Source of the DNA: a virus
Length of the DNA: 64,000 bases
Virus record (IMG/VR): IMGVR_UViG_3300045988_141143
Direction: 5' to 3' (one strand)
Part shown: positions 1 through 64,000 of the stretch, in pieces
How positions within the stretch are numbered: position 1 is the first letter of the stretch
Layout of the letters: each line of letters starts with the position of its first letter
Program-made: the position numbers and the translations under genes
Notes under the pieces: generated by a model
Database searches by the model: none
Seen by the model: the letters and a program-made list of their open reading frames with translations, nothing else
What the model was told of the DNA's origin: nothing

Positions 1-35
1 ACTAAGCATATACTATATACTTTTAATTTTTTATA

Positions 36-43
36 TACTTTTG
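36..43 (+). promoter_or_regulatory. Candidate Bacteroidota-type -7 promoter box TACTTTTG (consensus TAnnTTTG)
   Basis: Exact TAnnTTTG match 27 nt upstream of the ATG at 71. The following leader AATACTAATAT recurs upstream of the gene at 2194. Confidence 0.45.
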
Positions 44-70
44 CAATACAAAATACTAATATTATACGTT

Positions 71-361
71 ATGAATAGGATAAAGCAAATACTAAAAGAA
101 CGCAATATTACGCAAAAGGAGTTCGCCGCCCTGCTTGGTATCTCTCCAGTCGGTTTATACCAGCAAATTAAAAAGCCATCTTATCCCACGTTAGAAAAGT
201 GGGCGGCCGTGCTTAATATTCCGATGTGGCAACTTTTCGCCAGCCCTGAAGAGGTTGCAGCCAACACGCAGCAGGAGGGGCAAGGCGTGCGCCTTGTGTG
301 TCCTCATTGCGGAAAACCTTTGCACATTGATTTAGCCAAGAGCGAAGTGTACCAAAATTAA
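71..361 (+). CDS. XRE/Cro-CI family helix-turn-helix regulator with C-terminal CPHCG motif
   Basis: ORF track 41..361; the ATG at 71 is favoured. HTH segment ITQKEFAALLGISPVGLYQQIK; C-terminal VCPHCGKPL. Confidence 0.7.
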   Translation: MNRIKQILKERNITQKEFAALLGISPVGLYQQIKKPSYPTLEKWAAVLNIPMWQLFASPEEVAANTQQEGQGVRLVCPHCGKPLHIDLAKSEVYQN

Positions 362-366
362 AAAAG

Positions 367-711
367 ATGAAATCATACATTAAAGATATACTAACCGAAA
401 AGGGCATTACACAAAAAGAACTCGCCCAGCGCCTCGACGTTAGACAAGCGACGATTTCCGCCGTAATCTCGCGGCCATCGTTTCCAACCTTGGAGCGCAT
501 CGCCGCCGCCTTGGATGTAGAGCCGTGGCAGCTCCTCGCCCCTCCTGCAGTTGTGGAGGAGGTGAAGCAAGCCAGGGCGCAGCGCGAAAGCGGTGTAGGT
601 GGTGCCCTGGTTGGTGTCGTGCGTGTCGGCGGTGAGATCTACACAGCCGACACCGTGCAACAGCTCCGCGCCATCGTGGAGAGGCTGGAGAGAGAAGAAG
701 CAAAGAAGTAA
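367..711 (+). CDS. XRE-family helix-turn-helix regulator
   Basis: HTH segment GITQKELAQRLDVRQATISAVIS. Starts 5 nt after the previous stop, so probably an operon. Confidence 0.7.
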   Translation: MKSYIKDILTEKGITQKELAQRLDVRQATISAVISRPSFPTLERIAAALDVEPWQLLAPPAVVEEVKQARAQRESGVGGALVGVVRVGGEIYTADTVQQLRAIVERLEREEAKK

Positions 712-796
712 AAAACAAAAAAAATCCCGACAGGGTGCAAACCTTGTCGGGAAAACTTCGGCTAATTTCCTAAGCTGTCAAACAAATAAAACTAAC

Positions 797-1204
797 CTAA
801 AGTATAACGGCCGCCGCCAACTCACGGGCAAAACGGTGCAAAGCGTTTATAATTTTCTCTTTCTGTGCCTGTCGCGGTTTCTTGCGTCCGTGCATATAGG
901 CCCATAGTTGTTTTTGATTTATCCCCGTGATACGCTCCATACCTGCAAGAGATATAAAACTACCGTAATAATACAAAAAGCTTTCGGTATCATACCGCCA
1001 TATAATTGTATATTCGCCAGCCTTCAGAGGTTCGGGCCAGTCCTCGCGCGGCATGTTCTTTTTTATTAACTCGATAGCTCGCACGGTGTCGGCCTTGCAT
1101 GCTTCCACGGTGTCACCAGCCGCCCAAATTCCGGGGCAATTCTCAGAGCATGCGCCGAAACTGTCGGCACTTGCAGAAATAAGCATTATAATTTCGTTTG
1201 CCAT
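797..1204 (-). CDS. hicB: HicB-like antitoxin (N-terminal HicB-type fold plus C-terminal HTH-like segment)
   Basis: CPGIWAAGDTVEACKADTVRAIELI resembles the HicB N-domain. C-terminal ITGINQKQLWAYMHGRKKP is HTH-like. Lies directly downstream of a HicA-like ORF. Confidence 0.55.
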   Translation of the reverse strand: MANEIIMLISASADSFGACSENCPGIWAAGDTVEACKADTVRAIELIKKNMPREDWPEPLKAGEYTIIWRYDTESFLYYYGSFISLAGMERITGINQKQLWAYMHGRKKPRQAQKEKIINALHRFARELAAAVIL

Positions 1205-1233
1205 ATCCTTATATATATTATTTCGTTTGTTAT

Positions 1234-1267
1234 GAAAGAGGAAAGGGGCGCGCCCCTTTCCTCTTTC
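1234..1267. repeat. Perfect 34-bp palindrome (17+17) between hicA-like and hicB-like genes
   Basis: gaaagaggaaaggggcg|cgcccctttcctctttc read directly. No adjacent U-run, so not a canonical intrinsic terminator. Confidence 0.9.
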
Positions 1268-1272
1268 TTCTG

Positions 1273-1451
1273 CTAAATTCCAATCGCTCGCGCTATGCTC
1301 CGCCGTAACGGCTCGGGCACCTCCTTTGCCCCATGAAAGGGGACAGGGGCGAGAGCTTTCCGCCCTTGGTGTAAAAGTAGTGCGAGCCTTCGGCGTGGTC
1401 GAACTTCCAGCCCTTGGCCTTGATTCTTCGGTGAAATTCTGTGTACTTCAT
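1273..1451 (-). pseudogene. hicA: HicA-like mRNA interferase toxin, frame-disrupted as assembled
   Basis: MKYTEFHRRIKAKGWKFDHAEGSHYFYTKGGK in one frame. The family-typical continuation ALAPVPFHGAKEVPEPLRRSIARAIGI* lies in the -1 frame. Span is 179 nt (2 mod 3). The break is near 1353-1364 (GGAAAG). Confidence 0.55.
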
Positions 1452-1481
1452 TGCTTTATATGTTTTATTTGTTTGACGTTG

Positions 1482-1489
1482 CAAAGGTA
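1482..1489 (-). promoter_or_regulatory. Candidate -7 promoter box TACCTTTG for hicA/hicB
   Basis: TAnnTTTG match on the minus strand about 30 nt upstream of the hicA-like ATG (1451). Confidence 0.45.
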
Positions 1490-2160
1490 GTAAAATTTCT
1501 ACCTTTTACCAAATATTTTTGCAATTATTTTTGCTTTCGTCATTATTTTTTTCTTTTCACCTTATTATATAGGCGCACGGCTGCACCTCTGCGCCATCGT
1601 CGAGAGGCTGGAGCAGGGCAGCACACCACCACCGCGGACTACTTCGCCACCGTTCAGGCATCCACAGCAGCCACCGACGAGCAACAGCACACACGACCGC
1701 CACACCCTCGCCCCGTCTGGTATGCCTCACGCCCTGAGCTGCGCACCCTCTCCCCATCCAGGGCGCACCCTCTACCGCCTGAGTGCGTCCGCATATATGA
1801 TAAGTTTTAGCTAAATCGGGTGCACGCAAGGCTCTCCAGTGCGGCGGCGCTCTCGCCTGTGAATCGAAGTTGCAAGGGAAGTTTGCAGGATGCGATTGCT
1901 CTAATTATCAATTATTTAGGTGTTCCTCTTGGGATGGCTTTTACAGGAGTGATTTTTAGTTAAGACATTGATTATTAACTATTTATAGGGGTAAAATAAT
2001 AATTCAGATACAACAAAAAAAATAGATAATATGCCTCTATTTTTACAAAAAAATACAAAAGAAAACTCTGCGAACAGATAAAACTATACTCTTTTGAACA
2101 GAAATAAACGTATATAATAATTATTTTTCAGAAAAACTTGCAAAATACAAATATATGTAT

Positions 2161-2168
2161 TAACTTTG
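2161..2168 (+). promoter_or_regulatory. Candidate -7 promoter box TAACTTTG
   Basis: TAnnTTTG match 25 nt upstream of the ATG at 2194. Its leader AATACTAATAT is shared with the gene at 71. Confidence 0.45.
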
Positions 2169-2193
2169 CAGCCAAAACAATACTAATATAAAC

Positions 2194-2487
2194 ATGAGAA
2201 CGAAAATAGACATTCGTCGCGCCATAAAAGAGCGCGGTTACACCATTACGTCTTTCTGTCAGAAGTTCGACCTAAAGACGCAGAACATCATTCAGAATTA
2301 CATCAAAGGCAACCCTACAATAAAACGTTTGGAAGACCTTTGCGAGAAACTGGATTGCGACATCACTGATTTGTTCTATCCAATAGGCGATTCGAGCGAT
2401 GCACAGTCTACTATCAACACCACCGCTTTATGTCCTCATTGTGGTGCAAAGGTTCGGGTCGGTGTGGTGCTCCTGCCCGAAGAATAA
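2194..2487 (+). CDS. HTH regulator with C-terminal CPHCG motif (paralogous architecture to 71..361)
   Basis: N-terminal HTH-like YTITSFCQKFDLKTQNIIQNYIKG. C-terminal LCPHCGAKV. Confidence 0.6.
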   Translation: MRTKIDIRRAIKERGYTITSFCQKFDLKTQNIIQNYIKGNPTIKRLEDLCEKLDCDITDLFYPIGDSSDAQSTINTTALCPHCGAKVRVGVVLLPEE

Positions 2488-2557
2488 GAAAATCCCACGG
2501 CAAGTCTTTTTGTGCATGCCGTGGGAAATGTTAAGGCTTTTGTGTGCAAGCCAGCCT

Positions 2558-2995
2558 TTAAGACTCCAGCTCGCCGCCAGGTTTCTGACCGCCGCCTTCA
2601 GTGGTGGAGCCGCCGGGCTTCACGCCACCCGTGAGGTCGTTGCCGGCAAGGATGACCTTGAGGTCATCGGTGACGAGGGAGCGCATGTAGCTGTAGGGGT
2701 TGCCGATTTTGTGCTGCGCCTTGTAGGCCTTCATCACGGCGAGGTAAGCCTCCGTGCCCTTGGCCGACGTAGCCGACGGGCGGTTCTGCTTCCACCAAGA
2801 GGAGGCGAACTGCGATTTCTTCGTAAACGAAGATTTCACCGTCTGCTGTTTCTCACTGTTCGGCTGCACGCATCCGTGATAGCCAGCCGAATACATCTTA
2901 CCCGTGCGTTTGTTGACACCAATATAAGTAGTGTCCTTTTTGCACAGTTTGCCACTAATGGAACTAACCAAGTGGCTTGGAACAATCTTTGCCAT
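2558..2995 (-). CDS. Hypothetical protein with glycine-rich C-terminal tail (GGGQKPGGELES) shared with the HU-like protein at 24288..24839
   Basis: ORF track 2558..3001; the ATG at 2995 is favoured. Its C-terminal tail and the 12-nt leader motif GTATTAACGCCC are both shared with the 24.8-kb gene. Confidence 0.5.
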   Translation of the reverse strand: MAKIVPSHLVSSISGKLCKKDTTYIGVNKRTGKMYSAGYHGCVQPNSEKQQTVKSSFTKKSQFASSWWKQNRPSATSAKGTEAYLAVMKAYKAQHKIGNPYSYMRSLVTDDLKVILAGNDLTGGVKPGGSTTEGGGQKPGGELES

Positions 2996-3056
2996 ACGCA
3001 ATAAATTTTTCCGTGAAACATTGTCCCTAAAAAGGGGCGTTAATACACTCAGAGCA

Positions 3057-3089
3057 AGTCTACTGAAAGTCTACTGAAAGTTCACTGAC
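3057..3089. repeat. Three tandem 11-bp direct repeats (AAGTCTACTGA x2, AAGTTCACTGA) in the leader of gene 2558..2995
   Basis: Read directly. One helical turn per unit. Lies between a TACCTTTA-like box (about 3104-3112, minus strand) and the start codon. Confidence 0.8.
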
Positions 3090-3173
3090 GTTGCTCATAG
3101 TGTAAAGGTACGAAAAACGTGCGTGAAACATCGGACATAAAAAATAATTACTAACTAAAATAACAGATTTATT

Positions 3174-3758
3174 ATGAAGAAAATTTTCAGTTTTTTGCTC
3201 ATGTTAGCCATGATGCTTGCCATGGGCGCGAGTGTAGCGAGCTGTAGCAGTAGCAGTGACGATGAAGGTGGAGAAAAAAATCCTCCAGAAGAAGAGTATG
3301 TCGCAAAAGAAAGCAAGTTTTGCGATGCCTTGAGAAAATTCAAGGTATCAGGGTTTGACTACCATCAATACCAATATGTCAGTAAATTCTCGCTGCATAG
3401 CGAGGCTCGCAGTGGAATAGATGCCACCGACCGATGGGAGATTGGAATGTATATAGCAAACGACCCAGGTCTGGATAAGTGGGACGGCACATACCAGTTA
3501 GACCAACTTTGGGGTACGCTCTACGGCTTTGAAAATGGGTACGAGGTGACAAAGGCATATTTAGGTACGGAAGATACTCTCCCAGTGAAAGGAGCATGGA
3601 TAAAATTCACCTACTTGCACAAAAACGACAAATACGGCAACAAGATATACACCATAGAGCTGCATATCGACGAAATGAAGGAGAAAAACGGCGACTACGC
3701 ACGCGACATCAACATCACATATACTGGTTCGATTAGTGGCGGCATGATAGAATATTAA
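3174..3758 (+). CDS. Lipoprotein (signal peptide plus lipobox)
   Basis: MKKIFSFLLMLAMMLAMGASVASCSSSSDDEGG: hydrophobic h-region then the lipobox-like SVASC followed by a Ser/Asp-rich linker. Confidence 0.7.
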   Translation: MKKIFSFLLMLAMMLAMGASVASCSSSSDDEGGEKNPPEEEYVAKESKFCDALRKFKVSGFDYHQYQYVSKFSLHSEARSGIDATDRWEIGMYIANDPGLDKWDGTYQLDQLWGTLYGFENGYEVTKAYLGTEDTLPVKGAWIKFTYLHKNDKYGNKIYTIELHIDEMKEKNGDYARDINITYTGSISGGMIEY

Positions 3759-3869
3759 AGATATATGGGTGAAAGTTTGCATGTTTCGCAAACTTTGCTT
3801 ACCTTTGCAGTGCTATAATGTGACTCGAAGTTTCAAATAGAGAGTCATAATCTAAAATTAAAAGTATGG

Positions 3870-3899
3870 ATCCCTGCTATTCGTGAGAATGGCAGGGAT
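3870..3899. terminator. 13-bp stem hairpin with GUGA tetraloop between convergent genes (possible bidirectional terminator)
   Basis: atccctgctattc gtga gaatggcagggat, with 12 Watson-Crick pairs plus 1 G-U. T-rich sequence follows on both strands. Confidence 0.5.
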
Positions 3900-3994
3900 T
3901 GTTATATGTTTTTTCTTGAAACGACCAAATTTTTTCGTTTCCAATTATTTCCTAAGAAATAAAAGGAAATAAATGGAAACGAGTTCTGCCCCAA

Positions 3995-4276
3995 TCAACA
4001 GAGCACGACAATATGATTCATCTTCAAGATATAAGCAAAGATGAAATAGTTGATGATGCTTCCCAGGATGATGACGAGGGTGTATCGCACAATATCCTCC
4101 CACTCGAACTTTGCCAAATGATAGTGTTTGTATTGATATACCTCTCTACATATCATTACAGGCAAAGCAAGCGGACCTACAAATATACTGACAAACAGCC
4201 AACAGGCGAGACCGATGAGGTCGCGCTTGTTGAGGGTGATGAGGTTTCGGAGAAATGTCTTCATACGCAGAGCCAA
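3995..4276 (-). CDS. Small membrane protein
   Basis: Two hydrophobic segments (LIGLACWLFVSIFVGPLALPVMI, YTLVIILGSIINYFIFAYIL). Overlaps the upstream membrane-protein gene by 16 nt. Confidence 0.5.
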   Translation of the reverse strand: MALRMKTFLRNLITLNKRDLIGLACWLFVSIFVGPLALPVMICREVYQYKHYHLAKFEWEDIVRYTLVIILGSIINYFIFAYILKMNHIVVLC

Positions 4277-4788
4277 TAGGTGAAATATACGTCAATGAAG
4301 CCCGCCATCTCTGCCCAATACCAGGGTTTGTAGAATGATGCCCTGCGGTCGAAGATGTAGAGGCAGAGAAGGTACTCTGCCAGTACGATGAGTGTCATCA
4401 TCCAGCATACGGACAGACTCCAACCTACACATCCTATGGCGGCTACGATGGCTCCTCCCTTATGGACAGGGTAGGCGTCGGCATCGAGATAGTTGGGTGC
4501 CGCACCGACAAAGAGCAGTCCTGCGCAACCTATGAAGGCGAGGCACTGAATGCCCTTGCCCGTGTCGAGCATACATATCATCATGGCGATGGCTGTGAAG
4601 AACATGATAAAGGTGAAGAGAAGTCCATAGTTGTGCTTCGTCTTGTTGCCTATCACCTCGCTGCCCGTGCAGTTTTGCAACTGATAGTAAATGTCGCTTA
4701 TCATGTCGGGTGCTCCGAAGCGCATAAACGACAGAAGAAGGAATCCTCCAAGCAGGAGGAATGAGATAATACTTAATATACACATCAT
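4261..4788 (-). CDS. Multi-pass membrane protein
   Basis: At least five hydrophobic helices by eye, e.g. ILSIISFLLLGGFLLLSF and LLFTFIMFFTAIAMMICML. No recognisable family. Confidence 0.55.
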   Translation of the reverse strand: MMCILSIISFLLLGGFLLLSFMRFGAPDMISDIYYQLQNCTGSEVIGNKTKHNYGLLFTFIMFFTAIAMMICMLDTGKGIQCLAFIGCAGLLFVGAAPNYLDADAYPVHKGGAIVAAIGCVGWSLSVCWMMTLIVLAEYLLCLYIFDRRASFYKPWYWAEMAGFIDVYFTYWLCV

Positions 4789-4880
4789 AATCTTTTTATA
4801 TTAATGGGTTTTGGGAATACTGACCATTTTCGTGAGGTCACGAATATGGTTATCATTTTCCCGGCATCAGGAAAATGATA

Positions 4881-5399
4881 TTATACACTCATCTCAAGCA
4901 TCTTCGGGTAGCCTGCCTTGTAGTCGTAGGCTTCCACCTCCTCGATGGTCGTCAGCTGACTGACTGCTTGCTTATGGCTCGCCGTAACGTTAAAACACTC
5001 GTAAGCATAGTTTTCGATGCTTCGCATGAGTACTTCGGCTTGCGCACATGGCATAGTAAAAGATACACCTTTTAGCCATATAGCGATATTTTCCTCGCCA
5101 AGCGCAAACTTGTCAGCAATATTCTGTCGTAAGTCCATGCGCTTTTCGACGTTAGGAGAATTAGTGTCATCCTTGTTCCATGAAATAAGCATACCGTTTA
5201 AAATAAAGCCGTTTACCTTGTCTGAGGTGTCGTAGGCTGTTATCTCTTCCTCCTTCTTTGAGATGGCATAAGCCAATTCTGCCGCCTTTACTCTTTCATC
5301 GAATTTAGCGTAAGCAGCCTTCACCTCGTCCTCATCGAATAGCGATGTCGGGATGCTACATTCATAACACCGATAAGCTCCTATCTCGCTATCCAACAC
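4881..5399 (-). CDS. Tail-fibre-associated small protein, paralog of 5974..6519 (possible fibre assembly/chaperone type)
   Basis: C-terminal similarity to the paralog: ENYAYECFNVTASHKQAVSQLTTIEEVEAYDYKAGYP versus EVYAKDCYNVTQTHLDKVAELQTIDSLIAYDITAGYP. The frame stays open upstream to an ATG at 5516 except for one in-frame TAA (5463-5465). Confidence 0.5.
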   Translation of the reverse strand: MLDSEIGAYRCYECSIPTSLFDEDEVKAAYAKFDERVKAAELAYAISKKEEEITAYDTSDKVNGFILNGMLISWNKDDTNSPNVEKRMDLRQNIADKFALGEENIAIWLKGVSFTMPCAQAEVLMRSIENYAYECFNVTASHKQAVSQLTTIEEVEAYDYKAGYPKMLEMSV

Positions 5400-5559
5400 C
5401 TCGCCAAGATGGTAGATGGTGATTGTTTCACTCTTGTCTGAACTACCGATTTCATATTTTTTTTAAAACTGGTCAGCAGGAATAATCGTACTGACAAACG
5501 AAATTGTTTTTTTCATAATTTTACCTTTCTTTTAAAGTTACTTTTTATTCTACTCTCTC

Positions 5560-5961
5560 TCAAAGAGGCAAATAGGTCAGCAAGCGTAGACAGGCAGAAA
5601 ACGAGTAGGCGACGGGCTTTCTGTTGGTGCCAATCTGATACGCGCAGTAAACAACAAACGTGGCACTACCCTGCGTTGAAGTCCATCTAATGGTTTTCTT
5701 AACGAAAGTTTCATAGGCTGTGGCAGTGCTTGCATCAAACAATTCCGTCAGAATTTCCTTGATAGTCTCAAGGTTAGCTACATGTACTAATTCCTGTCCT
5801 ATCGACATAATGAAACCACGCTGTTCTTCACCACCTAACGTAAGAATTGTGTTATATGCGTAGTCAAAGGCTGGCAAGGGGAAAGCCTGCGCTTGTCCCT
5901 CCACCATCTTCATCACTGGTATTCGCAGCGTGAAGTCGTTACCTTTAACGATTTTCTTCAT
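5560..5961 (-). CDS. Hypothetical protein
   Basis: 133-aa ORF with an ATG start, tightly packed between the two paralogs. Confidence 0.45.
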   Translation of the reverse strand: MKKIVKGNDFTLRIPVMKMVEGQAQAFPLPAFDYAYNTILTLGGEEQRGFIMSIGQELVHVANLETIKEILTELFDASTATAYETFVKKTIRWTSTQGSATFVVYCAYQIGTNRKPVAYSFSACLRLLTYLPL

Positions 5962-5973
5962 ATAGCTATAAAA

Positions 5974-6519
5974 TTAAATTGTTAGTCGTACTTTTTCGGG
6001 ATAACCTGCCGTAATATCATAAGCTATCAATGAGTCTATCGTCTGTAACTCCGCAACCTTATCAAGATGGGTCTGCGTAACATTGTAGCAGTCTTTGGCG
6101 TAGACCTCTATCTTGCTGATAAGGTCTTGAGCTGTGTCAATAGGCAGGGTATAACACTCACCGTCGAGCCACAGGGTCGTTTCCGTTCTCCCCATTCGTC
6201 TCAGTCGCTCGTTGCCCTGATACACTCTGTCTCTTGTCTCGAAGTCGAGCCAGTGAGCCTCGTCGTTGAGATAAAACGTATTCACCTCTGCGCTCTTATC
6301 GTACTCCGTTATCTGCTCGATGCACTTGATTCTCAGAGCCTCTGTCAGCTGTTCTTCTGTGGGCACCTCATCGGTATTCATACCGAGCAGCACGCAGTCA
6401 TACAGATACTCACCGTCTTCAGTCTTGCGTTCGTTCACAGCAAGACGCACCTCATTATTTTTCCATGTCGCAACCTTCGTTTCCAAAGGCGTAGCATACA
6501 ATTCCTTATATGTTATCAT
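5974..6519 (-). CDS. Tail-fibre-associated small protein, paralog of 4881..5399
   Basis: See paralog. Lies immediately downstream of the 880-aa fibre gene (6-nt gap). Confidence 0.55.
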   Translation of the reverse strand: MITYKELYATPLETKVATWKNNEVRLAVNERKTEDGEYLYDCVLLGMNTDEVPTEEQLTEALRIKCIEQITEYDKSAEVNTFYLNDEAHWLDFETRDRVYQGNERLRRMGRTETTLWLDGECYTLPIDTAQDLISKIEVYAKDCYNVTQTHLDKVAELQTIDSLIAYDITAGYPEKVRLTI

Positions 6520-6525
6520 ATTCGT

Positions 6526-9168
6526 TTAGTAATTATTGTTGCTCATTATTCCTACGTCAAGATTACCGAAAGTGGTTTCTGTCTGTATCGAATAGATTCT
6601 TCCATACCCTGCGAGTGTCATGTACTTAGCGCCGAAGGTGGCTATCTGTACATAGAAGGATGGCCTTGTCACGCTCTGCCCCTTCTTGATGGCAGGCACC
6701 AGCTTTGTGTTGTCGTAGGCCGTGGCATCCCCAGTAAGGAACACGCCATCCGCAAGATTTGTCAGCGCACCATTCTTCACCATTGTGCGGCTCGTAAAAG
6801 TCCTTCCGTCGGCTGCACTCGCAAGGTCGTAAGTACCCAATCCGTTTGCCGAGTCGGCTACTATCTTTCCGTTCACTCTTGGCGCTGAGTAACGATACAG
6901 GGTTGTCGTTTTGCCCGTCGCACCCTTAACGAAAAGAATGTAGTTGTTATCCTTCGTTGCCGTGTACCACGACTTGGTGGTATCAACCCACGGTAGGTCT
7001 ACATTCTCTCCGAGCGGAGTCGTCAGTCCTGCGTCCTCTGCTTTGATATATTGCGCAGAAGTTATCTTCGCGTCGGTCTTGCTTAGCGAGGCGATACCAG
7101 CAGGGCCGAGGTCATAGAGAAAGTTTCCGTTGTCGTCGTAGTACGACAGCACGGCCTGTCCCGAACTGTTCAGACCGAAGCGGATGTTTGCAGTTCCTGC
7201 CTTGCCGTAGATATTGATAAGGCCATCGGCTATCCTTACCATCTGTCCGTTGTGTCCTTGGGATGTAAGCATCTGCGCCAGTATCAGAGCCGCATTGATG
7301 GCTCCGTCTTTAAAGAGAGCGGCTGTCGTTGTCTGACCGGTAGAGAGCGTGTTCTCCACCTTGATTTTCTCGCCATACAGAGTTACTCCTCTCGACGTAA
7401 TCTCAAGTCCTGCCGCCTTTGCTGTGGCTCTGTCGATGAGGTCGGTCTTCCGTTCTGTATAATCAGTAAGTTGTGCGCCTTCCTCCAGTTTCGGCTTTGT
7501 CACCCAAGCCTCAGTATCGCCTGGAACACGTATCAGCACCTTGTCTGGGATTACCTCTGCTCCCTCGCCAGTATAGTCCTCTATTCGCCAATGCACCCAG
7601 TACCGCTTATAGGTCGAGGTGAGTGCGAGCTGTGCGTATCCGTCAGCCCAGCCGTCCGTATATTCGTTTCCTTCGCAGGTTTCTGTATATACATTTGCAT
7701 GAACGCTGTCTCCATAGAGAAAGACGTTGATGTTTCCGCTGCCCTTGGCAACGAAGGAGAACACATAGTCCTGATTCTTTACTATTCTCGCCTGCCCAGA
7801 AAGGGTAGCTGTTGTTGGAAATTTATATTGCAAGACTTCTGTGTACTGAGACTCTGCCGAGTTGTTTTTGTTGTACAATATACCGTAGCAGCCTTCGTAT
7901 TTTCCAAACATAATCAGTCCACTGGCAAGCTGGAGATTGCTTTTGTCAGACGATCTGGTCAGTGTCATCGTGTCCTCCATAAGGTTTCCTCCCACATAGT
8001 CGTAGTCCGTTTCCGCAGGAGTCCAGCCTGTGTACTCGCTTCCTTCTTCAAGCATTGGCATACATATCCATCCGTTGCCCGAGGCAGTATAACCAAAGGT
8101 TCCGTCCACGGTTATGCCATTGTAGACAAAGATATTCACCTCGATAAACTCTGCGTTGCTCGTATTGAAGGTGTAGTTCACCTGCCTCCACTGATTCACC
8201 TCGTTCTCCTTTGTCAGCCCGTACATGTTACCCGAGGTGGCAGTAATTCTGTCCCCTCTATCGCCATTCAGCGCAGCCATTTTGAACACCTCCGATATAA
8301 CCTGTAAGTCCTTCGTGTCGCACTTTATCCATGCCGAGAAAGTGTAGTCTGTATTCTTCTTCACAGCGATGCCGTTGACGGCCTGTCCCCAGAAAAGACC
8401 CTTGTACTGAGGCGTTCCGTTACCCGTCACCGAGAAGCGGATGGCATTATGGCCGTTTACGCCCTGTGTTATCGTAGGCTGGAAGATGCCGTTCATATAA
8501 TATATATCACCCTTCCTCGTCAGTGACGTATCTCGCAGTAGGTTATGCCGTCCTTGCTGGCTCTGAGTCACACTGAGAGTAATCTCCTTTGCTGTCTGCT
8601 TGATAGTAGATGTGTAGGCTTTGAGAACGGTAGGATTGCTTCCTTTGAGGTCGTTCTCCAATGCCTTAAATTGCGACTGATACTGCTTTGCCGTAGCCTT
8701 TACACTACCCATATACTTCGACACGTTCACCGAGAATGGAACTTGCGCAAAATAGAGAACACCAGTGTAAACAAATTGTGCGACCGCATAGCCTGATGTT
8801 GCAGAAACCTGTCCTTGATTTACCCCGTCAACAATTACATCGTTCTTTGCAATATTACTGCCTGATACAGATACTTCGATATATCCATCCTTCTGTGTTG
8901 CACTACATTTGCAATTTACACACAAATCATCCCTTGAGTTAATATTGCTGCATTCATTAGAGATATTCAGGTTACCCTTCATTATCTTTACCTTCGCAAC
9001 CTTTGATATGCTAACAGGTACAATTCCACTATCATCTGTGTCAAAAACGAGCGGAGCGTCTTCGACAATAATAGAAACGGCATCCTTGCCAGGCTTGCCT
9101 TGCGGGCCTGGCGCACCATCCTTTATCGCCGCTATCGTTATCTGGCCCCTCGCCAATAATACTGCCAT
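6526..9168 (-). CDS. Tail fibre / receptor-binding protein (880 aa)
   Basis: N-terminus MAVLLARGQITIAAIKDG is shared with the 347-aa neighbour. Collagen-like GAPGPQGKPGKD, then a long beta-rich, Gly/Thr/Asn-rich body. Distal position in the tail block. Confidence 0.65.
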   Translation of the reverse strand: MAVLLARGQITIAAIKDGAPGPQGKPGKDAVSIIVEDAPLVFDTDDSGIVPVSISKVAKVKIMKGNLNISNECSNINSRDDLCVNCKCSATQKDGYIEVSVSGSNIAKNDVIVDGVNQGQVSATSGYAVAQFVYTGVLYFAQVPFSVNVSKYMGSVKATAKQYQSQFKALENDLKGSNPTVLKAYTSTIKQTAKEITLSVTQSQQGRHNLLRDTSLTRKGDIYYMNGIFQPTITQGVNGHNAIRFSVTGNGTPQYKGLFWGQAVNGIAVKKNTDYTFSAWIKCDTKDLQVISEVFKMAALNGDRGDRITATSGNMYGLTKENEVNQWRQVNYTFNTSNAEFIEVNIFVYNGITVDGTFGYTASGNGWICMPMLEEGSEYTGWTPAETDYDYVGGNLMEDTMTLTRSSDKSNLQLASGLIMFGKYEGCYGILYNKNNSAESQYTEVLQYKFPTTATLSGQARIVKNQDYVFSFVAKGSGNINVFLYGDSVHANVYTETCEGNEYTDGWADGYAQLALTSTYKRYWVHWRIEDYTGEGAEVIPDKVLIRVPGDTEAWVTKPKLEEGAQLTDYTERKTDLIDRATAKAAGLEITSRGVTLYGEKIKVENTLSTGQTTTAALFKDGAINAALILAQMLTSQGHNGQMVRIADGLINIYGKAGTANIRFGLNSSGQAVLSYYDDNGNFLYDLGPAGIASLSKTDAKITSAQYIKAEDAGLTTPLGENVDLPWVDTTKSWYTATKDNNYILFVKGATGKTTTLYRYSAPRVNGKIVADSANGLGTYDLASAADGRTFTSRTMVKNGALTNLADGVFLTGDATAYDNTKLVPAIKKGQSVTRPSFYVQIATFGAKYMTLAGYGRIYSIQTETTFGNLDVGIMSNNNY

Positions 9169-9191
9169 ACTCTTTCATTTTTTTTATTAAT

Positions 9192-9216
9192 AAAAAATAA
9201 GGGTGAGGTGCCCTTA
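9192..9216 (-). terminator. Intrinsic terminator-like hairpin overlapping the stop codon of gene 9214..10257
   Basis: Minus strand TAAGGG CACCTCA CCCTTA followed by TTTTTT. Confidence 0.5.
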
Positions 9217-10257
9217 TTTAGACACCTCACAAGTAAACGTGCCTCTCACTGCCACGTCAGCGTTGGACACCGTGACGTAAGGCTTGCTCGAAGCATTCAC
9301 CGCACTTGATGTACCGTTCCAGTTCGTGGCTACACCGCTGGCATTGTACTTCGTCCATTTGTAGATGTAGTTCGAGGCATGGTTGCTGTCTGCCTTCACC
9401 GCTGCACCATCCTCCACTACCTTGCCGTCTTTCCAGAGTCGGGCGTAAAGCTCCGTCGACTGCGAACCGTTCACTATCTTGTCGCCGGTCAGCGAATACA
9501 CCTCCACCACGTACGGGTCGCTCGCATCGAAGAACGTGATGATAGCGCTGGCCGTATCAGCACCGTCCTTCACCGTACAGCGGAAAGTCTGGAAGTTAAG
9601 CACGTCATTGGCGCTCACGTTCAGAGTGCTCACGCCGCCCGAAGTGCTCACGTTGCCCGAAGCCACGGCGTCCCATGTTCCTGCACTGATATTCAGCACC
9701 TCCCAAGTCATTGATGTCATGGTGGTGTCCTGCACGTTGCCACGGAAGAACTTGGCTATAGCACGCAGCTTATTGCTGTTGTTGGTCGAGTCGAACGTGT
9801 TGCCGTCGGGAGTCTCAATCTGCACCGTCTGAAGCGCACCGCCACTCTTAGCCAGCGAAATGGTCTTGTAGCCGATACACGTTGTCGTAGCCTTAGTTTC
9901 GGGGTCAGTATATTTGCACGACCACTCGATGTTCTTCACGCTGCCGTTCTTGTCGATGTTGCTGGCGAGGTTAAGCTGATACGACTTGCCGCTCACAGGA
10001 GTGGCAGCCACACCATCCAACTTCCACGACCATCCCGTACAAGCCGAGGTCGGAGCCTGGTCTGTAGCACTGCCCGTCACATATACACGGGCTGTTATCA
10101 CGTTTGGTTCACTCGACGAGTAGTTCGGAGTGTACACACCCGTGTCGGGGGTGTAAATCTGAGTCTCGCCCTTAGAGCATTGTGTAAAACACTGAACGGC
10201 CTTGCCGTCATTGAGGTCAACGATAGTAATCTGACCATTAGCTAATACTTTTGCCAT
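9214..10257 (-). CDS. Tail fibre protein with Ig-like repeats (347 aa)
   Basis: N-terminus MAKVLANGQITIVDLNDG matches the 880-aa fibre. Ser/Thr/Gly-rich beta-type repeats. Confidence 0.55.
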   Translation of the reverse strand: MAKVLANGQITIVDLNDGKAVQCFTQCSKGETQIYTPDTGVYTPNYSSSEPNVITARVYVTGSATDQAPTSACTGWSWKLDGVAATPVSGKSYQLNLASNIDKNGSVKNIEWSCKYTDPETKATTTCIGYKTISLAKSGGALQTVQIETPDGNTFDSTNNSNKLRAIAKFFRGNVQDTTMTSMTWEVLNISAGTWDAVASGNVSTSGGVSTLNVSANDVLNFQTFRCTVKDGADTASAIITFFDASDPYVVEVYSLTGDKIVNGSQSTELYARLWKDGKVVEDGAAVKADSNHASNYIYKWTKYNASGVATNWNGTSSAVNASSKPYVTVSNADVAVRGTFTCEVSK

Positions 10258-10281
10258 AATCGTTTGTTTGTTTTAATATTA

Positions 10282-12597
10282 TTATATGTTACTATTAATA
10301 GTCTTTGTATCTGATACGCACACACTACATCCGAATTGTGCCTGTCTGTCTACGTCGTCACGTGTTATAAGACAGTTCCGGCCAATCCCCTCATGCAGCT
10401 TATTCCATACAGCATCATCTTCGGCATCAGCCGATTGTCGCCACCACGACCATGAGCTGTTGCCCACGGTGTCGCTTATGTCCTCGCCATTGCGTAGCAG
10501 CGTTGCCTTCAGCGTCATTTCGCCCGAACCGTTAATCATCACCGTGCCCGTATCGCTCGTTATCATTATCTGATAAGCCACGCCGTCCTCGCCCTTGTCT
10601 CCCTTCTCGCCTTTGCTTCCAGATAGAACTTTTTTCCATTGTGTCGAGCCGTCAGAAGGCTCACCTGTTACGTCCTCCTCTGAATTGGCAACACACACCC
10701 AAACGGCATTATTGTGATTTACTTGGTCGTTCTTATGATAGGTATTTCCTTCTACCCAGTCACCTCTATAATTGATGATATTAATAGTACTGCCGTCATC
10801 CGAAATCAATTCAAAGTGTGAGGAATTGATTTTCGTTCCACCCTTCGGTGAAGTCTCGAATACCGACAGAGATACTTCTTTGTTCTCGCCATTTACGCTT
10901 TTTGTGATAGTATGCTTGTACTCAGAGATATTAGCATAGCAAGCGATACGAGGAGCATAGTCGCCAGTTGTCTCAAGGATAATCACGTTCTGCCTGTCCG
11001 TCTTGTCGTACTCAAGATTGCCATTACGATGTCTGTTGCCGTCCAGCACGATTGTGTCGCCCTCAGCAGGGTCTCCCTTTATCTCAACAGGCGCATTCTT
11101 CTCTGTATATCCGTCTAAGCCTTCGGAATGCTTGCCAACGACAATCCAAGCAAACGCCTGACCATCGTACAATTCCACCTGTTCTTCTCTCGTCTGCTCC
11201 TTACCAGCTTCGTCAAGATAAGTCTCCGTTTTAGTGCCGTATATCTTCTCATTTTGCGTAGATACGCCACCATCAGGAATAGTACGCCAGTAACTCTTAT
11301 TACTTGTATCACTATATGCTCCACCAGCCACAATCTCGCCAATAGTCTGACAGCGCACTTGGTCGCCCTCCTGCCAGTAGTTCATCGTGGCAGTAGTTCC
11401 GTTGTCAGCTAAGAGATAGCATTTCCAGCCAGCGCATTCTGCATCATCCGCAGTTGTTTCTACCCAAGATATAACACCGTCAGCAGATACCGATTCCTTG
11501 ACAGGCACAACTTTGATAAGCTTGCTACCAGCTCCAGATAAATAGATGTTGCCTCCCGAATAAGACAGCTTGCGTACATCTAATTCGTGGAATATCGCCT
11601 TGCCCCAGATGGTGAGGTTCGTAACGAAGGCGTGATATTTTCCGTTATCCTTCTTAACAGCGAAACCCTGCTCTGCTTCGTTGTCGTAGTCGATGGACTG
11701 TAACGACTCAAAGATGGCACGTCCTGCCTCGTCTATCAACGCTCCTCCCTTACCAAAGTAAGCACCTCTGTTCAGCTTTACTAAAGCCTCGCTCACCAGT
11801 CCTTTGATAAAGGTAATCATGCCGTTTACCGTGTCATCATTCTCTTTGGATAAGAAATGGCGTACACCAAACTGCCCAAGGAACTCAGGAGTAACCACTT
11901 TGTTGGCTGACGTATCATCGGTGTTTTCTGTCGCTACGCCAACGATTTTATGTCCATTCAAGAAAAGGGTGGCGATAGTGGCTGTCGCTGCCTTGAGCGT
12001 AGTAAATGCTGCCACAGAGATGGTCTTCAGGAACTTGATGGTGTCGTGTACTGACTCATATCTCCACCACTGACCCTCGCCGCCGGAAGCTATCGCTTCG
12101 TCGGTGGCAAGAGAACCGTATTCCACAGTGAGAGTCCACTCACGATACTTTTCTATGATGTCCTGATCGTTCTCATCCTTACCTACATTTTTGGTCAGGA
12201 CCTCAGAGATTTCTCCTTGCAGATACACATAGTAATAGTCCTCGTTGCCCACCTGCTTGTCCGGAGATGCAATAGACTTACCGTAGATGTCAATGCGCTC
12301 GCTGGGGAATACCACCATTGCCGTACCGTTGACGCCATTGCTGACGCGCGGAATGGCTACGTAAACATACTTAGCCTTTGCATCAGGAAAGAGAGAGGGA
12401 TAAGCCACTAACGGCCAACGCTGATAGTTGTGCCCGGCATCGTAGCCCAGACCCTCAATGTCCTGCATATAGCATAGAATAGAAGCACCACTCGCCACGC
12501 TACACTGGATGTAGTTAGGCTCACCCATTGCGTTGAGTTGGATATAGAGCGCACTGCTCGAAATCCAATAATTCGTAATTTTGACTTCTGTTACCAT
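10282..12597 (-). CDS. Tail fibre / baseplate-distal protein (771 aa) with a carbohydrate-binding-like motif
   Basis: YRGDWVEGNTYHKNDQVNHNNAVWVCV resembles CBM5/12 chitin-binding-type aromatic motifs. Collagen-like GSKGEKGDKGEDG near the C-terminus. Confidence 0.55.
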   Translation of the reverse strand: MVTEVKITNYWISSSALYIQLNAMGEPNYIQCSVASGASILCYMQDIEGLGYDAGHNYQRWPLVAYPSLFPDAKAKYVYVAIPRVSNGVNGTAMVVFPSERIDIYGKSIASPDKQVGNEDYYYVYLQGEISEVLTKNVGKDENDQDIIEKYREWTLTVEYGSLATDEAIASGGEGQWWRYESVHDTIKFLKTISVAAFTTLKAATATIATLFLNGHKIVGVATENTDDTSANKVVTPEFLGQFGVRHFLSKENDDTVNGMITFIKGLVSEALVKLNRGAYFGKGGALIDEAGRAIFESLQSIDYDNEAEQGFAVKKDNGKYHAFVTNLTIWGKAIFHELDVRKLSYSGGNIYLSGAGSKLIKVVPVKESVSADGVISWVETTADDAECAGWKCYLLADNGTTATMNYWQEGDQVRCQTIGEIVAGGAYSDTSNKSYWRTIPDGGVSTQNEKIYGTKTETYLDEAGKEQTREEQVELYDGQAFAWIVVGKHSEGLDGYTEKNAPVEIKGDPAEGDTIVLDGNRHRNGNLEYDKTDRQNVIILETTGDYAPRIACYANISEYKHTITKSVNGENKEVSLSVFETSPKGGTKINSSHFELISDDGSTINIINYRGDWVEGNTYHKNDQVNHNNAVWVCVANSEEDVTGEPSDGSTQWKKVLSGSKGEKGDKGEDGVAYQIMITSDTGTVMINGSGEMTLKATLLRNGEDISDTVGNSSWSWWRQSADAEDDAVWNKLHEGIGRNCLITRDDVDRQAQFGCSVCVSDTKTINSNI

Positions 12598-12629
12598 GAT
12601 GATTTTTGATTATTTATTTTTAGATGTAG

Positions 12630-12637
12630 CAAAGTTA
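12630..12637 (-). promoter_or_regulatory. Candidate -7 promoter box TAACTTTG upstream of the 771-aa fibre gene
   Basis: TAnnTTTG match on the minus strand about 33 nt upstream of the ATG at 12597. Confidence 0.45.
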
Positions 12638-12693
12638 CCGAAAACACTTTTCTTGATAGGGACAAAGCATGACGGGAGGGTGACACTTAGATA

Positions 12694-12732
12694 CAAAAAA
12701 ACGAAGGACACAGCCCTAAAGCCGATGTCCTT
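12694..12732 (-). terminator. Rho-independent terminator after gene 12764..13816
   Basis: Minus strand AAGGACA-N15-TGTCCTT followed by CG and TTTTTTT. Confidence 0.6.
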
Positions 12733-12763
12733 TGCCAAACAAACTAAGAAAAAAAGTATTCTA

Positions 12764-13816
12764 TCAGAGTAGAAGTGAACCATTAATATCGATCACTACT
12801 TTAAACGACAAAGCATACATATTGGTGTTAGTGTCATCCTGGATAGTGGTCTCGTCTTCCAAAGTGATGGTGCATGGAATCCAAATGCCGTGCGATAGAA
12901 TCCATGCGTGTTCGCTCATGGCAAACTCGTGCAGATACCAGTCGAGCCAATTCTCGTCGAGTGGGTCAGTAGTGAGATTCCAAGTTTCTTGATCATTCTG
13001 TTTCTTGACCGACGCACGAGAGAAGGAGTTGAACGTCTCCTGCTTTGCCACAATATACGATTCTGTTGTAAGCGCCATCTTACGGCTGTTGGCTTTCGGC
13101 AGACTGACACTCTCAAGTACACCAAACAGATTGATGAAGCGTATGGTGTAACGGTTGCTCGCCTCTGTAGCAGGAAGCGCATAGAGTTGGTGAGTACCGA
13201 TGGTCTGTAGTCCTTCCTGCGTAATCTCCTTAGAGACAGACGTGGGAGGAACCAGGGTCGGACTGTTACTGAGCAGTTGTTCTGTCTCGTATGATGGAGT
13301 ATAAATAAAGGTGTCACCCACAACGACGGGTTGCGGCAATGTGTTCGGCTTTCGGGTAAACGAAACGACTCCCTTGCTGAGTCCAGACAGAAGGCGCACC
13401 ATATCAGAGAAAGCACCCGCTATGCTGCGAAGGTTCGTATTGCCGGTTTCGTCGGGGTTTTGAGGATAAAACACCTCGCCTACATTGGTATGTATCTCAC
13501 CATTGCTATCCATATATTCATCGTAGGCATGGACGTACCAGCTCACGAAAGGATAGGTTGTCGGCTCGGGAGTATATTCGTAGGAGTCGAGTGCCGCACG
13601 GAGAGCTGACGATACATCAAGCGATACATCAGTGCCCTCTTTGGTGACAGGCTCATTGAGTTGTATGACATCATAGCTGCCGTCATTGTCGAACATGACC
13701 TCTACGACGACACGATGAAAAGAAGGTGTATTATCTGGAACTGACGGCGAGATGGTAAAAGTAACCGGGTTGCCAGCAAGGATTGAACCAGATGTAAGTA
13801 AAATATTCTTTGCCAT
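12764..13816 (-). CDS. Hypothetical tail/baseplate protein (350 aa)
   Basis: Long ORF with an ATG start in the tail block. No motif recognised. Confidence 0.45.
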   Translation of the reverse strand: MAKNILLTSGSILAGNPVTFTISPSVPDNTPSFHRVVVEVMFDNDGSYDVIQLNEPVTKEGTDVSLDVSSALRAALDSYEYTPEPTTYPFVSWYVHAYDEYMDSNGEIHTNVGEVFYPQNPDETGNTNLRSIAGAFSDMVRLLSGLSKGVVSFTRKPNTLPQPVVVGDTFIYTPSYETEQLLSNSPTLVPPTSVSKEITQEGLQTIGTHQLYALPATEASNRYTIRFINLFGVLESVSLPKANSRKMALTTESYIVAKQETFNSFSRASVKKQNDQETWNLTTDPLDENWLDWYLHEFAMSEHAWILSHGIWIPCTITLEDETTIQDDTNTNMYALSFKVVIDINGSLLL

Positions 13817-13879
13817 ATCTATAGATAAAACAGGAGATGAATGTATGTGCTGAGATTTTTCTTTTGGCTGCGAAAGTCG

Positions 13880-14128
13880 CTAAGACATTTTCTTCTCTAC
13901 GATAGCTGTCACATCAGACACAAGCTGTAAGTCTTTTGCCTCTTCTGGCGAAATCTTGATATGGAACATGGTTTCGGTCTGAAGAACGAGGTCGAGAAAG
14001 TCAATAGACTCAAGAGCAAGATCATCACGCAGGTTAGCGCTGTCGGTCACTTCTGCTGTCGATGCCCAAGGTGTGCGCAGGCCTTCAACGATATTGAACA
14101 CCCGCTGACGTATATCTTCTTTGTTCAT
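13880..14128 (-). CDS. Acyl carrier protein-like (81 aa)
   Basis: Helix-II motif DDLALESIDFLDLVLQTE, with Ser at the canonical phosphopantetheine position of D-S-L/I-D. Size and acidic character are typical. Its ATG overlaps the KS stop (ATGA). Confidence 0.7.
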   Translation of the reverse strand: MNKEDIRQRVFNIVEGLRTPWASTAEVTDSANLRDDLALESIDFLDLVLQTETMFHIKISPEEAKDLQLVSDVTAIVEKKMS

Positions 14129-15339
14129 GATGGTTGATATTTAGAGATGATGAATGATGAGTTGGTGCCTCCGAAGCCAAAGGCATTGCAGAGGATATGG
14201 TGTGCTGAGTACTCGCGTGACTGCATGACGAGATTGAGTTTGGGAAAAGCATTCTCGGCTGTGGTAGCCGCACCGAAGACAGTGTCTGTGTTGAGCATCA
14301 TGGATGCTTGAACGGCCTGCGATACACCAGCCATCCAGCACTCGTGCCCCGTCATGCCCTTGGTGGCTACGATATAAGGGCTCTCGGGGAATACCTTTCC
14401 GATGGCTTCTGCCTCTGCAGCATCGCCCAGCTCTGTACCTGTGGCATGGGCAAGGAGTACATCTATCATTCCTGCATCGAGTCCTGCCGATTCTATGGCC
14501 TTAATCATTGCCACTTCTTCCTGATAAGCATCCGGGGTACAGATGTTGGTGCCGTTGGTGGAGAAGCCGCAGCCGGAAAGTTCTGCCACGGGCGAGACTT
14601 CATAATCCTCGAAACGCAAGCTGTCGGAAGGCTCAAGAATGACACAGGCTGCACCACCCGAAGGAGCAAGACCATTGCGGCCTTTGCCGAAGGGCTGCAC
14701 CTTGTCGGGCGAGAAAACGCCCATGGCATCAAACGACAGCATGGAGAAGGGACCTGTCTCCTGTGCGCCAACGACAATCACCATGTCGGTTTGGCGCGTA
14801 TCAAGAAGCATCTTGGCAAGACCGATGGCATGACCTCCTCCGGCACAAGCCCCGCTGACGGTAAGCGAAAGTCCTTTCAGTCCGTAGATAGAGGCGAGAC
14901 TCATGCTGACGGTGGAATTGAGTGTACGGAACACTGCGCCTGCCCCTAAACGTCGGGTGTCGCGCTGTGTAATGGCAGTTGTCATTGCCTGATAGTTGTC
15001 TCCAGCCGTAGTGTCGTTGCTGACGATGACCGATACATTGTGAGACTGCAAGAACTCGGGAAGAATATTGGCTTCCATCAGAGCCTCGTTGACGGCAGAT
15101 AAGGAATATAGGGTCGGTTCGGAAAGACATTGCCGTTGAGCCCTGGTGAGTTCGGATAGCTTCCAAGGGTTCGGGTCATTTATCTTTCCGCACAGGTCGG
15201 ACTGATAACCTTTCTCGCTACGTGCGGGGTCGTGGTGAAGACCGCACTCTCCATACGCCAGCTTCTGTGCGACGGAAAAGGTATCGTTGCCAAGACAGGA
15301 AACGATACCTGTGCCTGTGATTAATATTTTTCTATCCAT
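14125..15339 (-). CDS. Beta-ketoacyl-ACP synthase, KAS I/II (FabF/FabB) family
   Basis: Active-site Cys in TVSGACAGGGHAIG. His in LLAHATGTELGD. Second His in TKGMTGHECWMAG. C-terminal NAFGFGGTNSSFII. Confidence 0.85.
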   Translation of the reverse strand: MDRKILITGTGIVSCLGNDTFSVAQKLAYGECGLHHDPARSEKGYQSDLCGKINDPNPWKLSELTRAQRQCLSEPTLYSLSAVNEALMEANILPEFLQSHNVSVIVSNDTTAGDNYQAMTTAITQRDTRRLGAGAVFRTLNSTVSMSLASIYGLKGLSLTVSGACAGGGHAIGLAKMLLDTRQTDMVIVVGAQETGPFSMLSFDAMGVFSPDKVQPFGKGRNGLAPSGGAACVILEPSDSLRFEDYEVSPVAELSGCGFSTNGTNICTPDAYQEEVAMIKAIESAGLDAGMIDVLLAHATGTELGDAAEAEAIGKVFPESPYIVATKGMTGHECWMAGVSQAVQASMMLNTDTVFGAATTAENAFPKLNLVMQSREYSAHHILCNAFGFGGTNSSFIISKYQPS

Positions 15340-15368
15340 GATTATGTTTGTTTGATTAAAGAATACTC

Positions 15369-18182
15369 TTACAAAGCATAGACGGTCAGTTCCACCTCTC
15401 CAATGCCTTCCTTAGCCGTGATAGTTGTATTCACCTTGTCGATAAGACATTTCACACCTCCGATGTTCCACCACGTCTTCCAATGGTTAGGTATGTCGGC
15501 TATCTGTGCGACAGAAGCCGAACAGCGGATGATGTACTTCTTGCGGTTAAGCAGAAAATAGGCGTAGGGCAAAATGAAGGTATCAAAAAGACCGCGTGAG
15601 CGTATCTTGGTTATCACGTTGCCTTTGGCATCCACCTCGTCGGGGTCGCAGAGAGAAACATCCTTGTATTCCGGCTTACTGAGCCATGACGGCTCTTTGA
15701 AAGCGCGTATCTTGAGCGAGAAGCGTTCACCTTTGCCTCTGCCTTCCTGCACACCATTGTAGTCGAATACATTGCCCATCATGTCAAGAGAGTCGCAAGC
15801 AAGAGCATACTCGCCTGCTGCCGTGCGCCACTTGGAAGTACCGAAGTGGTCATAGTTATAGTCATAGGGCTCTGTGGTTGCATTCGTACCGCCGCCTCGC
15901 ATCATGGCCAAGGCAAATCCCCATCGTGAATCGTCTTGAAGAGGCGAGTTGCCGTCTTCGGTGTTTGACGGGTCGTAACTCTCGACGAGTTTCAATGACT
16001 GCTGCATATAGAAGTCGCAGAAAGGCGAGGAGATGGTCTGGTTGATGATTTGCTCGACAAACTCATGTTCCATTTCCTCGTCGACATAGGCGCAGAGGAT
16101 GGGCTGTCCTTCCTTGATAACGACACCATAGGTTGTTGTCTTTGAATCATCATAGTACTTTGCCGTATGAGAGCCGTAAGCAGCCTCTATCTCCTTGAAA
16201 TAGTTGACATCGTTGAACGGCACGGGAGTGAAGTCGATGGTGATGTCGTGGATGAAGTCTTCATTCTCCTCGCTGCAATCACCATACTCCACACCCTTGT
16301 ACTGGCCTACCTCGAAAAGTACAGGTTTGAGGTCGGCTGTAGTAGTGGCGTCGCCATTCACCTTCACGCGATAGGCATTGCCCGTCTTGCGGTCGATGTA
16401 GCATCTTTTATCTCCAGAACTTAAATTATGAAAGAAGTCAACGTAATCTCGATCGTAAACCGTTTCGTTGTCTCCACTTCCCGGTTCGGGATAGTCGATA
16501 TAGTCGTAATCGGTGGCATAGCCCATATTTTTATTCTTGCGGCTGTCCTTGACGTTCTGCTGCTGATCCTTGGCATCGCTCTCTTCGGAGTATCGCATAC
16601 GTACACCCGTTATCTTCTCGCTGACGGGAATGATAGAATGAATGTCTGCGCGGAACGTGCGTGCTGGCTGTCCACTCTCGCGAAGCACGTCACGGATGAG
16701 GTAGGCCGTGACTTTCTTTTGCTCATAGTCGTAGGAGAACTTGATGCCGAAGGCGCTTTCCAAGGATGAGATAATCGTGCTGACACTCTCATCGGGGAAG
16801 TTGTCGCTGTTGGCCACCATATAGAGCACGTTGGCCTGCACGTTGAACTTAGAGATTTGCGCCTCGATGCTGATACCAGTCACCTTGCCGCCCTCTTTTG
16901 TCGTCTCTCCCACCTGTATGTGTTCGGAAGTCCCTTCGTTAGTGGTGAGGGTGAGCTCGTTGACCGTCTTGTCCTCTGCCTTTACGATGTTGATTTTTCC
17001 ACCACAACCGCGCGACTCCAACCAGGAGTTGATATGATCTTGCTTCTTGAAATATCCTTCCTTAATCTCGCCTTCCTTCTTTTTCTTGGCGATGACTTCG
17101 GGGTCGTCCTTCTTGTAGTATGTTCCGTGATGTGGATGCTCTTTGGTATCGTAGGCGCAAACGGTGGTGAAGAAACAGAGGTGCTTCATATCCTCTATCT
17201 GCATCAGTGCCGACTTGTCGAAGGTGACACCCAAGTGAGCAAACAGGCAGTCGAGAAAATAGAGTACATAGAAACAAATGCCCGACTGCGGACGGCGTGC
17301 GTCCAACACCCAATAGGGATAAAGATCTTCGTTAGTCCACTTGCAATCCTTTGTGCTGATAATGTCGCTCGATGTGGTGCCATCGTCTGCCAGTCCGTGG
17401 TGCTTGTAGCAGATACGGGCATTGCAATAGGCTGCGGGACGGCCTGCGCCATCAGTCTCGCCATAGGCTGCCGATGTGTTGATATAGTCGCCATTCTTGG
17501 CGATGGCGGGCTCGTTGACTGAATTTCCGTTGGGGTAGGATCGTGACGACTTTCTCTTGGCATCGGCCTTCATGTGTAAAGGATAAAGGATATTGGTGGT
17601 GTACTCCTGGCACGATGCAGGATAGGAGAAGCCAAGAGCCTGCGGTTCGAGCACTTTACTTACACTTACGTGCTCAGCATGAATGGTTCGGGTGACAGTC
17701 TCGTCATCCTTATGCTTTCCTCCCTCCACAAATACACTGACATTTACAACAGGGTCGCTCTCGATGTCTACCATTACATTGCCTATCTTCTCGCCGATGA
17801 TCAGTTCATCCTTGATGGGGATGTCACGACAGTTGAGCGATCCGATGAGGTCGCTGAAACTCTGTCTGCCTGCATTAATACTCATAGAGAGCGAGTCTTT
17901 TATCTCTTCAGCATCCTGCATGACGAGCGTACCGTTGCGGAAGGGCAGTCCGTCGGCATGAATGCGCGTAGGCAAATGCTCCATGTTGACAGCACGAAAC
18001 GATGCCCGCACGTCATCGATGTTCTTTACCAGCCATCGGTTGCCGTCGAGCGGAATGGAAAACGGATAGGCGAACATCTCGTTATCATTGAACACAGGGT
18101 TTTGGTCCTCTATGTCGATAGAGAAATCATCGGGCAGCGACACAGGGCGGTCGTTGATAAGTATGGTGAGATGTGAGTTCAT
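15369..18182 (-). CDS. Large baseplate/tail structural protein (937 aa)
   Basis: Largest non-tape-measure protein in the tail block. ATGA overlap with the upstream ORF at 18179-18182. No motif recognised. Confidence 0.45.
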   Translation of the reverse strand: MNSHLTILINDRPVSLPDDFSIDIEDQNPVFNDNEMFAYPFSIPLDGNRWLVKNIDDVRASFRAVNMEHLPTRIHADGLPFRNGTLVMQDAEEIKDSLSMSINAGRQSFSDLIGSLNCRDIPIKDELIIGEKIGNVMVDIESDPVVNVSVFVEGGKHKDDETVTRTIHAEHVSVSKVLEPQALGFSYPASCQEYTTNILYPLHMKADAKRKSSRSYPNGNSVNEPAIAKNGDYINTSAAYGETDGAGRPAAYCNARICYKHHGLADDGTTSSDIISTKDCKWTNEDLYPYWVLDARRPQSGICFYVLYFLDCLFAHLGVTFDKSALMQIEDMKHLCFFTTVCAYDTKEHPHHGTYYKKDDPEVIAKKKKEGEIKEGYFKKQDHINSWLESRGCGGKINIVKAEDKTVNELTLTTNEGTSEHIQVGETTKEGGKVTGISIEAQISKFNVQANVLYMVANSDNFPDESVSTIISSLESAFGIKFSYDYEQKKVTAYLIRDVLRESGQPARTFRADIHSIIPVSEKITGVRMRYSEESDAKDQQQNVKDSRKNKNMGYATDYDYIDYPEPGSGDNETVYDRDYVDFFHNLSSGDKRCYIDRKTGNAYRVKVNGDATTTADLKPVLFEVGQYKGVEYGDCSEENEDFIHDITIDFTPVPFNDVNYFKEIEAAYGSHTAKYYDDSKTTTYGVVIKEGQPILCAYVDEEMEHEFVEQIINQTISSPFCDFYMQQSLKLVESYDPSNTEDGNSPLQDDSRWGFALAMMRGGGTNATTEPYDYNYDHFGTSKWRTAAGEYALACDSLDMMGNVFDYNGVQEGRGKGERFSLKIRAFKEPSWLSKPEYKDVSLCDPDEVDAKGNVITKIRSRGLFDTFILPYAYFLLNRKKYIIRCSASVAQIADIPNHWKTWWNIGGVKCLIDKVNTTITAKEGIGEVELTVYAL

Positions 18183-18847
18183 TGTTTCTTGATATTTACT
18201 TGAGCGTTGTCGTATATAGAGATAAACTGACGGGTGAAGGAGTTGACGACGGCATTACCGAAAGCGTAGACAGCTCTGTGGCCATGGTCGGTGAGTGTGC
18301 CTGCCGTGATGTTGACCACCGACATGTCATAACACTCGGCAGAGGCATTGGTGGTCAGTCGGGACTGGTTGCGTGCCACGGCGTGACCTTCCTTGACGGT
18401 GGCCCGTGAGAAGTCGCGCAACTCTACATGGCAGTCGGGATTCATAACCAGGGCAGAGGCGATGTTGTGCAGCACGACACGGGCGTTGCCCAGGATATAG
18501 GCCGTGTGGGCATGATAGAGGTGGATGGTCTCTGTGCTGTCGCCGATGAGCACATTGCCCGTAGGCGAGTCCTCGTTGTAGAAGATGCCGGCAGCATTTA
18601 TCTCACTCTTATAGTCAGGATAGAAGTCCCGAAAAGCTGCCATGACCTGCTGTGGCACCTCGGTTATCATGCCGTGCCAATACTTGTGCCAGGCCGCGCA
18701 CATCTGCTGTATGCTCTCCGTGCCACGGAAGGCGAGTTGCGACTCCTGGCAGTTGCCGCTCTGGGCAAGAATGGCGATACACAATGCCTTAAACTTTTCG
18801 GACTTCTCCATATTCTGACTCTTCTCTATTATCGAATTTCCAGTCAT
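18179..18847 (-). CDS. Hypothetical structural protein (222 aa), C-terminal beta-helix-like repeats
   Basis: ORF translationally coupled to the 937-aa gene. Repetitive hydrophobic/polar alternation in its C-terminal half. Confidence 0.4.
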   Translation of the reverse strand: MTGNSIIEKSQNMEKSEKFKALCIAILAQSGNCQESQLAFRGTESIQQMCAAWHKYWHGMITEVPQQVMAAFRDFYPDYKSEINAAGIFYNEDSPTGNVLIGDSTETIHLYHAHTAYILGNARVVLHNIASALVMNPDCHVELRDFSRATVKEGHAVARNQSRLTTNASAECYDMSVVNITAGTLTDHGHRAVYAFGNAVVNSFTRQFISIYDNAQVNIKKQ

Positions 18848-18884
18848 TTCTGACTAAAATAAGCACTAAACACAAAACGACATC

Positions 18885-19961
18885 TTAGACTCCCGCTTCG
18901 GCGATGGTCTTTGTAAGGATGGCCTCGTAGCCAGTGAGTTCGTCTTCGGTTACGATGTCGGCATACTCCTGGCGCAAACGGTCGATACGCTCCTTCAGTC
19001 CCTTAACCCTTGCCTTGGTACTTGGCTTGTCCTTGCGGATAATATACTTGATGATGGCATCAGCTTCGGCCTTGTGCTTGGCTGCCTTGTCGCGTGCGGC
19101 TTTCACCTCGGGGCGGTCGGCTGCGATTTTCTCTGCTATGCTGACAGCAAAGCGAGGATCACGCTCTTGGGCTTTCTCATAGAAGGGCTTGAGCTGAGTA
19201 CGCAGTTCCTGTGGCGACAAACTGAAAGTCTTTTCCACATAAGAGATAAATTCAGGATCGCCGTTGCGCTGATTCAATCGGAGATAGACTTCACCCATTT
19301 CACGGTCCACTGCCATGTAGATGTCGGGCAGGATGTGGCTCTCTATCTCTGTCGCACGGGTGGCGAGCAGCGCTATCTCGGCTTCAGTGTAGAGGATGCC
19401 CTTGTTCTGCTGTTGCGATTTCTCGTTGGCTTCTGCCATTGTCTTGGCTTGCTCGGCCTTGCTCGCCATTTCGTTGCGGAGGTCGCGCACGGTATTGACG
19501 CGCTGTTGAAGGGCGGGACTGAGGAAGGGACGTATCTGTGCGAGGTTGGGCATGGTGGCGGCGATGCTCTCGCCGTTGGGGTTGGCCACGATGCCGCCAT
19601 AGGTGAGTAGCTGTACGGCTACGTTGGGCTTCACCTCGGGGAAGAGCGACTGGCGGGCTTCGTCGAGGGCTTTCTGCTTCTGCTGTTCGTTGTATCGTGC
19701 CTGTTCCTCCTTGGTGGGTCTGCCCACGTGGCGCTTGGCTTCGGCAGCCTCGGGGATGGGGATAATCTGCAGGCTGGTGATCAACTGACGCACACGGCGG
19801 TGGTAGTCGCGAAAACGATGCGAGTCGCGCACGAAAGCCTGTGCGCTGGGCACGCTTTCGAGCAGTGTCAGTCCCTGCTCGAAGGCTTCTTTCTGTTCGG
19901 CAGTCAGCATTCGGGTGTTGAGTGCCGGCGTGAGTATCTGAATGATTTGCTCTTTGTTCAT
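18885..19961 (-). CDS. Hypothetical protein (358 aa), helical/charged
   Basis: Long ORF with an ATG start, in the structural block. Confidence 0.45.
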   Translation of the reverse strand: MNKEQIIQILTPALNTRMLTAEQKEAFEQGLTLLESVPSAQAFVRDSHRFRDYHRRVRQLITSLQIIPIPEAAEAKRHVGRPTKEEQARYNEQQKQKALDEARQSLFPEVKPNVAVQLLTYGGIVANPNGESIAATMPNLAQIRPFLSPALQQRVNTVRDLRNEMASKAEQAKTMAEANEKSQQQNKGILYTEAEIALLATRATEIESHILPDIYMAVDREMGEVYLRLNQRNGDPEFISYVEKTFSLSPQELRTQLKPFYEKAQERDPRFAVSIAEKIAADRPEVKAARDKAAKHKAEADAIIKYIIRKDKPSTKARVKGLKERIDRLRQEYADIVTEDELTGYEAILTKTIAEAGV

Positions 19962-19991
19962 ATTGTTGTGTCTTTTATTGTTGTCGGGGTT

Positions 19992-21101
19992 TTAGAACAT
20001 GAGTGGTGTGACGAATATCTTGCCGCCCTCCTGGTTATTCTCGTAGCTGCCGGATTTGTCTGCAGCGGATGATGAGGAAGCGGAGGACGTGGTGGAAGTG
20101 GAGGAGGAAGCGTTGCCTGCGGCGGCTTCCTGAGCCTGCTTCTCGTCCTTGAGGAGGCGATAGACGGAATCGCGGAGCGAGATGGACTCGTTGTGCGCCA
20201 GCAGACGGGTAGCCTTGTCGAAGGCGATGACGGTGGTTCGCTCCACGAGGTAGGCGGTCATCAGTCGGCGCACCTTGCGGAGGAGTTTGTCGCGGTCGTC
20301 AGCGTGCTGAAGACGGTCGATGAGCTCGTCGCCGAATACGTCGGCTATGTATTCGTCCTGCACGTAGCGGAGGTCGGGCAGCAAACGGATGAACTTGTCG
20401 CGGTTGTCGTAAATGTCGAGGTACTGCTGAAGGATGCTGCACGTAGGGATGAGGAGGTCGTGGTGCAGGTAGTAGTACTTACTCTCCTGCCACAACAGCA
20501 CTATTTCCTCGATAGCTGCGAGGCGCTCGGTACTTTCGTCCTGTGGTATGTCGGATTTTCCGTCGTCAGGTACTTCTGTACTTTCGCCCTTTGGTACTTC
20601 GGTACTTGCGCTGCCGTCTTTCGGGGCGGCTGTTTCGGCTGGCGTGTTGATGCTGACTGCCCAGTTTTCGAGAAGTATGAGGAGGTTGTTGAGTGACACC
20701 ATGGCCTCCTTTTTATATCCCGCAACTCCCTTGTCGAGGAGTTTCTCTGTAGCGGGGTCGTAGTCGGTAGAGGAGGCGATGTTGACGCCTGCGCCGTTAA
20801 CCGAAAGGATTTGCTGGTAGGCGTATCGCGCCATGGCATCGTTGACCACCATACGCTGTGCGAGGACGAGGAGGACGCTCCATGGCTTCATGACATAGGT
20901 GCCGTCGGTCATCTGCTGATAGAAGCCGTCGCCGCCCAGGGTGGTATAGTATTCGCAAAGCCGTGTGTAGAGCGGCTTGCCCAATTTGTCCTGCAGGAAG
21001 TCCTTCTCGCTGTTGTCGAGCACGCCCTGCAGGTTGGCTATCTCGTCCACGGCATTGCTGGGCAGGATAAGCCGAAGTTCTTGATTGGTGGAAAGTATCA
21101 T
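19992..21101 (-). CDS. Hypothetical structural protein (369 aa) with Ser/Thr-rich C-terminal tract
   Basis: Long ORF directly downstream of the portal candidate. Confidence 0.45.
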   Translation of the reverse strand: MILSTNQELRLILPSNAVDEIANLQGVLDNSEKDFLQDKLGKPLYTRLCEYYTTLGGDGFYQQMTDGTYVMKPWSVLLVLAQRMVVNDAMARYAYQQILSVNGAGVNIASSTDYDPATEKLLDKGVAGYKKEAMVSLNNLLILLENWAVSINTPAETAAPKDGSASTEVPKGESTEVPDDGKSDIPQDESTERLAAIEEIVLLWQESKYYYLHHDLLIPTCSILQQYLDIYDNRDKFIRLLPDLRYVQDEYIADVFGDELIDRLQHADDRDKLLRKVRRLMTAYLVERTTVIAFDKATRLLAHNESISLRDSVYRLLKDEKQAQEAAAGNASSSTSTTSSASSSSAADKSGSYENNQEGGKIFVTPLMF

Positions 21102-21173
21102 GATGTGTTGTGCTGTTATGTGCTGAGTGAAAAAAATGTTGTTGTCGGGACGGAAGTCAGGGAGGGGGGAGGG

Positions 21174-22967
21174 TTACTCCTGTTCCTGCTTCTTGACGCC
21201 TGTCTTCGAGTTGTCGAGGGTGGTGAGCACCTCACGGTCTATCTGCCATTCGAGGTGTGTGTCCCATTCATTGACATCGTCGATTACCTCCAAGGCGCGG
21301 AGCATGAGCTGCTGCAATGGGGCAAACTGTATCTGCTTGACGAGGAAACGCTCACGGAGGTCGGTGCCGCCCGATGAGGTTGCGTCGCCAGGGGTGTTGC
21401 CGATGAGCTTGGAGTCGAGACCCATGGCGAAGAAGATGATGCTCGTAATCTCCTGCAGCTCGGTCTTCTCGGCTTGCGCTTGCGAGTTGGCCTTGCTCTC
21501 TATCTCCACAATCTCCCATGCCTTGTGCTCCTTGCCGTCGGCGCCGGTGAACACGGCAGAGATGAGCGCCTGACCTGCATTGTCGGGATTGGAGAGCCAC
21601 GTGTTGATGTCGCTGAACACTTCCTGCTGAAGCTGCGCCATGGTCTTGGTCTTCTTGTCGCCCTGCTGGGTGTAGAGGTTCTTGAGATATTCCTGGTGAA
21701 TGTAGATGACGCGACCGATGATGTTGGAGTTGCGCTTACGGGTGAGTCGGTCGTCGACAATGGTGAAGGCATACTCGTAGATGCTTCCGGCAAAGATGGA
21801 ATGCCAGAGGGCATCGGCATAGTAGGGACCGCCATAGTCGCGTGGCGACATGATGAAGCGGGTGGGGCGGTCCTTGCGGCTTACCCGCTGCTGACGGGCA
21901 CGGCGCACGGCTGCCTGGAGGTCTTTCACTGCCGACACGGTGGGAAGATAGGGCACGGCGGCGATGCTCTTGTCGAGGTCGGCGAACTGGGCGGTGCGGT
22001 CTTGCGTGGGGTCGAGCCACTGGTTCGACACGTAGGCATAATTGATGCGATAGTTGGTGTCCTGTCGCTCCAGTCGGGTGGTGAAGATGCTGCGGTGTTT
22101 CAGTCCTACGACCTTGGGGGTCCACTGGCTGGTGGGTACCGGCTTGCCATCGTCGGAGAGTTGCCGCTGGTTGAGTTGCAGCTCGACGAAGCACTGCGAC
22201 ATGAGCGACATGTCGCCCGCCATGTTGAGGAAGGTCTGCATCAGGTCGTTGTCCTTCATGAATTTCTGCACCTCGCGGTTGGTCTGTTCCCACTTGGCGA
22301 GGGCATCCTTCAGTGCTTTCATCTCATCGCTGTCCTTTGGCTGGCCTTCGGTCTGCTGACTGACGGAATGCAGAGGGTCGTCGGGGTCGCCGCTGACGCC
22401 GTTCTGTTGTTGTGCCTGACGTTCTGCTGCCTCCTGTGCCTTGAGGTCGGCTATCTGTCCGCGGAGCAGTGTGCCAGCCGATGCGTAGGGGATGTATTTC
22501 TCGGTGATGTTGCCGCCTACGTACTGGGTGTAGTGGTATTTGGGCGAGGGTCCGTGGCCTACGAGTATCTTCTTGATGAAGTCGACGCCGGCAGCGGTGA
22601 AGGGCGACATCCGTGAGAGAATCCAGACGAGGTTGGGCAGTCGGTTGCCCACGCCCCATTCCATGTAGCCCAGTCCGGGTGTTCCCACGCCGTTGGGCTT
22701 GGCCTTGTTCTCGCCGCCGCTGGAGGCGAAGATGGTGGAAATCTGTCGTCGTGCTCCCGATGAGGTAGTCGAGCTGCCCTGCGCTGTCATGCCGGCTGTC
22801 TCGAAGAGCATGGAGCGGACGTAATCGTTCCATGAGAAGACTTGTGCGCCGCTGTTGGGATTGATGAAAGCAGAGGGCGACACGGCCACATATCCATCGC
22901 GCTTCAGCTCCTCACTACGATCTTGGAACTGCTGTAAGTTGGTAACTCTGTTCTTGTTGCGTGACAT
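21174..22967 (-). CDS. Portal protein candidate (597 aa)
   Basis: Size, own promoter, and a C-terminal region (GNTPGDATSSGGTDLRERFLVKQIQFAPLQQ) resembling portal stem/clip regions. Not verified by search. Confidence 0.5.
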   Translation of the reverse strand: MSRNKNRVTNLQQFQDRSEELKRDGYVAVSPSAFINPNSGAQVFSWNDYVRSMLFETAGMTAQGSSTTSSGARRQISTIFASSGGENKAKPNGVGTPGLGYMEWGVGNRLPNLVWILSRMSPFTAAGVDFIKKILVGHGPSPKYHYTQYVGGNITEKYIPYASAGTLLRGQIADLKAQEAAERQAQQQNGVSGDPDDPLHSVSQQTEGQPKDSDEMKALKDALAKWEQTNREVQKFMKDNDLMQTFLNMAGDMSLMSQCFVELQLNQRQLSDDGKPVPTSQWTPKVVGLKHRSIFTTRLERQDTNYRINYAYVSNQWLDPTQDRTAQFADLDKSIAAVPYLPTVSAVKDLQAAVRRARQQRVSRKDRPTRFIMSPRDYGGPYYADALWHSIFAGSIYEYAFTIVDDRLTRKRNSNIIGRVIYIHQEYLKNLYTQQGDKKTKTMAQLQQEVFSDINTWLSNPDNAGQALISAVFTGADGKEHKAWEIVEIESKANSQAQAEKTELQEITSIIFFAMGLDSKLIGNTPGDATSSGGTDLRERFLVKQIQFAPLQQLMLRALEVIDDVNEWDTHLEWQIDREVLTTLDNSKTGVKKQEQE

Positions 22968-23023
22968 ATTCTGTTATCCTGTTTTTAGGGGTTGATGTAT
23001 GTTGTTGTTGCTTTTTTCGACTA

Positions 23024-23031
23024 CAAATGTA
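23024..23031 (-). promoter_or_regulatory. Candidate -7 promoter box TACATTTG upstream of the portal candidate
   Basis: TAnnTTTG match. It lies in a 23-nt block identical to the one upstream of the HU-like gene. Confidence 0.5.
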
Positions 23032-23326
23032 CTAAGAATTGTCTTAGTGGTACGGACATGAGTCAGAACTGCGAGAGCTGCACGGTGCGGTTGCCTCATT
23101 CGGCGCACCGCGTATGAGCGAAAAAACTGCGGTCCCGTCGGTTCTCCCTTCCCTTTTCCGTCCACTTCATAGAATTGGAAAGTTCGAGAGTGTTGGTAGT
23201 CTTCGGGAATGAAGCCGTGCGAGCCGCAGTTAATCTAACAATATGTTTCACGTTTTTGCATTATGGCCTATATTATGTTGTTGTCGGGGTGTTGTGTTGC
23301 GTCCGCCTACATATCGTAGTCGTACA

Positions 23327-24145
23327 TTATCGTTTGATATTCCACATGTGCTCTGCCGGACCAACGAGCACGTCGATGTTTGCGCCCTGCTTCAGGGCCA
23401 CCGTCTCCACCCATTTAAGTTGAATAAACTGCTGTGGGTTAAGATTCATCTCGTTCATATACGCCTTGTCTGCCACAGCCTTTTGGCGTTCAGCCTTCTC
23501 GCGTGCCAACTGCACCTCATATTCACGTTCCTGCGTCTGCTTGGCCTGTACCATCTTTGCCGTGCGGTTCATTTCGGCAAGCTGTTCCTTGTTTGGGGTT
23601 GCCTTGCCGATGATAACGTCCTTGATGATGACGGGCATCGGCTTGTGCTTTGAGAGGGCAGCCACGTAATCCTGCATCTGCTTCAGAATCTTCTTGTCGA
23701 TGGTGCTCAATACCTGTCGGTTAGACATCAAATCGAATGGACTGTACTGCGAGATATGGTCTCTGATAAGATTGCAGAAATAGTTGTAGAGGTTGGTGTC
23801 AAACCAGTCGCGTCCATAGTTCTGCAACAGTATGGGAGACTTGCCTTGCTCCACCTGAGTGACTATGACAGAATGGAAGTCGAGTGGCGTGTTATCGTCG
23901 GAGAAGATGTCGTCAAGAACAACCTCGTGGCGTACAGGCACAATCTTGAATGTTTCAGAATGAGTACTCAGGGCACACCATGTCAAGCCACTCTGAACTG
24001 GGTCGTTGTCAACACCTCCGTGTCCGAAGAACCATGGTTTCTTTACCAACACGGTTTCCTCGTCAGCATCGGGCGACACAAAACAGCACGAGGATAACAT
24101 CACTACTGCGATAAGCGCAAAAAGAATTGAAAATAATTTTTTCAT
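23327..24145 (-). CDS. SPFH/band-7-like lipoprotein
   Basis: ORF track 23327..24391; the ATG at 24145 gives MKKLFSILFALIAVVMLSSC (signal peptide plus lipobox). The core resembles the SPFH fold, followed by a coiled coil (QTQEREYEVQLAREKAERQKAVADKA). Confidence 0.5.
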   Translation of the reverse strand: MKKLFSILFALIAVVMLSSCCFVSPDADEETVLVKKPWFFGHGGVDNDPVQSGLTWCALSTHSETFKIVPVRHEVVLDDIFSDDNTPLDFHSVIVTQVEQGKSPILLQNYGRDWFDTNLYNYFCNLIRDHISQYSPFDLMSNRQVLSTIDKKILKQMQDYVAALSKHKPMPVIIKDVIIGKATPNKEQLAEMNRTAKMVQAKQTQEREYEVQLAREKAERQKAVADKAYMNEMNLNPQQFIQLKWVETVALKQGANIDVLVGPAEHMWNIKR

Positions 24146-24287
24146 AATTGTTTTTTGTTTATATTGATTCATTAAAATCCTTATATATGACAATCGTACA
24201 TTGTCAATAGAGTGTCTGTAGGTATTCCAGTTCTTTCCAATTCTTTCAAAACTGGAAAGAACGGGAATGGCTATACACCCGCTGCCT

Positions 24288-24839
24288 TTACGACTCAATC
24301 TCGGGAGGGTTGCCACCAGGTTTCTGCTCGCCGCCTCCAGTGGTGCCGGAATCGCCCGTGCCGGGAGTTGCTGGAGCATCCGTTGCAGCATCGCCCACTC
24401 GCTTGAACGAGCCGTGCTGTGCGAAGGCGGCGGTGAACTTCTTGGAGAAGTCGATGGCTACGCCTGCGGTGAGGTCCTTTGTGGTGAGGTCGGCGGCGGT
24501 AATCTCTCGGTTCACGTCAACGTCCTCGCCTGCTGCCTTACGTGCTTCGAGCTTCGCCTTGAGCTGGCTCTGAGTGAGCGAACCGCTGACGGTAGGACGT
24601 ACCGTCATGCCCTCGGCAGACACCTGTACCTTGGTGCCCAGTGCCAACAGAAGCGGCAGCTTTTTCTCCAACTGCGTCATCACGGCCATTACGTCCGCTG
24701 CGCCTACTGTAGAGTCCTGCGCCATGTAGTCGCAAAATTCAGGGAATGACATCTGCTGCAAGTCAACGATCTGTGCGCTTGCAACCTTTTCTTTCGTGAA
24801 ATTATTCACACGAACTGCAATTCTTGTTTTGATTGCCAT
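24288..24839 (-). CDS. HU-like (HU_HIG-type) DNA-binding protein with glycine-rich tail
   Basis: N-terminal region typical of Bacteroidota HU-family proteins (AADVMAVMTQLEKKLPLLLALGTKVQV). C-terminal GGGEQKPGGNPPEIES. Confidence 0.55.
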   Translation of the reverse strand: MAIKTRIAVRVNNFTKEKVASAQIVDLQQMSFPEFCDYMAQDSTVGAADVMAVMTQLEKKLPLLLALGTKVQVSAEGMTVRPTVSGSLTQSQLKAKLEARKAAGEDVDVNREITAADLTTKDLTAGVAIDFSKKFTAAFAQHGSFKRVGDAATDAPATPGTGDSGTTGGGEQKPGGNPPEIES

Positions 24840-24900
24840 AGGTTATTTTTTGTTTGGGCGTTAATACTTCCCTCTCTGTTTTTACCCGATTCCACAAAGA

Positions 24901-24957
24901 GGTTTTTTGCAATGTGCCGACACTTTTTATCGAATGTGCCGACACTTTTTGTCAAAT
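24901..24957 (+). repeat. Three AATGTGCCGACAC sites at exact 22-bp spacing (operator-like array)
   Basis: Copies start at 24901, 24923 and 24945. They lie between the promoter box (24985-24992) and the HU-like start codon (24839). Confidence 0.85.
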
Positions 24958-24984
24958 GTGCCGACACATTGCTTTTTTCGACTA

Positions 24985-24992
24985 CAAATGTA
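24985..24992 (-). promoter_or_regulatory. Candidate -7 promoter box TACATTTG upstream of the HU-like gene
   Basis: TAnnTTTG match inside the shared block TGCTTTTTTCGACTACAAATGTA. Confidence 0.5.
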
Positions 24993-25024
24993 GGGAGAAA
25001 ATTTTGAGCGGTGCGGACATAAAT

Positions 25025-25795
25025 TCAGAACAGCGTGAGCTGTGCTTGCTCCAACTTGATGCGCTTGCAAGCCTTGTCGTAATACTCCTTGTTGAGCTCA
25101 AAGCCGATGAAGTTGCGCTTCTCTTTTATACAAGCAATGGCGGTGGTGCCGCTGCCCATGCAGTTGTCTAATATGGTGTCGCCCTCGTTGGAGTAAGTAC
25201 GGATGAGGTACTGGATGAGAGCGACAGGCTTTTGAGTGGGGTGGAAGCTGTTGTGAATATCCCTCTGAAATAAGACAATATCGGTTGGATATTTTTCGTC
25301 GGTTATCATATCCTTCACTTTGCCATAATTTCCGTAACATCTGTTGGTTTGCTCTTTCTCTTGCTTTCCTCTGCTGTGATTGCGTTCATGTGGAAGACAT
25401 TTGCGCATTTGTGGATGATAGGTTGGCTGTCCGTCGTAGAAAACGGAAATCATCTCCGTTTGCTTTAGAGGCATCTTCTTTGTGTTCAAAAAGCCAGTTG
25501 TACGGCATTTATCCCACGTGATATTATAGCGCCACATCTTTTCATTGCTCATCATCAGTTTTGCCGTGAACATACCCTGTCCGAACAATATTATAGCCGC
25601 ATTGGGCTTACTGATACGAAGATATTGCTTCCATAAAGAATCAAGTGGAATAATACTATCCCATCCTCCTCCTTCGCTCTGCTTATTGAGGACACCATAC
25701 GGCAAATCGCACACAATGCAATCCACGCTTCCGTCTGGAATCCTTTTCATTCCTTCGAGGCAGTCTTCATTATATATTTTGTTCAGTTCTATCAT
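25025..25795 (-). CDS. DNA methyltransferase, beta-class N6-adenine/N4-cytosine type
   Basis: Motif IV-like CDLPYG near the N-terminus. The AdoMet motif DNCMGSGTTAIAC near the C-terminus gives the beta-class order. Confidence 0.8.
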   Translation of the reverse strand: MIELNKIYNEDCLEGMKRIPDGSVDCIVCDLPYGVLNKQSEGGGWDSIIPLDSLWKQYLRISKPNAAIILFGQGMFTAKLMMSNEKMWRYNITWDKCRTTGFLNTKKMPLKQTEMISVFYDGQPTYHPQMRKCLPHERNHSRGKQEKEQTNRCYGNYGKVKDMITDEKYPTDIVLFQRDIHNSFHPTQKPVALIQYLIRTYSNEGDTILDNCMGSGTTAIACIKEKRNFIGFELNKEYYDKACKRIKLEQAQLTLF

Positions 25796-25802
25796 TGTCT
25801 TT

Positions 25803-26837
25803 TTACTTTTTCCTTATCTTTTCCATTTCCTCATTCTCCACCGTCAGGCGTTCCAGGTGCTCCAGCACGAGGGAATAGCTTTGGTTGTTCACCTGGTCCT
25901 CCGTCAGTCCGGCATACTTCTGCATGGTGGCGGTGGTGGCAGTGTAAATCTCCAAGGGCGTGGTGGGCTTCTGCGACTTGAGGGGCTGCACCTTGAACAC
26001 ATGACGATAACGATGAGCGAGGGTGTGCATCACGCCCGTCCACCAAAAGAGTATCACCTGCCATGCCGTTTCGGGAAAATCGCGGAAATAGGACTGGTTC
26101 GTCTCCCACTGGTTCAACTCGTAGTGGAAGTCGTGCTTCACCATGCCCGTGTTACTGTCCACATAGTCGGTCGTGCCGTTGAAGATGGTGGCGAGAAACA
26201 TCGTCCGGGCAGAACTCACGTTCTCCATCTGCCGCTGCATCTGCTCGTCGGTGAAAGTGCCGCGCTGCTGCATCTTCAAGAGGCTGTTGCTAAGTCGGGT
26301 GTAGGTCTGCATCATGTCGGAGGCGAAGCGATACTGCGCCCACGAGAATCCGTCGAGGTCGTTGGCAGGACCGCTGAACACCTTCTTGCGTCGCCACCAC
26401 GCGCGGCGTCGCCGGATGACAGGGTAGGGAAAACGGGTGAGGAAAGCACCGTTCTCGTTATCAAGCCAGTCGAGCAAGCCTGCTCCCTGAGCGATATACT
26501 CTGCCGACTTTCGGGCGTCGGTCTTTGCCTTGGGCGTCAGCCAATAGTTGATTTGCCACAGATACAGCGGAAAGGTGCCGCTGTCCTCGTCGTCCTGCAT
26601 ACGGCAGAGGTAATACTGCTCGCTGAGGTCGAGGCGAGTGTCGGGCGCTGCCACTATCTCCAAGCCCGACAGGGCAAAGAAGATCGCCACCTTCACATTG
26701 CGCATGTCGAAGGGGTGGTATCTGTCCTGCCGTTCCACCTGCTCACGTATCACGTCGGCTATCAGCTCCAACTGTTTCGTAGAGCAGAGGTTCCAGTGGC
26801 GGGGAAGATGTAAGTCTATTTTTTTTGGATTGTTCAT
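25803..26837 (-). CDS. Hypothetical protein (344 aa)
   Basis: Long ORF with an ATG start. The opposite-strand 422-aa ORF has aberrant composition. Confidence 0.5.
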   Translation of the reverse strand: MNNPKKIDLHLPRHWNLCSTKQLELIADVIREQVERQDRYHPFDMRNVKVAIFFALSGLEIVAAPDTRLDLSEQYYLCRMQDDEDSGTFPLYLWQINYWLTPKAKTDARKSAEYIAQGAGLLDWLDNENGAFLTRFPYPVIRRRRAWWRRKKVFSGPANDLDGFSWAQYRFASDMMQTYTRLSNSLLKMQQRGTFTDEQMQRQMENVSSARTMFLATIFNGTTDYVDSNTGMVKHDFHYELNQWETNQSYFRDFPETAWQVILFWWTGVMHTLAHRYRHVFKVQPLKSQKPTTPLEIYTATTATMQKYAGLTEDQVNNQSYSLVLEHLERLTVENEEMEKIRKK

Positions 26838-26859
26838 TTTTACAGAATCCTAAGTTTTT

Positions 26860-26976
26860 ATCCCAAAAATGCCAAAATTGGATTATTTTAGTCCAGAAAA
26901 ATCCAAAAATGGACGAATTTAATCCCAAAAATCCAAAAGCTGGACCAGATTTATCCAGAAAAATCCAAAAATGGAT
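26860..26976. repeat. Four 24-bp imperfect palindromes at exact 31-bp periodicity
   Basis: Units start at 26860, 26891, 26922 and 26953: ATCCCAAAAATGCCAAAATTGGAT / GTCCAGAAAAATCCAAAAATGGAC / ATCCCAAAAATCCAAAAGCTGGAC / ATCCAGAAAAATCCAAAAATGGAT. Spacers are 7 bp. Confidence 0.9.
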
Positions 26977-26993
26977 GGGAAAGTTATCAAAAA

Positions 26994-27548
26994 CTACCAG
27001 GTGATTTCCATTCCTCGGTTGTCGACGAGCGAGCCGTATCGGATGCCGTCGAGTCGACGAAGCCATCCGTCGAGGAACCGCCTCTGCGAAGGTTTGCTCT
27101 TCACCAACCGCTCATAGTACAACTTGCGGCGAGCCTTGAGGCGCGAGAAGAAAGTTTCGGGGTTCTGTCGGTTCAGGGCGGCGAGGGTGTTCTTGCCCAT
27201 GATGCCGTCGGCTTTCACACCCAGTAAGGCTTGGGTGAGGGTGACGGCAGGCGTACCGCTGATCCACAGCCAGTCCACAAGTAGGTTGGCGATGCTCTGG
27301 TCTTTGATTTCATCGGCACGGCATCGGCGCCAGTAGCATCGGCGCAGGATTTCCGTAGCATCAGTATCTGAGATAAGTCGGAGGTCGCGCACGTCTATCC
27401 GTCCGTCGCCGTTCTTGTCGTACCCCTGCTGCCGCCATGTGCCGATGGTCACGCCCTTGTTTGTAGCACCGCCACGGTCTTTCGGGTCGTTCACGAAACC
27501 GCCCTCAAACGAGAGAATGAATTTAGCTAAAGGTTCAATCTTTACCAT
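26994..27548 (-). CDS. Endolysin, glycoside hydrolase family 108 N-acetylmuramidase with C-terminal peptidoglycan-binding region
   Basis: N-terminal FEGGFVNDPKDRGGATNKGVT matches the GH108 signature EGGYVNxPxDxGGxTxxGIT. The rest has the typical layout. Confidence 0.8.
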   Translation of the reverse strand: MVKIEPLAKFILSFEGGFVNDPKDRGGATNKGVTIGTWRQQGYDKNGDGRIDVRDLRLISDTDATEILRRCYWRRCRADEIKDQSIANLLVDWLWISGTPAVTLTQALLGVKADGIMGKNTLAALNRQNPETFFSRLKARRKLYYERLVKSKPSQRRFLDGWLRRLDGIRYGSLVDNRGMEITW

Positions 27549-27847
27549 AGTTTATCGTTTTCTTGTTCTGTTATGTATAAATGTAGGGCAAAGATACAAA
27601 AAAGTCATCCATCGTGCGGGACAAAAATATCCCAGATACTTTGCATGGCAGACTGCGCACCGTGGTCGGCGCAGCCGGAAAACAATGGAAGCCGCAATGC
27701 TGCACTCTTCGTGGAGCAAAGCGGCTTCTGAAACGAAATATTATCCTGAAAAGGAAAGATTACCATTTTGCTGACGCCAGCAAAATGATATTCGGCTCTT
27801 TTTACCTTTTTACTTTTTTGTCTTAGAAATCAGCAAGAAAGCTCTTT

Positions 27848-28375
27848 TTACCTTTTTACCTTTTTACTTTTCAAACATGGCCTCATGTATTCCCATATTT
27901 TCGTACAGTCGAGTACATCTGTGTCCTTCCAGTCGGCATCACAGAAGTAGAACAAGTATGCGGCCTTGATAATCTCCTCTTCGCTCATCTCGGCGCAGAG
28001 GTCAGCATACATGGCATTGAAGGCTACATACTTGTCCCAACAATTCACCTTGCTTGGGAAGTCGAAGTCCTTGGTGGCTTGCTCAATCTCCGATTTAGTC
28101 CAGTGAGCGCCCCTGCCCATAGGCACACCCTCATCGTCCAACTTGCTGTAGAGAAGTCGGTCGACATCATGATGGGCAAACATCTCGCTGTAGTGGCGGT
28201 CGTAGAGCACGGCATGCTGGTGACGGATAATCTTCCAGTAAAGTTCAGGATTCTCATTCTCCACCTTCATCAGGTCGCACGACAACTGCTCCAAGGCAGC
28301 ATTGAGTTTTTTGTCTGTCATCTGTCCGTCAACACGGGCCTGGTTGATTAATTGATTGTACTTCATGATTTTCAT
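27848..28375 (-). CDS. Hypothetical protein (175 aa)
   Basis: ORF with an ATG start. Its 3' end (KSKKVKR*) is encoded by a repeated A/T-rich motif. Confidence 0.45.
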   Translation of the reverse strand: MKIMKYNQLINQARVDGQMTDKKLNAALEQLSCDLMKVENENPELYWKIIRHQHAVLYDRHYSEMFAHHDVDRLLYSKLDDEGVPMGRGAHWTKSEIEQATKDFDFPSKVNCWDKYVAFNAMYADLCAEMSEEEIIKAAYLFYFCDADWKDTDVLDCTKIWEYMRPCLKSKKVKR

Positions 28376-28522
28376 TTATTTTTTTAAGAATTAATGGTCT
28401 AACAATTGGGGCAAGCGCCACGGAAATGTGGAATGACGGGAAGCGCCGTCGCCTGTCCCGAATCGGGAAGAAAGAAAGAAACTTGCTCTAACTTTCTTTC
28501 TTTCTTATTTTCTCTTAGGTCA

Positions 28523-28852
28523 TCACTCGATGGTTCTGTCAGAGCCTCGGGCATGACCTTCACTTTCTTTTCTTTCATAATCGTATAGTCTTGTGAATAA
28601 TCTCTGCAGCCAAAGCAGCAAAAGCAAAAGCCAGTTGGAACAATAAGCTGCAAGAATGGACAACAGCGCAGCCCCGACGGGAGGACAACGCATACAAACA
28701 AGTACGGCAAGCACGCTCCAGAACGTAAGGCACTGAGGGCATGATGCTACCTTGTTCAACACCTGGGCTACGGCTTCAGCCAATCCCAGATGCTGAATGA
28801 GCGTCGCGGCCGTCAGGACTGCGAGGGTTACTAACAGGTACTCCGTCATCAT
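28523..28852 (-). CDS. Small membrane protein with several Cys (holin-like candidate)
   Basis: Three hydrophobic segments and a charged C-terminus (KESEGHARGSDRTIE). About 1 kb upstream (in the transcription direction) of the endolysin gene. Confidence 0.4.
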   Translation of the reverse strand: MMTEYLLVTLAVLTAATLIQHLGLAEAVAQVLNKVASCPQCLTFWSVLAVLVCMRCPPVGAALLSILAAYCSNWLLLLLLWLQRLFTRLYDYERKESEGHARGSDRTIE

Positions 28853-28861
28853 CGTCAGAGT

Positions 28862-29293
28862 TTAAGCGGTCGCTGTGATGGTGAGGGTGAGAGGCGCATC
28901 GCACACAAAGGTCTTACTGCAGCTGCAACAAGCCACACGGGCTATGCCGTTCTGAATCGCACCTACCGAAGCAGACACGGCTGTAATTGCTGTAGCACTG
29001 AACACGGGAATGGTGAAGTCCTGACTCACCACCTGGGAGCGGGTGCAGCACGTGCCGCAGTTGCAGGGCACGTAGTTGATGACACCCTCGGCGTGCATCA
29101 CCACGAGATACTGCGAAGTGCCTACCTTGACAATATTCTTCACCGAAAACTGGGGCACGAACACGGGTGTCTCGTCCACACAGGCAGGTGTGCAGAGCTG
29201 CTGCGTGATGTTCACATCATAATAAGGGGCAGTGGCTGTCGCACCTACTGCCAGAGTAGCCGTAATGACGGCTGGAATGGTTCTTTTGTTCAT
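28862..29293 (-). CDS. Secreted Cys-rich protein (143 aa)
   Basis: ATG at 29293 gives the signal-like MNKRTIPAVITATLAVGATATA. The mature part has 11 Cys, including CNCGTCC and ACCSCS. Confidence 0.45.
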   Translation of the reverse strand: MNKRTIPAVITATLAVGATATAPYYDVNITQQLCTPACVDETPVFVPQFSVKNIVKVGTSQYLVVMHAEGVINYVPCNCGTCCTRSQVVSQDFTIPVFSATAITAVSASVGAIQNGIARVACCSCSKTFVCDAPLTLTITATA

Positions 29294-29401
29294 AATCTTT
29301 TTCTTTTTTAATAAAGCGACGAAACTTGCCGCCGCATTCTTTTTAATTGATAAATAGTGCAGGACGTATCTCCTACTGTCAGAGAAAAGGCGAGGCACAC
29401 G

Positions 29402-29824
29402 TTAATGTTTCACCTGATAGCCTGTCGATGACTCCACAGGGAGGTTCTTCTGCAGAAGGTCTGCCAGCTCGTCGAGGTCATCCTCGTCGAAGGTGATCAT
29501 GCCCTCAAGGATAGAGAGCGACCCCTTGAAGCGCAACTGGTCCACCACGTCGTGAGCCATCTGCGGAATGCTCTCGTCGGGAATGTTACCGAAGTACTTG
29601 CATAGCATCGGCGTGACGAGCGCATTCACTATGGGCTGAATCATGGGTTCCATGTCGGCCTGCAGCGAGTAGTTGCCGCTCACCAGTCCCATGCTGCCGA
29701 TGGTGGCTTGCAACGACTGGAGCATGGGCAGACGCATCAGGTTGCTGGCAGCAATCTGCGAAATGGCTGGCCGTGCCCACTCGGACACGACCGCCGCCAA
29801 AATCTGAGAATTGGTGTAATCCAT
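29402..29824 (-). CDS. Hypothetical protein (140 aa)
   Basis: ORF with an ATG start, tightly packed in the cluster. Confidence 0.45.
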   Translation of the reverse strand: MDYTNSQILAAVVSEWARPAISQIAASNLMRLPMLQSLQATIGSMGLVSGNYSLQADMEPMIQPIVNALVTPMLCKYFGNIPDESIPQMAHDVVDQLRFKGSLSILEGMITFDEDDLDELADLLQKNLPVESSTGYQVKH

Positions 29825-29836
29825 ATCTCACGCCGA

Positions 29837-30355
29837 TTACTGGTTACAGCCACAACCACAACCGCAGCCGGTCTGGCATACGTTGGAGGAAGGGATAAAC
29901 ACCTTGGTGACACTCGCAAGAGATGCCACCTGCGACTTCAGCACGTCGATGTTGGCATTGGCAGCAGCATTGTATGCCACCTGCTGTGCGTTGATCGCCT
30001 GCTGTGCGTCCTTGTTGGCATCCACCTTGTCTTCCACACGGCGCAACTTCGTGTCGAGATACTGGGTTACCTCCACCAACTTCTTGTCGGTGTAGTTCTC
30101 GCTCTTCTGGATGGCGAGCTCAGTCTTGAGTGTAGAGTTCTCCTGAATGAGGTTGGTCTCACTCTTGGTGACAAAACGTGCATCGGGGTCGGAAGGGTTG
30201 GCAGTAGCCGGACCGCCGTTTCTCGTCATGCCCAACAGCGAAGCGCCACCGCCCAAAAGGCTGGTAGCCAATCCCGCAATACCAAGGCCAAGGGCTGTGT
30301 TACCTAAGCCTTTGCTGGCAACATCATAGTTGCCGTCATTAGTTTTTACTTGCAT
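29837..30355 (-). CDS. Gly-zipper membrane segment plus coiled-coil protein ending in a (CG)n tail
   Basis: GLGNTALGLGIAGLATSLLGGGASLLG, then heptad-like Gln/Ala/Lys-rich region, then C-terminal CQTGCGCGCGCNQ*. Confidence 0.45.
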   Translation of the reverse strand: MQVKTNDGNYDVASKGLGNTALGLGIAGLATSLLGGGASLLGMTRNGGPATANPSDPDARFVTKSETNLIQENSTLKTELAIQKSENYTDKKLVEVTQYLDTKLRRVEDKVDANKDAQQAINAQQVAYNAAANANIDVLKSQVASLASVTKVFIPSSNVCQTGCGCGCGCNQ

Positions 30356-30400
30356 AATGATTGATATTTAAAAAAATTCTTCCAATATCGGAATCATCTG

Positions 30401-30408
30401 CAAAAGTA
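30401..30408 (-). promoter_or_regulatory. Candidate -7 promoter box TACTTTTG upstream of gene 29837..30355
   Basis: TAnnTTTG match on the minus strand about 45 nt upstream of the ATG. Confidence 0.4.
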
Positions 30409-30530
30409 AAGGGAAACAGACAAAAAGAAAAGGGAAGTTTATGAAGTATTCTTACAGGAAAACCACGAAACAGAAATGCTTATGAAAACATAAACAGGCA
30501 CTATATATAAAGGTATAATAAGAATATCTT

Positions 30531-31439
30531 TTATCGCATGGCTTCCTCAAGAGTTCTAATATAAGGTATGGCTTCGTTGCGCACAATGTCGAGAAAAAGT
30601 TGTGCTGACCGCTTCATCGGCACGTCCTTCATCCAGTGGGCATTGCTCATCAGGTCGTGCTCAAGCCCAGCGATGGGACGGACGGTAAGGGTGGGGTGAC
30701 TCTTCAGATAAAGTTTAGGCATGAAAGTAACACAATGGGTTTCTTCCACGATGGCAAGGTCTTCGTTGGGGTCGCTCACAATACATTTTACATTCAGTTT
30801 CATCAAGTCGTATCTCAGATATTGCTGGAAGGTATTGAACACCCTTTCGCCTACATCGGGCATAATCACGTTGTGCCTTAACAAATCCTCGTATGACACC
30901 TTTTCCAGTCGGGCCAAAGGATGGGTGTCCCGCATCATCGCATAGATACGGAAAGGAATACAGGGTTCTGACTTGATACCCTCATTCTTGTAGGCAGAGT
31001 TCAGAGTGAAGGCGAGGTCAATGGAGTGGCTTCTCAACAGGTGGTTCAAGTTCGCTGCCTTGGCAAACTCGGCGTTGATTCTCACATTCGGGTATCGCTC
31101 CATGAAGATAAGTGCAGCCATCCGAATGTAAGGTGCGATAAAAGAGCCTACACCTATCCTCAGCTCGCCCACAAGGCAGTTGTTGAGCGCATTGATTTGC
31201 TCCTTGCAGTCATCCGTCTGCTTCAGTATCTCCTTGGCGCGAGGCAAAAGCGCCTCGCCGCTCTCGGTGAGCATGATGCTGTGCGAGGTGCGGATAAGCA
31301 GCTTGCACCTCAGTTCATCCTCAAGAGCCTTGATGTGCTGACTGATGGCGGACTGAGTGACACAACAGCGCGTGGCTGCAATGCTGAAAGATAAAGTTTC
31401 AGCGACATATACAAATGAGCGCAAATGACGAAGTTCCAT
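30531..31439 (-). CDS. LysR-family transcriptional regulator
   Basis: N-terminal wHTH MELRHLRSFVYVAETLSFSIAATRCCVTQSAISQHIKALEDEL. About 300 aa with a LysR-type substrate-binding body. Confidence 0.9.
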   Translation of the reverse strand: MELRHLRSFVYVAETLSFSIAATRCCVTQSAISQHIKALEDELRCKLLIRTSHSIMLTESGEALLPRAKEILKQTDDCKEQINALNNCLVGELRIGVGSFIAPYIRMAALIFMERYPNVRINAEFAKAANLNHLLRSHSIDLAFTLNSAYKNEGIKSEPCIPFRIYAMMRDTHPLARLEKVSYEDLLRHNVIMPDVGERVFNTFQQYLRYDLMKLNVKCIVSDPNEDLAIVEETHCVTFMPKLYLKSHPTLTVRPIAGLEHDLMSNAHWMKDVPMKRSAQLFLDIVRNEAIPYIRTLEEAMR

Positions 31440-31479
31440 AATAGTTAAATGTTAATAGACCAATAATAAATTCATGCCG

Positions 31480-31487
31480 CAAATTTA
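31480..31487 (-). promoter_or_regulatory. Candidate -7 promoter box TAAATTTG dedicated to the LysR gene
   Basis: TAnnTTTG match about 40 nt upstream of the LysR ATG and downstream of a terminator. Confidence 0.45.
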
Positions 31488-31544
31488 CACAAAATATTTA
31501 AAGATAACAGAAACCTCGCATTAAAATTGCTAATATTATAATAA

Positions 31545-31584
31545 CAAAAAACCCGGTATCATAGACTTATTAGCCAAGATACCG
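31545..31584 (-). terminator. Rho-independent terminator after the extension ORF
   Basis: Minus strand CGGTATC-N17-GATACCG stem followed by GGGTTTTTTG. Lies about 60 nt after the stop at 31643. Confidence 0.6.
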
Positions 31585-31642
31585 AGTCTTTGAAAGTATA
31601 AATTTTAAAATCGTAAATGTTATGCCTTACAATTTAGAGCGA

Positions 31643-31822
31643 TCAATCATCATCAATCAATGTACTGGCGGTGCTTGTCGGAGTTGTACTTGCGTCTGTC
31701 GGCTTCACACTTGCAGAGCTCGTCCTTCCCGCAGTCGCTCTCGCAGCCGCTTTCTTTGCTGCTGATGTTCCTGGGTCGGCGGAATCAGTCTCGCCCTTAT
31801 CAGTTCCGCCCGTTATCCCCCC
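31643..31822 (-). other. -1 frame C-terminal extension ORF of gene 31813..32379, entered at G_GGG_GGA
   Basis: The heptamer G GGG GGA (31822-31816) abuts the TAA stop. The -1 frame stays open for 57 more codons (ITGGTDKGETDSADPG...STLIDDD*). A 7-bp stem (31804-31810 / 31778-31784) starts 5 nt downstream. Confidence 0.35.
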
Positions 31823-32379
31823 ACTGCCTTGGAAGCAAGGAGTGAATCCCATCCTTCCGTTGCAGGATCGGTCACGTAGAGGTTAGGATAAAGCACACCG
31901 GACAATTTTGCCTCGTAGGTGGTTTTACGCTCGTCGCCGATTTTTGCGCCAGTGTCCGTTTTAATTCCACCATTGTCGAACTTCACCTTGATGTTAGGAT
32001 CGTACATGATCTGCGTCTTGTCGTTTCCCTTACCTGTTACAATGATGAAAATATCCAGGTTGTTGGCGGCGCGGGCAAGCTTGCCGGCGACCTCGTTCAC
32101 AGCGGCGACAGCAAAGTTAGAGGTGATCTCGAAGCCACCTTTATAACCAGCCGAAGAACCCTGAATCTGCTGTGTGTCATCGCTGGCTTCAACCTTGTAA
32201 AGTCCCTTACCGCTCTTGAAGGTAGGAGTAGAATAAGTGCTGCCGGTGAGAGTCAGTGGCGCAGCCAAATCACTCTTCAGACCGATATACACATTATTGC
32301 CCATACCTGCGATATTCTCCAAGCACTCGTTTTCGTTCAGTACATCCACGAGCTCAGGACATGTTGCTTTTTCTGCCAT
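31813..32379 (-). CDS. Virion structural protein downstream of the capsid gene (188 aa; head decoration or tail tube candidate)
   Basis: Beta-rich ORF with an ATG start, directly after the capsid candidate. Confidence 0.45.
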   Translation of the reverse strand: MAEKATCPELVDVLNENECLENIAGMGNNVYIGLKSDLAAPLTLTGSTYSTPTFKSGKGLYKVEASDDTQQIQGSSAGYKGGFEITSNFAVAAVNEVAGKLARAANNLDIFIIVTGKGNDKTQIMYDPNIKVKFDNGGIKTDTGAKIGDERKTTYEAKLSGVLYPNLYVTDPATEGWDSLLASKAVGG

Positions 32380-32490
32380 AGTCGTATCTTGTTTTAATGG
32401 TTTAATAAGAAAAGGCGGCGACCGACATTTTCCGTCAGGTCAGCCGACCGCCGCCCGTGAATTTATTATTATGAGCAGTCGTGCCGATGA

Positions 32491-33777
32491 TTACTCACTT
32501 GCCTTGAAGAAGGCAGTAAGACCCATACTCATACCAGTAGCGGTGATGGTGATGGACTTCTCCTTGCTGCCGTTGCTCCAATGTGAGAACTTATCCTTTG
32601 TACCGTCCTTTGCCTCAAGAGTCAGGATCTGGTTAGGAGTGGTTTCTACGGCCTTGTCGTATTTAGTACCGTTGACGGTTACTGAAGCGTCGGTAATCTC
32701 CTTGCCTTCAGTTTCTGCGATAGTCACTACAAGGTTAGAGTTGGTATAGTCGCCAGATACGAAGTCAGTGCAGCGCAGCTCACCATCCGTAACAGCCAAA
32801 GCCCATGAGAATGGATTTTCGATACCGTAGCCCTGAATACTCTGACACTGGAACTGCAGGTCACGTGTATCGTTGTCAGAGCCGAGGCGTACATCGACGA
32901 AAGTCTGATTACCCTCTGAATCAACAGCGAACACGAGGTTGCCGGCAACAGAGAAGATGATGCGGTCGCCTTCACCCATACCGTCTACAGGAGCGATAGT
33001 TACCTTTGGCAACTCAGGAATCTTGTAGTTACCGTCTGCTACTACGTCGAGCTTGTGAGTACCGTATGACTGGAGAGCATAAGCATCAGAGATATTGATA
33101 GCAGTCTCTGTAGTCATGTAAGCGAAAATCTGCTGACGACGAAGACGTGGATCAAGCTTCATGTAAGCTTCACGGAAGTTCTTGTAAGCAGAACTATCTG
33201 TGGAAGACGTAGGAGCTGAGATGGCTTCACAATGAATGAGGTTATGGTTAGCCTCACTGATCAAGCCGTCCTCGATGTCATGGTTGATACAGGTAATCCA
33301 GCCATCAGCCAAGCCCATAGCCTTCTCCTCTTCGGTAGCGCCCTCGTGATCGTTGTCGATGTCACCCCACCAGGCGTTATTGTAGATGTCATCTGCATGG
33401 GTTTTGATTACGGCCTCTACAGCAACAGTAGAAAGAGGATAAGCACCCTGCGCGTCTGTACCATGGATTGTCTCGCAATATCTGTCGATATTATCAGAAC
33501 CATGGAACCAAGCGAGCTTGGCAGTAAGTACGCGCTCTTTCAGGAAGCCCACCTCGCTGTTCATCTTAGGATTGACATCCTTTCGGCGAGTGGTGCCACC
33601 TTTACGCAAGAAGATGTTAGTTGTACGCTGATACTGGATGCCACTGATAACTTTTACTCCAAGACGCTGCATATCTTCAGGAGCTGCATACTGTGGTCCC
33701 ATCACGACGCTTTTAAAAACTTGGTTAGCTACCTGCTGAAGGACATCAATACCAATAAAGTTTTTAGGTGTATTCAT
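32491..33777 (-). CDS. Major capsid protein candidate (428 aa)
   Basis: Immediately downstream of the protease-scaffold gene. Size and composition fit an HK97-fold capsid protein with an extra C-terminal domain. Not verified. Confidence 0.55.
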   Translation of the reverse strand: MNTPKNFIGIDVLQQVANQVFKSVVMGPQYAAPEDMQRLGVKVISGIQYQRTTNIFLRKGGTTRRKDVNPKMNSEVGFLKERVLTAKLAWFHGSDNIDRYCETIHGTDAQGAYPLSTVAVEAVIKTHADDIYNNAWWGDIDNDHEGATEEEKAMGLADGWITCINHDIEDGLISEANHNLIHCEAISAPTSSTDSSAYKNFREAYMKLDPRLRRQQIFAYMTTETAINISDAYALQSYGTHKLDVVADGNYKIPELPKVTIAPVDGMGEGDRIIFSVAGNLVFAVDSEGNQTFVDVRLGSDNDTRDLQFQCQSIQGYGIENPFSWALAVTDGELRCTDFVSGDYTNSNLVVTIAETEGKEITDASVTVNGTKYDKAVETTPNQILTLEAKDGTKDKFSHWSNGSKEKSITITATGMSMGLTAFFKASE

Positions 33778-33830
33778 AATACTTTACTTTTTAAAAATGT
33801 GAATGAAAGTTTGAAAAAATAGAAATGATG

Positions 33831-35552
33831 TTAGAGAAGACCATTATCACGTTTATACTTCTCGATAGCCTTCTTTGAGCCAACAGGATCTGAAGGGTTC
33901 CAAGTGGGGTAGGCTGTATGAGGTTCGGTTACCTGTGCGCCTTCTCCGTTGTTACCTGGTGCAGTTCCTGCCGCAGGTTCCTTGCCAGCCTCTTCGGTAA
34001 GGGCGGCTATCTGGGCGTCCTTGTCGGCAATGGTCTGCTCGGCTGTAGCGAGCGATTCCTTTGCGCCTTTCAGTTCCTCTTCGACCTTGGCTTTGTCGGT
34101 TGTCAGGGCAGCTATCTCCTCATCCTTCTTGGTTGTCAGGGCAGCTATCTCCTCGTCCTTCTTGGCAGTAAGAGTTGTCAGTTCCTCGTTCTTCTTGGCG
34201 AGAGTTGCAGCCGTTTCATCAGAAAGAGTCTTAGCTGCATCGTGTTCTTTCTGAAGAGCATCAAACTTAGCCTGAAGGTCGGCGAGCTTTTGCTCTGCTG
34301 TAGTGGCTTTCTGCTTGGCATCGGCCACAGCCTGCTCGTTGGTGTTCAACTTGGTTTCGAGAGAGTCGAGCAATGGAGCATTCATGAATGTGCCTTCTGC
34401 ATTGACTTCAATCTCGCCTTCCTTGATACCACAAGCAGCGCTAATCAATGGGTAATTTTTCATATCAATATGAGTTTGGTTAAAATTGTTGTTGTTATCC
34501 TTTTTTGAAGATGGAGCGGTTGTTGGCTCTTGTGCTGAACTGGCTACTGTAGCTGAGGTAGAGGCGTTCTTAGGCTCTTTTTCTGTGCCTTCGGTATCAG
34601 TACCTTGGTCATCAGTGGTGATTTCTCTCTCGATAGGCTTTGCTGTACCATTGTAGAGATCGAAGCAGCGGTGGATGCAGTCAAGGAAAGTAGATTGACC
34701 ATCCACCAAAATGCCCTTTGCCTCTTCGGCTGTGAATATCTTTCCATGGAGATGCTCCTTTTTAGCTTTCGGGCAAGCCTTCTTTACATCTCTGCGGAAC
34801 TCGACGCCCAGTTCAGCCAACTCTGCCACGAACTTCTTCGTATTGCCGTCGTTGGCAATATCACGGAACTCGCGATTCTTGTCATAAGACTCCGGATCGT
34901 AAATCTCGTGATAAGTCTTGTTGGTGAACTTGTTGGTACTGCCGTCGGCCTCAGTATAAAAAGCACCCATCACACCGATGCAGCCTACACCGTCCTTCGG
35001 GTGCATGTAATATCGCTCATCGCAGAGAGAGGCGAGATACATACCGGCAGAATAGCAGTCGCCATCGATAAAACACAGAACTGGCTGGCCAAGTGAACGT
35101 GCGTAATTGATGGCCTGTTCATAATCATTCTTAGCCCATGCTGTACCGCCAGGTGTGTCAATAATAAAGATATGACCACGACACAAAGGATGATTGGCTG
35201 CATTAATCATTATGTTACGATGATCGACGGAACCATACGAGCAACCGCCGCCATTGCGGGTGATAGGACCATCAACTGTAAGGACAGAGACAAAAGGAAA
35301 ATTTTGTGCATCATCATCTTTGAGAGCCCACTGACTTCTCACCTGATTACCATCCTCTGAGATCTGATATTCCTCGGGATAGTAGACGCATCCGTTCTCG
35401 TCTATAGCAGTGACAAAACCGCAAGTCTTCTGAGGCTTCTCGAAAGCAGCATGAGTGTTCAGGTTCTGCTCTAAGGCCTTACGTATTCCGTGTACGAACT
35501 CGGGGTTGATCATCCACTCCTTGTTGGTCATAATTTCAAAAAGACCTTTCAT
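33831..35552 (-). CDS. Head maturation protease (S49/SppA-ClpP fold) fused to a coiled-coil scaffold domain
   Basis: IFIIDTPGGTAWA...CFIDGDCYSAGMYLASLCD...VGCIGVMG matches the S49 pattern InSPGG / aaSaayxla / GSIGV. The C-terminal 200 aa is Ala/Glu/Lys/Thr-rich coiled coil. Confidence 0.7.
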   Translation of the reverse strand: MKGLFEIMTNKEWMINPEFVHGIRKALEQNLNTHAAFEKPQKTCGFVTAIDENGCVYYPEEYQISEDGNQVRSQWALKDDDAQNFPFVSVLTVDGPITRNGGGCSYGSVDHRNIMINAANHPLCRGHIFIIDTPGGTAWAKNDYEQAINYARSLGQPVLCFIDGDCYSAGMYLASLCDERYYMHPKDGVGCIGVMGAFYTEADGSTNKFTNKTYHEIYDPESYDKNREFRDIANDGNTKKFVAELAELGVEFRRDVKKACPKAKKEHLHGKIFTAEEAKGILVDGQSTFLDCIHRCFDLYNGTAKPIEREITTDDQGTDTEGTEKEPKNASTSATVASSAQEPTTAPSSKKDNNNNFNQTHIDMKNYPLISAACGIKEGEIEVNAEGTFMNAPLLDSLETKLNTNEQAVADAKQKATTAEQKLADLQAKFDALQKEHDAAKTLSDETAATLAKKNEELTTLTAKKDEEIAALTTKKDEEIAALTTDKAKVEEELKGAKESLATAEQTIADKDAQIAALTEEAGKEPAAGTAPGNNGEGAQVTEPHTAYPTWNPSDPVGSKKAIEKYKRDNGLL

Positions 35553-35642
35553 ACGGGTTTAAAAATTAAGATTGTGAATGTAAGTTATCCTGTAAACAAT
35601 TCTTTTTACCAAAGAATGTACTATGTCAAATGTTTCTGTTTG

Positions 35643-35650
35643 CAAAGGTA
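35643..35650 (-). promoter_or_regulatory. Candidate -7 promoter box TACCTTTG upstream of the protease-scaffold gene
   Basis: TAnnTTTG match on the minus strand about 90 nt upstream of the ATG at 35552. Confidence 0.4.
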
Positions 35651-35757
35651 ATAGATTGAAGGTAGGCAAAAAGGACAAAAAAACGCCGCTATCCTCACGG
35701 ACAACGACGTTGACAACTAAATACTATTTCTGATATTTAACGAATATATTATAAAAT

Positions 35758-36246
35758 TTATTCCAACTGAATAGGAATAAAATCGGACATTGCTTTACAA
35801 GTGGCTGTTATGGTTCTCGACTCCGAACTGTTTGTAGCAGTCGAAGATGTGGCAAGTCGGAAAGTATGAGCAAGCGTATAACAGAGCCAAAACGATTCGT
35901 CTCGCCTACGAAGTACTATATAATAGTCCTTACCCTTCATTAGTTTAGACGCTTCGCATACAAGATTACCACCAGTCAACACATTTACACTCACCTCAAA
36001 GGTATAAACAGTTCCGTTTCCACCTTGCGATGGAGTTTCTTTTGCTGTAATGCTGCTTGCCAATACCGTATGTTCTCCTTCAGACATGGCGATATGCAGC
36101 GCTGGCTCGGAAAAATTGCAGTTGTTTATCTGCATAATCTGAGCGACAAATGGCGGAACAGGGATAGAGGAATGTTCCACATCATGAAAGTAAACGTCGG
36201 TTACGCCATCGAGAAACGTCTCCCTACAATTATCTGGTACAAACAT
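35758..36246 (-). CDS. Hypothetical protein (162 aa)
   Basis: ORF with an ATG start. Confidence 0.4.
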   Translation of the reverse strand: MFVPDNCRETFLDGVTDVYFHDVEHSSIPVPPFVAQIMQINNCNFSEPALHIAMSEGEHTVLASSITAKETPSQGGNGTVYTFEVSVNVLTGGNLVCEASKLMKGKDYYIVLRRRDESFWLCYTLAHTFRLATSSTATNSSESRTITATCKAMSDFIPIQLE

Positions 36247-36318
36247 ATATATCGAATATTATAATTAAACTTTTAACTTATTTTACTTTTCTTATTAACA
36301 CATTTTTAAAGGCGGTAT

Positions 36319-37050
36319 TTATAGCCATTGTATCTCGTCAATGTGCATACAGCTTTCTTTTGCGTCGCCATACTGCATATCGAAACACGAAAACGACTTA
36401 TAATTGGCGTGTTCGGTACTCAACCAGCGGTTGACGATGCGGCGAAGATTATCCTTTTCTTCGGTTGTCGGTTCTATGCCATATCTCATTAAGTATCGCT
36501 CCAGCGCAGCAGCCCTGGAACGAGCTATCAGACGGCCTTTTGACGTGCAATAATCGAAAGTAGAAAGCGACCACTCCACAATGCTTCGCTTGAAGTCATT
36601 GTTTATGGATGTAAGCAGGCGACGCACACCATGGGTATCAATCGTCCAGGAAGGAGTAACCGACTTGACTACATCTACCATCTCCACCTCATTCGGAAGT
36701 TTAATGCAAAGATAATCTTCATTGTTGGTTTTAGCGTAATCAAGTTTACCGTTCAAGTATTGAACTTCGCCATAAGAAAGATATTGGTGAACATCTCTCT
36801 TGATGACAATACTTCCACCTAAAGGATGTCTGCCTTGCATCATGTTTCGCCACTGCTGTTGCGAAAAACAAGTCATATTGATTTGCTTACAATTAGCCAC
36901 AGCCGGGGTCAGTGAATTGCGCAGAATGAAATGCTCCGGCATATAACTGTTAAAGACCAGAGGATCACACTCGGACAATACGTGGTTAGGGTCTCGATTC
37001 CTGATAAACTGGCACCGACTCAACGGAAGCCGAAGATAGATATTTGGCAT
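36319..37050 (-). CDS. Hypothetical protein (243 aa)
   Basis: ORF with an ATG start. Confidence 0.45.
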   Translation of the reverse strand: MPNIYLRLPLSRCQFIRNRDPNHVLSECDPLVFNSYMPEHFILRNSLTPAVANCKQINMTCFSQQQWRNMMQGRHPLGGSIVIKRDVHQYLSYGEVQYLNGKLDYAKTNNEDYLCIKLPNEVEMVDVVKSVTPSWTIDTHGVRRLLTSINNDFKRSIVEWSLSTFDYCTSKGRLIARSRAAALERYLMRYGIEPTTEEKDNLRRIVNRWLSTEHANYKSFSCFDMQYGDAKESCMHIDEIQWL

Positions 37051-37099
37051 CTTAAAAAATGTTTACTTTTTACATTCAGATTGGCAAGAGGGTCTTTTT

Positions 37100-38077
37100 T
37101 TACCTTTTTACTTTTTTACCTTTACTTCTATGGTAGTACAACAGGATAATATCTGTTACTCTAAAGCAATAGTTGGCTGGATCTTTATCCGCTGTGACAG
37201 TACATCCCGCCTCTTTCATCACCTTGTCGAGCCTTTCTGTCTGACTGGGCGATAAAACTTTGACGAGCGATAAAGCATCTATATACGTTCCTCCACTTTC
37301 CGTATGCTTGATAAATTCCTTATCAAAATGGGTTTCATTGTAAAAAAACAGGTTAATGGCTTCTACCATCTGCTCTGCAGTATAAACTGGCAACATGGGT
37401 GTCAGTTTACGAAGCTTCTTGCTGTAGGTAGTCAAACGTTTGCTGAGGTAATCGTCGATACTGTCAGAATATTCAAAATACAGCTGTGCTTTAGGAGTGT
37501 TGTCATCCTTACCAATAACAGACTGATAAAAGCCACGAAGTTGCTGTATCATTTTGATAACACCGTCGAACTGATGGAACTCAGTAGTATTGCCGAAGAC
37601 TGCATACATATTCGACCTGACATCCTTCACGACGCATTCCAGCATGTCGGAAAGAAACGCTACCTTATCAAGGTTGAGTGACAATGTATCTACCTTCTCT
37701 TGCATACCATCCTGAGAATAATCTACAAAATATCTCAGTAGAGTACCGAAGGAGAAAAAGTCGAAGGTAACGTTGGAACGAACATTCGCCAACACAACGG
37801 AGGAATACATCGTATAAGCCAGCTCTAAATCGCGCTTCTGTATCTGCTTCACCAGATTTTGAATTTCCGATGAACCTTGCTTCAACCGACTTGCCACCTT
37901 CGCGAGGTTGTTGCGTCTCGTCATCAACTCATTAAAGTCAGGATCACGAAAGAGTAGGTCAAGCGACTCGGTATATTTCTCCAAAGGTACGTCTTTGAAG
38001 TTAATGGAATAAATGGTAGGCTGCGCATAGATGGCATCTATGCGCTTTGCCTCTTGTTGCTTTTTGCTTTTGCCCAT
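37100..38077 (-). CDS. Hypothetical protein (325 aa)
   Basis: ORF with an ATG start. Its 3' end (SKGKKVKR*) is encoded by the same A/T-rich motif as gene 27848..28375. Confidence 0.45.
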   Translation of the reverse strand: MGKSKKQQEAKRIDAIYAQPTIYSINFKDVPLEKYTESLDLLFRDPDFNELMTRRNNLAKVASRLKQGSSEIQNLVKQIQKRDLELAYTMYSSVVLANVRSNVTFDFFSFGTLLRYFVDYSQDGMQEKVDTLSLNLDKVAFLSDMLECVVKDVRSNMYAVFGNTTEFHQFDGVIKMIQQLRGFYQSVIGKDDNTPKAQLYFEYSDSIDDYLSKRLTTYSKKLRKLTPMLPVYTAEQMVEAINLFFYNETHFDKEFIKHTESGGTYIDALSLVKVLSPSQTERLDKVMKEAGCTVTADKDPANYCFRVTDIILLYYHRSKGKKVKR

Positions 38078-38156
38078 ATTAAAATCTACTATTTATCATA
38101 ACGTCCATTAATGACCAAACGGAAAACGCATCTTTAGCCATGATTATCAAATACGA

Positions 38157-38546
38157 TTATCTCTCGTCACCATCGCCGGCAATGACATTTCGCTGCTTGC
38201 GAGAGGCAAGTTTAGCCAGGTTTTCCTCAGCCACTTCTTCGAGCGTAACACCCATCACTTTTGCCAGTCCTGCTGTCTGCCAAAGAATGTCGCCGATTTT
38301 AGAAAGCATCAGATGGCGTTCCTCGTCACTGACGTTCCACACCTGTGTATGCAGGATCTTGCCTTCCTCGTCGCGCTGGGTAGTGGTGATATGCAGCTTG
38401 CCTTTGCGCATGTGCTTACCGGCTTTGCTTGCAAACTCACCAACCTCGCCAACGAGATTGGCAAGCATATAGAAGAGGTTGTCACTCTCAGGAAGACAAG
38501 TACTCATTGCCTTGTCCTGATATTCGTTTAATGTTAAATTTGCCAT
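38157..38546 (-). CDS. MazG-like nucleoside triphosphate pyrophosphohydrolase
   Basis: ATG at 38546 (MANLTLNEYQ...). EVGEFASKAG and GDILWQTAGLAKVMGVTLEEVAEENLAKL match the MazG EXXE / GDxLW helices. Confidence 0.7.
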   Translation of the reverse strand: MANLTLNEYQDKAMSTCLPESDNLFYMLANLVGEVGEFASKAGKHMRKGKLHITTTQRDEEGKILHTQVWNVSDEERHLMLSKIGDILWQTAGLAKVMGVTLEEVAEENLAKLASRKQRNVIAGDGDER

Positions 38547-38571
38547 GATATATATATGTTTATATTGATGA

Positions 38572-39468
38572 TTATATGTCAAACTCATCACAATACTGGC
38601 GCATACGCTCGATGATGATGTTGCGTATCTTCTCACCAATAATCTTGGCATTGGGATGCGGTGTGCCCGTCTTGCCATGATAGCGAAGGTCGAGAATATG
38701 GCTCCAGTCGGAAAGCGTATAGGTATATGCCACAACGGTATAGGTATCGAGAGGCAGAACACCTCGTGCGTCCTGCGGCTTCAAGCCGGACTTCAGAAGT
38801 CGGTTGTAGCCCCACTCGCATACTCGGCATACAAGGCCATAGACCATGCGCTGCCAACGACTGCCTTCTACGTGCCAATGCGGACGTGCTATCTGTACGC
38901 CTCCCTTCTTCTCTAAATAGCAATAGCGTGTGCTCTGTTCGGCGATGCTGTTGGGCGACGTGCGGTTGAGCTCACGCGAGGTACTTATCTGCGTGGTTAC
39001 TACCAGCGTCATGCGGATAATAGAGAATGCCTCCTCGCACTCGTACTTCAGTGCCTTCTCGATAAACTCGTCTTCGCTGACACCATACTGACTAAGCGTA
39101 TTCATTATGTCCTCGTGCTCAAGCGCAAACTGAGTATTGGTACTGAACCATACCTTATGATTCTTGGTGGCATAGTTGATGTAAGGCGATGCCTCCAGAT
39201 ATGCCCAGATGTGGTTAGGAAGACCCCTTTCGTTGGGCATAAAGAAATAGACTGTGCCGTGGCGAAACATCGAGCGATGTCCGCTTTCCCAGAAGCCTTT
39301 GCAGCGTTCCTCGTCACGCTTCTGGATGAAAGTTTTCTCTTCCTCTTCGGTCATTCCTTCTTCGGGCTGCTTGCCCTTTGCCTTGTAGCATATTCTGCCC
39401 ACTCTTGCTATATGTTGTGCAAGAGTAGTCTGCTGCCACCATTCTACTTGTGGTTCGATGAATTTCAT
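38572..39468 (-). CDS. ThyX-like (flavin-dependent thymidylate synthase fold) protein with a non-canonical signature
   Basis: SGHRSMFRHGTVYF aligns with ThyX GHETPFEH. SRELNRTSPNSIAEQSTRY aligns with ARQWFRHRIASYNELSGRY, so RHR becomes RTS. ARGVLPL aligns with ARIVLPL. Confidence 0.6.
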   Translation of the reverse strand: MKFIEPQVEWWQQTTLAQHIARVGRICYKAKGKQPEEGMTEEEEKTFIQKRDEERCKGFWESGHRSMFRHGTVYFFMPNERGLPNHIWAYLEASPYINYATKNHKVWFSTNTQFALEHEDIMNTLSQYGVSEDEFIEKALKYECEEAFSIIRMTLVVTTQISTSRELNRTSPNSIAEQSTRYCYLEKKGGVQIARPHWHVEGSRWQRMVYGLVCRVCEWGYNRLLKSGLKPQDARGVLPLDTYTVVAYTYTLSDWSHILDLRYHGKTGTPHPNAKIIGEKIRNIIIERMRQYCDEFDI

Positions 39469-39509
39469 TATGGATGAATTTTAATTTGTTATTAAAAGAT
39501 AGTGCATTC

Positions 39510-40016
39510 TCATATTTTCCGAAGTTTACTCAATACTCGTCGCTGCACCTTGTCACACAGACTTTCGAGCGAGCCGTTATTGAAGATTACTGCATCGTAG
39601 AAGAACAAGGACAGAAGATTGCGCTGTTGGTCGCGGTCTAAGCGTTCCTGCGACACCCCTCGGCGCAGTCGAGTTGCTTCCCATGCCGTCACACAAATCT
39701 TGAATAGCTCGATGTCGGGGAATTTCTCGCACAAGGCTTTCAGTCCGTCCTCGTCAATGACGTAAATAGCCTTGTCCGTCACCTGGTCGATGGTGGTCCA
39801 ATACTCATAGCCGCCATACTGGGTGTATGCCAACATCTTGTCGTGCGGTACGTCGCACTTCTCTACAAAATAATGCTGCCAACCGTCAATTTCGCCTTCA
39901 CGCTTCGGACGAGTGGTATAAGAACATATCACTTTATAGCCGCCCATGTCGGACAGCATCTGAGCCACAGTGTCCTTTCCTGCACCACTCGGACCAGTAA
40001 TTGTTATCAGTTTCAT
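39510..40016 (-). CDS. Guanylate-kinase-like nucleoside monophosphate kinase
   Basis: P-loop GPSGAGKDT plus TTRPKREGEIDGWQHYF, which matches the Gmk signature T-[ST]-R-x2-R-x2-E-x2-G-x2-Y-x-F. Confidence 0.7.
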   Translation of the reverse strand: MKLITITGPSGAGKDTVAQMLSDMGGYKVICSYTTRPKREGEIDGWQHYFVEKCDVPHDKMLAYTQYGGYEYWTTIDQVTDKAIYVIDEDGLKALCEKFPDIELFKICVTAWEATRLRRGVSQERLDRDQQRNLLSLFFYDAVIFNNGSLESLCDKVQRRVLSKLRKI

Positions 40017-40194
40017 ATATTTTTTGTTTGAATTTTAACATTTGAGCAATCAGTAAACAATCAGTAAACAATCAGTAGACATGAAGTAAATACGCATAGG
40101 CTTCACTCTTTGCGAAAATCGGGGCTTTTTTTGCCGTTTTTCGAGTTTTTGATTTAACACTTGTGAAAAAGTGTTTTTATGTGATTACGACCCT

Positions 40195-41280
40195 TTAGCC
40201 ATAGATTTCCTGCATATCCTCCCTCGAAAGTGTTACCTTGGCTCTTTTGCAAAACATGAAAAAAGTATTTGCTCTTACTCTTTCGTATTTTCCGAATGAC
40301 TTCCAAGGAGCCACAAAGTCTGATTCACGGTGTCCGTGGTTGGCATCAAAGGGACGGAAACGAGAAACTCGCTTCCACATATCATAGCCTTCATTCGGAT
40401 CGATACTGTATAAAGACATTCCGCATTTAACCCAGTCATCATAGTTTTCCATAATGTCAACAGCATTCTGCTCTACCTTACGTACAAGGACACGCGCTTT
40501 GCGCAAGATGATGTCGGGTGTATCATTTTCCCAATCACCAGTATAACCCGACCTCTGACCTGACGACGTATTTTCGTAATGCGTAGCAACTTTAGTTACA
40601 GGAATTAGCGATGGCAACACAGCCATATCTTCCAGTCCCTTATACGGCACCACATTTTCATTGATATATATATGTTCGGGATCGTCCCAGGAGGCGAAGC
40701 GCACACGACCGATGTTGCTGCAAGCCTTGTCGAGCATGATGCCGATAGCGGCATATTCTTTGAGCAGAGCTTTGAACTGGTCTTTGTGTCTTTCGGGATA
40801 GGCCAGACGAACCAGACCGAAATAACCAGTACCAGAGCAAGACCGCATCATTAATCCTATCTCAGGACGAAAACGGGCAAGCTTAAATATACTTTCAAAA
40901 TCAGTTATCTGAAGATTGTCCTGCAGATCAATGTCGATGGCGAGCCAGCCCGTGTGCTGTTTCAGGTGGCTCTCTCGTCGGCTCACCATGACACGCTGCC
41001 CTGGATGCGTCAGACTGTCATCTTCATAGAGAGCGAACAAGCCGCTAAGAGTGGCACCAGGTAACATCTTCTTGGTATTGATGTACTCAGGCATTTTCTT
41101 TGCCTTGCTGCCAAATTCCTGACGCATAGCACGAAGACGCTGCACATACGGCTTCCATCTATCCGTAAGACAGAACTCGCGGATGGTCATCTGCTGAATG
41201 CACTCACCCGTCTCGCGGTCTACGAAACGGCCATAAGCATCTTGGGCAGACTCATAAATAGAGCAAACTTCGTCAAACAT
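40195..41280 (-). CDS. VirE/BT4734-type N-terminal domain protein (replication/primase-associated candidate)
   Basis: GWLAIDIDLQ, SCSGTGYFGLVRL and ACSNIGRVRFASWD resemble conserved blocks of Bacteroidota VirE_N-type proteins. Recognition is from memory only. Confidence 0.4.
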   Translation of the reverse strand: MFDEVCSIYESAQDAYGRFVDRETGECIQQMTIREFCLTDRWKPYVQRLRAMRQEFGSKAKKMPEYINTKKMLPGATLSGLFALYEDDSLTHPGQRVMVSRRESHLKQHTGWLAIDIDLQDNLQITDFESIFKLARFRPEIGLMMRSCSGTGYFGLVRLAYPERHKDQFKALLKEYAAIGIMLDKACSNIGRVRFASWDDPEHIYINENVVPYKGLEDMAVLPSLIPVTKVATHYENTSSGQRSGYTGDWENDTPDIILRKARVLVRKVEQNAVDIMENYDDWVKCGMSLYSIDPNEGYDMWKRVSRFRPFDANHGHRESDFVAPWKSFGKYERVRANTFFMFCKRAKVTLSREDMQEIYG

Positions 41281-41457
41281 ATCTTAGTTATTATACTTAA
41301 TACTTTCACTGCAAAATTAAGAAATAAAACCTAAATAACAAAATATCTGGGGTATTTTCTTGTGTATTTAAGATATATTAAAAGAAATTTAATCGAAATA
41401 TCCCAGTTGTTTCACGTAATGATAGGTATTTTTGAGTGATGAGAAGGAGCATAAAAT

Positions 41458-42150
41458 AAAATGAGACCAAAAAGAAGACTCTGGTCTCATTTCTGTATCA
41501 AAAAGTCCCATTTTTCAAAAATGAACCAAAAAGCAAAAGTCCACTCATCCTATTTTTCTCCTTTTTAGTCCCATGATTGTCTCACGATTATCACCCTGTT
41601 GCCCACTTATTTCTTGCTGTTACTTGCTTACTAATTAGCTTTTTATATTATTTTGGTCTCAAAATGATTATTTTTTTTATAAACTAATATGCGCATAAGA
41701 AATAAAATATTTATCTAAAAGATATAAAATACAGCAAAATTGGCTCAAATCCATCTTATACTTTGCTCCATTTCAATCTTGTAAGTAACTTATTGTCTGA
41801 TGTTTACGGCAAAGCCGTTAATGCTACTAACTTCTAAATTGAGGTTAGGGGCTTTTGATTTTAGGAGAATAAAAAAATTACCCAAAATTCTGATATAGTA
41901 TGCTTAGGATTCATGAAAAATGCGACCAAAACCCTGAAATGAGACCAAAAATGCGAATAAAGTCCCAATAAATGAGACTGTTACACCACTACTCTACCCT
42001 GTCACATTCATATTTGCGAAATGCGACCAGATTATTCGGATTCCATATTGACTATCGTTTTATAGCCGTTCACACCTCACAGCGAAAGAGAAAAACACTG
42101 CGTTTCACAACGAAAAAAGACCACCACGTTTCACAACGGAGCGGTCTCAT
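41458..42150. repeat. Iteron-rich AT-rich non-coding region (origin/operator candidate)
   Basis: Nine copies of ATG(A/C)GACC. Six are direct at 41461, 41521 (degenerate), 41920, 41939, 41972 and 42021. Three are inverted at 41482, 41654 and 42143. Four AAAGTCC(C/A) copies; 12-bp CGTTTCACAACG x2 (42101, 42127). Confidence 0.6.
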
Positions 42151-42199
42151 CAGAAAATACTAACTAATAAATAAGATAAAGAAAATAAAATTCGTAAAC

Positions 42200-45100
42200 T
42201 TAGCCCTTGCCTTTCATAAACTGGTTGGCTTTTGTCATGCTGTCATAAAGATTACCACGGCCATACATGTCTATCTTTGCGTAGATAGGTTCATTCAGTC
42301 GGTCGAGGAGGGTCTTGACGGCTTGCATGAGAGCGGCTTGGCTGGCTGTGTTGTTAGCGATTACATTGTTGGCCGCTGGTGCGCCCAACAGAAGATTACC
42401 ATTTTCTGCTGTAAAGCCCGCTGCTGCGTCCCCCATTGCGCTCGCAAGCTCGCCGACATTACCATTGTCAAATGCGCGTCTTGCTGCACGTCTGCCTGAA
42501 TAGTTGCTGTCGTAGTTGACGAGAGCCTTGAGGAGTGCCGGATTGTTCATCATCATGGCGTGTGTCGTCTCACGACCGATTACTATCTCGGGTCCATTCT
42601 CTGCTACAAGAGAAGGCTGGCCATTGATGGTAGTAGCCCTTGGAGTAGTTATCATTTGCACGCCAGTTTTTTGCCTGCCGTCATCCTCTGTTGCCCAATA
42701 AATATCACCATTGTCGGCTACAAATGGCTTCAGGTCTTGCACGTTACCGCTGTCATACGTAAGCATACCTGAAACGAGCTTCGTGTTTTTAGATACAGAA
42801 GAAGATTTCTTACTGCTGCTGCTGAAAGCCGAATTAAGTGCCCACTGAAGCAAGCCCATCAGAGTAGCCATCACTCCTGCTGCAGCAATAGGACCAGCAA
42901 TAGGACCTAAGAACTCAAAACACTTCGCCATTGCTCCCGCGATAGAGAATGTCACCTCTTGGTCGGTGCGGGCCGCGTCCGAGTTTGCCACATCCTGATT
43001 GTTCTGTTCTTTAGCTGCAAGATTGGTGGTCATAGCCGTCTGGGTCATATCAAGAATGGCATTCTGCGCTATCTCCGTACTCTTACTTTGCTCTTTATTG
43101 CCGGCATCGGTGATGTCAGTTATATTCTTGACACCTTGATGGGTTTCTTTCTCTCTATCCTTAGCTCCCTTTTTAACCTCTTTGCTGAGTTCTTTTTGAT
43201 GCTTCCTTTCTTTCTTGAGCTGCTTGGCTTTTTCCTTGTCGTCTCCAGTTTTCTTTGAAGAACCGCCAAGAGTGAAATTGGTATTCATCAAGTCACCCAC
43301 AAGGCTGCCTCCGATACCGGCTACGGCATCGGACAGAGTAGTACCACCTGTAATAGCACCAGCAACGGCTGTTCCCGCTTGAGAGGCTGTATCAATACCG
43401 TAAGTCTCCTTGTTATAATCATGGATAGTACCGTTTGGATGACGTTTCTTCCATGCAGCAGGAGGCTCAGTATTTGCAAGATTGTTGCCGTTGGCATCAA
43501 TATACTGACCTCCTACGACACGTACCCACATCGGGTTTTCAGCCGTGCCCAGGTTACGCCAATCCATATCAATGGTAGTAGCATTAGCATTAGCATTGGC
43601 TCTCGCTGCATCAATGCCAGGCTGTGCGTTTTTCTTGCCTTGTTTCGCTCCGGCATCATTGATGGCTTTCCACATTTGGGTGTTCACGTCATTTAGCGCC
43701 ATATTAGCCCACGACTCAATCATAGACTTCAGGGCATTCTTGATGCTCTCCTGTGCGCTTGATACGTCAGACTCCATCATGGCGAAAGCCTTGCCTACCT
43801 CTGCACCGAAGGTTTCAATAGGCTGTACGAGCTGCTGCATCTGCGAAAGGCGGTTCTTCATCGCCGTCGCCATTTGGTTGGCATAAGCAAGTTCGGCCTC
43901 CTGGCGAGCCTTATCCGCCTCGTCTACCAACTGCTTGTTACGAGAGTTCTTCAGACAGAAGGCATAGTAATCTTCTGCCAGCTGCATCTTCAGCTTCAGT
44001 AGTTCTACCTCTGGGTCAGCGGTAAGGTCGGCAAGACCGAGGTTGGAAAGAAGGTTGGTCCGCTTGCCGAAGAGAGAACTTTCCTGCTGCATCTTGCGCA
44101 GCTTTGCCTGCTGATCGAGATTGCGTTTGTTGTTTTTCCAAAGAAAATCAGAAATCTTCTTGGCTTCATCGTATTCTTTTTTCTGTGCAGCTGTATATTC
44201 ATCAACATATTGGATAAGCTTGTGATAGAATAGCTTTACATTCTGCTCAGTCTCGCCCATCAACGCAAGAAAGACAGAAGGCATCTGCATATAGTCTTTT
44301 CCAAATAAGAACTGAAGCAGCTTCTGCTTCTCCCCGTTTGTCTCAAAAAGTGCCGCCATTTGTGTGCGAGCCTTTTCCAAAACTTTTATAACATCAGCCC
44401 TATCTTTATTTAGCGTTTCAAGCGAAACGTCTGCAAAACGAGAATTTATTAATCCCAAGAAAGAATTTTGTTGAACTATGCCTGTGTAATCATGTTCAAG
44501 TAGCTCCTTCCGACGTTGCTCTATGCGTTTTTGAATCACATTGCTTGAATCGTTCTCTTTTGATGAAGCATTCAGCCACATTCGGTCAAGATAAGCACGG
44601 TCGCGTTCATCTGATTTATATCCGACAACTTGCCCTTTCTTAATTTTAGGCATTTGCTTTAATAAATCAGAACGAAGTTGTGCTACATTAGTATTCAATA
44701 TGGCATCCTCAAGCATACGAGACTGAGATTGTCCAAACTCATCGTCTTTTTCCTTGCGATATTTGTCTATTGATTTTTTAAATTTATCCCAAGTTTTATT
44801 TCCAAAGACAATAGACTGCTGCGCAGCTGCAAGGGCAGCATCCATTTGTATTTGAATGTCATTAACTGCCTGTTCTTGTAATTCTTTCTCTACACCCTTC
44901 TTTGAAAGATCCTCAACAGTAGCTGTCATTTGGCGCTTATAGAAATTCTTTATCTTCGTAATAAACTCAGATATGTTGTTGCGAGCATCATCTTCAGGAG
45001 TAGTTGTGTTACCTCCACCACCGTTGCCGCCATAAACTTTTTGACCTACAGCCATTCCATCTCCTACATCAAGTTTAGCCCCAAACTTTTTCCGTAAGGC

Positions 45101-48100
45101 TTCTTCTTGTGCGTTTATTTCATCCAGTCTTGACTGAGCCTTATCTCGCTCGCGTTTCGCAGCCGCACGTTGTCCTGCCTGTCCGATTGCACCCTGTGCC
45201 TGCCCTGGCATCATAGCACCACCAGAGGTCTGAATATATCTTCCATTAGGAGCGTTCACGTGTGTATTTGCATACGCATCTTCTTTTTTCTGCAAATCAA
45301 GAATAGCATCCACTTTCTCACGACCCAATTCTGCCAACTTAGAACGAGCGCCCTCAAGTTCGTAGTAATCTTGTAGACGTTGAAAGTTTTTCTCCCATGC
45401 CTTAGTGTTTTCCTTAACAACACCCGTCTCTGTGTTAATTTTAGCGTTGAGGTTAGGAATAGCGCCATTCAATTTATTCATAGCTTCGAGGCGAAGATTC
45501 ATTGACGCAGAAGTATCGTGCATAACATTATGCAGACGCTTCAACGATTCTTGTTCCTCCATAGCCTTACGCTTACCTTCTTCTTGTACTTCGTTAAGCA
45601 CGCGCTGTCCTGCGGATAAACCGTTCAAAGAGGAAGAATATTCGGCAAGTTTTACGACCAATATACCCAATAATCCAATTAATCCTCCCATAATACCCGC
45701 CTGCTTGGCAAACGACAAGCCATTAAATGCAGCTTTAGTTTTGGCAACAACAGCCCCCAGAGACAACATACCTCCCTCTAATCCCTGAACATAAGTAAGC
45801 AGTTTTGCAAAGCCACCCGCTAATCCTGCCATACTAATCATGGTGATCAACGTAGGAAGTATGCTCAGTAGCATCTTTATAGAGGCAAAGAGCAGCGCTA
45901 ACGCTACACGAACCTCTGTCATAAAACTCATACTGGTTGTAAGTTCCTTTACAACTTCAAACCAAGCTTTTGCTATATCACGAATAGGTCCCGAAGCCGC
46001 ACTTGAAGAAACAAACTGTTTTTCAAGAAGGTTGTTAGCCCTCTCCATATACGCGGCTGCAGTTTCCTGCTGCATATTATACTCAACCGTAACAGCAGAA
46101 CCTTCATTAAAAGCTTTATTAGACTCCTTTACCGCTTTAGTAAGCATACCATTCTTGGCAGCCATTGTTACCATAGTTTTTACCAAACGAGCGCCATCTG
46201 AGCCTAAGTCCTTAAATAAGCCATCAAGAGCAAAAAGGTTTTTAGTTTCGCCCATTCTGCGGAAAATGGTTAAGATTGCATCCATACCTCTTCCACTCTC
46301 GATCATCTTCTTCAAAGAACCAGAAGCTATACCGAGTGATTTTTCAATAGGGCTTGTACCTTTACGAAGCTCTACAACCAACTTTCCAAAAGCTGTTGCT
46401 GCAACTTCTGGCTCAAGGGCCATTGAGTCAACAGCCGCACCAAGAGCCAAAATATCTGGGGTTGTTAAAGCCGCCTGTTCGCCCAATGCAAGCATACGAT
46501 TAGAGAAATCCACAATCTTTCCGCTTGTCGCTGTAGATGTAGATGCCAGTCGGAAAATCGCAGAGCCTGTTTTCAGCATAGCCTGCTCCACTCCATATTT
46601 ATCCGCAAGACCCATCACCTCAGTAATCTTAGCAAGAGCCGTCAACGCTTCATCGCCCAAATCCTCTTTCAATGCGACGTTCACCTGGTCTGCGGCACGG
46701 ACGAAGCCAGCTAAATTTTGAGTTGTAACACCAAGTTTAGCTCCCGCATAGGCCAAGTTGTTCAGTTCTTCTATGCTTGTACGGGTATCGATTTTAGCAA
46801 GTTCCTTTGATAAATTTGCTACTTCGTCAGTTGTAGATAAAGCGACCTTACGAATATTAGTAAGCTGTTCGCTATACTTCATATTAAGACGAAACAAATC
46901 CATAAAGTACGTTTTAAGCTGATTGAACATCGCAAACAATCCGACATAAGCCGTGAGGTTCTTCAGTGCTGTCTGCCATGCGCTGCCATGCTTGTTGGCC
47001 GCACCCGTCGCCTCGTCGATGTTCTTCTTCAGCTCCTTCATCGACTTCTGCTTGTCGGCAAACTCCTTACTCTTGGTATTGATTTGGTTCAGTTCCTCTT
47101 CGAGTTGCTTGTAGGCACGGCGCAGTTCGTCGAGGGAGGCCTTACCCTGCTTGCTACGGGCGAGAATGTCGTTAAGGGCACTCTGCGACATACGGGTCCC
47201 CTTGAGGGTCTGTTCGAGCATGGAGTATTGGCGACGGAGGTCGGCCACATACTTGCTGCCAGCAGGGAGTTGCTGAATCTTCTGCTGTATCACTTCCATC
47301 GTGCGCTTGATGTCTTCGCCCGAAGCCTTGTTAGGTTCAGCCAATACCTGCTTCATCTGCTTCCAGCTCATTGATGCTTTCTGAGTCTTACCCGACACAG
47401 CCTCCAGCCGCTTCTCTATCTCCTGGAGCTCGCTGTTGTATTTTGCAATATCAGCCGAATTGCCTGTAGGTGTGTTGTCGCGAGCCTCAGTAAGCGTAGA
47501 CTTGGCTCGGCGCAAATCAGATGCTGAAGCGTTTTGACTGGTTACAGTCTGATGTGCCTCTGCCACGCCCATTTTGCCCTTGCGTCTGTCCTCCTCGGCT
47601 TCAAGTTGCTTCAATGTGGCGAGATTCTGCTGATAGGACGCATCCGATTTTTGCAGCGAACCTACGAGGTCACGCTGTTGTTTGATGGCCTTGTCGAGCC
47701 ATTGATCGGATTGGTTCTTTACATTATTCAAGCCATCGGCTATCTTGACATACTGACCTTCAATAAGGCGCATTTGATCGCCCACTTGCTTCATCTCGCT
47801 TCGTATCTGCTCTGCCTTCTTCAGGTCGGCATCCGAGCCGGTGAGCTTAGCAAGAGCCGACTTGCCCGAACCCATAGCACGACGCAGGTCACGAAGCTTA
47901 GTGTTGGTGAGGTCTTGCACCACCTCGCTCAATCGCTTCGTGTCCTCGATATTGTCACGCTGCACTTGCGACAACGCCTTCAATGTGCTCTCTGCCCTCT
48001 TACACTCAGCAGTGTTAGCCTGTCCTGCGGCAGTCATCTTCTGGATGTCGGCAGTATATTTCTGCACAAGATTGTCAATCTCTTCCAACACCTTCTTGGC

Positions 48101-48151
48101 TGTAGAGGCATTGGCCGTGATTACTACTTTTGCTAATTTTTGTGTTGCCAT
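42200..48151 (-). CDS. Tail tape measure protein (1983 aa)
   Basis: Extreme length, long Ala/Lys/Gln/Glu-rich coiled-coil segments, and a central hydrophobic/glycine-rich block (GLAGGFAKLLTYVQGLEGGMLSLGAVVAKT...). Confidence 0.8.
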   Translation of the reverse strand: MATQKLAKVVITANASTAKKVLEEIDNLVQKYTADIQKMTAAGQANTAECKRAESTLKALSQVQRDNIEDTKRLSEVVQDLTNTKLRDLRRAMGSGKSALAKLTGSDADLKKAEQIRSEMKQVGDQMRLIEGQYVKIADGLNNVKNQSDQWLDKAIKQQRDLVGSLQKSDASYQQNLATLKQLEAEEDRRKGKMGVAEAHQTVTSQNASASDLRRAKSTLTEARDNTPTGNSADIAKYNSELQEIEKRLEAVSGKTQKASMSWKQMKQVLAEPNKASGEDIKRTMEVIQQKIQQLPAGSKYVADLRRQYSMLEQTLKGTRMSQSALNDILARSKQGKASLDELRRAYKQLEEELNQINTKSKEFADKQKSMKELKKNIDEATGAANKHGSAWQTALKNLTAYVGLFAMFNQLKTYFMDLFRLNMKYSEQLTNIRKVALSTTDEVANLSKELAKIDTRTSIEELNNLAYAGAKLGVTTQNLAGFVRAADQVNVALKEDLGDEALTALAKITEVMGLADKYGVEQAMLKTGSAIFRLASTSTATSGKIVDFSNRMLALGEQAALTTPDILALGAAVDSMALEPEVAATAFGKLVVELRKGTSPIEKSLGIASGSLKKMIESGRGMDAILTIFRRMGETKNLFALDGLFKDLGSDGARLVKTMVTMAAKNGMLTKAVKESNKAFNEGSAVTVEYNMQQETAAAYMERANNLLEKQFVSSSAASGPIRDIAKAWFEVVKELTTSMSFMTEVRVALALLFASIKMLLSILPTLITMISMAGLAGGFAKLLTYVQGLEGGMLSLGAVVAKTKAAFNGLSFAKQAGIMGGLIGLLGILVVKLAEYSSSLNGLSAGQRVLNEVQEEGKRKAMEEQESLKRLHNVMHDTSASMNLRLEAMNKLNGAIPNLNAKINTETGVVKENTKAWEKNFQRLQDYYELEGARSKLAELGREKVDAILDLQKKEDAYANTHVNAPNGRYIQTSGGAMMPGQAQGAIGQAGQRAAAKRERDKAQSRLDEINAQEEALRKKFGAKLDVGDGMAVGQKVYGGNGGGGNTTTPEDDARNNISEFITKIKNFYKRQMTATVEDLSKKGVEKELQEQAVNDIQIQMDAALAAAQQSIVFGNKTWDKFKKSIDKYRKEKDDEFGQSQSRMLEDAILNTNVAQLRSDLLKQMPKIKKGQVVGYKSDERDRAYLDRMWLNASSKENDSSNVIQKRIEQRRKELLEHDYTGIVQQNSFLGLINSRFADVSLETLNKDRADVIKVLEKARTQMAALFETNGEKQKLLQFLFGKDYMQMPSVFLALMGETEQNVKLFYHKLIQYVDEYTAAQKKEYDEAKKISDFLWKNNKRNLDQQAKLRKMQQESSLFGKRTNLLSNLGLADLTADPEVELLKLKMQLAEDYYAFCLKNSRNKQLVDEADKARQEAELAYANQMATAMKNRLSQMQQLVQPIETFGAEVGKAFAMMESDVSSAQESIKNALKSMIESWANMALNDVNTQMWKAINDAGAKQGKKNAQPGIDAARANANANATTIDMDWRNLGTAENPMWVRVVGGQYIDANGNNLANTEPPAAWKKRHPNGTIHDYNKETYGIDTASQAGTAVAGAITGGTTLSDAVAGIGGSLVGDLMNTNFTLGGSSKKTGDDKEKAKQLKKERKHQKELSKEVKKGAKDREKETHQGVKNITDITDAGNKEQSKSTEIAQNAILDMTQTAMTTNLAAKEQNNQDVANSDAARTDQEVTFSIAGAMAKCFEFLGPIAGPIAAAGVMATLMGLLQWALNSAFSSSSKKSSSVSKNTKLVSGMLTYDSGNVQDLKPFVADNGDIYWATEDDGRQKTGVQMITTPRATTINGQPSLVAENGPEIVIGRETTHAMMMNNPALLKALVNYDSNYSGRRAARRAFDNGNVGELASAMGDAAAGFTAENGNLLLGAPAANNVIANNTASQAALMQAVKTLLDRLNEPIYAKIDMYGRGNLYDSMTKANQFMKGKG

Positions 48152-48171
48152 TGTTTTCTGTTTTTGTGTTG

Positions 48172-48699
48172 TTAGAGAGTGATATGGATGTCATAATCCT
48201 CGAAAGCCTTAATTATCTGTGCTTCGCCCTGGAATCCGTAGAAATCTACGAGATATTTTTGCATACGCGTTTGCAGGTGTCGAAGCTCCATCATAATGGC
48301 AGGACGCTGAGAGCGACCCGCTCCGTAGCGTTTCCAAGAACGGACATAGCGGCGAGAATAGTTGGCCTTTCGTGCGCTATCCACATCGTTGTACTTAGTA
48401 CCGAGACCTACACCCATATCCACAAAGCGCATATAGTCGTTGTAGGTAAATTCGTAGGTCCAGCCTTCGGGAGTATCGTTCACAATCCTGCCTTGGAAAG
48501 AGTTTACGCCCACTCCCTCGGCGTGCCATTGTCCGCGTGCTCCACGGGCATCGTTTATAGCCCGAAAGCCGCTGTAAATCTCCTTCGGGAAGATGCACTG
48601 CGTCTCGGTGTTTATCTTGAGCTGACGCAATACGTCGCCAAGATACCATCGTGCGGTGTCCTTGAAATCAAAGGCCGGGGCTTGTATTGGTTTTGGCAT
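48172..48699 (-). CDS. Hypothetical tail-assembly region protein (175 aa)
   Basis: ORF immediately upstream of the tape measure gene. Function unsupported. Confidence 0.4.
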   Translation of the reverse strand: MPKPIQAPAFDFKDTARWYLGDVLRQLKINTETQCIFPKEIYSGFRAINDARGARGQWHAEGVGVNSFQGRIVNDTPEGWTYEFTYNDYMRFVDMGVGLGTKYNDVDSARKANYSRRYVRSWKRYGAGRSQRPAIMMELRHLQTRMQKYLVDFYGFQGEAQIIKAFEDYDIHITL

Positions 48700-48705
48700 G
48701 ATGTT

Positions 48706-49311
48706 TTACTTTTTTTTATCATCCGAGTTTTCATCTTTCGGCACGATATACTTTCCGTTGCTGCCACACGCGAAGTTGTATAGCGGTTGCAGGCTCTTCC
48801 AGTCCATGCCCACCACGAGCCATTGTCCGGCATAGATGTCGCCCACCATGCCGAAGGAGATGGAGCTGGTGTCGATGCTTTGCAACTCTGCCATCATTAC
48901 GGCATCATCGGCGAAGCTGCGCTTTGTGACGGGACAGCGGCCTGTGCGCTTCACCTCGATAAGCCAGGCTATGAGGTCCTTGCAGTAGTCGGTGAGGTCG
49001 TTGGCCGTGCGTTCTATCTTGTTGCCGTCGTAACGGCCAAGGGTCTGCGGCGTGTCCTTCACCTTAGCGAGAAACCACACCTGGTGAGAGACCGATGCCT
49101 TCTTTGCGTCAACGAGTTCGCCGGTGGTGAGTACGCTGTATAGCATACACGGTGAGTGAACGACGTTGGCGTTTCGGGAGAAAATGTTCTCAAGGTCGAT
49201 GTAGCGGATGCGGAAGAAGCTCTGGTCTTCGAGGCGCTTGCTCTCGGGGTTGTGAGACAGGGGCTTGTAGATGGAAGCCCAATGCTCAAGAATGTTGCTT
49301 ATTGTTGCCAT
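48706..49311 (-). CDS. Hypothetical tail-region protein (201 aa)
   Basis: ORF with an ATG start, 6 nt upstream of the next gene. Confidence 0.4.
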   Translation of the reverse strand: MATISNILEHWASIYKPLSHNPESKRLEDQSFFRIRYIDLENIFSRNANVVHSPCMLYSVLTTGELVDAKKASVSHQVWFLAKVKDTPQTLGRYDGNKIERTANDLTDYCKDLIAWLIEVKRTGRCPVTKRSFADDAVMMAELQSIDTSSISFGMVGDIYAGQWLVVGMDWKSLQPLYNFACGSNGKYIVPKDENSDDKKK

Positions 49312-49367
49312 ACTCTTTTCACTTTATTAGGGTTGCCGGGCGGCGAACCGCCCATGCTGCTATATGA

Positions 49368-49898
49368 CTATTCGGGGTCGGGGGATTTTTCTTTATTCAT
49401 CTCCTCATCATCCCGCATGAGTTCCTTCAACTTGATATTGAAATGTCGCTCGGTCTTGTCGGCTACTATCTTCTGCATCACTCTCGCCCATCCTGCTCCG
49501 TTGCAGGTGCTTTCGTTCTCAAGGATGCTGACGAACTGGACTCCGCAGTAAAGGGCGGCGAGATAGTTGGCGAGGTGGAGCGGATTCATATAGTCGAGTA
49601 CGATGGTGTCGATGGCGGTGGCGAGGAAAATGGCGAGGATGAGGACGGAGAAGTCCTGCACCATCTTGGTCATCTTCTTGGATTTCAGTTTGCCGTCCAT
49701 CTGGCATTTGGGGTTCTTCTTGATGGCCTCACGATACCGGCTGTAGATACGGCGGTTGAGCCGCCATGCCGTGTAGCAATCCAGTAGAAGGGCGAAGAAG
49801 CATACACCGATGTAGTTGAGTGAGGGTTCGATGTAGCACCACAGCAGACCTATTGCGGCTGCTATGAATCGGGTAATGTTGGGTAAGATCGTTTGCAT
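49368..49898 (-). CDS. Holin-family membrane protein (toxin secretion/phage lysis holin type)
   Basis: LLLDCYTAWRL and YCGVQFVSILENESTCNG resemble the LDxxTG ... E-x-x-SI-x-EN blocks of that holin family. Three to four TM segments. Confidence 0.5.
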   Translation of the reverse strand: MQTILPNITRFIAAAIGLLWCYIEPSLNYIGVCFFALLLDCYTAWRLNRRIYSRYREAIKKNPKCQMDGKLKSKKMTKMVQDFSVLILAIFLATAIDTIVLDYMNPLHLANYLAALYCGVQFVSILENESTCNGAGWARVMQKIVADKTERHFNIKLKELMRDDEEMNKEKSPDPE

Positions 49899-49966
49899 TG
49901 TTGTGTTTGATTTTTAATGTGTGAAGTAAATGTGAAGTGTTATCCTGTTTTGATTAAGATACGATG

Positions 49967-49974
49967 CAAAGGTA
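49967..49974 (-). promoter_or_regulatory. Candidate -7 promoter box TACCTTTG at the head of the long minus-strand block
   Basis: TAnnTTTG match about 70 nt upstream of the ATG at 49898. Divergent from the plus-strand box at 50062. Confidence 0.45.
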
Positions 49975-50061
49975 ACGAAAGGCGAAAAAACGGGTGGGAC
50001 ATATTATTTCGCCATGGGGACGGGCAGCGAGGCTTGTCCCAATCGTTTTGGGACGATTTCG

Positions 50062-50069
50062 TAACTTTG
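50062..50069 (+). promoter_or_regulatory. Candidate -7 promoter box TAACTTTG at the head of the plus-strand packaging block
   Basis: TAnnTTTG match 28 nt upstream of the ATG at 50097. Overlaps a TTTGCCGACG sequence related to the TGCCGACAC repeat. Confidence 0.45.
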
Positions 50070-50096
50070 CCGACGTAACAAACAACATAAACAAAG

Positions 50097-50900
50097 ATGA
50101 GTCAGATAACACAAGGCACATTGGCACGCATCGACAAATGGTTGGCGCAAGGCATCAGTATCGAGACGATGTTCCCGAACCTGGAGCAGCGCTATCGTAT
50201 GCAACTCTGTGCGGAATATTACAAGAGGTGGGTGCAGAACAAGGACATTGACCCTCGTACCACCTGTCGCAACATTGCCAGACGCGACTACGAGTTGTTT
50301 ATCAACCAGGCCGCGCAGGGCAACAAGGAGGCTGTGGCGATGATTCAGGCGCTGGGCATCACGGTGGATGACGAGGGCAATGTGAGAAATCGCACCATCA
50401 CGGAACTCAACAACGACGTGGCGGTGTGCAATCACATCATCCGCTTCTTCACCACCGACGAGAGTCCGCGCCACAAAGCCATGTACCTCAATTCGGCAGA
50501 ATGGTTGATACGCACGGGCAAGCAGCAGAACAACGACCGTGCCGTGGATAAGGGTATGCAGGCCTTGGCCAACATATACAGCAACTTCATCGAGGAGAAG
50601 GACGCTACGGACGAGATGCCGGACATGAGCCGCATTGCCATCACGCAGGACGTGAGCATCGTGAAGCGCGACCGCATCAACTACACCGAGGAGGAGAAGC
50701 TTCGTCTGGCCCGCAAGTATGGTCTTACGGCAAAGGATATGCGGGATATAGCCGAAGAGGAATCCCTGCAGGCTGTAGGCAAAGAGAATGAGCCCGACTA
50801 CTTCGAGTACATGGAGAAGAAAGACGAGGAGGAGGACGTGATTAGACACGGGTACATGAAAGAAAGCGAAATGACGGATTCCGAAACGACGGATGAGTGA
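50097..50900 (+). CDS. Hypothetical protein with acidic C-terminus (small terminase candidate by position only)
   Basis: First gene of the plus-strand block that ends with the large terminase. The antisense 335-aa ORF has aberrant composition. Confidence 0.35.
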   Translation: MSQITQGTLARIDKWLAQGISIETMFPNLEQRYRMQLCAEYYKRWVQNKDIDPRTTCRNIARRDYELFINQAAQGNKEAVAMIQALGITVDDEGNVRNRTITELNNDVAVCNHIIRFFTTDESPRHKAMYLNSAEWLIRTGKQQNNDRAVDKGMQALANIYSNFIEEKDATDEMPDMSRIAITQDVSIVKRDRINYTEEEKLRLARKYGLTAKDMRDIAEEESLQAVGKENEPDYFEYMEKKDEEEDVIRHGYMKESEMTDSETTDE

Positions 50901-50976
50901 AAACGAAACAGAAGTATCTGTTTGATGCAAACATAAGTATCTGTTTGATATAAACAATGGGCATCGTTTGAAAAAC

Positions 50977-51145
50977 AACTTGCCGACACTTTTCATCGAA
51001 TGTGCCGACACATTAAAACGAAGGTGTTAGCACTTTTTGCCAAAAGTGTTAGCACATTTTACCAAAAGTGTTAGCACATCAAAAAAACGGAGGTTCAGTT
51101 GATTTCATCAAAAGAGTCGGCTGATTTCGCCAAAAGAGTCGAACC
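50977..51145 (+). repeat. Eight-register 22-bp periodic array: TGCCGACAC x2, GTGTTAGCAC x3, one degenerate unit, AAGAGTCG x2
   Basis: Ten-mer registers at 50980, 51002, 51024, 51046, 51068, 51090, 51112 and 51134. Preceded by AAGTATCTGTTTGAT x2 (50912, 50935). Confidence 0.85.
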
Positions 51146-51193
51146 TCGGCAAATATATAGTGCATAAATGCGCTATAAAAACACTATAAAAAT

Positions 51194-52044
51194 ATGTTAA
51201 ACGAACAACTGCAGAAAAAGGTAAAACAGTCGATAAAACTCCTGCAGAGTGTGCAGAAGCGATACGACGGCGAGATAGAGATAGCCTACTCGGGCGGTAA
51301 GGACTCCGACGTGATCCTTCAGCTGGCGAAAGAGGCAGGCATCAAGTATCGGGCCATATACAAGAATACGACCATCGACCCGCCAGGCACGTTGGGGCAC
51401 GTCAGAGAAATGGGAGTGGAGATACTGCGGGCCAAGACATCCTTCTTTCATCTCGTGGCACAGAAAGGATTTCCATCTCGCTTTACTCGTTTCTGTTGTG
51501 AAGAACTGAAGGAATACAAGGTGCTCAACAAAAGTATTATCGGCGTGCGCAAGGCTGAGAGCCGGAAACGAAACGAAAGATACAACGAGCCGACAGAGTG
51601 CCGATACTTCGGAAAGAAGAAAGAGGAAAATCACGTAGAACAGATTTATCCTATTCTGGAATGGACCGATGAGGACGTGCGTGACTTCATCATAGACAGA
51701 AAGTTGAAACTCGCACCCATTTATTACAATTCGGGGGGCAAATCGACGTGTCGAAACGTCTTGGCTGTATGTGCTGTCCTCTTGCCTCAAGGCGCAAGCG
51801 CATTATCGAGTTTCAGAAATATCCCAAGATAGCAAAGGCTTATCTCCGTGCGGGGCAACGATTTATGGAAACGCATCCTGACAGCAAGGCGTGCCAGAGG
51901 TACGACAATGTTTACGAATGGTTCGTTCGCGACGTATTTTACAGCTCCAATGCAGATTGGAGCAAGGTAAGCACAGGGCTGTTCGGTAAGCCGGACTTCA
52001 AGAAATTCTTGGAGGACAAGTTCGGTATTGACTTGACATTATAA
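51194..52044 (+). CDS. PAPS-reductase-family (adenine nucleotide alpha-hydrolase) protein, split at a G6 tract as assembled
   Basis: The SGGKDS PP-loop lies in ORF 51194..51832. The family-typical C-terminal RLGCMCCP lies in ORF 51748..52044 (-1 frame). Seven G at 51733-51738 would fuse them as ...YYNSGGQIDVSKRLGCMCCP.... Confidence 0.7.
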
Positions 52045-52065
52045 ACAACACAAAACAATAACGAT

Positions 52066-52395
52066 ATGGCAAAGATTATTTATTTCGGGACAGAAGGCAA
52101 CGGGCGAGCAGGACACTACCCTATGGGTATCGACAAATACCTTACCCTCGAAGAATGCAAAATATGGACTGAATGTGACAACGAGACGTGGATCAATAAC
52201 ATCTACAAGAATCCCGGTCGTCACTTGATAAAACATCACGGTGTTGTATATACCAACTATGCCGTGCCGTTCTCCGTAGATGATGAAAGGGGTGGGTCGC
52301 ATACTGAAGTATTTTGGGAAGGAATACACTCCGAGGAGGAAATGATAGAGCTTATTAAAAGCAACACTTTCTTGAAAAAACAATTCAAAATGTAA
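52066..52395 (+). CDS. Hypothetical protein (109 aa)
   Basis: ORF with an ATG start. Confidence 0.45.
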   Translation: MAKIIYFGTEGNGRAGHYPMGIDKYLTLEECKIWTECDNETWINNIYKNPGRHLIKHHGVVYTNYAVPFSVDDERGGSHTEVFWEGIHSEEEMIELIKSNTFLKKQFKM

Positions 52396-52401
52396 GCGAC
52401 A

Positions 52402-52683
52402 ATGATAACAATAAAAATCAAAACATGGAAGGACTGGAAGAAGGACTTCATCGATTGGGTAAAGGAGCCGCGGCGCAAGACGTGCAAGGAGTATGTGGAC
52501 TATATGGAGGCTTTACAAAAAAATACTCTCTACCAAATAATAGAGGACACTTGTGATAAATACAACAATATGCGTGAGGATCAAATCAAAGACATCACAG
52601 AAGCAGTAGAAAAATGCGTGGCTGCTTGTGCTGAAGAAGCTCGCAAGTTAATCGATGAAAGTCAGCCCGTAAAATTCTTCTAA
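52402..52683 (+). CDS. Hypothetical protein (93 aa)
   Basis: ORF with an ATG start. Confidence 0.45.
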   Translation: MITIKIKTWKDWKKDFIDWVKEPRRKTCKEYVDYMEALQKNTLYQIIEDTCDKYNNMREDQIKDITEAVEKCVAACAEEARKLIDESQPVKFF

Positions 52684-52724
52684 GACTGGAACTTTCATTA
52701 TAAGCAACAAAAACTCTACACAAC

Positions 52725-53333
52725 ATGAATAACAACATAAAAAGAAAGGACTGGGTAGGCGGCTCGGCTGCTGTATTCAAGACGTTGGGCGCGAGCAACC
52801 ATACGAATGCGGATAGACAGCGTGAGGATTACTATGCCACTGAGCCGAAGGCTACGGAATGGCTGTGCAAGCTGGAGAGGTTTGAGGGCAGGATTCTTGA
52901 GCCTTCGTGTGGCGAGGGCCACATGAGTAGAGTATTGGAGGCAGCAGGGTATGAGGTGGTGAGCCGCGATCTTGTGGATAGAGGGTACGGCGAAGTTGCC
53001 GACTTTCTCTCTATTGACAATATGGAGTGGGATGGCAATATCGTGACTAATCCACCCTACAAATACGCACAGGAATTTGTGGAGAAGGCTCTAAGCATCA
53101 TTCCCGAAGGAAAGAAGGTGGCGATGTTTCTAAAGCTGACTTTCCTCGAAGGCAAGGGTCGACGCGCTCTCTTCCGTTCTACTCCCCCCATTCGTGTTTG
53201 GGTAAGTTCATCACGACTGAAATGCGCCATGAATGGCGACTTCGAGGCTTACGGCAGCAGCGCCGCGGCTTACGCATGGTTCGTGTGGGAGAAAGGATAT
53301 AAAGGCGAGACAACTGTAAAATGGTTTAACTGA
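52725..53333 (+). CDS. Small N6-adenine DNA methyltransferase (NPPY type)
   Basis: AdoMet motif ILEPSCGEGHM followed by the catalytic IVTNPPY. Confidence 0.75.
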   Translation: MNNNIKRKDWVGGSAAVFKTLGASNHTNADRQREDYYATEPKATEWLCKLERFEGRILEPSCGEGHMSRVLEAAGYEVVSRDLVDRGYGEVADFLSIDNMEWDGNIVTNPPYKYAQEFVEKALSIIPEGKKVAMFLKLTFLEGKGRRALFRSTPPIRVWVSSSRLKCAMNGDFEAYGSSAAAYAWFVWEKGYKGETTVKWFN

Positions 53334-53372
53334 CGGAAAATAGAACAACTAACAACAACACAAAAACAACAC

Positions 53373-53603
53373 ATGAGTAACAACCGACACAAATACTTCA
53401 ACAAGGTACCGCCGTTCAAGCCGGACCCTGAACACTACACTCGCAAGCAACACTCTTGGAAAGCGAAGGAGGCCTACGAGACGGAAGATGATGCTTGGGA
53501 ATATCTCAATCAGAACCCGAAGCTGCGGGCGCAGGGCATGACGGCGTACCGATGCAGGACGTGCAACAAATGGCACATAGGACATAAGACGCACAGCGAA
53601 TAA
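53373..53603 (+). CDS. Small basic protein with C-x2-C...H-x3-H motif
   Basis: YRCRTCNKWHIGHKTH. Lies directly upstream of the large terminase. Confidence 0.4.
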   Translation: MSNNRHKYFNKVPPFKPDPEHYTRKQHSWKAKEAYETEDDAWEYLNQNPKLRAQGMTAYRCRTCNKWHIGHKTHSE

Positions 53604-53632
53604 GCTACACAACACAAAATCAGGATAACACA

Positions 53633-55627
53633 ATGCAGCAAGCACACAACATATACTTAACCAAATTCCAGCAGCAGTCACTATACATGGGAGCCAAGGA
53701 TGAGCGAGTGATTGCTGCCCGCCGTGTGGGTAAGACCGACGGACTTGTGGCTCCTTACGTCTGGACGGCAAGCAACTCCATGCCTGGTATGCTCGGCGCA
53801 TGGGTGGCTGTGTCACGTCAGCAGGGCTTCGGCAAGACCATACCGAGTACGATGGCGGCCATGGAACGTATGTTCGGATTTACGCAGGGCATTCACTTCG
53901 GTTGGGGTCGCCCACCGAAGCACGCTCGCGAGAGTATCTTCAAGCCTAAGAACTACGACAACTACATTTGGTTGGCCAATGGTGCGGGATGGGTTCTTAT
54001 CTCCCTCTCGCAGACCGCCTCTGCCAACTCCTACACGTTCTCTGCGATGGTGGGCGACGAGGCGAGATTCTTTCCCTATAAGAAAGTGACCGACGAGCTG
54101 ATGCCGGCGCTTTCAGGACAGACGCACCCCTTGGGCGACATCAACTTCTCTGACCACAACCCGATGTATAAAAGTACGCGCTTTCTCTCGGATGCCTCGC
54201 TCACAGCCAAAGGTTCGTGGTTGGAGAAGGAGGAGGAGAAGTTGGATATGACGGTGGAGACGGGTCCATTCAAGGGCAAGACCTACCGATGGGTACAGGA
54301 GCAGCTGGAGGATTATGCCGACAAGGTGATACGCTACAACGACCTGTTGTATAACGCCAAGAAGACCGGTCACGGGGTGCATGTGGTGCCGAAGGAACTG
54401 CGCACGATGATACGCGCCGTGGCGCTGAAGATGATGAAACATGAGGGGCAGTTCCGCATCATGCCCAACCATGGCCAACACGTCACGAAGGGCATGGTGG
54501 AGATGGCTGTCAACTACAAACTCATTCCGCAGGAGGATGCCGAACTGATTTACGATTACGAATACCTTATCACGCCGGAAGAGGATTTCGAGATGCAGAT
54601 GTTTCTGCGGTCGAAGAAATTCTCTGAAAACTATCTGCGTGAGCTGCGCCGTGTGGCTTTCTGCGTGCGCCGTGCGTCATCGCTCGACAATGTGGATATT
54701 CTGGGTGAAGACTATATTCGCCAGATGAAACGAGATTTGCCTCCGATGACCTTCGCTATTTCAATCCTCAACATCAAAGTAAAGAAGTCAAACGACGGAT
54801 TTTACTCCAACCTCGACATCGATCATGTTCACGGATATATCCCCGACGAGATAGACCCCTTATCGTCTGCCAAATTTTCCACGCAAAAGGTATCGGGCAT
54901 CATCGGTGGCAAGAAAGTCACGAGCGAGAGTTATCAGCCCGACTTCAAGGAGTTGGGCGAGCGCAACGACTCGCGCCAGGACTCCGACTGCATCAACTCC
55001 CTTCCTTTATATATAGCCCTCGATTACAATGCCAATATCAATACGTTGGTGGTCGGGCAGATGTACGAGCGCGACGGCATGGAATGTCTGAACGTCATCA
55101 AGAGTTTCTATGTAAAGAACGAGCGCAAGTTGCGTGAAGTGATAGCCGATTTTTCCGACTATTACGCACCGAAGCGAGCCATCAACCGTGACGTGACGTA
55201 TTTCTATGATGCTACGGCAAAGCAGGGAGCATCCTATGCTTCGTCGGACGAGCGATTCTATATGACCGTGATTGCTGAATTGGAGAAGCACGGCTGGAAC
55301 GTGACGGCCATTGATATGGGCGCACCAGAGAAGCACGAGGTGAAGCACAAGATTATCAACGACGGACTGGCTCACCTCTCCTACCCTGCCATCCGCATTA
55401 ACCAGGTGAACAATCCCGACCTTATCATCGCCATGCAGCTGTGTGAGGTGCAGATTTCGTACAAGGGATTCCACAAAGACAAGAGTCAGGAGAAGAAGCC
55501 CGAAAGCGAGGACACGCTGCCCCTGCAGCAACGTACCGACTTCACGGATGCCTTCGATACGCTGTACTTAGGTTGCAAGTTCTTCCGTGTCGGTGGCGGT
55601 TGGTTTGTGCTGCCGAGTGGAAGATAG
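53633..55627 (+). CDS. terL: Terminase large subunit
   Basis: Walker A IAARRVGKT, Walker B FSAMVGDEARF, and a C-terminal nuclease-like Asp-containing region (YIALDYNANINT). Size 664 aa. Confidence 0.75.
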   Translation: MQQAHNIYLTKFQQQSLYMGAKDERVIAARRVGKTDGLVAPYVWTASNSMPGMLGAWVAVSRQQGFGKTIPSTMAAMERMFGFTQGIHFGWGRPPKHARESIFKPKNYDNYIWLANGAGWVLISLSQTASANSYTFSAMVGDEARFFPYKKVTDELMPALSGQTHPLGDINFSDHNPMYKSTRFLSDASLTAKGSWLEKEEEKLDMTVETGPFKGKTYRWVQEQLEDYADKVIRYNDLLYNAKKTGHGVHVVPKELRTMIRAVALKMMKHEGQFRIMPNHGQHVTKGMVEMAVNYKLIPQEDAELIYDYEYLITPEEDFEMQMFLRSKKFSENYLRELRRVAFCVRRASSLDNVDILGEDYIRQMKRDLPPMTFAISILNIKVKKSNDGFYSNLDIDHVHGYIPDEIDPLSSAKFSTQKVSGIIGGKKVTSESYQPDFKELGERNDSRQDSDCINSLPLYIALDYNANINTLVVGQMYERDGMECLNVIKSFYVKNERKLREVIADFSDYYAPKRAINRDVTYFYDATAKQGASYASSDERFYMTVIAELEKHGWNVTAIDMGAPEKHEVKHKIINDGLAHLSYPAIRINQVNNPDLIIAMQLCEVQISYKGFHKDKSQEKKPESEDTLPLQQRTDFTDAFDTLYLGCKFFRVGGGWFVLPSGR

Positions 55628-55663
55628 GGGATTTTTTGAGTTTTGATATTAGAATAGAAAGGC

Positions 55664-55701
55664 GAAGGGCAGACGTTATCACAACGGCTGCCCTTCTTTT
55701 T
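55664..55701 (+). terminator. Rho-independent terminator after the terminase gene
   Basis: GAAGGGCAG-N15-CTGCCCTTC followed by TTTTT. Confidence 0.7.
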
Positions 55702-55750
55702 GTAAAATAATGAATAAATGTGCAATCTTTTGATATGATATGATTAGATA

Positions 55751-56395
55751 TTACTTATTTCTTTGTTTACCATGACGATATTTGTGCGTCTTAAAAAGAG
55801 GACGAGTAAGTCTTGCGGAGACTGAGTAATAAGACGGAGTATTGAATACCTCTGCTTTAAATCTTACCGTATAGCCCACCTTCTTTATATAACCGTTGAT
55901 GTGCTTCACATCCTCCATCGTGAGGGTAGCCATTTTGTATGTCTCCCGTAGACGCAAAGACGCATGCCTGCCAATAAGATTACAGAAACCCATCGAATAG
56001 TCACTATATGGTATCGACAAAGTATCGTCTGCCACATAGAGAGTATCAATGTTATTCGACTCGTGTACCAAAAAAGCGTAACACATGACCGTCTTCCCTT
56101 TCTCACAGGGACTTTTCAAAATGGCAATAATATACGTCCCAGGATGTTCGGAATCTAAAAACTTGTAATATATGCCGTTAGCAGCATCATAACGGTCGCG
56201 ATCTCCGAGGGCAGCACTCCCCATACTAAACTCTATATGCTTGTTCCTCTCAACACCACTGCCCTTTGCGGACAACTGACTTATGCGCTGTTCCAGCTCT
56301 TTAATGCTCTTAGCGTGCTCGTCGAGCGTATCTATTACAGACCCCATATTGTCCATCAATGCCTGCAATAGTTTTTCTTTTAATTGTTTACACAT
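55751..56395 (-). CDS. Hypothetical protein (214 aa) with N-terminal coiled coil
   Basis: ORF with an ATG start. Confidence 0.45.
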   Translation of the reverse strand: MCKQLKEKLLQALMDNMGSVIDTLDEHAKSIKELEQRISQLSAKGSGVERNKHIEFSMGSAALGDRDRYDAANGIYYKFLDSEHPGTYIIAILKSPCEKGKTVMCYAFLVHESNNIDTLYVADDTLSIPYSDYSMGFCNLIGRHASLRLRETYKMATLTMEDVKHINGYIKKVGYTVRFKAEVFNTPSYYSVSARLTRPLFKTHKYRHGKQRNK

Positions 56396-56470
56396 GTCTT
56401 TTATGTTTAAAATTCACTCTTTTTCTTCCTTCAGCATTACAAATTGCTTTGTGGGTGGGGATGGTTATCA

Positions 56471-57109
56471 TTACAAGAACACTGGCAGTCTGCGCCACAC
56501 GCCTCCGTTCGGCTGAAACTCCTCATGCCATTCCCGATATTCCACTTCAAACTTTGCACCATAATAAGCCAAACCTTTGAGAGGTAGGCTCTTGATATAT
56601 TTCTCCTGCTCCTCACGAGTCATAAAGTCGTTAGGCATGAGAATGATGCGATTGCTACGGACATGAATAAAGAACTCTATCGCAAAATTACTATTCGTCA
56701 GCATTCTCTTAATCGCGTCATAGTCCCACTTGCCTTTAGGCGAAAAGTTTATGCCATCCACATAAGGGTAAAAACGTTCGGGAAAGTTGTTTATATCCAC
56801 GTTGGCAAACATCCATCTACCAGAAGTGTAGATATAGAGCTGCTTGATGTTAGGATAATCATGGCGCAGGTGTGAGCATATATCTATGATACCAGTCACA
56901 TAGAATGGGTCTCCACCAGTAAGCATAACAGTATGTGCTGCCTTCAACTCCTCTACAGTTGCCACAGGCACCGTATCGAGGTCGTACTGCTTGTTGCAGT
57001 ACACGGGACAGGAGTTAGTACATGTACGGTTAATAATCAAGTGTATGGCTTCCTTATCGGAGCCCGGCTCGTCAGCATATTTACGTTTTGTTTCCATTAA
57101 CTTTTTCAT
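56471..57109 (-). CDS. Radical-SAM-like small protein with atypical Cys spacing
   Basis: INRTCTNSCPVYCNKQ (C-x3-C-x3-C) and VMLTGGDPFYV (GGE/D-P SAM-binding-like). ATG at 57109 is favoured over 57142. Confidence 0.5.
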   Translation of the reverse strand: MKKLMETKRKYADEPGSDKEAIHLIINRTCTNSCPVYCNKQYDLDTVPVATVEELKAAHTVMLTGGDPFYVTGIIDICSHLRHDYPNIKQLYIYTSGRWMFANVDINNFPERFYPYVDGINFSPKGKWDYDAIKRMLTNSNFAIEFFIHVRSNRIILMPNDFMTREEQEKYIKSLPLKGLAYYGAKFEVEYREWHEEFQPNGGVWRRLPVFL

Positions 57110-57259
57110 ATCTATATGTATTAGTTTTATTACTTCTAACAATATATAAGGCTTTTGCCCTTACAGGGCGCATTACCAATTGCCATTACACCCAGTGCGA
57201 TGCCCTGGGCTAAGAGCTTCTGCCCCCTTCAGGGCGTGCTGATTATATGACCTTTGCCT

Positions 57260-58291
57260 TCAGGGTGTGGTGACTCTGGAGCTGCCCGATGGGTTGTCAG
57301 ATACTTCTTGGCTCTTCTGCTGTTCCTTTACCGCACTGGACGCAGGCTTCTCATAAATATCGAACTTGCGTGTGGTTGGACACCAACTGATTCCGGCGGC
57401 GTGCAGCGCATTGTCTATTGTGATTTCAGTCGCAAGATCGGCTGGAATGATAGACAGAGGAACGCCACCTTGATAGAGGTGGTCGAGATAGATACACGGT
57501 CCAAAGTATATGCCGTTATTAAAACCAATAAAGGTCATGCTGTAATCTAAACCCCTAATGTCTTTGTTTTTCTTTACCATGGAATGCAGGTGGATGGTTC
57601 TGCTCTCCACATCGTAGCAGTTGAAGATAGCTGCATAAGAAGCCAGTCCGCAGCCAGGCCTTGCGTAGGTAAGCTCTACGTACTGACCAGTCTTGAATGC
57701 CGGAAGGAGCTTATAACCTTTACGACTGGAGAAAAGACGACCCGTAAACTTTTCTATTTTACGGTAAAGCTCTCGGGTGTCTTCTTCGTTGAGCTTGCTG
57801 TAGCTATTGACGGAAATCTTACACTTTTCGCCATCCGAGGTCTTGGGGCATTCCTCTATACTCTGAATTTCTGAATATCTGTCCTCAAATACTTCCACCA
57901 GCGGAGTAAAGGTGTTATAATCATCATTGTTTACCTTATCGACAATAAAGAATGGGCCGTCGTATTCGTAAGGACGTCTCACTACCGTGCCCTTGCGCCA
58001 TGTAAGCACGTCCCATTTCGCTTTACTTGGATTGGGATGTATCACGCAGTCGGAACCTAAAAGGTCTGAGATTTCGATGTTTCCTACCTTGAGTTTCAGA
58101 CAGCCCTCCTTATTGAACGTAAGGTAGGCGGTCTTTGGGTCGGCTTTTTTATCGGCGATGGCACAGAAAATCTCGTCATCCGTCACGTCTATCAACGTCA
58201 TCCAACCGCACAGGTCGCACCACACTTGCATTCCTACCCTGCCGTATTGAAACAGAACCTCCTTCACGTTCTCTAAATTTCTCTGGCTCAT
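57260..58291 (-). CDS. Hypothetical protein (343 aa)
   Basis: ATG at 58291 (MSQRNLENV...) is favoured over the track start at 58363. Confidence 0.45.
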   Translation of the reverse strand: MSQRNLENVKEVLFQYGRVGMQVWCDLCGWMTLIDVTDDEIFCAIADKKADPKTAYLTFNKEGCLKLKVGNIEISDLLGSDCVIHPNPSKAKWDVLTWRKGTVVRRPYEYDGPFFIVDKVNNDDYNTFTPLVEVFEDRYSEIQSIEECPKTSDGEKCKISVNSYSKLNEEDTRELYRKIEKFTGRLFSSRKGYKLLPAFKTGQYVELTYARPGCGLASYAAIFNCYDVESRTIHLHSMVKKNKDIRGLDYSMTFIGFNNGIYFGPCIYLDHLYQGGVPLSIIPADLATEITIDNALHAAGISWCPTTRKFDIYEKPASSAVKEQQKSQEVSDNPSGSSRVTTP

Positions 58292-58409
58292 AATATATAC
58301 ATTTAATAAATTGATTAAACATGCTGTTCTCTTTACTGGTCGCTGTCCGAACATCAACGCCAATCCACGAGCCGCTACATGGCGTTCATCTCATCCCACT
58401 TCTTCTTCA

Positions 58410-59048
58410 TCACTCATCGGCGGGAAAGCTGATCTTTGCATCTGCCAGTCTTTTCTTGCAGATCACACCAAGGCCTTCAATGACACCCAAACATGAGCTA
58501 CAATCCAAACAGTAAGCATAGCCAATCATGGCGCTAACGGTATTGTATGGGCATTTCTCCCCCTTTATCGCATAAAGGTGTTTGTCCTCCATAAAGGCGT
58601 GGATTTCTTTTTTTAACCCATTCAGTATTTTGTTCTCTCTTTCCAGCTCGTCGCAATGGTCGCGCATCTGCTGCATCTCAACAAGCGACTGCCTTGACTC
58701 GCGCTCCTCCTTACTGCCCAACTGGTGAGCGACATCGTTGTAATCATCCGTGAGCTTATGCACAAGCTGCTCAAGTTCTCCGTTCTTTCTTTCCAGCTCA
58801 TCACAATGGTCGCGCATCTTCATCATCTCGCCAAGCGTCTGCTTGGAAGAGTTTTCATCCTTGCGTGCCTCCAGTCCATGCTGTTGGCGCACGGCATCGT
58901 TGTAATCGTCCATGAGCTGATGCACACGTTGCGTCATCTCAATGTTCTCTGCCTTCAAGTCGGCTACGATATAGGAAAGAGCCAACATACGTTTGTTTTC
59001 TTCTGTTGTCATTGTTTCTTGGGTTTTATGTTTGTTATTCATATTCAT
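58410..59048 (-). CDS. Coiled-coil protein with an internal ~50-aa duplication and Cys-rich C-terminus
   Basis: VHQLMDDYNDAVRQQ...MRDHCDELERKNGEL repeats as VHKLTDDYNDVAHQL...MRDHCDELERENKIL. The C-terminus is CPYN...CLDCSSC. Confidence 0.5.
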   Translation of the reverse strand: MNMNNKHKTQETMTTEENKRMLALSYIVADLKAENIEMTQRVHQLMDDYNDAVRQQHGLEARKDENSSKQTLGEMMKMRDHCDELERKNGELEQLVHKLTDDYNDVAHQLGSKEERESRQSLVEMQQMRDHCDELERENKILNGLKKEIHAFMEDKHLYAIKGEKCPYNTVSAMIGYAYCLDCSSCLGVIEGLGVICKKRLADAKISFPADE

Positions 59049-59214
59049 ATACTATATGCGATGTGGTATTGCCCAGTCCGTCGCGAGGGTCGGTAATACC
59101 TATCCCGACCATTGTCGTCACGGCATTGGCTATCTGCTTGCGCGGTCGACTCTTTACGAGGCCCTTGCCGTCCTTGCCGCTGCGTACCCAACCGATGTAA
59201 TACTTGTCAATCAT
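59035..59214 (-). CDS. Mini-cistron h (59 aa), TRD-like with an IVYEYE* end
   Basis: Translated by hand: MIDKYYIGWVRSGKDGKGLVKSRPRKQIANAVTTMVGIGITDPRDGLGNTTSHIVYEYE*. Its ATG overlaps the upstream stop (ATGATTGA) and its end overlaps the next ATG. Confidence 0.35.
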   Translation of the reverse strand: MIDKYYIGWVRSGKDGKGLVKSRPRKQIANAVTTMVGIGITDPRDGLGNTTSHIVYEYE

Positions 59215-60019
59215 CGGTCTGTGGTATGGTCAGATACATTCGTTCATTAGCCTTGCACGACTCCCCTTGCATTCTACCTGCCTCTAACCCTGCTTTCTTT
59301 AGAGCTTCGTCACGCTCATGCTCCAGTTTTATGCAATATTCAGTCAGGCGATTATATTCTTTCTGCAAGGCGTTGAAATCCTCGCGCAGTTGCTCGGGAG
59401 TGTGAGTTTCTGAATCTAATGGCACAAGACGCTGCTTTCTCTTGTCCCATATTTTCCCGATTCTCTCCACGGCATTGTTGAGAAGTTTTTCTTCCGTAGG
59501 CGTGGCGTATCTCAGTTCGATGCTTACTTCTTCTGCGCATGTACCGAGAAGATCAAGATGGACGTTAGGAGTAAGTTCGTCGCTGTTTTTGCACAAGCAG
59601 GCGTATGTTCTTATCTTGGGATAAGAATCTATAAAATCCACTTCATTGAAAATCACAATGTAGGTCAGGATGTTGCCATCTTTATTTTTAATATCCATTG
59701 CCACGATGTCGCCGGGCTGGAAGTTGAGCACATTCCAATGCCGGTAAAGATGCGAGAGAAACAGCATACACTCTCCTTTTTCAAAGTTCGCTAAACGCCC
59801 ATTGCAACGAAAAAGAATGTAGTGTGCTTCATCCTCGTCAGGAATGGAGGGACCCACCAAAATACCCGAAGCGTTTGTTTCTTTCACATTCAGATAGCCA
59901 AACAAAGGTGAGTAAAGCGTGTCACCTTCAGTCAAGCCGTAGAGGAAGGCTGCCATTTTTTCAATCTCGAATAATTTAGCTTTTATCTCAGGGATGCTTC
60001 TTGTTGCTTTTTGTTTCAT
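59207..60019 (-). CDS. Hypothetical protein (270 aa)
   Basis: ORF with an ATG start. Preceded by the conserved 38-nt junction/uORF block. Confidence 0.45.
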   Translation of the reverse strand: MKQKATRSIPEIKAKLFEIEKMAAFLYGLTEGDTLYSPLFGYLNVKETNASGILVGPSIPDEDEAHYILFRCNGRLANFEKGECMLFLSHLYRHWNVLNFQPGDIVAMDIKNKDGNILTYIVIFNEVDFIDSYPKIRTYACLCKNSDELTPNVHLDLLGTCAEEVSIELRYATPTEEKLLNNAVERIGKIWDKRKQRLVPLDSETHTPEQLREDFNALQKEYNRLTEYCIKLEHERDEALKKAGLEAGRMQGESCKANERMYLTIPQTDD

Positions 60020-60072
60020 AATGTCTCTATTTTAAATTATCACTCATATTCTATCTTGTGATGTTATTCATA

Positions 60073-60363
60073 TTACCCTTTTTCTACTAATTCCCAGGTC
60101 TTTTCATCGTGAGAGGAATAGACGGTATAGGTAAGTTCACAACAGTTCTTGGCTGTCCTCACTTCATGCAACATTTCTCTCGTATAGAAGCAACGCTCCA
60201 TAAGGTACGCCAATGCCTTAAACTGGTCTTGAGTAAGAAAGACCTCCTGCTCGCCGCAAGTGATACCAACATTATCAGTAATGGTAGAATAGAAGAGCTT
60301 TACGTCCTCTTCCTTCCCTGTGTCCTCGTTCTTTACGATTATCTTTTCTGTATTGAAACTCAT
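60073..60363 (-). CDS. Hypothetical protein (96 aa)
   Basis: ORF with an ATG start. Confidence 0.4.
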   Translation of the reverse strand: MSFNTEKIIVKNEDTGKEEDVKLFYSTITDNVGITCGEQEVFLTQDQFKALAYLMERCFYTREMLHEVRTAKNCCELTYTVYSSHDEKTWELVEKG

Positions 60364-60503
60364 AATTTATTTCTCCTTTTATAATTCAACAAACACGCAA
60401 ATTCCACCACTTGCAGCGATCAGTGCGTTTACAAGCTTACTCCCATCCTCGCCATTCGAGCCGATGGCTAACGGGATGCACGGAAATGTAGATGTGGGTC
60501 ATG

Positions 60504-60965
60504 TTACTCTTGAAGATACTCGCCGTATAGTTTCCACTCCTTATCATGGATGTTGCCGACAACCTCAAAGCTCTTCATCTTCTCTTGCAAGAGATCATCT
60601 GGGATGCCGTCTTCAAGACCACCTACGTCAGAGTAGGGATTTTTTACCGTAACGATACCAAAGCAAGCTTTCTTCTCACAATAATACACTACGGCATAGT
60701 AGTCGTCGCAAGTATTGTATTCGATTCTGCTATACGGATATTCGTTCGATCGCAATACGTCGCCTTCATAAATCTCCTTGCCGTTCTTGTCGGTGAAGCC
60801 AGTGAACTGGCATACAGTAGAGGGGTCAACAGCAAACGTAAAAACAGGCCGTCCATCACTGACTGGATTATTTTTTACGAGAGTCTGGTCACCCACATGG
60901 GACAAATCGCCGTAATTCCACTTCCCGTCCTCTATACTCTTAGCCTTAAACTTAATTGTTCTCAT
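60504..60965 (-). CDS. YopX-family protein
   Basis: MRTIKFKAKSIEDGKWNYGD... and C-terminal FEVVGNIHDKEW match the YopX pattern (M-R-x-I-K-F-R-A-W ... V-I-G-N-I-H/Y-D/E-N). Confidence 0.65.
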   Translation of the reverse strand: MRTIKFKAKSIEDGKWNYGDLSHVGDQTLVKNNPVSDGRPVFTFAVDPSTVCQFTGFTDKNGKEIYEGDVLRSNEYPYSRIEYNTCDDYYAVVYYCEKKACFGIVTVKNPYSDVGGLEDGIPDDLLQEKMKSFEVVGNIHDKEWKLYGEYLQE

Positions 60966-60984
60966 AATTCTCTATTTTAAATTG

Positions 60985-61133
60985 TTACTCATATTCTATC
61001 AATACAATGGTGTGCTGTCCGTGCTCGTCGTAGAGTCCTGCCATCCGTCGTAGCGGGCGGACAATGCCGTGGAATACCCCCGACGAGGGCAAAGCTGGGA
61101 TGTGCGTAACACGAAAGGAATTTGGTTACACAT
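60985..61133 (-). CDS. Mini-cistron d (about 49 aa), TRD-like, frame-disrupted as assembled
   Basis: ATG inside the TATGTGTAA junction gives MCNQIPFVLRTSQLCPRRGYSTALSARYDGWQ. The continuation GLYDEHGQHTIVLIEYE* is in the -1 frame. Span is 149 nt (2 mod 3); the break is near 61035-61041. Confidence 0.35.
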
Positions 61134-61296
61134 AATCGGGATTGAAAAATATGCCATTTACACCTTCAATATCGATGGTGTTTCTGTTACAGTCAAAATC
61201 AGCATCACAAAACTCGTCGCCATTGACTGTTACTTCCAATTCGCCATGTTCTTTACGCAAAAGTTCAAGGCGGTTTATAAGTTCGCTTATATTCAT
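61126..61296 (-). CDS. Small ORF (56 aa), not TRD-like
   Basis: Translated by hand: MNISELINRLELLRKEHGELEVTVNGDEFCDADFDCNRNTIDIEGVNGIFFNPDYV*. Below the ORF-track length cut-off. Confidence 0.35.
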   Translation of the reverse strand: MNISELINRLELLRKEHGELEVTVNGDEFCDADFDCNRNTIDIEGVNGIFFNPDYV

Positions 61297-61306
61297 ATTA
61301 TTTTCT

Positions 61307-61480
61307 TTACAAATATTCTATCAATGCCATATTATCCTTGCCTACTGACGTAAGGGTGTTGGTTGTACTTCCCCCGTTTATCTCCATTCGCTGACAGAAG
61401 CGTCCGTTGGAGGGATGCTTGCGGTCGGACGGATTGTCGGGGTCACGGCCTCGGAAGGCTGCTATGCGAAAGTGTAGCAT
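61307..61480 (-). CDS. Mini-cistron c (57 aa), RGR-type TRD-like
   Basis: MLHFRIAAFRGRDPDNPSDRKHPSNGRFCQRMEINGGSTTNTLTSVGKDNMALIEYL*. This is part of ORF track 61307..61564. Confidence 0.45.
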   Translation of the reverse strand: MLHFRIAAFRGRDPDNPSDRKHPSNGRFCQRMEINGGSTTNTLTSVGKDNMALIEYL

Positions 61481-61644
61481 AGGAGGTTGTCTTTTGTTAC
61501 TGTTGTTATCGAATTGCTCCACGCCCACGGACTTGGGCGGTGATACTTGTCGCTGTATTTGCACCCTCCCCGGTCGCCATGTTCACGACGGAAGGTTTTG
61601 GCTTCCTCGGTGCGGTAGTGGACGAGGACGGAACGATTAATCAT
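61462..61644 (-). CDS. Mini-cistron A (60 aa), RTEEAK-type TRD-like
   Basis: MINRSVLVHYRTEEAKTFRREHGDRGGCKYSDKYHRPSPWAWSNSITTVTKDNLLCYTFA*. Confidence 0.45.
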   Translation of the reverse strand: MINRSVLVHYRTEEAKTFRREHGDRGGCKYSDKYHRPSPWAWSNSITTVTKDNLLCYTFA

Positions 61645-61789
61645 ACTCTATCAATATTTTCGGTTTATCCACGTCGTGACCTTTACCTCCCCCGGCTATG
61701 CACAAGGCTATGCCGCGCGGCGACACGATGATGCCGTTCTGCGAGGGGCTGTAGGAGCCGAGGATGATGGGGCGAGGGTTGTTATTCAT
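61637..61789 (-). CDS. Mini-cistron e (50 aa), HhaI-type TRD-like
   Basis: Translated by hand: MNNNPRPIILGSYSPSQNGIIVSPRGIALCIAGGGKGHDVDKPKILIEYD*. Compare M.HhaI QGERIYSTRGIAITLSAYGGGIFAKTGGYLV. Confidence 0.5.
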   Translation of the reverse strand: MNNNPRPIILGSYSPSQNGIIVSPRGIALCIAGGGKGHDVDKPKILIEYD

Positions 61790-61928
61790 ATATTACAATT
61801 ACGCCAGTGGCTTTGAAATTTGCTCCTTGGGTTGAAACGTCAAGAACATCGTATGCACCCTTCTTGAAATAATTGGCTTTGATAGTGCGTGATGTGCCAT
61901 CGGATTCGGTGTTGAAAGGGAATGTCAT
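61782..61928 (-). CDS. Mini-cistron g (48 aa), TRD-like
   Basis: Translated by hand: MTFPFNTESDGTSRTIKANYFKKGAYDVLDVSTQGANFKATGVIVIYE*. ATGA overlap with mini-cistron f. Confidence 0.4.
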   Translation of the reverse strand: MTFPFNTESDGTSRTIKANYFKKGAYDVLDVSTQGANFKATGVIVIYE

Positions 61929-62066
61929 AATTCTACTGCTACAAAGAACACGTCGCTGCAATCGGTGCGCGACATGATAGTTACTGCTATACCGTGAAAT
62001 GCTCCGTTGAAGCGTTCTGCGCTGAACATCGAGGCAGGGCAGGTGAGCAAACTACCCCCCAATCAT
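61925..62066 (-). CDS. Mini-cistron f (about 46 aa), TRD-like, with a G6 tract after the ATG
   Basis: ATGATTGGGGGGTAG: the ATG frame stops after the G6 run (62055-62060). The frame from the TTG at 62062 reads LGGSLLTCPASMFSAERFNGAFHGIAVTIMSRTDCSDVFFVAVEL*. G5 or G8 would put the ATG in frame. Confidence 0.4.
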
Positions 62067-62103
62067 ATCAGCTATGATACGGATTACACGGTCGGGTGGA
62101 TTA

Positions 62104-63419
62104 TCAGTTCTCATTCTTCCTCTCCATATTCTCCTTGAACATTTCTCCGAAACCATCCCAATAATGAGCGTCCATCCATTCGGGCGAGGATAAAAACTGC
62201 TCATACATCATTGTCGCAGGTATCGTCCGTAGGTATTTCTCGCAAGCCTTAACGTCTTTGTCCCACAAATCCATCCGCTCCATTTCTATCTGAAAATACG
62301 TCTTGAGGAACATTGCCGCCTCATGTGTCGGTGGCAGGTCGAATTGAAGGAATAAGGCATTGTCGGAGTCGTTTGCCTTGAGGAACTTGCTCACGGCATC
62401 GTCCTTGAGGAAATAGCGGTCAGACACTTCCTCTTCGAGCACGTCTTCCAATCGGGTAAGCAGCTCGAAAGGTTCTGGGAACTGATAGTCGAATGCCACG
62501 TCTCGGCGCATGGAGAGGCAGAACACACGGTCGCGGTTTTGTGGCACACCGTAGTTCTTGGCGTTGAGTCGCGTCCAACGGCTCACATAGCCGAGCGACG
62601 AGAGTTTGTCGAGCCACTTCTGAAAGTCTGGCAAGAACTTCTGGCTTACCAGTGCCGCCACGTTCTCCTGCAAGAGATACTTCGGGCGAAGCACCTCCAC
62701 AGCATCCGCCACACGCCAAAGCAGTGCGCTTCGGGTGTCGCTGCCCTCCTGCAAGCCCATTTGCTTGCCCGCCTGACTGATGTCCTGGCAAGGCGAGGAA
62801 TAGGTGAAGAGGTCTACTTCGCGGCCTTCGAGCGAGCTTTCCACCTCGTGCCAGTCAATCTTGGTGATGTCGCCCAGGGCGCAGTCGGCAAACTGAGGGA
62901 AGACGAGGTTGTGCATCTGACAGGCGTATTTGTCGATGTCGCTCCATCCTATACATGTCCATCGGAAGTCGGGATGCCACTCGCGGAGCACATCGGCTGC
63001 CATAAGCTGCGAGTCGTAGCCGAAGAACGTGGTAAGGAATATCTTCTCCTCGTTCTTGTTGGCTGCGGTGGGCGGCAGGGCGGGTAATGTGTCTTCGAGG
63101 TCGTCGAAGAGCGAGAGTTGCTTTTGCTTACGAGGTTTGGGCGTAGGATAGAAAAGTTGCTCGTAGATGTGGGCCAACACGTCCACCACGATGCTGTTTC
63201 CGGCTTGCTTGTACTGCTGTGAGGCAGATATAGCCATGTCTTCGGGCTTGCCCTTGCCTTTCCAGTCGGGCAGACGTTCGGCTGCTTGAGCATTGCTGCT
63301 CTGCATCGTGCCGATTACATTGTCACGAACGCCATCAGACGAAAACACTCCTTGGGTGTGAGCTTGCGGATGGCATAGCTCTTGATGGTGCGGTCGGTGA
63401 AATTGAGTTTTGTAATCAT
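62104..63419 (-). CDS. C5-cytosine DNA methyltransferase core, circularly permuted (motifs IX-X-I-IV-VI-VIII), one frame break as assembled
   Basis: AIRKLTPKECFRLMG (IX), QYKQAGNSIVVDVL (X), FLTTFFGYDSQ (I-like), FTYSSPCQDIS (IV), LLQENV (VI), GVPQNRDRVF (VIII). The 34-codon ORF from the ATG at 63419 joins ORF 62104..63348 if one base is added near 63330-63335. Confidence 0.8.
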
Positions 63420-63432
63420 ATTGTTGCTGTTA

Positions 63433-63585
63433 TTATTCGTATTCTATTAAAATTCCTGGAGCATGATTATCTGCCTTGACGCATCTATTTATTCCTTCTA
63501 ACGGAGGTCTTTTATAGTCAGGCGAAACATTCCAATAAATGCTCGATATTGCATGAGCGTGATAGTCTATTGTGATGTTATTCAT
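63433..63585 (-). CDS. Mini-cistron 3 (50 aa), TRD-like
   Basis: Translated by hand: MNNITIDYHAHAISSIYWNVSPDYKRPPLEGINRCVKADNHAPGILIEYE*. Ends 13 nt before the MTase core ATG. Confidence 0.4.
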   Translation of the reverse strand: MNNITIDYHAHAISSIYWNVSPDYKRPPLEGINRCVKADNHAPGILIEYE

Positions 63586-63709
63586 ATTCTTCAATCAAAA
63601 ATACATTTTGCTGCCACGAGTTGATTGTTACGGTCGGGCAAACGTCTGTACCTAATCGACCTCCATCGTTATTGCCACGAGGATATTGGTAGAAGTCAAG
63701 ATTAATCAT
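63578..63709 (-). CDS. Mini-cistron 2 (43 aa), TRD-like
   Basis: Translated by hand: MINLDFYQYPRGNNDGGRLGTDVCPTVTINSWQQNVFLIEEYE*. Bracketed by 19-nt identical direct repeats. Confidence 0.45.
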   Translation of the reverse strand: MINLDFYQYPRGNNDGGRLGTDVCPTVTINSWQQNVFLIEEYE

Positions 63710-63718
63710 ATTCTTCAA

Positions 63719-63976
63719 TCAAAAGAACGCTTCAGATTGCAAGTCGCCAATATAACAATAACGCTGCACTTCGTATTCGCTGATAAACATTCGCCAATTC
63801 TGTTCGTCATGATCGAAATGTTCATGTACGAAGCATGTACCACCGAGTCGCCAACAGAGAAGCGATCCTATGCAATGCGGTTGTTCTCTGGCTGGATGCC
63901 ATAACTGAACGATATTACGATATTCGGCTCTTTTATCCGTTTCTACATCGTCAGACAAGGAATCCTTAAAGCTCAC
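63719..63976 (-). CDS. Hypothetical protein (about 85 aa)
   Basis: ORF track entry. The start is uncertain. Confidence 0.35.
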   Translation of the reverse strand: MSFKDSLSDDVETDKRAEYRNIVQLWHPAREQPHCIGSLLCWRLGGTCFVHEHFDHDEQNWRMFISEYEVQRYCYIGDLQSEAFF

Positions 63977-64000
63977 GCCTTTTTTATCGGAATCGACAAA

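What the first reader, a model, noticed from the sequence alone, without database searches (positions are those of the whole stretch)
59035..63709. Circularly permuted C5-cytosine methyltransferase core surrounded by nine free-standing TRD-like mini-cistrons
The core gene (62104..63419) encodes the C5-MTase motifs in the order IX (AIRKLTPKECFRLMG), X (QYKQAGNSIVVDVL), a Pro/Lys-rich linker, I-like (FLTTFFGYDSQ), IV (SSPCQDIS), VI (LLQENV), VIII (QNRDRVF). This permutation is known from M.BssHII. Its new N- and C-termini fall exactly where the target-recognition domain (TRD) normally sits. The last ~90 aa of the core show no T-[LIV]-x-[AST] TRD core. Instead, nine 43-60 codon ORFs on the same strand each carry a TRD-like core; two lie upstream, five immediately downstream, and two further downstream. 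Examples: GIALCIAGGGKGHDVDKPKILIEYD (compare M.HhaI GIAITLSAYGGGIFAKTGGYLV), FHGIAVTIMSRTDCSDVFFVAVEL, SRTIKANYFKKG...GVIVIYE, GYSTALSARYDGW...IVLIEYE, RGRDPDNPSDR...QRMEINGGSTTNTLTSVGKDNMALIEYL, RTEEAKTFRREHGD...SNSITTVTKDNLL, VCPTVTINSWQQNVFLIEEYE, GINRCVKADNHAPGILIEYE, ANAVTTMVG...HIVYEYE. Their size matches the 40-50 aa TRD modules of the multispecific Bacillus phage MTases (SPR, phi3T, H2), but in those enzymes the TRDs are fused into one polypeptide. Hypothesis: this is a modular multispecific MTase in which interchangeable TRD peptides dock in trans between the termini of a TRD-less permuted core, or are joined to it by recoding at the junctions. Split C5-MTases exist (M.AquI, M.EcoHK31I), but I know of no described TRD cassette array of this kind.
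Basis: partly seen in the sequence, partly recalled or inferred. Interest (0 to 1): 0.85.

Follow-up and report, generated by a model that had tools for sequence, protein, structure and literature searches.

The report
Methyltransferase core with separate specificity mini-genes
A gut phage encodes one rearranged DNA cytosine methyltransferase that has no DNA-reading module of its own, surrounded by about nine tiny separately translated genes that each encode one such module, which suggests an enzyme that swaps loose specificity subunits to protect its DNA from many host restriction systems.

Summary
On the minus strand, 62104-63419 encodes a C5-cytosine methyltransferase with motif order IX-X-linker-I..VIII and a helical tail but no target-recognition domain (TRD). 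Nine 43-63-codon ORFs flank it. At least six, arguably seven, are homologous to single TRD modules of fused multi-TRD methyltransferases.

The arrangement recurs in 80 related phage contigs (about 760 mini-ORFs, more than 25 families, each at most once per locus). The mini-ORFs are under purifying selection (dN/dS 0.09-0.48, against about 1 out of frame). Their own ATG start codons are selected, overlapping the preceding stop (TATGAnTAA). Natural fusions of core plus mini exist.

Best explanation (confidence about 0.6): a multispecific methyltransferase whose TRDs are free-standing, translationally coupled subunits that bind one permuted core in trans. Recoding, pseudogene decay and assembly artefact are disfavoured.

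Trans assembly itself is untested, because both AlphaFold runs failed. The window also carries three probable homopolymer errors, in the core, mini A and mini F. Public records call the minis only "hypothetical protein", and I found no paper describing them.

The parts
62104..63419 (-). Circularly permuted C5-cytosine methyltransferase core. Order: MITKLNFTDRTIKSY stub, motif IX, motif X, Pro/Lys linker, motifs I, IV (PCQ), VI (ENV), VIII (QNRDR), then a helical C-terminal domain of about 85 aa. No TRD. In this window a G is missing at about 63332, which breaks the ORF.
   Evidence: PF00145 at E = 1.3e-45. Permuted two-segment match to M.MpeI. Single core-type ORF, mostly 430-470 aa, in 76 of 81 loci (80 relatives plus window) and in more than 120 protein clusters of 436-451 aa. 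Indel located against L001.
63578..63709 (-). TRD mini-cistron up1 (43 aa, MINLDFYQYPRG...CPTVTINSWQQNVFLIEEYE). Its stop overlaps the ATG of up2.
   Evidence: Family 2 is present in 54 loci with dN/dS 0.21. Profile match to internal TRDs of Dulem beta and P0129, iE about 2e-8. The exact sequence is in public data as 'hypothetical protein'.
63433..63585 (-). TRD mini-cistron up2 (50 aa, MNNITIDYH...GINRCVKADNHAPGILIEYE). It is followed by a 13-nt spacer and then the core ATG.
   Evidence: Family 6 has dN/dS 0.24. Profile matches to embedded TRDs, iE 1e-13 to 3e-8. 48% identity to Dulem beta residues 201-225.
61925..62114 (-). TRD-like mini-cistron A (63 aa in relatives: MRTDNPPDRVIRIIADMIGGGSLL...GIAVTIMSRTDCSDVFFVAVEL). 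The ATG lies 8 nt before the end of the core stop codon. Here it is split by a poly-G run (62055-62060) that is 2 nt shorter than in L001.
   Evidence: L001 ORF and indel. Family 8 has dN/dS 0.17. TRD homology is not significant (best iE 0.2).
61782..61928 (-). TRD mini-cistron B (48 aa, ...DGTSRTIKANYFKKG...ATGVIVIYE). Its start overlaps the stop of A (ATGA).
   Evidence: 56% identity over 45 aa to P0122 residues 395-439. Profile iE 5e-12.
61637..61789 (-). TRD mini-cistron C (50 aa, MNNNPRPIILGSYSPSQNGIIVSPRGIALCIAGGGKGHDVDKPKILIEYD).
   Evidence: Found naturally fused to the C-terminus of a permuted core in P0123. Borderline profile match, iE 8e-4. The exact sequence occurs on 93 contigs.
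61462..61644 (-). TRD mini-cistron D (60 aa, MINRSVLVHYRTEEAKTFRREHGD...SNSITTVTKDNLLCYTFA).
   Evidence: Family 3 has dN/dS 0.20. Profile matches to embedded TRDs, iE 4e-14 to 1e-6.
61307..61480 (-). TRD mini-cistron E (57 aa, MLHFRIAAFRGRDPDNPSDR...TNTLTSVGKDNMALIEYL).
   Evidence: phmmer against 1.84 billion representative proteins gave 291 clusters at E <= 1e-3, both free-standing (49-99 aa) and embedded in longer proteins. Profile iE down to 3e-22.
60985..61133 (-). TRD-like mini-cistron F (49 aa in relatives: M..QIPFV.RTS.LCPRRGYSTALSARYDGWAGLYDEHGQHTIVLIEYE). Its ATG overlaps the stop of the unrelated 56-aa ORF. Here it is split by a missing G near 61041.
   Evidence: Intact in L001. 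Family 1 is present in 64 loci with dN/dS 0.16. No significant match to fused TRDs.
59035..59214 (-). TRD mini-cistron G (59 aa, MIDKYYIGWVRSGKDGKG...IANAVTTMVG...HIVYEYE). It lies 1.8 kb downstream of mini F and about 2.9 kb downstream of the core, behind unrelated genes. Its stop overlaps the start of the 212-aa ORF.
   Evidence: Found naturally fused to the core C-terminus in P0121, P0124-P0128, P0130 and P0136. Profile iE 3e-7. dN/dS 0.20.
60379..60500 (-). Cassette remnants. The head of a family-7 mini (MTHIYISVHPVSHRLEWRGWE*) is followed by the tail of a family-5 TRD (...GSKLVNALIAASGGICVFVEL*).
   Evidence: compare the family 5 and family 7 representatives.
60037..60075 (-). Empty junction. 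A cassette start (ATGAATAACATCACAA) is joined directly to a cassette end (GATAGAATATGAGTGA). This is the footprint of a deleted cassette.
   Evidence: (repeats D2, D3, D13).
63702..63724 (-). Copy of the 23-nt junction sequence TTTTGATTGAAGAATATGATTAA just upstream of up1. It is 96% identical to the copy at the end of up1 (63578-63600), so the up1 cassette is flanked by direct repeats.
   Evidence: (repeat D11).

Best explanation
This is a multispecific phage C5-cytosine DNA methyltransferase that has been taken apart. One polypeptide carries all ten catalytic and AdoMet motifs in permuted order (IX-X-linker-I..VIII-helical tail). It keeps only a loop-less stub (ITKLNF-TD-RTIKSY) where a TRD would join motif IX. 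The sequence-reading modules are encoded separately, as 43-63-aa cistrons.

Each module has the form N-terminal beta-strand, recognition loop with a T-[LIV]-T-like core, then C-terminal strand ..h-h-E-Y-[ED]. Most cistrons start at an ATG embedded in the last codons of the preceding cistron (TATGAnTAA or ATGA). The array is therefore translated by termination-reinitiation coupling.

Inferred mechanism: each free TRD peptide binds the core at the position that a covalent TRD occupies between motifs VIII and IX. Each core-TRD pair then methylates one target sequence. The set of cassettes would pre-methylate phage DNA against many host restriction systems. Cassettes are gained and lost between related phages, probably by recombination at the short conserved junctions.

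Shown here:
- the permuted core;
- TRD homology for most minis;
- conservation of the split state;
- purifying selection;
- selection for each cistron's own start codon;
- the existence of fused relatives.

Inferred only: non-covalent assembly, activity, number of specificities, and the anti-restriction role.
For: 1. The minis are TRD modules. up1, up2, B, D, E and G match internal segments of multi-TRD methyltransferases (Dulem virus 40 beta subunit, P0122 of 713 aa, P0129 of 618 aa, P0140, P0151) with 41-57% identity or profile iE of 1e-7 to 1e-22.
2. The split state is systematic. About 760 such ORFs occur in 81 loci, in more than 25 families. Each family occurs at most once per locus, in colinear arrays with presence/absence variation. 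The same boundaries are seen in lineages only 48-60% identical. The exact window peptides were called independently on up to 93 contigs.
3. They are translated. dN/dS is 0.09-0.48 in frame for 16 families, against 0.6-2.2 in the +1 frame control.
4. They start independently. The penultimate Tyr codon is TAT 463 times and TAC 71 times (87%). The background is 56% in long ORFs and 47% inside the minis. Of the TAT codons, 392 create an ATG that opens the next ORF. Where no ORF follows, the ratio is 71:71. The 9 nt upstream of that ATG are AT-biased: Ile ATC 6 of 155 against 39% background, and Glu GAA 73% against 49%.
5. Rosetta-stone fusions link the minis to the core. Cores carrying a G-type mini (P0121, P0124-P0128, P0130, P0136) or a C-type mini (P0123) fused after the helical tail still keep the mini's Met. 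At least one fused-core locus still carries further free minis.
6. No other C5-methyltransferase part is present in the 64-kb window.
7. C5 methyltransferases tolerate permutation and splitting in the variable region (PMC5944983, PMC3404938).
Against: There is no direct evidence of assembly or activity. Both AlphaFold2 runs, on the core and on a natural core+TRD fusion, gave pLDDT of about 43, so the docking geometry could not be examined.

About a quarter of detectable cassette copies are partial or broken, which shows turnover and some decay. Minis A and F have no significant TRD match. Mini G and others sit behind unrelated genes.

Experimental splits of M.SssI in the distal variable region were inactive (PMC3404938). 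A three-part or TRD-only complementation has no precedent.

The part of the phage genome outside this window (relatives are about 100 kb) was not searched for another methyltransferase scaffold.
Confidence: 0.6

Rival explanations
1. Silent-cassette reservoir. The minis are mainly an archive of TRD modules. Recombination at the conserved junctions moves them into a fused 'expression' position on the core, and only covalent fusions are active.
For: Short conserved junction repeats flank the cassettes, and deletion footprints exist. There is extensive presence/absence mosaicism. Natural core+G and core+C fusions exist, as do rare tandem fusions of D with E and of family 11 with G.
Against: None of the 76 core-type ORFs found in the 81 loci carries a fused TRD, so most phages would have no active enzyme. 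A silent archive does not need selected ATG starts or an AT-rich start context at each junction. All cassettes lie on the same strand, and no significant inverted repeats were found. No recombinase was looked for.
Confidence: 0.12
2. The mini-proteins are functional but do not act as trans TRDs of this core. They might work with another scaffold encoded elsewhere in the phage or host, or they might modulate or block host methyltransferases or restriction enzymes.
For: Selection and translation signals show function but do not identify the partner. The remaining roughly 36 kb of the genome is unseen.
Against: The minis are tightly linked and translationally coupled to the core in all lineages examined. 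Fusions to this very core exist. They are homologous to bona fide TRD modules. No other C5 scaffold is present in the window.
Confidence: 0.1
3. Recoding. Ribosomes frameshift or bypass at each junction and produce a long fused multi-TRD enzyme.
For: The junction is highly conserved at the DNA level. A +1 shift at ..GAA TAT GAA TAA C would read straight into the next module.
Against: Junction geometry varies: +1 overlap, ATGA overlap, a D/E junction in the other frame, 13-40-nt spacers, and unrelated genes in between. Stops are TAA, TGA or TAG and the last sense codons vary, with no slippery heptamer. The TAT-over-TAC bias is explained by a requirement for ATG, which frameshifting would not need.
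Confidence: 0.05
4. The minis are decaying fragments of former multi-TRD methyltransferase genes, with no present function.
For: About 25% of copies are partial or broken. Remnants occur in the window. Several members are frameshifted.
Against: dN/dS is 0.1-0.5, with pS up to 0.6, among copies that are already split at identical boundaries. Lengths are uniform. There is one copy per family per genome. The split form persists in lineages at about 50% identity.
Confidence: 0.05
5. Sequencing or assembly artefact. Corrected sequence would merge the minis into ordinary full-length genes.
For: This window does contain three probable homopolymer errors, and it lacks any G/C run of 7 or more, unlike its relatives.
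Against: The same stops and frame changes recur in 80 independently assembled contigs, and in ENA, Logan, JGI and NCBI records. Correcting the three errors restores the core, A and F but fuses nothing.
Confidence: 0.02

Closest known systems
Multispecific C5-methyltransferases of phages: the Bacillus phage SPR/phi3T/H2 type (from my own knowledge), and the metagenomic relatives found here (P0122 of 713 aa, P0129 of 618 aa, Dulem virus 40 beta subunit)
   Same: One catalytic scaffold serves several short TRD modules of about 40-60 aa. Most of the window's minis are homologous to individual modules of P0122, P0129 and Dulem beta.
   Different: In those enzymes the TRDs are fused in tandem in one polypeptide between motifs VIII and IX. 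Here each TRD is its own cistron with its own start and stop, and the scaffold is permuted.
Natural circularly permuted C5-methyltransferases (M.BssHII, M.Alw26I, M2.Eco31I, M.Esp3I, M2.BsaI; PMC5944983)
   Same: Motifs IX-X precede motifs I-VIII, and the break lies in the variable region.
   Different: Those are type H: the TRD stays covalently in front of motif IX. This core begins after the TRD position, and natural fusions place the TRD at the C-terminus (type J-like). Most members have no covalent TRD at all.
Two-subunit C5-methyltransferases M.AquI and M.EcoHK31I (PMC3404938), and the alpha/beta pair of Dulem virus 40
   Same: Non-covalent assembly of a C5 methyltransferase from separately translated parts that are split in or near the variable region.
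   Different: There the conserved motifs are divided between two subunits (I-VIII against IX-X, or motif IX alone). Here all conserved motifs are on one chain, and the separate chains carry only a TRD, in many alternative versions.
Type I restriction-modification HsdS specificity subunits, and sigma factors (analogy only)
   Same: An exchangeable specificity subunit is combined with a constant catalytic core.
   Different: These proteins are unrelated in sequence and fold. HsdS carries two TRDs and forms a fixed M2S1 complex. No such arrangement has been described for Type II C5 enzymes in the papers I could search.

Membership tests
C5-cytosine DNA methyltransferase (PF00145) | Conserved motifs I (FxGxxS/G), IV (PCQ), VI (ENV), VIII (QxRxR), IX (RxLTPxE) and X (GNS) | tested here: met
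   PF00145 at E = 1.3e-45, and motif IX in the upstream ORF. Matches to M.MpeI, M.HhaI and M.HaeIII. The motifs can be read directly. In this window motif I reads FFGYDSQ where relatives have FSGYDSQ.
C5-cytosine DNA methyltransferase (PF00145) | m5C-forming activity | not testable with these tools
   Needs an enzyme assay or a methylome.
Circularly permuted C5-methyltransferases (M.BssHII group) | Motifs IX and X lie N-terminal to motifs I-VIII in one polypeptide | tested here: met
   Two-segment permuted alignment to M.MpeI. The ORF is intact in relatives.
Circularly permuted C5-methyltransferases (M.BssHII group) | TRD retained covalently, N-terminal to motif IX (type H of PMC5944983) | tested here: not met
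   The core starts MITKLNFTDRTIKSY-AIRKLTP. No in-frame TRD lies upstream in any locus.
Multispecific phage C5-methyltransferases | Several distinct TRD modules serving one catalytic domain | tested here: inconclusive
   Nine distinct modules are linked to one core, and most are homologous to modules of fused enzymes. That they serve this core is inferred from linkage and fusions.
Multispecific phage C5-methyltransferases | TRDs arranged in tandem inside one polypeptide between motifs VIII and IX | tested here: not met
   Each TRD ends in a stop and the next starts at its own ATG. This is conserved in 81 loci.
Multispecific phage C5-methyltransferases | Methylation of several unrelated target sequences | not testable with these tools
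   Needs bisulfite, EM-seq or nanopore data from phage DNA.
Heterodimeric C5-methyltransferases (M.AquI / M.EcoHK31I) | Conserved catalytic motifs divided between two polypeptides | tested here: not met
   All motifs are on the core. The minis have no Pfam match.
Invertible or shufflon-type specificity switches | Cassettes in both orientations, flanked by inverted repeats | tested here: not met
   All cassettes are on one strand: 759 on the gene strand against 13 on the opposite strand. Inverted repeats in the region are short, chance-like pairs. No recombinase was looked for.
Programmed frameshift or bypass genes | A conserved slippery or take-off site with fixed frame geometry at each junction | tested here: not met
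   Frames, spacers, stop codons and last sense codons all vary.

The most novel reading that the evidence does not exclude
Free-standing TRD peptides of about 45-60 aa act as exchangeable specificity subunits of a Type II C5-cytosine methyltransferase. One permuted catalytic core plus a translationally coupled, rapidly reshuffled library of TRD mini-proteins would form a 'sigma-factor-like' multispecific anti-restriction enzyme. It is widespread in gut (probably Prevotella) phages. It would also show that TRD modules of multispecific methyltransferases are autonomous folding and docking units.
Probability: 0.55. Interest if true: 0.88.

Novelty: new variant of a known kind. Interest (0 to 1): 0.8.

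Why it matters
How one catalytic domain of a multispecific C5 methyltransferase uses several tandem TRDs has, to my knowledge, never been explained structurally. A natural system in which the TRDs are separate small proteins would make the question directly testable: mix the core with single peptides and read the methylation.

It would add a new architecture to DNA methyltransferases, with a specificity subunit of about 50 aa. It would also provide a natural toolkit of swappable DNA-recognition modules for targeted methylation.

Finally, it would explain a hypervariable block of 'hypothetical' mini-genes in a large group of abundant gut phages as an anti-restriction repertoire tuned to host strains. 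Differences in cassettes between closely related phages give a ready-made natural experiment that links each module to a motif.

Tried and rejected
- **AlphaFold2, core:** 30-sequence alignment A1 gave pLDDT 43.6. Only the C-terminal helical domain was confident.
- **AlphaFold2, natural fusion:** the core+TRD fusion P0121 (alignment A2) gave pLDDT 43.4. Neither model is usable.
- **Foldseek:** a search of the core model against the PDB gave only E > 1.
- **Megablast:** the locus has no match in 50,697 phage records.
- **Pfam on the minis:** no hits.
- **tRNAs:** none in the window, so there is no suppressor-tRNA support for stop-codon reassignment, and the ORFs are in different frames anyway.
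- **Promoter and terminator scan:** not above chance.
- **Genome-wide regulatory repeat:** the junction motif is confined to this locus, so this idea was rejected.
- **Remnants of genes disrupted by insertions:** rejected, because no matching N-terminal (I-VIII) or C-terminal (IX-X) halves accompany the minis.
- **N-terminal TRD-core fusions:** searched for in the loci, none found.
- **Literature:** five searches found no description of free-standing TRD genes. The library is incomplete and REBASE could not be consulted.
- **Spurious hit:** P0146 (1711 aa) is a repetitive, unrelated protein.

Full report
**What is in the sequence**

All features lie on the minus strand. Reading 5' to 3', they are:
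- mini up1 (63709-63578, 43 aa);
- mini up2 (63585-63433, 50 aa);
- the core (63419-62104);
- minis A (62114-61925), B (61928-61782), C (61789-61637), D (61644-61462) and E (61480-61307);
- an unrelated 56-aa ORF (61296-61126);
- mini F (61133-60985);
- a YopX-family gene (60965-60504, PF09643 at E = 2e-13);
- cassette remnants (60500-60379);
- a 96-aa ORF;
- an empty junction (60075-60037);
- a 270-aa ORF;
- mini G (59214-59035);
- a 212-aa coiled-coil ORF whose ATG overlaps the end of G.

**The core**

The core matches PF00145 at E = 1.3e-45. It aligns to M.MpeI in two segments in swapped order: core 198-347 to chain 122-274, and core 15-50 to chain 333-368. The circular permutation is therefore real. 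After motif VIII and the usual 'YFLKDD..KFLK' helix comes a helical tail of about 85 aa, not a TRD. That tail was the only part AlphaFold2 predicted with confidence.

**Errors specific to this window**

Compared with the closest relative L001 (99% identity in the core), the window differs at three G-runs:
- a G is missing at about 63332, which breaks the core after CFRLM;
- two Gs are missing from a poly-G run at 62055-62060, which breaks mini A;
- a G is missing near 61041, which breaks mini F.

The window has no G/C run of 7 or more, while the related loci have many. These differences are most simply homopolymer errors. Correcting them restores the core, A and F as single ORFs. It does not fuse any mini to anything else.

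**More than chance**

- The junction motif GAATATGARTAA (allowing one mismatch) gives 9 hits against 0.6 expected. Seven are on the minus strand, all between 59035 and 63713. The other two are plus-strand hits elsewhere.
- ORFs ending in ..[IV]EY[ED]* or ..VEL* number 10 of 82 in the last 8 kb on the gene strand, and 0-1 per 8-kb bin elsewhere.
- In 80 related loci the count is 759 of 10,319 on the gene strand, against 13 of 12,526 on the opposite strand.

**Relatives**

The core recovered 80 IMG/VR phage contigs of roughly 50-110 kb, at 65-99% identity over the whole protein including the helical tail. It also recovered thousands of database proteins; the best 120 are 436-451 aa long. They are named only 'cytosine-specific methyltransferase', from Caudoviricetes or Prevotella MAGs. 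In relatives the ORF is uninterrupted and always starts MITKLNFTDRTIKSYAIRKLTP. No TRD lies in frame upstream.

Around it, the 81 loci (80 relatives plus the window) carry about 760 mini-ORFs that fall into more than 25 sequence families. Each family occurs at most once per locus; for example, 64 members in 64 loci. The families are arranged colinearly, with presence/absence differences even between close relatives.

More distant lineages (minis 48-60% identical) keep the same module boundaries, and their arrays sit next to the 3' end of a permuted core. The exact window peptides are in public databases, called independently on up to 93 contigs, always as 'hypothetical protein'. This rules out an assembly artefact.

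**The minis are TRD modules**

Three kinds of relative carry 2-9 tandem modules between motif VIII and motif IX, or at the start of a beta-type subunit:
- Dulem virus 40 has a split enzyme. Its alpha subunit carries motifs I-VIII. Its beta subunit carries six fused TRD-like segments plus motifs IX-X.
- P0122 (713 aa) and P0129 (618 aa) are canonical-order enzymes.
- P0140 and P0151 are beta-type subunits.

The window's minis match single modules of these proteins:

| Mini | Evidence |
|---|---|
| E | 50-57% identity; profile iE down to 3e-22 |
| B | 56% identity over 45 aa; iE 5e-12 |
| up1 | iE 2e-8 |
| up2 | iE 1e-13 |
| D | iE 4e-14 |
| G | iE 3e-7 |
| C | borderline, iE 8e-4; see fusions below |
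| A, F | TRD-like only by eye; not significant |

**The minis are translated as separate proteins**

Among copies that are already split at identical boundaries, dN/dS is 0.09-0.48 for 16 families. The same alignments read in the +1 frame give 0.6-2.2.

The conserved '..IEYE*' ending is a dual-coded junction. The Tyr codon is TAT in 463 of 534 cases (87%), against 56% in long ORFs and 47% inside the minis. In 392 cases the resulting ATG (TATGAnTAA) opens the next ORF. Where no ORF follows, TAT and TAC are equal at 71:71.

The codons just upstream of that ATG avoid G and C:
- Ile ATC is used 6 times of 155, against 39% in the background.
- Glu GAA is used 73% of the time, against 49%.

That is what an unstructured, AT-rich initiation region would need. 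Selection therefore maintains a start codon at each junction, which points to termination-reinitiation coupling.

Recoding is unlikely for several reasons. Junction geometry varies (+1 overlap, ATGA, another frame at the D/E junction, spacers, unrelated genes in between). All three stop codons are used. The last sense codon varies.

**Links between the minis and this core**

1. The minis are adjacent to the core and coupled to it in every lineage examined. Mini A starts 8 nt before the end of the core stop codon.
2. Natural fusions exist. P0121, P0124-P0128, P0130 and P0136 are a core plus a G-type mini. P0123 is a core plus a C-type mini. The mini's own Met is retained at the joint (..KENMERKS-MNNKYYIGW..). 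These clusters have up to 51 member sequences. The P0123 locus still carries further free minis.
3. Rare tandem fusions of neighbouring cassettes also occur: D with E (P0356), and family 11 with G (P0389).
4. No other C5-methyltransferase fragment exists in the 64-kb window.

**Origin (inference)**

The linker of the core (..QLSLFDDL..EEKIFLTTFSGYDSQ) joins two recognisable pieces. The first is the natural C-terminal tail of canonical or beta-type enzymes, which end ..QLSLF(DDL). The second is the natural N-terminus of canonical or alpha-type enzymes, which start MIKVFEAFAGYGSQ. The permuted core therefore looks like a beta-to-alpha head-to-tail gene fusion.

Tandem methyltransferase genes in which motif X of one gene is followed by motif I of the next are seen in Bacillus phage Deep Blue.

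The core's first 15 residues (ITKLNF-TD-RTIKSY, then AIRKLTP) resemble the N- and C-terminal strands of a TRD module with the recognition loop removed. Compare ..VLLKY-RIRKLTP in fused enzymes.

**Cassette turnover**

Several observations fit gain and loss of cassettes by recombination at the 15-23-nt junction sequences:
- mini up1 is flanked by a 23-nt direct repeat at 96% identity (repeat D11);
- an empty junction and truncated cassettes are present;
- about 25% of detectable copies are partial or broken.

**What could not be shown**

Physical assembly, activity and the number of specificities remain unshown. Published work shows that C5 methyltransferases tolerate permutation and bisection in the variable region. 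However, distal splits of M.SssI were inactive, and natural split enzymes divide the conserved motifs rather than detach a bare TRD (PMC5944983, PMC3404938). I found no paper describing free-standing TRD genes. The searchable library is incomplete.

**Verdict**

The best explanation is a permuted catalytic core served in trans by free-standing, translationally coupled TRD mini-proteins (confidence about 0.6). It is a new variant of a known kind, the multispecific or split C5 methyltransferases. It is of high interest because it is widespread, apparently undescribed, and directly testable.

Noticed in passing
window about 63332, 62055-62060 and about 61041 (minus-strand genes): Three frameshifts relative to L001 all involve lost Gs in G-runs. 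Two are in the context GATGGGC -> GATGGC. The window has no G/C homopolymer of 7 or more, while related loci have many. This suggests homopolymer compression in this assembly, possibly long-read errors and conceivably at modified sites.
   Followed up: partly
window 62055-62060; the same site in L001, L025, L031, L036, L056-L058 and L071: The poly-G tract inside mini A has length 4, 6, 7, 8 or 9 in different related contigs, so the ORF is in or out of frame. It could be a slipped-strand on/off switch for one specificity module, or simply sequencing noise.
   Followed up: partly
window 63028-63030 (core motif I): The window core reads TTFFGYDSQ where at least 90% of relatives have TTFSGYDSQ. 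This is a Ser-to-Phe change at a nearly invariant motif-I position.
   Followed up: no
window 58410-59048 (-): The 212-aa ORF that is translationally coupled to mini G is a coiled-coil-like protein with an internal duplication. Repeats of 81 nt and 48 nt lie 150-162 nt apart at 78-81% identity. It has no Pfam family above the curated cut-off.
   Followed up: no
window 60504-60965 (-); L001 2231-2722: A YopX-family gene sits inside the cassette array. L001 carries a second YopX paralogue upstream of the array. Unrelated small genes are interleaved with the TRD cassettes and share the same overlapping start/stop junctions.
   Followed up: partly
L081 (Bacillus phage Deep Blue NC_031056) 1870-4819: Three adjacent annotated methyltransferase genes (Blue_147, Blue_146, Blue_145). 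A single tblastn segment of the permuted core runs through the 147/146 boundary, from motif X of one gene into motif I of the next. This is a possible precursor state of the permuted fusion.
   Followed up: partly
L001 241-708: A 155-aa ORF (MKKRILDMCCGSRMFYFDK...FDPPH) upstream of the array looks like a small amino-methyltransferase. It lies outside the window and I did not verify it.
   Followed up: no
window 51194-51832 (+), 49368-49898 (-), 40195-41280 (-), 42200-48151 (-): Context genes: a PAPS-reductase-domain protein, a holin, a primase-like protein (BT4734-like N-terminal domain plus PriCT-2), and a 1983-aa tape-measure protein. No tRNA genes. Together these fit a tailed phage. Relatives are binned with Prevotella MAGs.
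   Followed up: partly
L083-L085 (contigs carrying the fused core P0121): Here the fused core+TRD gene is followed by only one further mini, then by HU-like and LysR-type regulator genes. This neighbourhood differs from that in the roughly 100-kb phages.
   Followed up: no

What the first reader, a model, noticed from the sequence alone, without database searches (positions are those of the whole stretch)
60017..61000. Conserved stop/start junction (TTGATAGAATATGAnTAA), repeated 38-nt leader with a 6-codon uORF, and an apparent empty cassette
Nine gene boundaries between 59.0 and 63.7 kb share, on the minus strand, variants of TTGAT(A/T)GA(A/G)TATGA(A/G/T)TAA. The upstream cistron ends [LIV][LIV][IVY]-E-Y-[ED]-stop. 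The next ATG sits inside TATGA (an 8-nt overlap, ATGAnTAA), so downstream proteins start MN, MI, MS or MC. Plus-strand positions of these junctions are about 59035-59050, 60043-60060, 60985-61005, 61310-61325, 61640-61655, 61785-61800, 63436-63450, 63581-63600 and 63705-63722. A 38-39-nt block is about 90 percent identical upstream of the YopX gene (60963-61000) and the 270-aa gene (60017-60055). The block comprises the junction, the uORF MS[ND]NLK-stop and AGAGAnATTATG. At 60040-60074 a cassette start (ATGAATAACATCACAA, identical to the first 16 nt of mini-cistron 63433..63585) is fused directly to a cassette end (GATAGAATATGAGTGATAA). This looks like a cassette whose interior has been deleted. 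The junction could be a termination-reinitiation signal in a host with weak Shine-Dalgarno usage. It could be a +1 shift site (TAT GAn TAA read as ATG Ann) that makes fusion proteins. Or it could be a recombination hot-spot for cassette exchange.
Basis: seen in the sequence. Interest (0 to 1): 0.6.

Follow-up and report, generated by a model that had tools for sequence, protein, structure and literature searches.

The report
Phage methyltransferase with free-standing specificity modules
The repeated stop/start junction separates about ten tiny genes, each encoding one DNA-recognition module of a cytosine methyltransferase; they surround a rearranged catalytic gene that has no such module of its own, an arrangement I did not find described and which probably lets the phage protect its DNA against many host restriction enzymes.

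Summary
The junction motif is about 15 times more frequent than chance, occurs on one strand only, and recurs in at least 80 related phage contigs.

They are individual target-recognition domains (TRDs) of a multispecific C5-cytosine DNA methyltransferase, each 43-63 aa. They flank a circularly permuted catalytic core (motif order IX-X-I...VIII, 62104..63419) that has no TRD of its own.

Evidence:
- The cassettes align to in-line TRDs of conventional multispecific enzymes.
- Natural core-TRD, TRD-core and TRD-TRD fusions exist.
- All 17 cassette families have dN/dS of 0.06-0.43.

The junction encodes the conserved last strand of a TRD (h-h-E-Y-D/E), then a stop, with the next ATG overlapping by 8 nt. 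Its synonymous sites are driven to an A/T-rich, C-free composition. That matches the SD-less start regions of the phage's ordinary genes.

Similarity-block breakpoints between phages cluster at the junctions (49% within 15 nt, against 9% for random positions). The cassette repertoire differs from phage to phage.

Best reading: translationally coupled TRD mini-subunits act in trans on one core. Separate translation and trans action are inferred, not shown. A +1 frameshift is disfavoured.

The window's own copy carries three G-run frameshifts, in the core and in two cassettes.

The parts
63578..63709 (-). TRD cassette A (43 aa, ...GTDVCPTVTINSWQQNVFLIEEYE). Its ATG lies in the junction copy at 63702-63722.
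   Evidence: Translation. It aligns to the last TRD of the conventional multispecific enzyme P0032, with FLIEEY opposite FLISSY|RIRKLTP (E=6e-4).
63433..63585 (-). TRD cassette B, family F08 (50 aa, ends GILIEYE). Its start overlaps the stop of cassette A by 8 nt. Its own junction has TAC, so there is no overlapping ATG.
   Evidence: The family occurs in 28 loci with dN/dS 0.25.
62104..63419 (-). Circularly permuted C5-cytosine methyltransferase core with no TRD. Motif order: IX (AIRKLTPKECFRLM), X (QAGNSIVV), I (FFGYDS), IV (SPCQD), VI (ENV), VIII (QNRDR), then a C-terminal extension of about 75 aa that is probably helical. In this window a 1-nt G deletion at 63334 splits it into two ORFs.
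   Evidence: Pfam PF00145, E=1.3e-45, with motif IX in a separate 34-aa ORF. Relatives have one continuous ORF of 436-442 aa. It maps onto a conventional enzyme without any TRD region. The indel is shown.
61925..62114 (-). TRD cassette F01 (63 aa in relatives, MRTDNPPDRV...ITIMSRTDCSDVFFVAVEL). Its ATG overlaps the end of the core gene. In this window a poly-G contraction (G8 to G6) at 62055-62060 breaks it.
   Evidence: The family is present in 54 loci with dN/dS 0.23.
61782..61928 (-). TRD cassette F03 (48 aa, ...SRTIKANYFKKG...GVIVIYE). Its start is an ATGA overlap with the stop of F01.
   Evidence: dN/dS 0.15.
61637..61789 (-). TRD cassette F00 (50 aa, MNNNPRPIILGSYSPSQNG...IALCIAGGGKGHDVDKPKILIEYD).
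   Evidence: Found fused to the C-terminus of a core in P0004 and to the N-terminus of a core in P0203. All 52 representative homologues are 35-162 aa. dN/dS 0.07.
61462..61644 (-). TRD cassette 'TRD5' (60 aa, ...RTEEAKTFRREHGD...SNSITTVTKDNLLCYTFA). It uses a different junction, a 19-nt overlap (61462-61480) with the start of F11.
   Evidence: It resembles the in-line TRD 'RMVRTEEGKALRKDYE...NTLSTVQKDNIVLE' of P0153 by inspection.
61307..61480 (-). TRD cassette F11 (57 aa, ...IAAFRGRDPDNPSDR...TTNTLTSVGKDNMALIEYL).
   Evidence: Aligns to a TRD in the variable region of P0032, residues 287-330 (E=7e-11). dN/dS 0.14.
60985..61133 (-). TRD cassette F02 (49 aa in relatives, ...RRGYSTALSARYDGWAGLYDEHGQHTIVLIEYE). 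In this window a 1-nt G deletion at 61043 breaks it. It ends in a perfect junction at 60985-61002.
   Evidence: The family is in 47 loci with dN/dS 0.10.
60972..60992 (-). 6-codon ORF MSNNLK opened by the junction ATG. It stops 6 nt before the YopX ATG (60965). This is leader copy 1.
   Evidence: Analogous short relay ORFs follow the last cassette of a run in many relatives.
60051..60071 (-). Cassette remnant (MNNITR-stop): the first 16 nt of an F08-type cassette joined directly to a junction end.
   Evidence: Intact cassettes occupy this position after the same 96-aa gene in L065.
60027..60047 (-). 6-codon ORF MSDNLK. It stops 7 nt before the ATG of the 270-aa gene (60019). This is leader copy 2.
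59035..59214 (-). TRD cassette F07 (59 aa, MIDKYYIGWVRSGKDG...IANAVTTMVG...TSHIVYEYE). Its start overlaps the stop of the 270-aa gene by 8 nt (ATGATTGA). Its end junction holds the ATG of the 212-aa gene.
   Evidence: This family is the TRD fused to the C-terminus of the core in P0001 and in most of the other 31 hits. dN/dS 0.15.

Best explanation
The block from 59.0 to 63.7 kb encodes a multispecific C5-cytosine DNA methyltransferase broken into separate pieces. One gene makes a circularly permuted catalytic core (IX-X-I...VIII) that has no target-recognition domain. Nine small cistrons plus one deleted remnant each encode a single TRD module of 43-63 aa.

Each module ends with the conserved last strand of a TRD (hydrophobic-hydrophobic-Glu-Tyr-Asp/Glu, or V-E-L) followed by a stop. 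The ATG of the next cistron overlaps that end, most often as TATGANTAA.

Three constraints act on the junction at once. It must encode the conserved C-terminal peptide. It must supply a stop. And it must serve as the start region of the next cistron, which in this phage means A/T-rich, C-free and without a Shine-Dalgarno sequence, with A at -3. Together these leave few possible sequences, so unrelated cassettes share nearly the same 18 nt.

Shown here: the homology of the cassettes to TRDs, purifying selection on them, the nucleotide-level constraint, cassette turnover, and breakpoint clustering at junctions.

Inferred:
(a) Ribosomes that finish one cassette reinitiate at the overlapping ATG, so the modules are made as separate mini-proteins.
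(b) Each mini-protein docks in trans between the C-terminus (after motif VIII) and the N-terminus (motif IX) of the core and gives it one sequence specificity. The phage thereby methylates many sites and escapes many host restriction systems.
(c) The shared junction acts as microhomology that lets phages gain, lose and swap modules in any frame.
For: Identity of the core:
- Pfam PF00145, E=1.3e-45.
- Motifs IX, X and IV lie in one frame in the relatives checked.
- The core aligns to the conventional enzyme P0154 only over IX-X (core residues 15-108) and IV-VIII plus the post-VIII segment (182-360). The 127-residue TRD region of P0154 has no counterpart.

Identity of the cassettes:
- All 32 significant hits to the concatenated window cassettes are PF00145 proteins.
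- F11 matches a TRD of P0032 (E=7e-11), and cassette A matches its last TRD, ending where motif IX begins.
- P0153 carries at least 7 in-line TRDs, each ending h-h-E. By inspection they include counterparts of F11, F13, F05, F06 and TRD5. The F05 type sits just before motif IX in P0154.

Functional link to the core:
- Natural in-frame fusions exist: core-TRD (P0001 with F07, P0004 with F00) and TRD-core (P0203).
- The fusions keep the cassette's own Met.
- Loci with a fusion still carry further free cassettes.

Real genes:
- 530 cassette-type ORFs on the gene strand of 81 loci, against 2 on the opposite strand.
- 17 recurrent families, all with dN/dS 0.06-0.43.
- All 52 representative F00 homologues are 35-162 aa, so the free form is the norm.

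Start signal:
- The ATG lies 5 nt before the stop in 295 of 530 cassette ends.
- At the junction, Leu is TTG or TTA in 83/99 cases (background 26%). Ile is ATC in 3/125 (background 44%). Tyr is TAT in 148/163 (background 56%). Glu is GAA in 122/181 (background 46.5%).
- Ordinary genes of the window have A/T-rich upstream regions with A at -3 (65%) and T at -1 (53%), and 3 of 43 have an SD-like motif. This agrees with SD-less initiation in Bacteroidetes (PMC6847099).
- TAC occurs mainly where the next gene, the core, has its own ATG (15 of 21 TAC junctions).
- Short overlaps are required for termination-reinitiation and are enriched among subunits of heteromeric complexes (PMC10666635).

Exchange:
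- Cassette content differs between phages while the relative order is roughly kept.
- 49% of similarity-block endpoints lie within 15 nt of a junction, against 9% of random positions.
- The window holds a deleted-cassette remnant and a junction copy read in another frame.

Precedent: split and permuted C5-methyltransferases are active, whether natural (M.AquI, M.EcoHK31I, M.BssHII) or engineered (PMC3404938, PMC5944983).
Against: - No expression data. Separate translation and action in trans are inferred from sequence alone.
- No C5-methyltransferase is known to take its TRD as a free polypeptide of about 50 aa. In known split enzymes the cut fragments are much larger.
- The structure prediction of a natural fusion failed (mean pLDDT 47), so docking could not be examined.
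- An 8-nt overlap is unusual for coupling. Overlaps of 4 nt and 1 nt are by far the most common (PMC10666635).
- Breakpoint clustering might partly reflect ordinary gene-boundary mosaicism in phages. The endpoints counted are also not independent.
- Motif I of the core reads FSGYDS, with Asp in place of the second Gly of FxGxG, so activity is not guaranteed.
- In the window itself the core and two cassettes are frameshifted. If those indels are real, this particular copy is inactive.
- The host assignment to Bacteroidota rests on MAG bins that disagree with each other.
Confidence: 0.6

Rival explanations
1. Silent reservoir. Only a TRD fused in frame to the core is active. The free cassettes are a library that recombination at the junctions moves into the fused 'expression site', in the manner of pilS/pilE or vls cassettes.
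For: Natural core-TRD and TRD-core fusions exist. Breakpoints cluster at junctions. Fusion-bearing loci keep arrays of further cassettes. A reservoir that is used from time to time would also show purifying selection.
Against: In the 80 related loci the core ORF is almost always unfused: it ends ...KENMERK.. followed by a stop. A strongly conserved enzyme would then have no TRD at all. Every cassette keeps its own ATG and stop. TAT is kept where the ATG opens the next cassette, and TAC appears where it does not. A silent library needs neither starts nor stops. All 52 representative F00 homologues are small proteins.
Confidence: 0.15
2. Recoding. Ribosomes shift frame at each junction (+1 at TAT GAN TAA) and make core-TRD or TRD-TRD chains, which restores a conventional multi-TRD polypeptide.
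For: The next ORF is in the +1 frame at 343 cassette ends, those with offset -5 or -11. A stop codon in the A site is a classical +1 stimulator (established knowledge, prfB). In-frame natural fusions such as P0155 show that chains are tolerated.
Against: 61 cassette ends put the next ORF in the -1 frame (ATGA overlap), and many have separate downstream starts in any frame. The codon before the stop varies (GAT, GAA, GAC, GCT, GAG, AAA), and none lets its tRNA re-pair at +1. The +1 frame is closed by TGA/TAG immediately upstream, which leaves a 9-nt window. An ATG would not be needed, yet it is conserved and tracks need. Upstream cassettes could never be joined to the downstream ones across the core in a sensible order.
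Confidence: 0.07
3. The mini-proteins act independently of the phage core. They might be decoys or inhibitors of host restriction enzymes or methyltransferases, or partners of a host methyltransferase.
For: They are conserved small proteins scattered over at least 4.7 kb among unrelated early-type genes such as YopX. Some lie far from the core gene.
Against: They co-occur with the TRD-less core in every locus recovered. However, those loci were fetched by searching with the core, so this is partly circular. Fusions to both ends of the core occur naturally. They are homologous to TRDs that work inside methyltransferases.
Confidence: 0.1
4. Debris. The cassettes are decaying fragments of a once-continuous multispecific methyltransferase gene, and the junction is only a remnant repeat.
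For: The window's own core, F01 and F02 carry frameshifts. One cassette is reduced to 6 codons. Some relatives have split cassettes, for example L139.
Against: dN/dS is 0.06-0.43 in all 17 families. There are 530 intact ORFs on the gene strand against 2 on the opposite strand. Start and stop architecture is conserved across at least 80 phages with cores 65-99% identical to the query.
Confidence: 0.03

Closest known systems
Multispecific C5-cytosine methyltransferases of temperate Bacillus phages (SPR, phi3T, rho11s type)
   Same: A phage enzyme protects against many restriction systems by combining one catalytic core with several short TRD modules (PMC12707154, citing Trautner et al. 1996). 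The window's cassettes are homologous to such in-line TRDs in P0032 and P0153, and they share the h-h-E module end.
   Different: In those enzymes all TRDs sit in tandem inside one polypeptide between motifs VIII and IX. Here each TRD is its own cistron with its own ATG and stop, the core is circularly permuted and has no TRD, and modules lie on both sides of the core gene and between unrelated genes.
Natural circularly permuted C5-methyltransferases (M.BssHII, M.Alw26I, M2.Eco31I, M.Esp3I, M2.BsaI)
   Same: [quoted passage not shown] The fused relatives P0203 (TRD-IX-X...) and P0001/P0004 (...VIII-TRD) correspond to the type H and type J topologies of that paper.
   Different: Those enzymes keep their TRD in the same chain and have one specificity. 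In the window both ends of the TRD are cut, so it is excised completely, and it is present in many alternative versions.
Two-subunit C5-methyltransferases M.AquI and M.EcoHK31I, and engineered split M.HhaI, M.SssI and M.MpeI
   Same: Activity is reconstituted from separate polypeptides. [quoted passage not shown]
   Different: Those have two fixed fragments and one specificity. The small fragment carries conserved motifs (IX-X, or IX alone) and not just a bare TRD. None has an array of interchangeable specificity subunits.
Type I restriction-modification HsdS specificity subunits and their cassette shuffling
   Same: In concept, a separate specificity polypeptide directs a shared methyltransferase, and recombination among cassettes changes specificity (PMC12707154).
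   Different: The proteins are unrelated: adenine methyltransferases, with TRDs of about 150 aa joined by helical spacers. Shuffling there uses inverted repeats and recombinases. Here all cassettes are co-oriented (530 against 2), and several could be expressed at once.
Translational coupling by termination-reinitiation at overlapping stop/start codons
   Same: Short overlaps between co-directional genes, often those encoding subunits of one complex (PMC6728339, PMC10666635).
   Different: The usual overlaps are 4 nt (ATGA) or 1 nt. Here the dominant form is an 8-nt overlap, ATGANTAA, embedded in a conserved peptide end and repeated up to about a dozen times per genome.

Membership tests
C5-cytosine DNA methyltransferase (Pfam PF00145) | Significant match to the family profile | tested here: met
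   E=1.3e-45, 156.7 bits, for ORF 62104..63348. Motif IX lies in the 34-aa ORF 63315..63419 (E=0.01).
C5-cytosine DNA methyltransferase (Pfam PF00145) | Catalytic and cofactor motifs: I (FxGxG), IV (PCQ), VI (ENV), VIII (QxRxR), IX, X (GNS/GNA) | tested here: inconclusive
   IV SPCQD, VI QENV, VIII QNRDR, IX RKLTPKECFRLMG and X AGNSIVV are present and invariant. Motif I reads FSGYDS (FFGYDS in the window), with Asp in place of the second Gly.
C5-cytosine DNA methyltransferase (Pfam PF00145) | A target-recognition domain between motifs VIII and IX in the same polypeptide | tested here: not met
   The core aligns to P0154 only over IX-X and IV to post-VIII. The TRD region of P0154 (about residues 213-339) has no counterpart. 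The core's C-terminal extension (from about residue 361) finds no significant match.
Multispecific phage C5-methyltransferase | TRD modules homologous to those of multispecific enzymes | tested here: met
   F11 against P0032, E=7e-11, and cassette A against P0032, E=6e-4. The pooled cassette query hit P0153 (E=1.5e-12) and P0154 (E=6.3e-6) against the whole database.
Multispecific phage C5-methyltransferase | Several TRDs in tandem within one polypeptide | tested here: not met
   Every module in the window ends in a stop codon, and the next opens with its own ATG. The same holds in 80 relatives.
Circularly permuted C5-methyltransferase (M.BssHII type) | Motifs IX-X precede motifs I-VIII in one ORF | tested here: met
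   Relatives have one ORF of 436-442 aa with IX, X and IV in the same frame. In the window the ORF is interrupted by a 1-nt deletion at 63334.
Heteromeric (split) C5-methyltransferase (M.AquI / M.EcoHK31I type) | Activity requires two separately encoded polypeptides | not testable with these tools
   Inferred only, from the TRD-less core plus conserved free TRD cistrons. It needs co-expression and methylation mapping.
Termination-reinitiation coupled gene pairs | Stop and start overlap or lie within a few nucleotides | tested here: met
   Offsets are -5 (295), -1 (61) and -11 (48) of 530 cassette ends.
Termination-reinitiation coupled gene pairs | Downstream translation depends on upstream translation | not testable with these tools
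   Needs reporter constructs or ribosome profiling.
Programmed +1 ribosomal frameshift site | Conserved shift-prone P-site codon before a slow A-site codon, with one constant frame relationship | tested here: not met
   The last sense codon varies (GAT 61, GAA 46, GAC 32, GCT 13, GAG 12, AAA 11). Downstream frames are mixed.
Invertible specificity shufflon (phase-variable hsdS type) | Cassettes in both orientations flanked by inverted repeats | tested here: not met
   530 cassette ORFs on the gene strand against 2 on the opposite strand across 81 loci. The junction occurs on the gene strand almost exclusively.

The most novel reading that the evidence does not exclude
A family of gut phages has turned the C5-cytosine methyltransferase into a two-component enzyme. 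One circularly permuted catalytic core has no specificity domain of its own. A genome-encoded set of up to about a dozen interchangeable specificity subunits of roughly 50 aa is made from translationally coupled mini-cistrons and binds the core in trans. This would be the cytosine-methyltransferase counterpart of the Type I HsdS principle. The shared junction would act as a universal adaptor: it closes all three reading frames, restarts translation, and provides microhomology for swapping modules. A variable poly-G tract in one module may additionally switch that specificity on and off.
Probability: 0.5. Interest if true: 0.85.

Novelty: new variant of a known kind. Interest (0 to 1): 0.75.

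Why it matters
C5-cytosine methyltransferases are regarded as single-chain enzymes whose specificity domain is built in. The known exceptions are two fixed two-subunit enzymes and a few permuted ones.

A natural system in which bare TRDs of about 50 aa are separate, exchangeable subunits would matter in three ways:
- It would show how phages diversify anti-restriction methylation quickly and modularly.
- It would define the minimal autonomous TRD unit. The many natural variants here could be paired with recognition motifs by methylome sequencing.
- It would offer a ready scaffold for programmable m5C writers: one core with plug-in specificity peptides.

It also gives a clear natural example of a sequence shaped at once by a peptide end, a stop, an SD-less start region and recombination. 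And it shows that dozens of families of real small proteins go unannotated in phage genomes. The system is common: the core search returned 7861 proteins at E <= 1e-5, and 80 viral contigs with cassette arrays were fetched.

Tried and rejected
- Megablast of 58800-64000 against deposited phage genomes found no match.
- Pfam on the mini-cistrons found no family, because TRDs are too short and variable.
- A sequence search of the concatenated cassettes against PDB chains found only a chance nanobody hit.
- AlphaFold2 of the natural fusion P0001 with a 36-sequence alignment gave mean pLDDT 47 and pTM 0.37. It was not used, except to note moderately confident helices at residues 350-430.
- tblastn of the core against deposited phages found Bacillus phage hits that looked permuted. 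They proved to be tandem conventional methyltransferase genes, so they were rejected as members.
- Host assignment from genome bins: Prevotella for the closest relatives, Clostridia bins for others. Treated as weak.
- Five literature searches found no description of free-standing TRD cistrons. The library lacks most subscription journals, including the classic Trautner papers, so prior description cannot be excluded.
- The +1 frameshift and pseudogene-debris readings were considered and rejected, as set out under the rival explanations.


Full report
**1. The observation**

On the minus strand between 59.0 and 63.7 kb, the motif TTGATWGARTATGANTAA (up to 3 mismatches) occurs 8 times in the window against 0.53 expected. 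Five of those hits are in this block, and none of 100 shuffles reaches 8. The core TATGANTAA occurs 8 times against 1.87 expected, and 7 of the 8 lie on the minus strand in this block.

- upstream cistrons end in hydrophobic-hydrophobic-E-Y-[ED]-stop;
- the next ATG lies inside TATGA, an 8-nt overlap;
- there are two copies of a leader carrying a 6-codon ORF (MSNNLK at 60972..60992 and MSDNLK at 60027..60047);
- there is a cassette start joined directly to a cassette end (MNNITR-stop, 60051..60071).

Some corrections are needed. Two of the nine junctions have no ATG (61307: TATTTGTAA; 63433: TACGAATAA). At 63702-63722 the junction DNA is present, but the upstream ORF stops at the TGA inside it, in a different frame. 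Other boundaries in the block use other overlaps: ATGA at 61925, ATGTGTAA at 61126, ATGATTGA at 59207, and longer overlaps at 62104 and 61462.

**2. What the cistrons are**

ORF 62104..63348 is a C5-cytosine DNA methyltransferase (PF00145, E=1.3e-45). The 34-aa ORF just upstream (63315..63419) carries motif IX. The motif order is IX-X-I-IV-VI-VIII, which is a circular permutation.

A scan of viral contigs with this protein returned 80 related loci whose cores are 65-99% identical to the query. In the relatives checked, motifs IX, X and IV lie in a single frame, in one ORF of 436-442 aa. The window differs from the 98-99% identical L064 by a 1-nt G deletion at 63334, which splits the gene.

The core aligns to the conventional enzyme P0154 only over IX-X (core residues 15-108) and over IV-VIII plus the short post-VIII segment (182-360). 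The TRD region of the conventional enzyme has no counterpart in the core. The core therefore has no target-recognition domain.

The small cistrons supply it:
- The window's cassettes, concatenated, hit 32 proteins in a database of 5.8 billion. All 32 are PF00145 proteins, most of about 480 aa.
- In P0001 and P0004 a cassette (F07 and F00 respectively) is fused in frame to the C-terminus of a permuted core, and it keeps its own Met.
- P0032 is a conventional-order multispecific enzyme. Cassette F11 aligns to one of its TRDs (E=7e-11). Cassette A aligns to its last TRD, with FLIEEY opposite FLISSY, immediately before RIRKLTP. So a cassette ends exactly where motif IX begins in an ordinary enzyme.
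- Representatives of families absent from the window hit P0153 and P0154. P0153 has at least seven TRDs in line, each ending h-h-E. By inspection they include counterparts of F11, F13, F05, F06 and the RTEEAK...TVTKDN type. In P0154 the F05-type TRD directly precedes motif IX.
- An exhaustive search with the window's F00 cassette found 52 representative homologues, all 35-162 aa. Among them, P0203 has the TRD fused upstream of motifs IX-X of a permuted core, and P0155 is an in-frame double cassette.

TRD-core, core-TRD, TRD-TRD and free TRD plus core all therefore exist. For F00, the free form is the common one.

**3. They are real genes**

Across the window and the 80 loci, 530 ORFs of 25-130 aa with the characteristic C-terminus lie on the gene strand. 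Only 2 lie on the opposite strand. This is a lower bound, because the search pattern misses some families. The ORFs cluster into 17 recurrent families. Every family shows purifying selection in its own frame, with dN/dS of 0.06-0.43. The overlap codons were excluded from that calculation.

**4. What the junction is**

The ATG lies 5 nt before the stop in 295 of 530 cassette ends. It lies 1 nt before (ATGA) in 61 and 11 nt before in 48. The remaining cassette ends have a start shortly downstream or no nearby ATG.

| Codon choice at the junction | Observed | Background |
|---|---|---|
| Leu as TTG or TTA | 83/99 | 26% |
| Ile as ATC | 3/125 | 44% |
| Glu as GAA | 122/181 | 46.5% |
| Tyr as TAT | 148/163 | 55.6% |

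The junction is therefore constrained as nucleotide sequence, towards A/T-rich and C-free. Forty-three ordinary long genes of the window have the same kind of upstream region: A+T mostly 65-85% at positions -20 to -1, against 52% overall; A at -3 in 65%; T at -1 in 53%; and SD-like motifs in only 3 of 43. This is the SD-less initiation described for Bacteroidetes, where A at -3 promotes initiation and extra AUGs near starts are avoided (PMC6847099).

A further pattern fits this. TAC replaces TAT mainly where the next gene has its own ATG: 15 of 21 TAC junctions precede the core. By contrast, 160 of 188 TAT junctions use the overlapping ATG to open an ORF of at least 25 aa.

All three frames are closed within the last 21 nt in 166 of 289 unique junctions. 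A synonymous-codon null gives a mean of 83 and a maximum of 102. This may be a by-product of the A/T richness.

Short overlaps are what termination-reinitiation requires, and they are enriched among genes for subunits of one complex (PMC6728339, PMC10666635).

**5. Turnover**

The families keep a roughly constant relative order. Upstream of the core: F09, F12, F05, F16, F08, F04, F13. Downstream: F04, F03, F14, F01, F00, F11, F02, F10, F07, F06. Presence and absence differ from phage to phage, with 1-13 cassettes per locus.

Endpoints of blocks at least 88% identical between loci fall within 15 nt of a junction in 49% of cases, against 9% for random positions. The median distance is 17 nt against 120 nt. 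The endpoints are not independent, and gene boundaries in general attract mosaic breakpoints, but the effect is large.

The cassette remnant at 60051..60071 looks like a scar of such an event. So does the junction copy at 63702-63722, which is read in a different frame. In L065 intact cassettes follow the same 96-aa gene.

Where the last cassette of a run is followed by an ordinary gene, the junction ATG opens a very short ORF that ends 1-14 nt before that gene's ATG, or overlaps it. The 'leader with uORF' before YopX and before the 270-aa gene is this arrangement, and it recurs in relatives with other short peptides. YopX itself is confirmed (PF09643, E=2e-13).

**6. Mechanism**

Shown:
- a TRD-less permuted core;
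- TRD-homologous, selected mini-cistrons;
- a junction constrained at nucleotide level in the manner of a start region;
- cassette turnover at the junctions;
- natural fusions at both termini of the core.

Inferred:
- The modules are translated separately by reinitiation.
- Each binds the core in trans between its C-terminus (after motif VIII) and its N-terminus (motif IX), which is where a TRD sits in the canonical fold. Each module gives one specificity, so the phage DNA is protected against several restriction systems.

Activity of naturally and artificially split or permuted C5-methyltransferases makes this plausible (PMC3404938, PMC5944983). So does the independence of short TRDs in Bacillus-phage multispecific enzymes (PMC12707154, and established knowledge from the Trautner laboratory).

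I give this 0.6. The rivals are:

| Rival | Confidence |
|---|---|
| Silent cassette reservoir feeding a fused expression site | 0.15 |
| Core-independent function of the mini-proteins | 0.10 |
| Frameshift fusion | 0.07 |
| Debris | 0.03 |

**7. Comparison with what is known**

The locus works like a multispecific phage C5-methyltransferase. It fails that family's defining feature of tandem TRDs in one chain.

It shares the permuted motif order of M.BssHII-type enzymes, but it lacks their built-in TRD. It resembles M.AquI and M.EcoHK31I in being (presumably) heteromeric, but the separate piece is a bare TRD and there are many alternatives. In logic it resembles Type I HsdS subunits, without any homology to them.

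Five literature searches found no description of this arrangement. The searchable library is incomplete. I rate it a new variant of a known kind.

**8. Caveats for this window**

Relative to L064 the window has G-run contractions at 63334 (core), 62055-62060 (F01, G8 to G6) and 61043 (F02). Two of them share the context GATGG(G)C. The large genes elsewhere in the window are intact, so a general homopolymer error problem is not evident. The F01 tract also varies between G6 and G9 among relatives, and only G8 is in frame.

I could not decide between assembly error, phase variation and real inactivation.

The host is probably a Prevotella. The closest relatives sit in Prevotella MAG bins, but others are binned with Clostridia.

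Noticed in passing
window 63334; 62055-62060; 61043: Compared with the 98-99% identical L064, the window has three G-run contractions (GGG to GG, G8 to G6, GGG to GG). They break the methyltransferase core, cassette F01 and cassette F02. Two share the context GATGG(G)C. Long genes elsewhere in the window look intact. Assembly error, phase variation and real inactivation were not distinguished.
   Followed up: partly
window 62055-62060 and the same site in L064, L094, L120 and others: The poly-G tract inside cassette F01 varies between G6, G7, G8 and G9 among related phages, and only G8 keeps the frame. Other relatives have an interrupted, stable sequence (AGGGGTGG). This may be a phase-variable specificity module.
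   Followed up: partly
L148 (Bacillus phage BC-VP, OR725122.1, 74133-77103): Three C5-methyltransferase genes lie in tandem. Motifs IX-X at the end of one abut motifs I-VIII of the next, so tblastn with the permuted core matches across the gene boundary in one piece. This is a plausible evolutionary precursor of the permuted core, by fusion and truncation.
   Followed up: partly
core ORF, window about 63020-63037 (motif I); alignment A1: Motif I reads FSGYDS (FFGYDS in the window) where related conventional enzymes such as P0032 have FSGYGS. The Asp that replaces the second Gly is invariant in 36 homologues.
   Followed up: no
window 61462-61480 and the same site in L064, L065, L072, L090: Cassettes TRD5 and F11 are joined by a different, conserved 19-nt overlap (...KDNLLCYTFA-stop over MLHFRIAAFRGRD). 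It looks like an old frameshift inside a double TRD that has become fixed.
   Followed up: no
window 58410-59048: The 212-aa ORF that starts at the last junction contains an internal tandem duplication of about 50 aa (...DDYNDAVRQQHG...MRDHCDELERKN and ...DDYNDVAHQLG...MRDHCDELEREN) and looks coiled-coil-like. It has no Pfam family above threshold.
   Followed up: no
P0154: This 430-aa methyltransferase starts at motif IV and ends, after motif X and an LFDDL linker, with a motif I-like FFSGIGAF. It is either a second kind of permutation or a gene call that crosses a tandem array. The LFDDL linker between X and I is shared with the window's core.
   Followed up: no
window 56471-57109: A 212-aa ORF with a Cys cluster (CTNSCPVYC) near its N-terminus, reminiscent of radical-SAM-type proteins. 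It has no Pfam hit at E <= 0.01.
   Followed up: no
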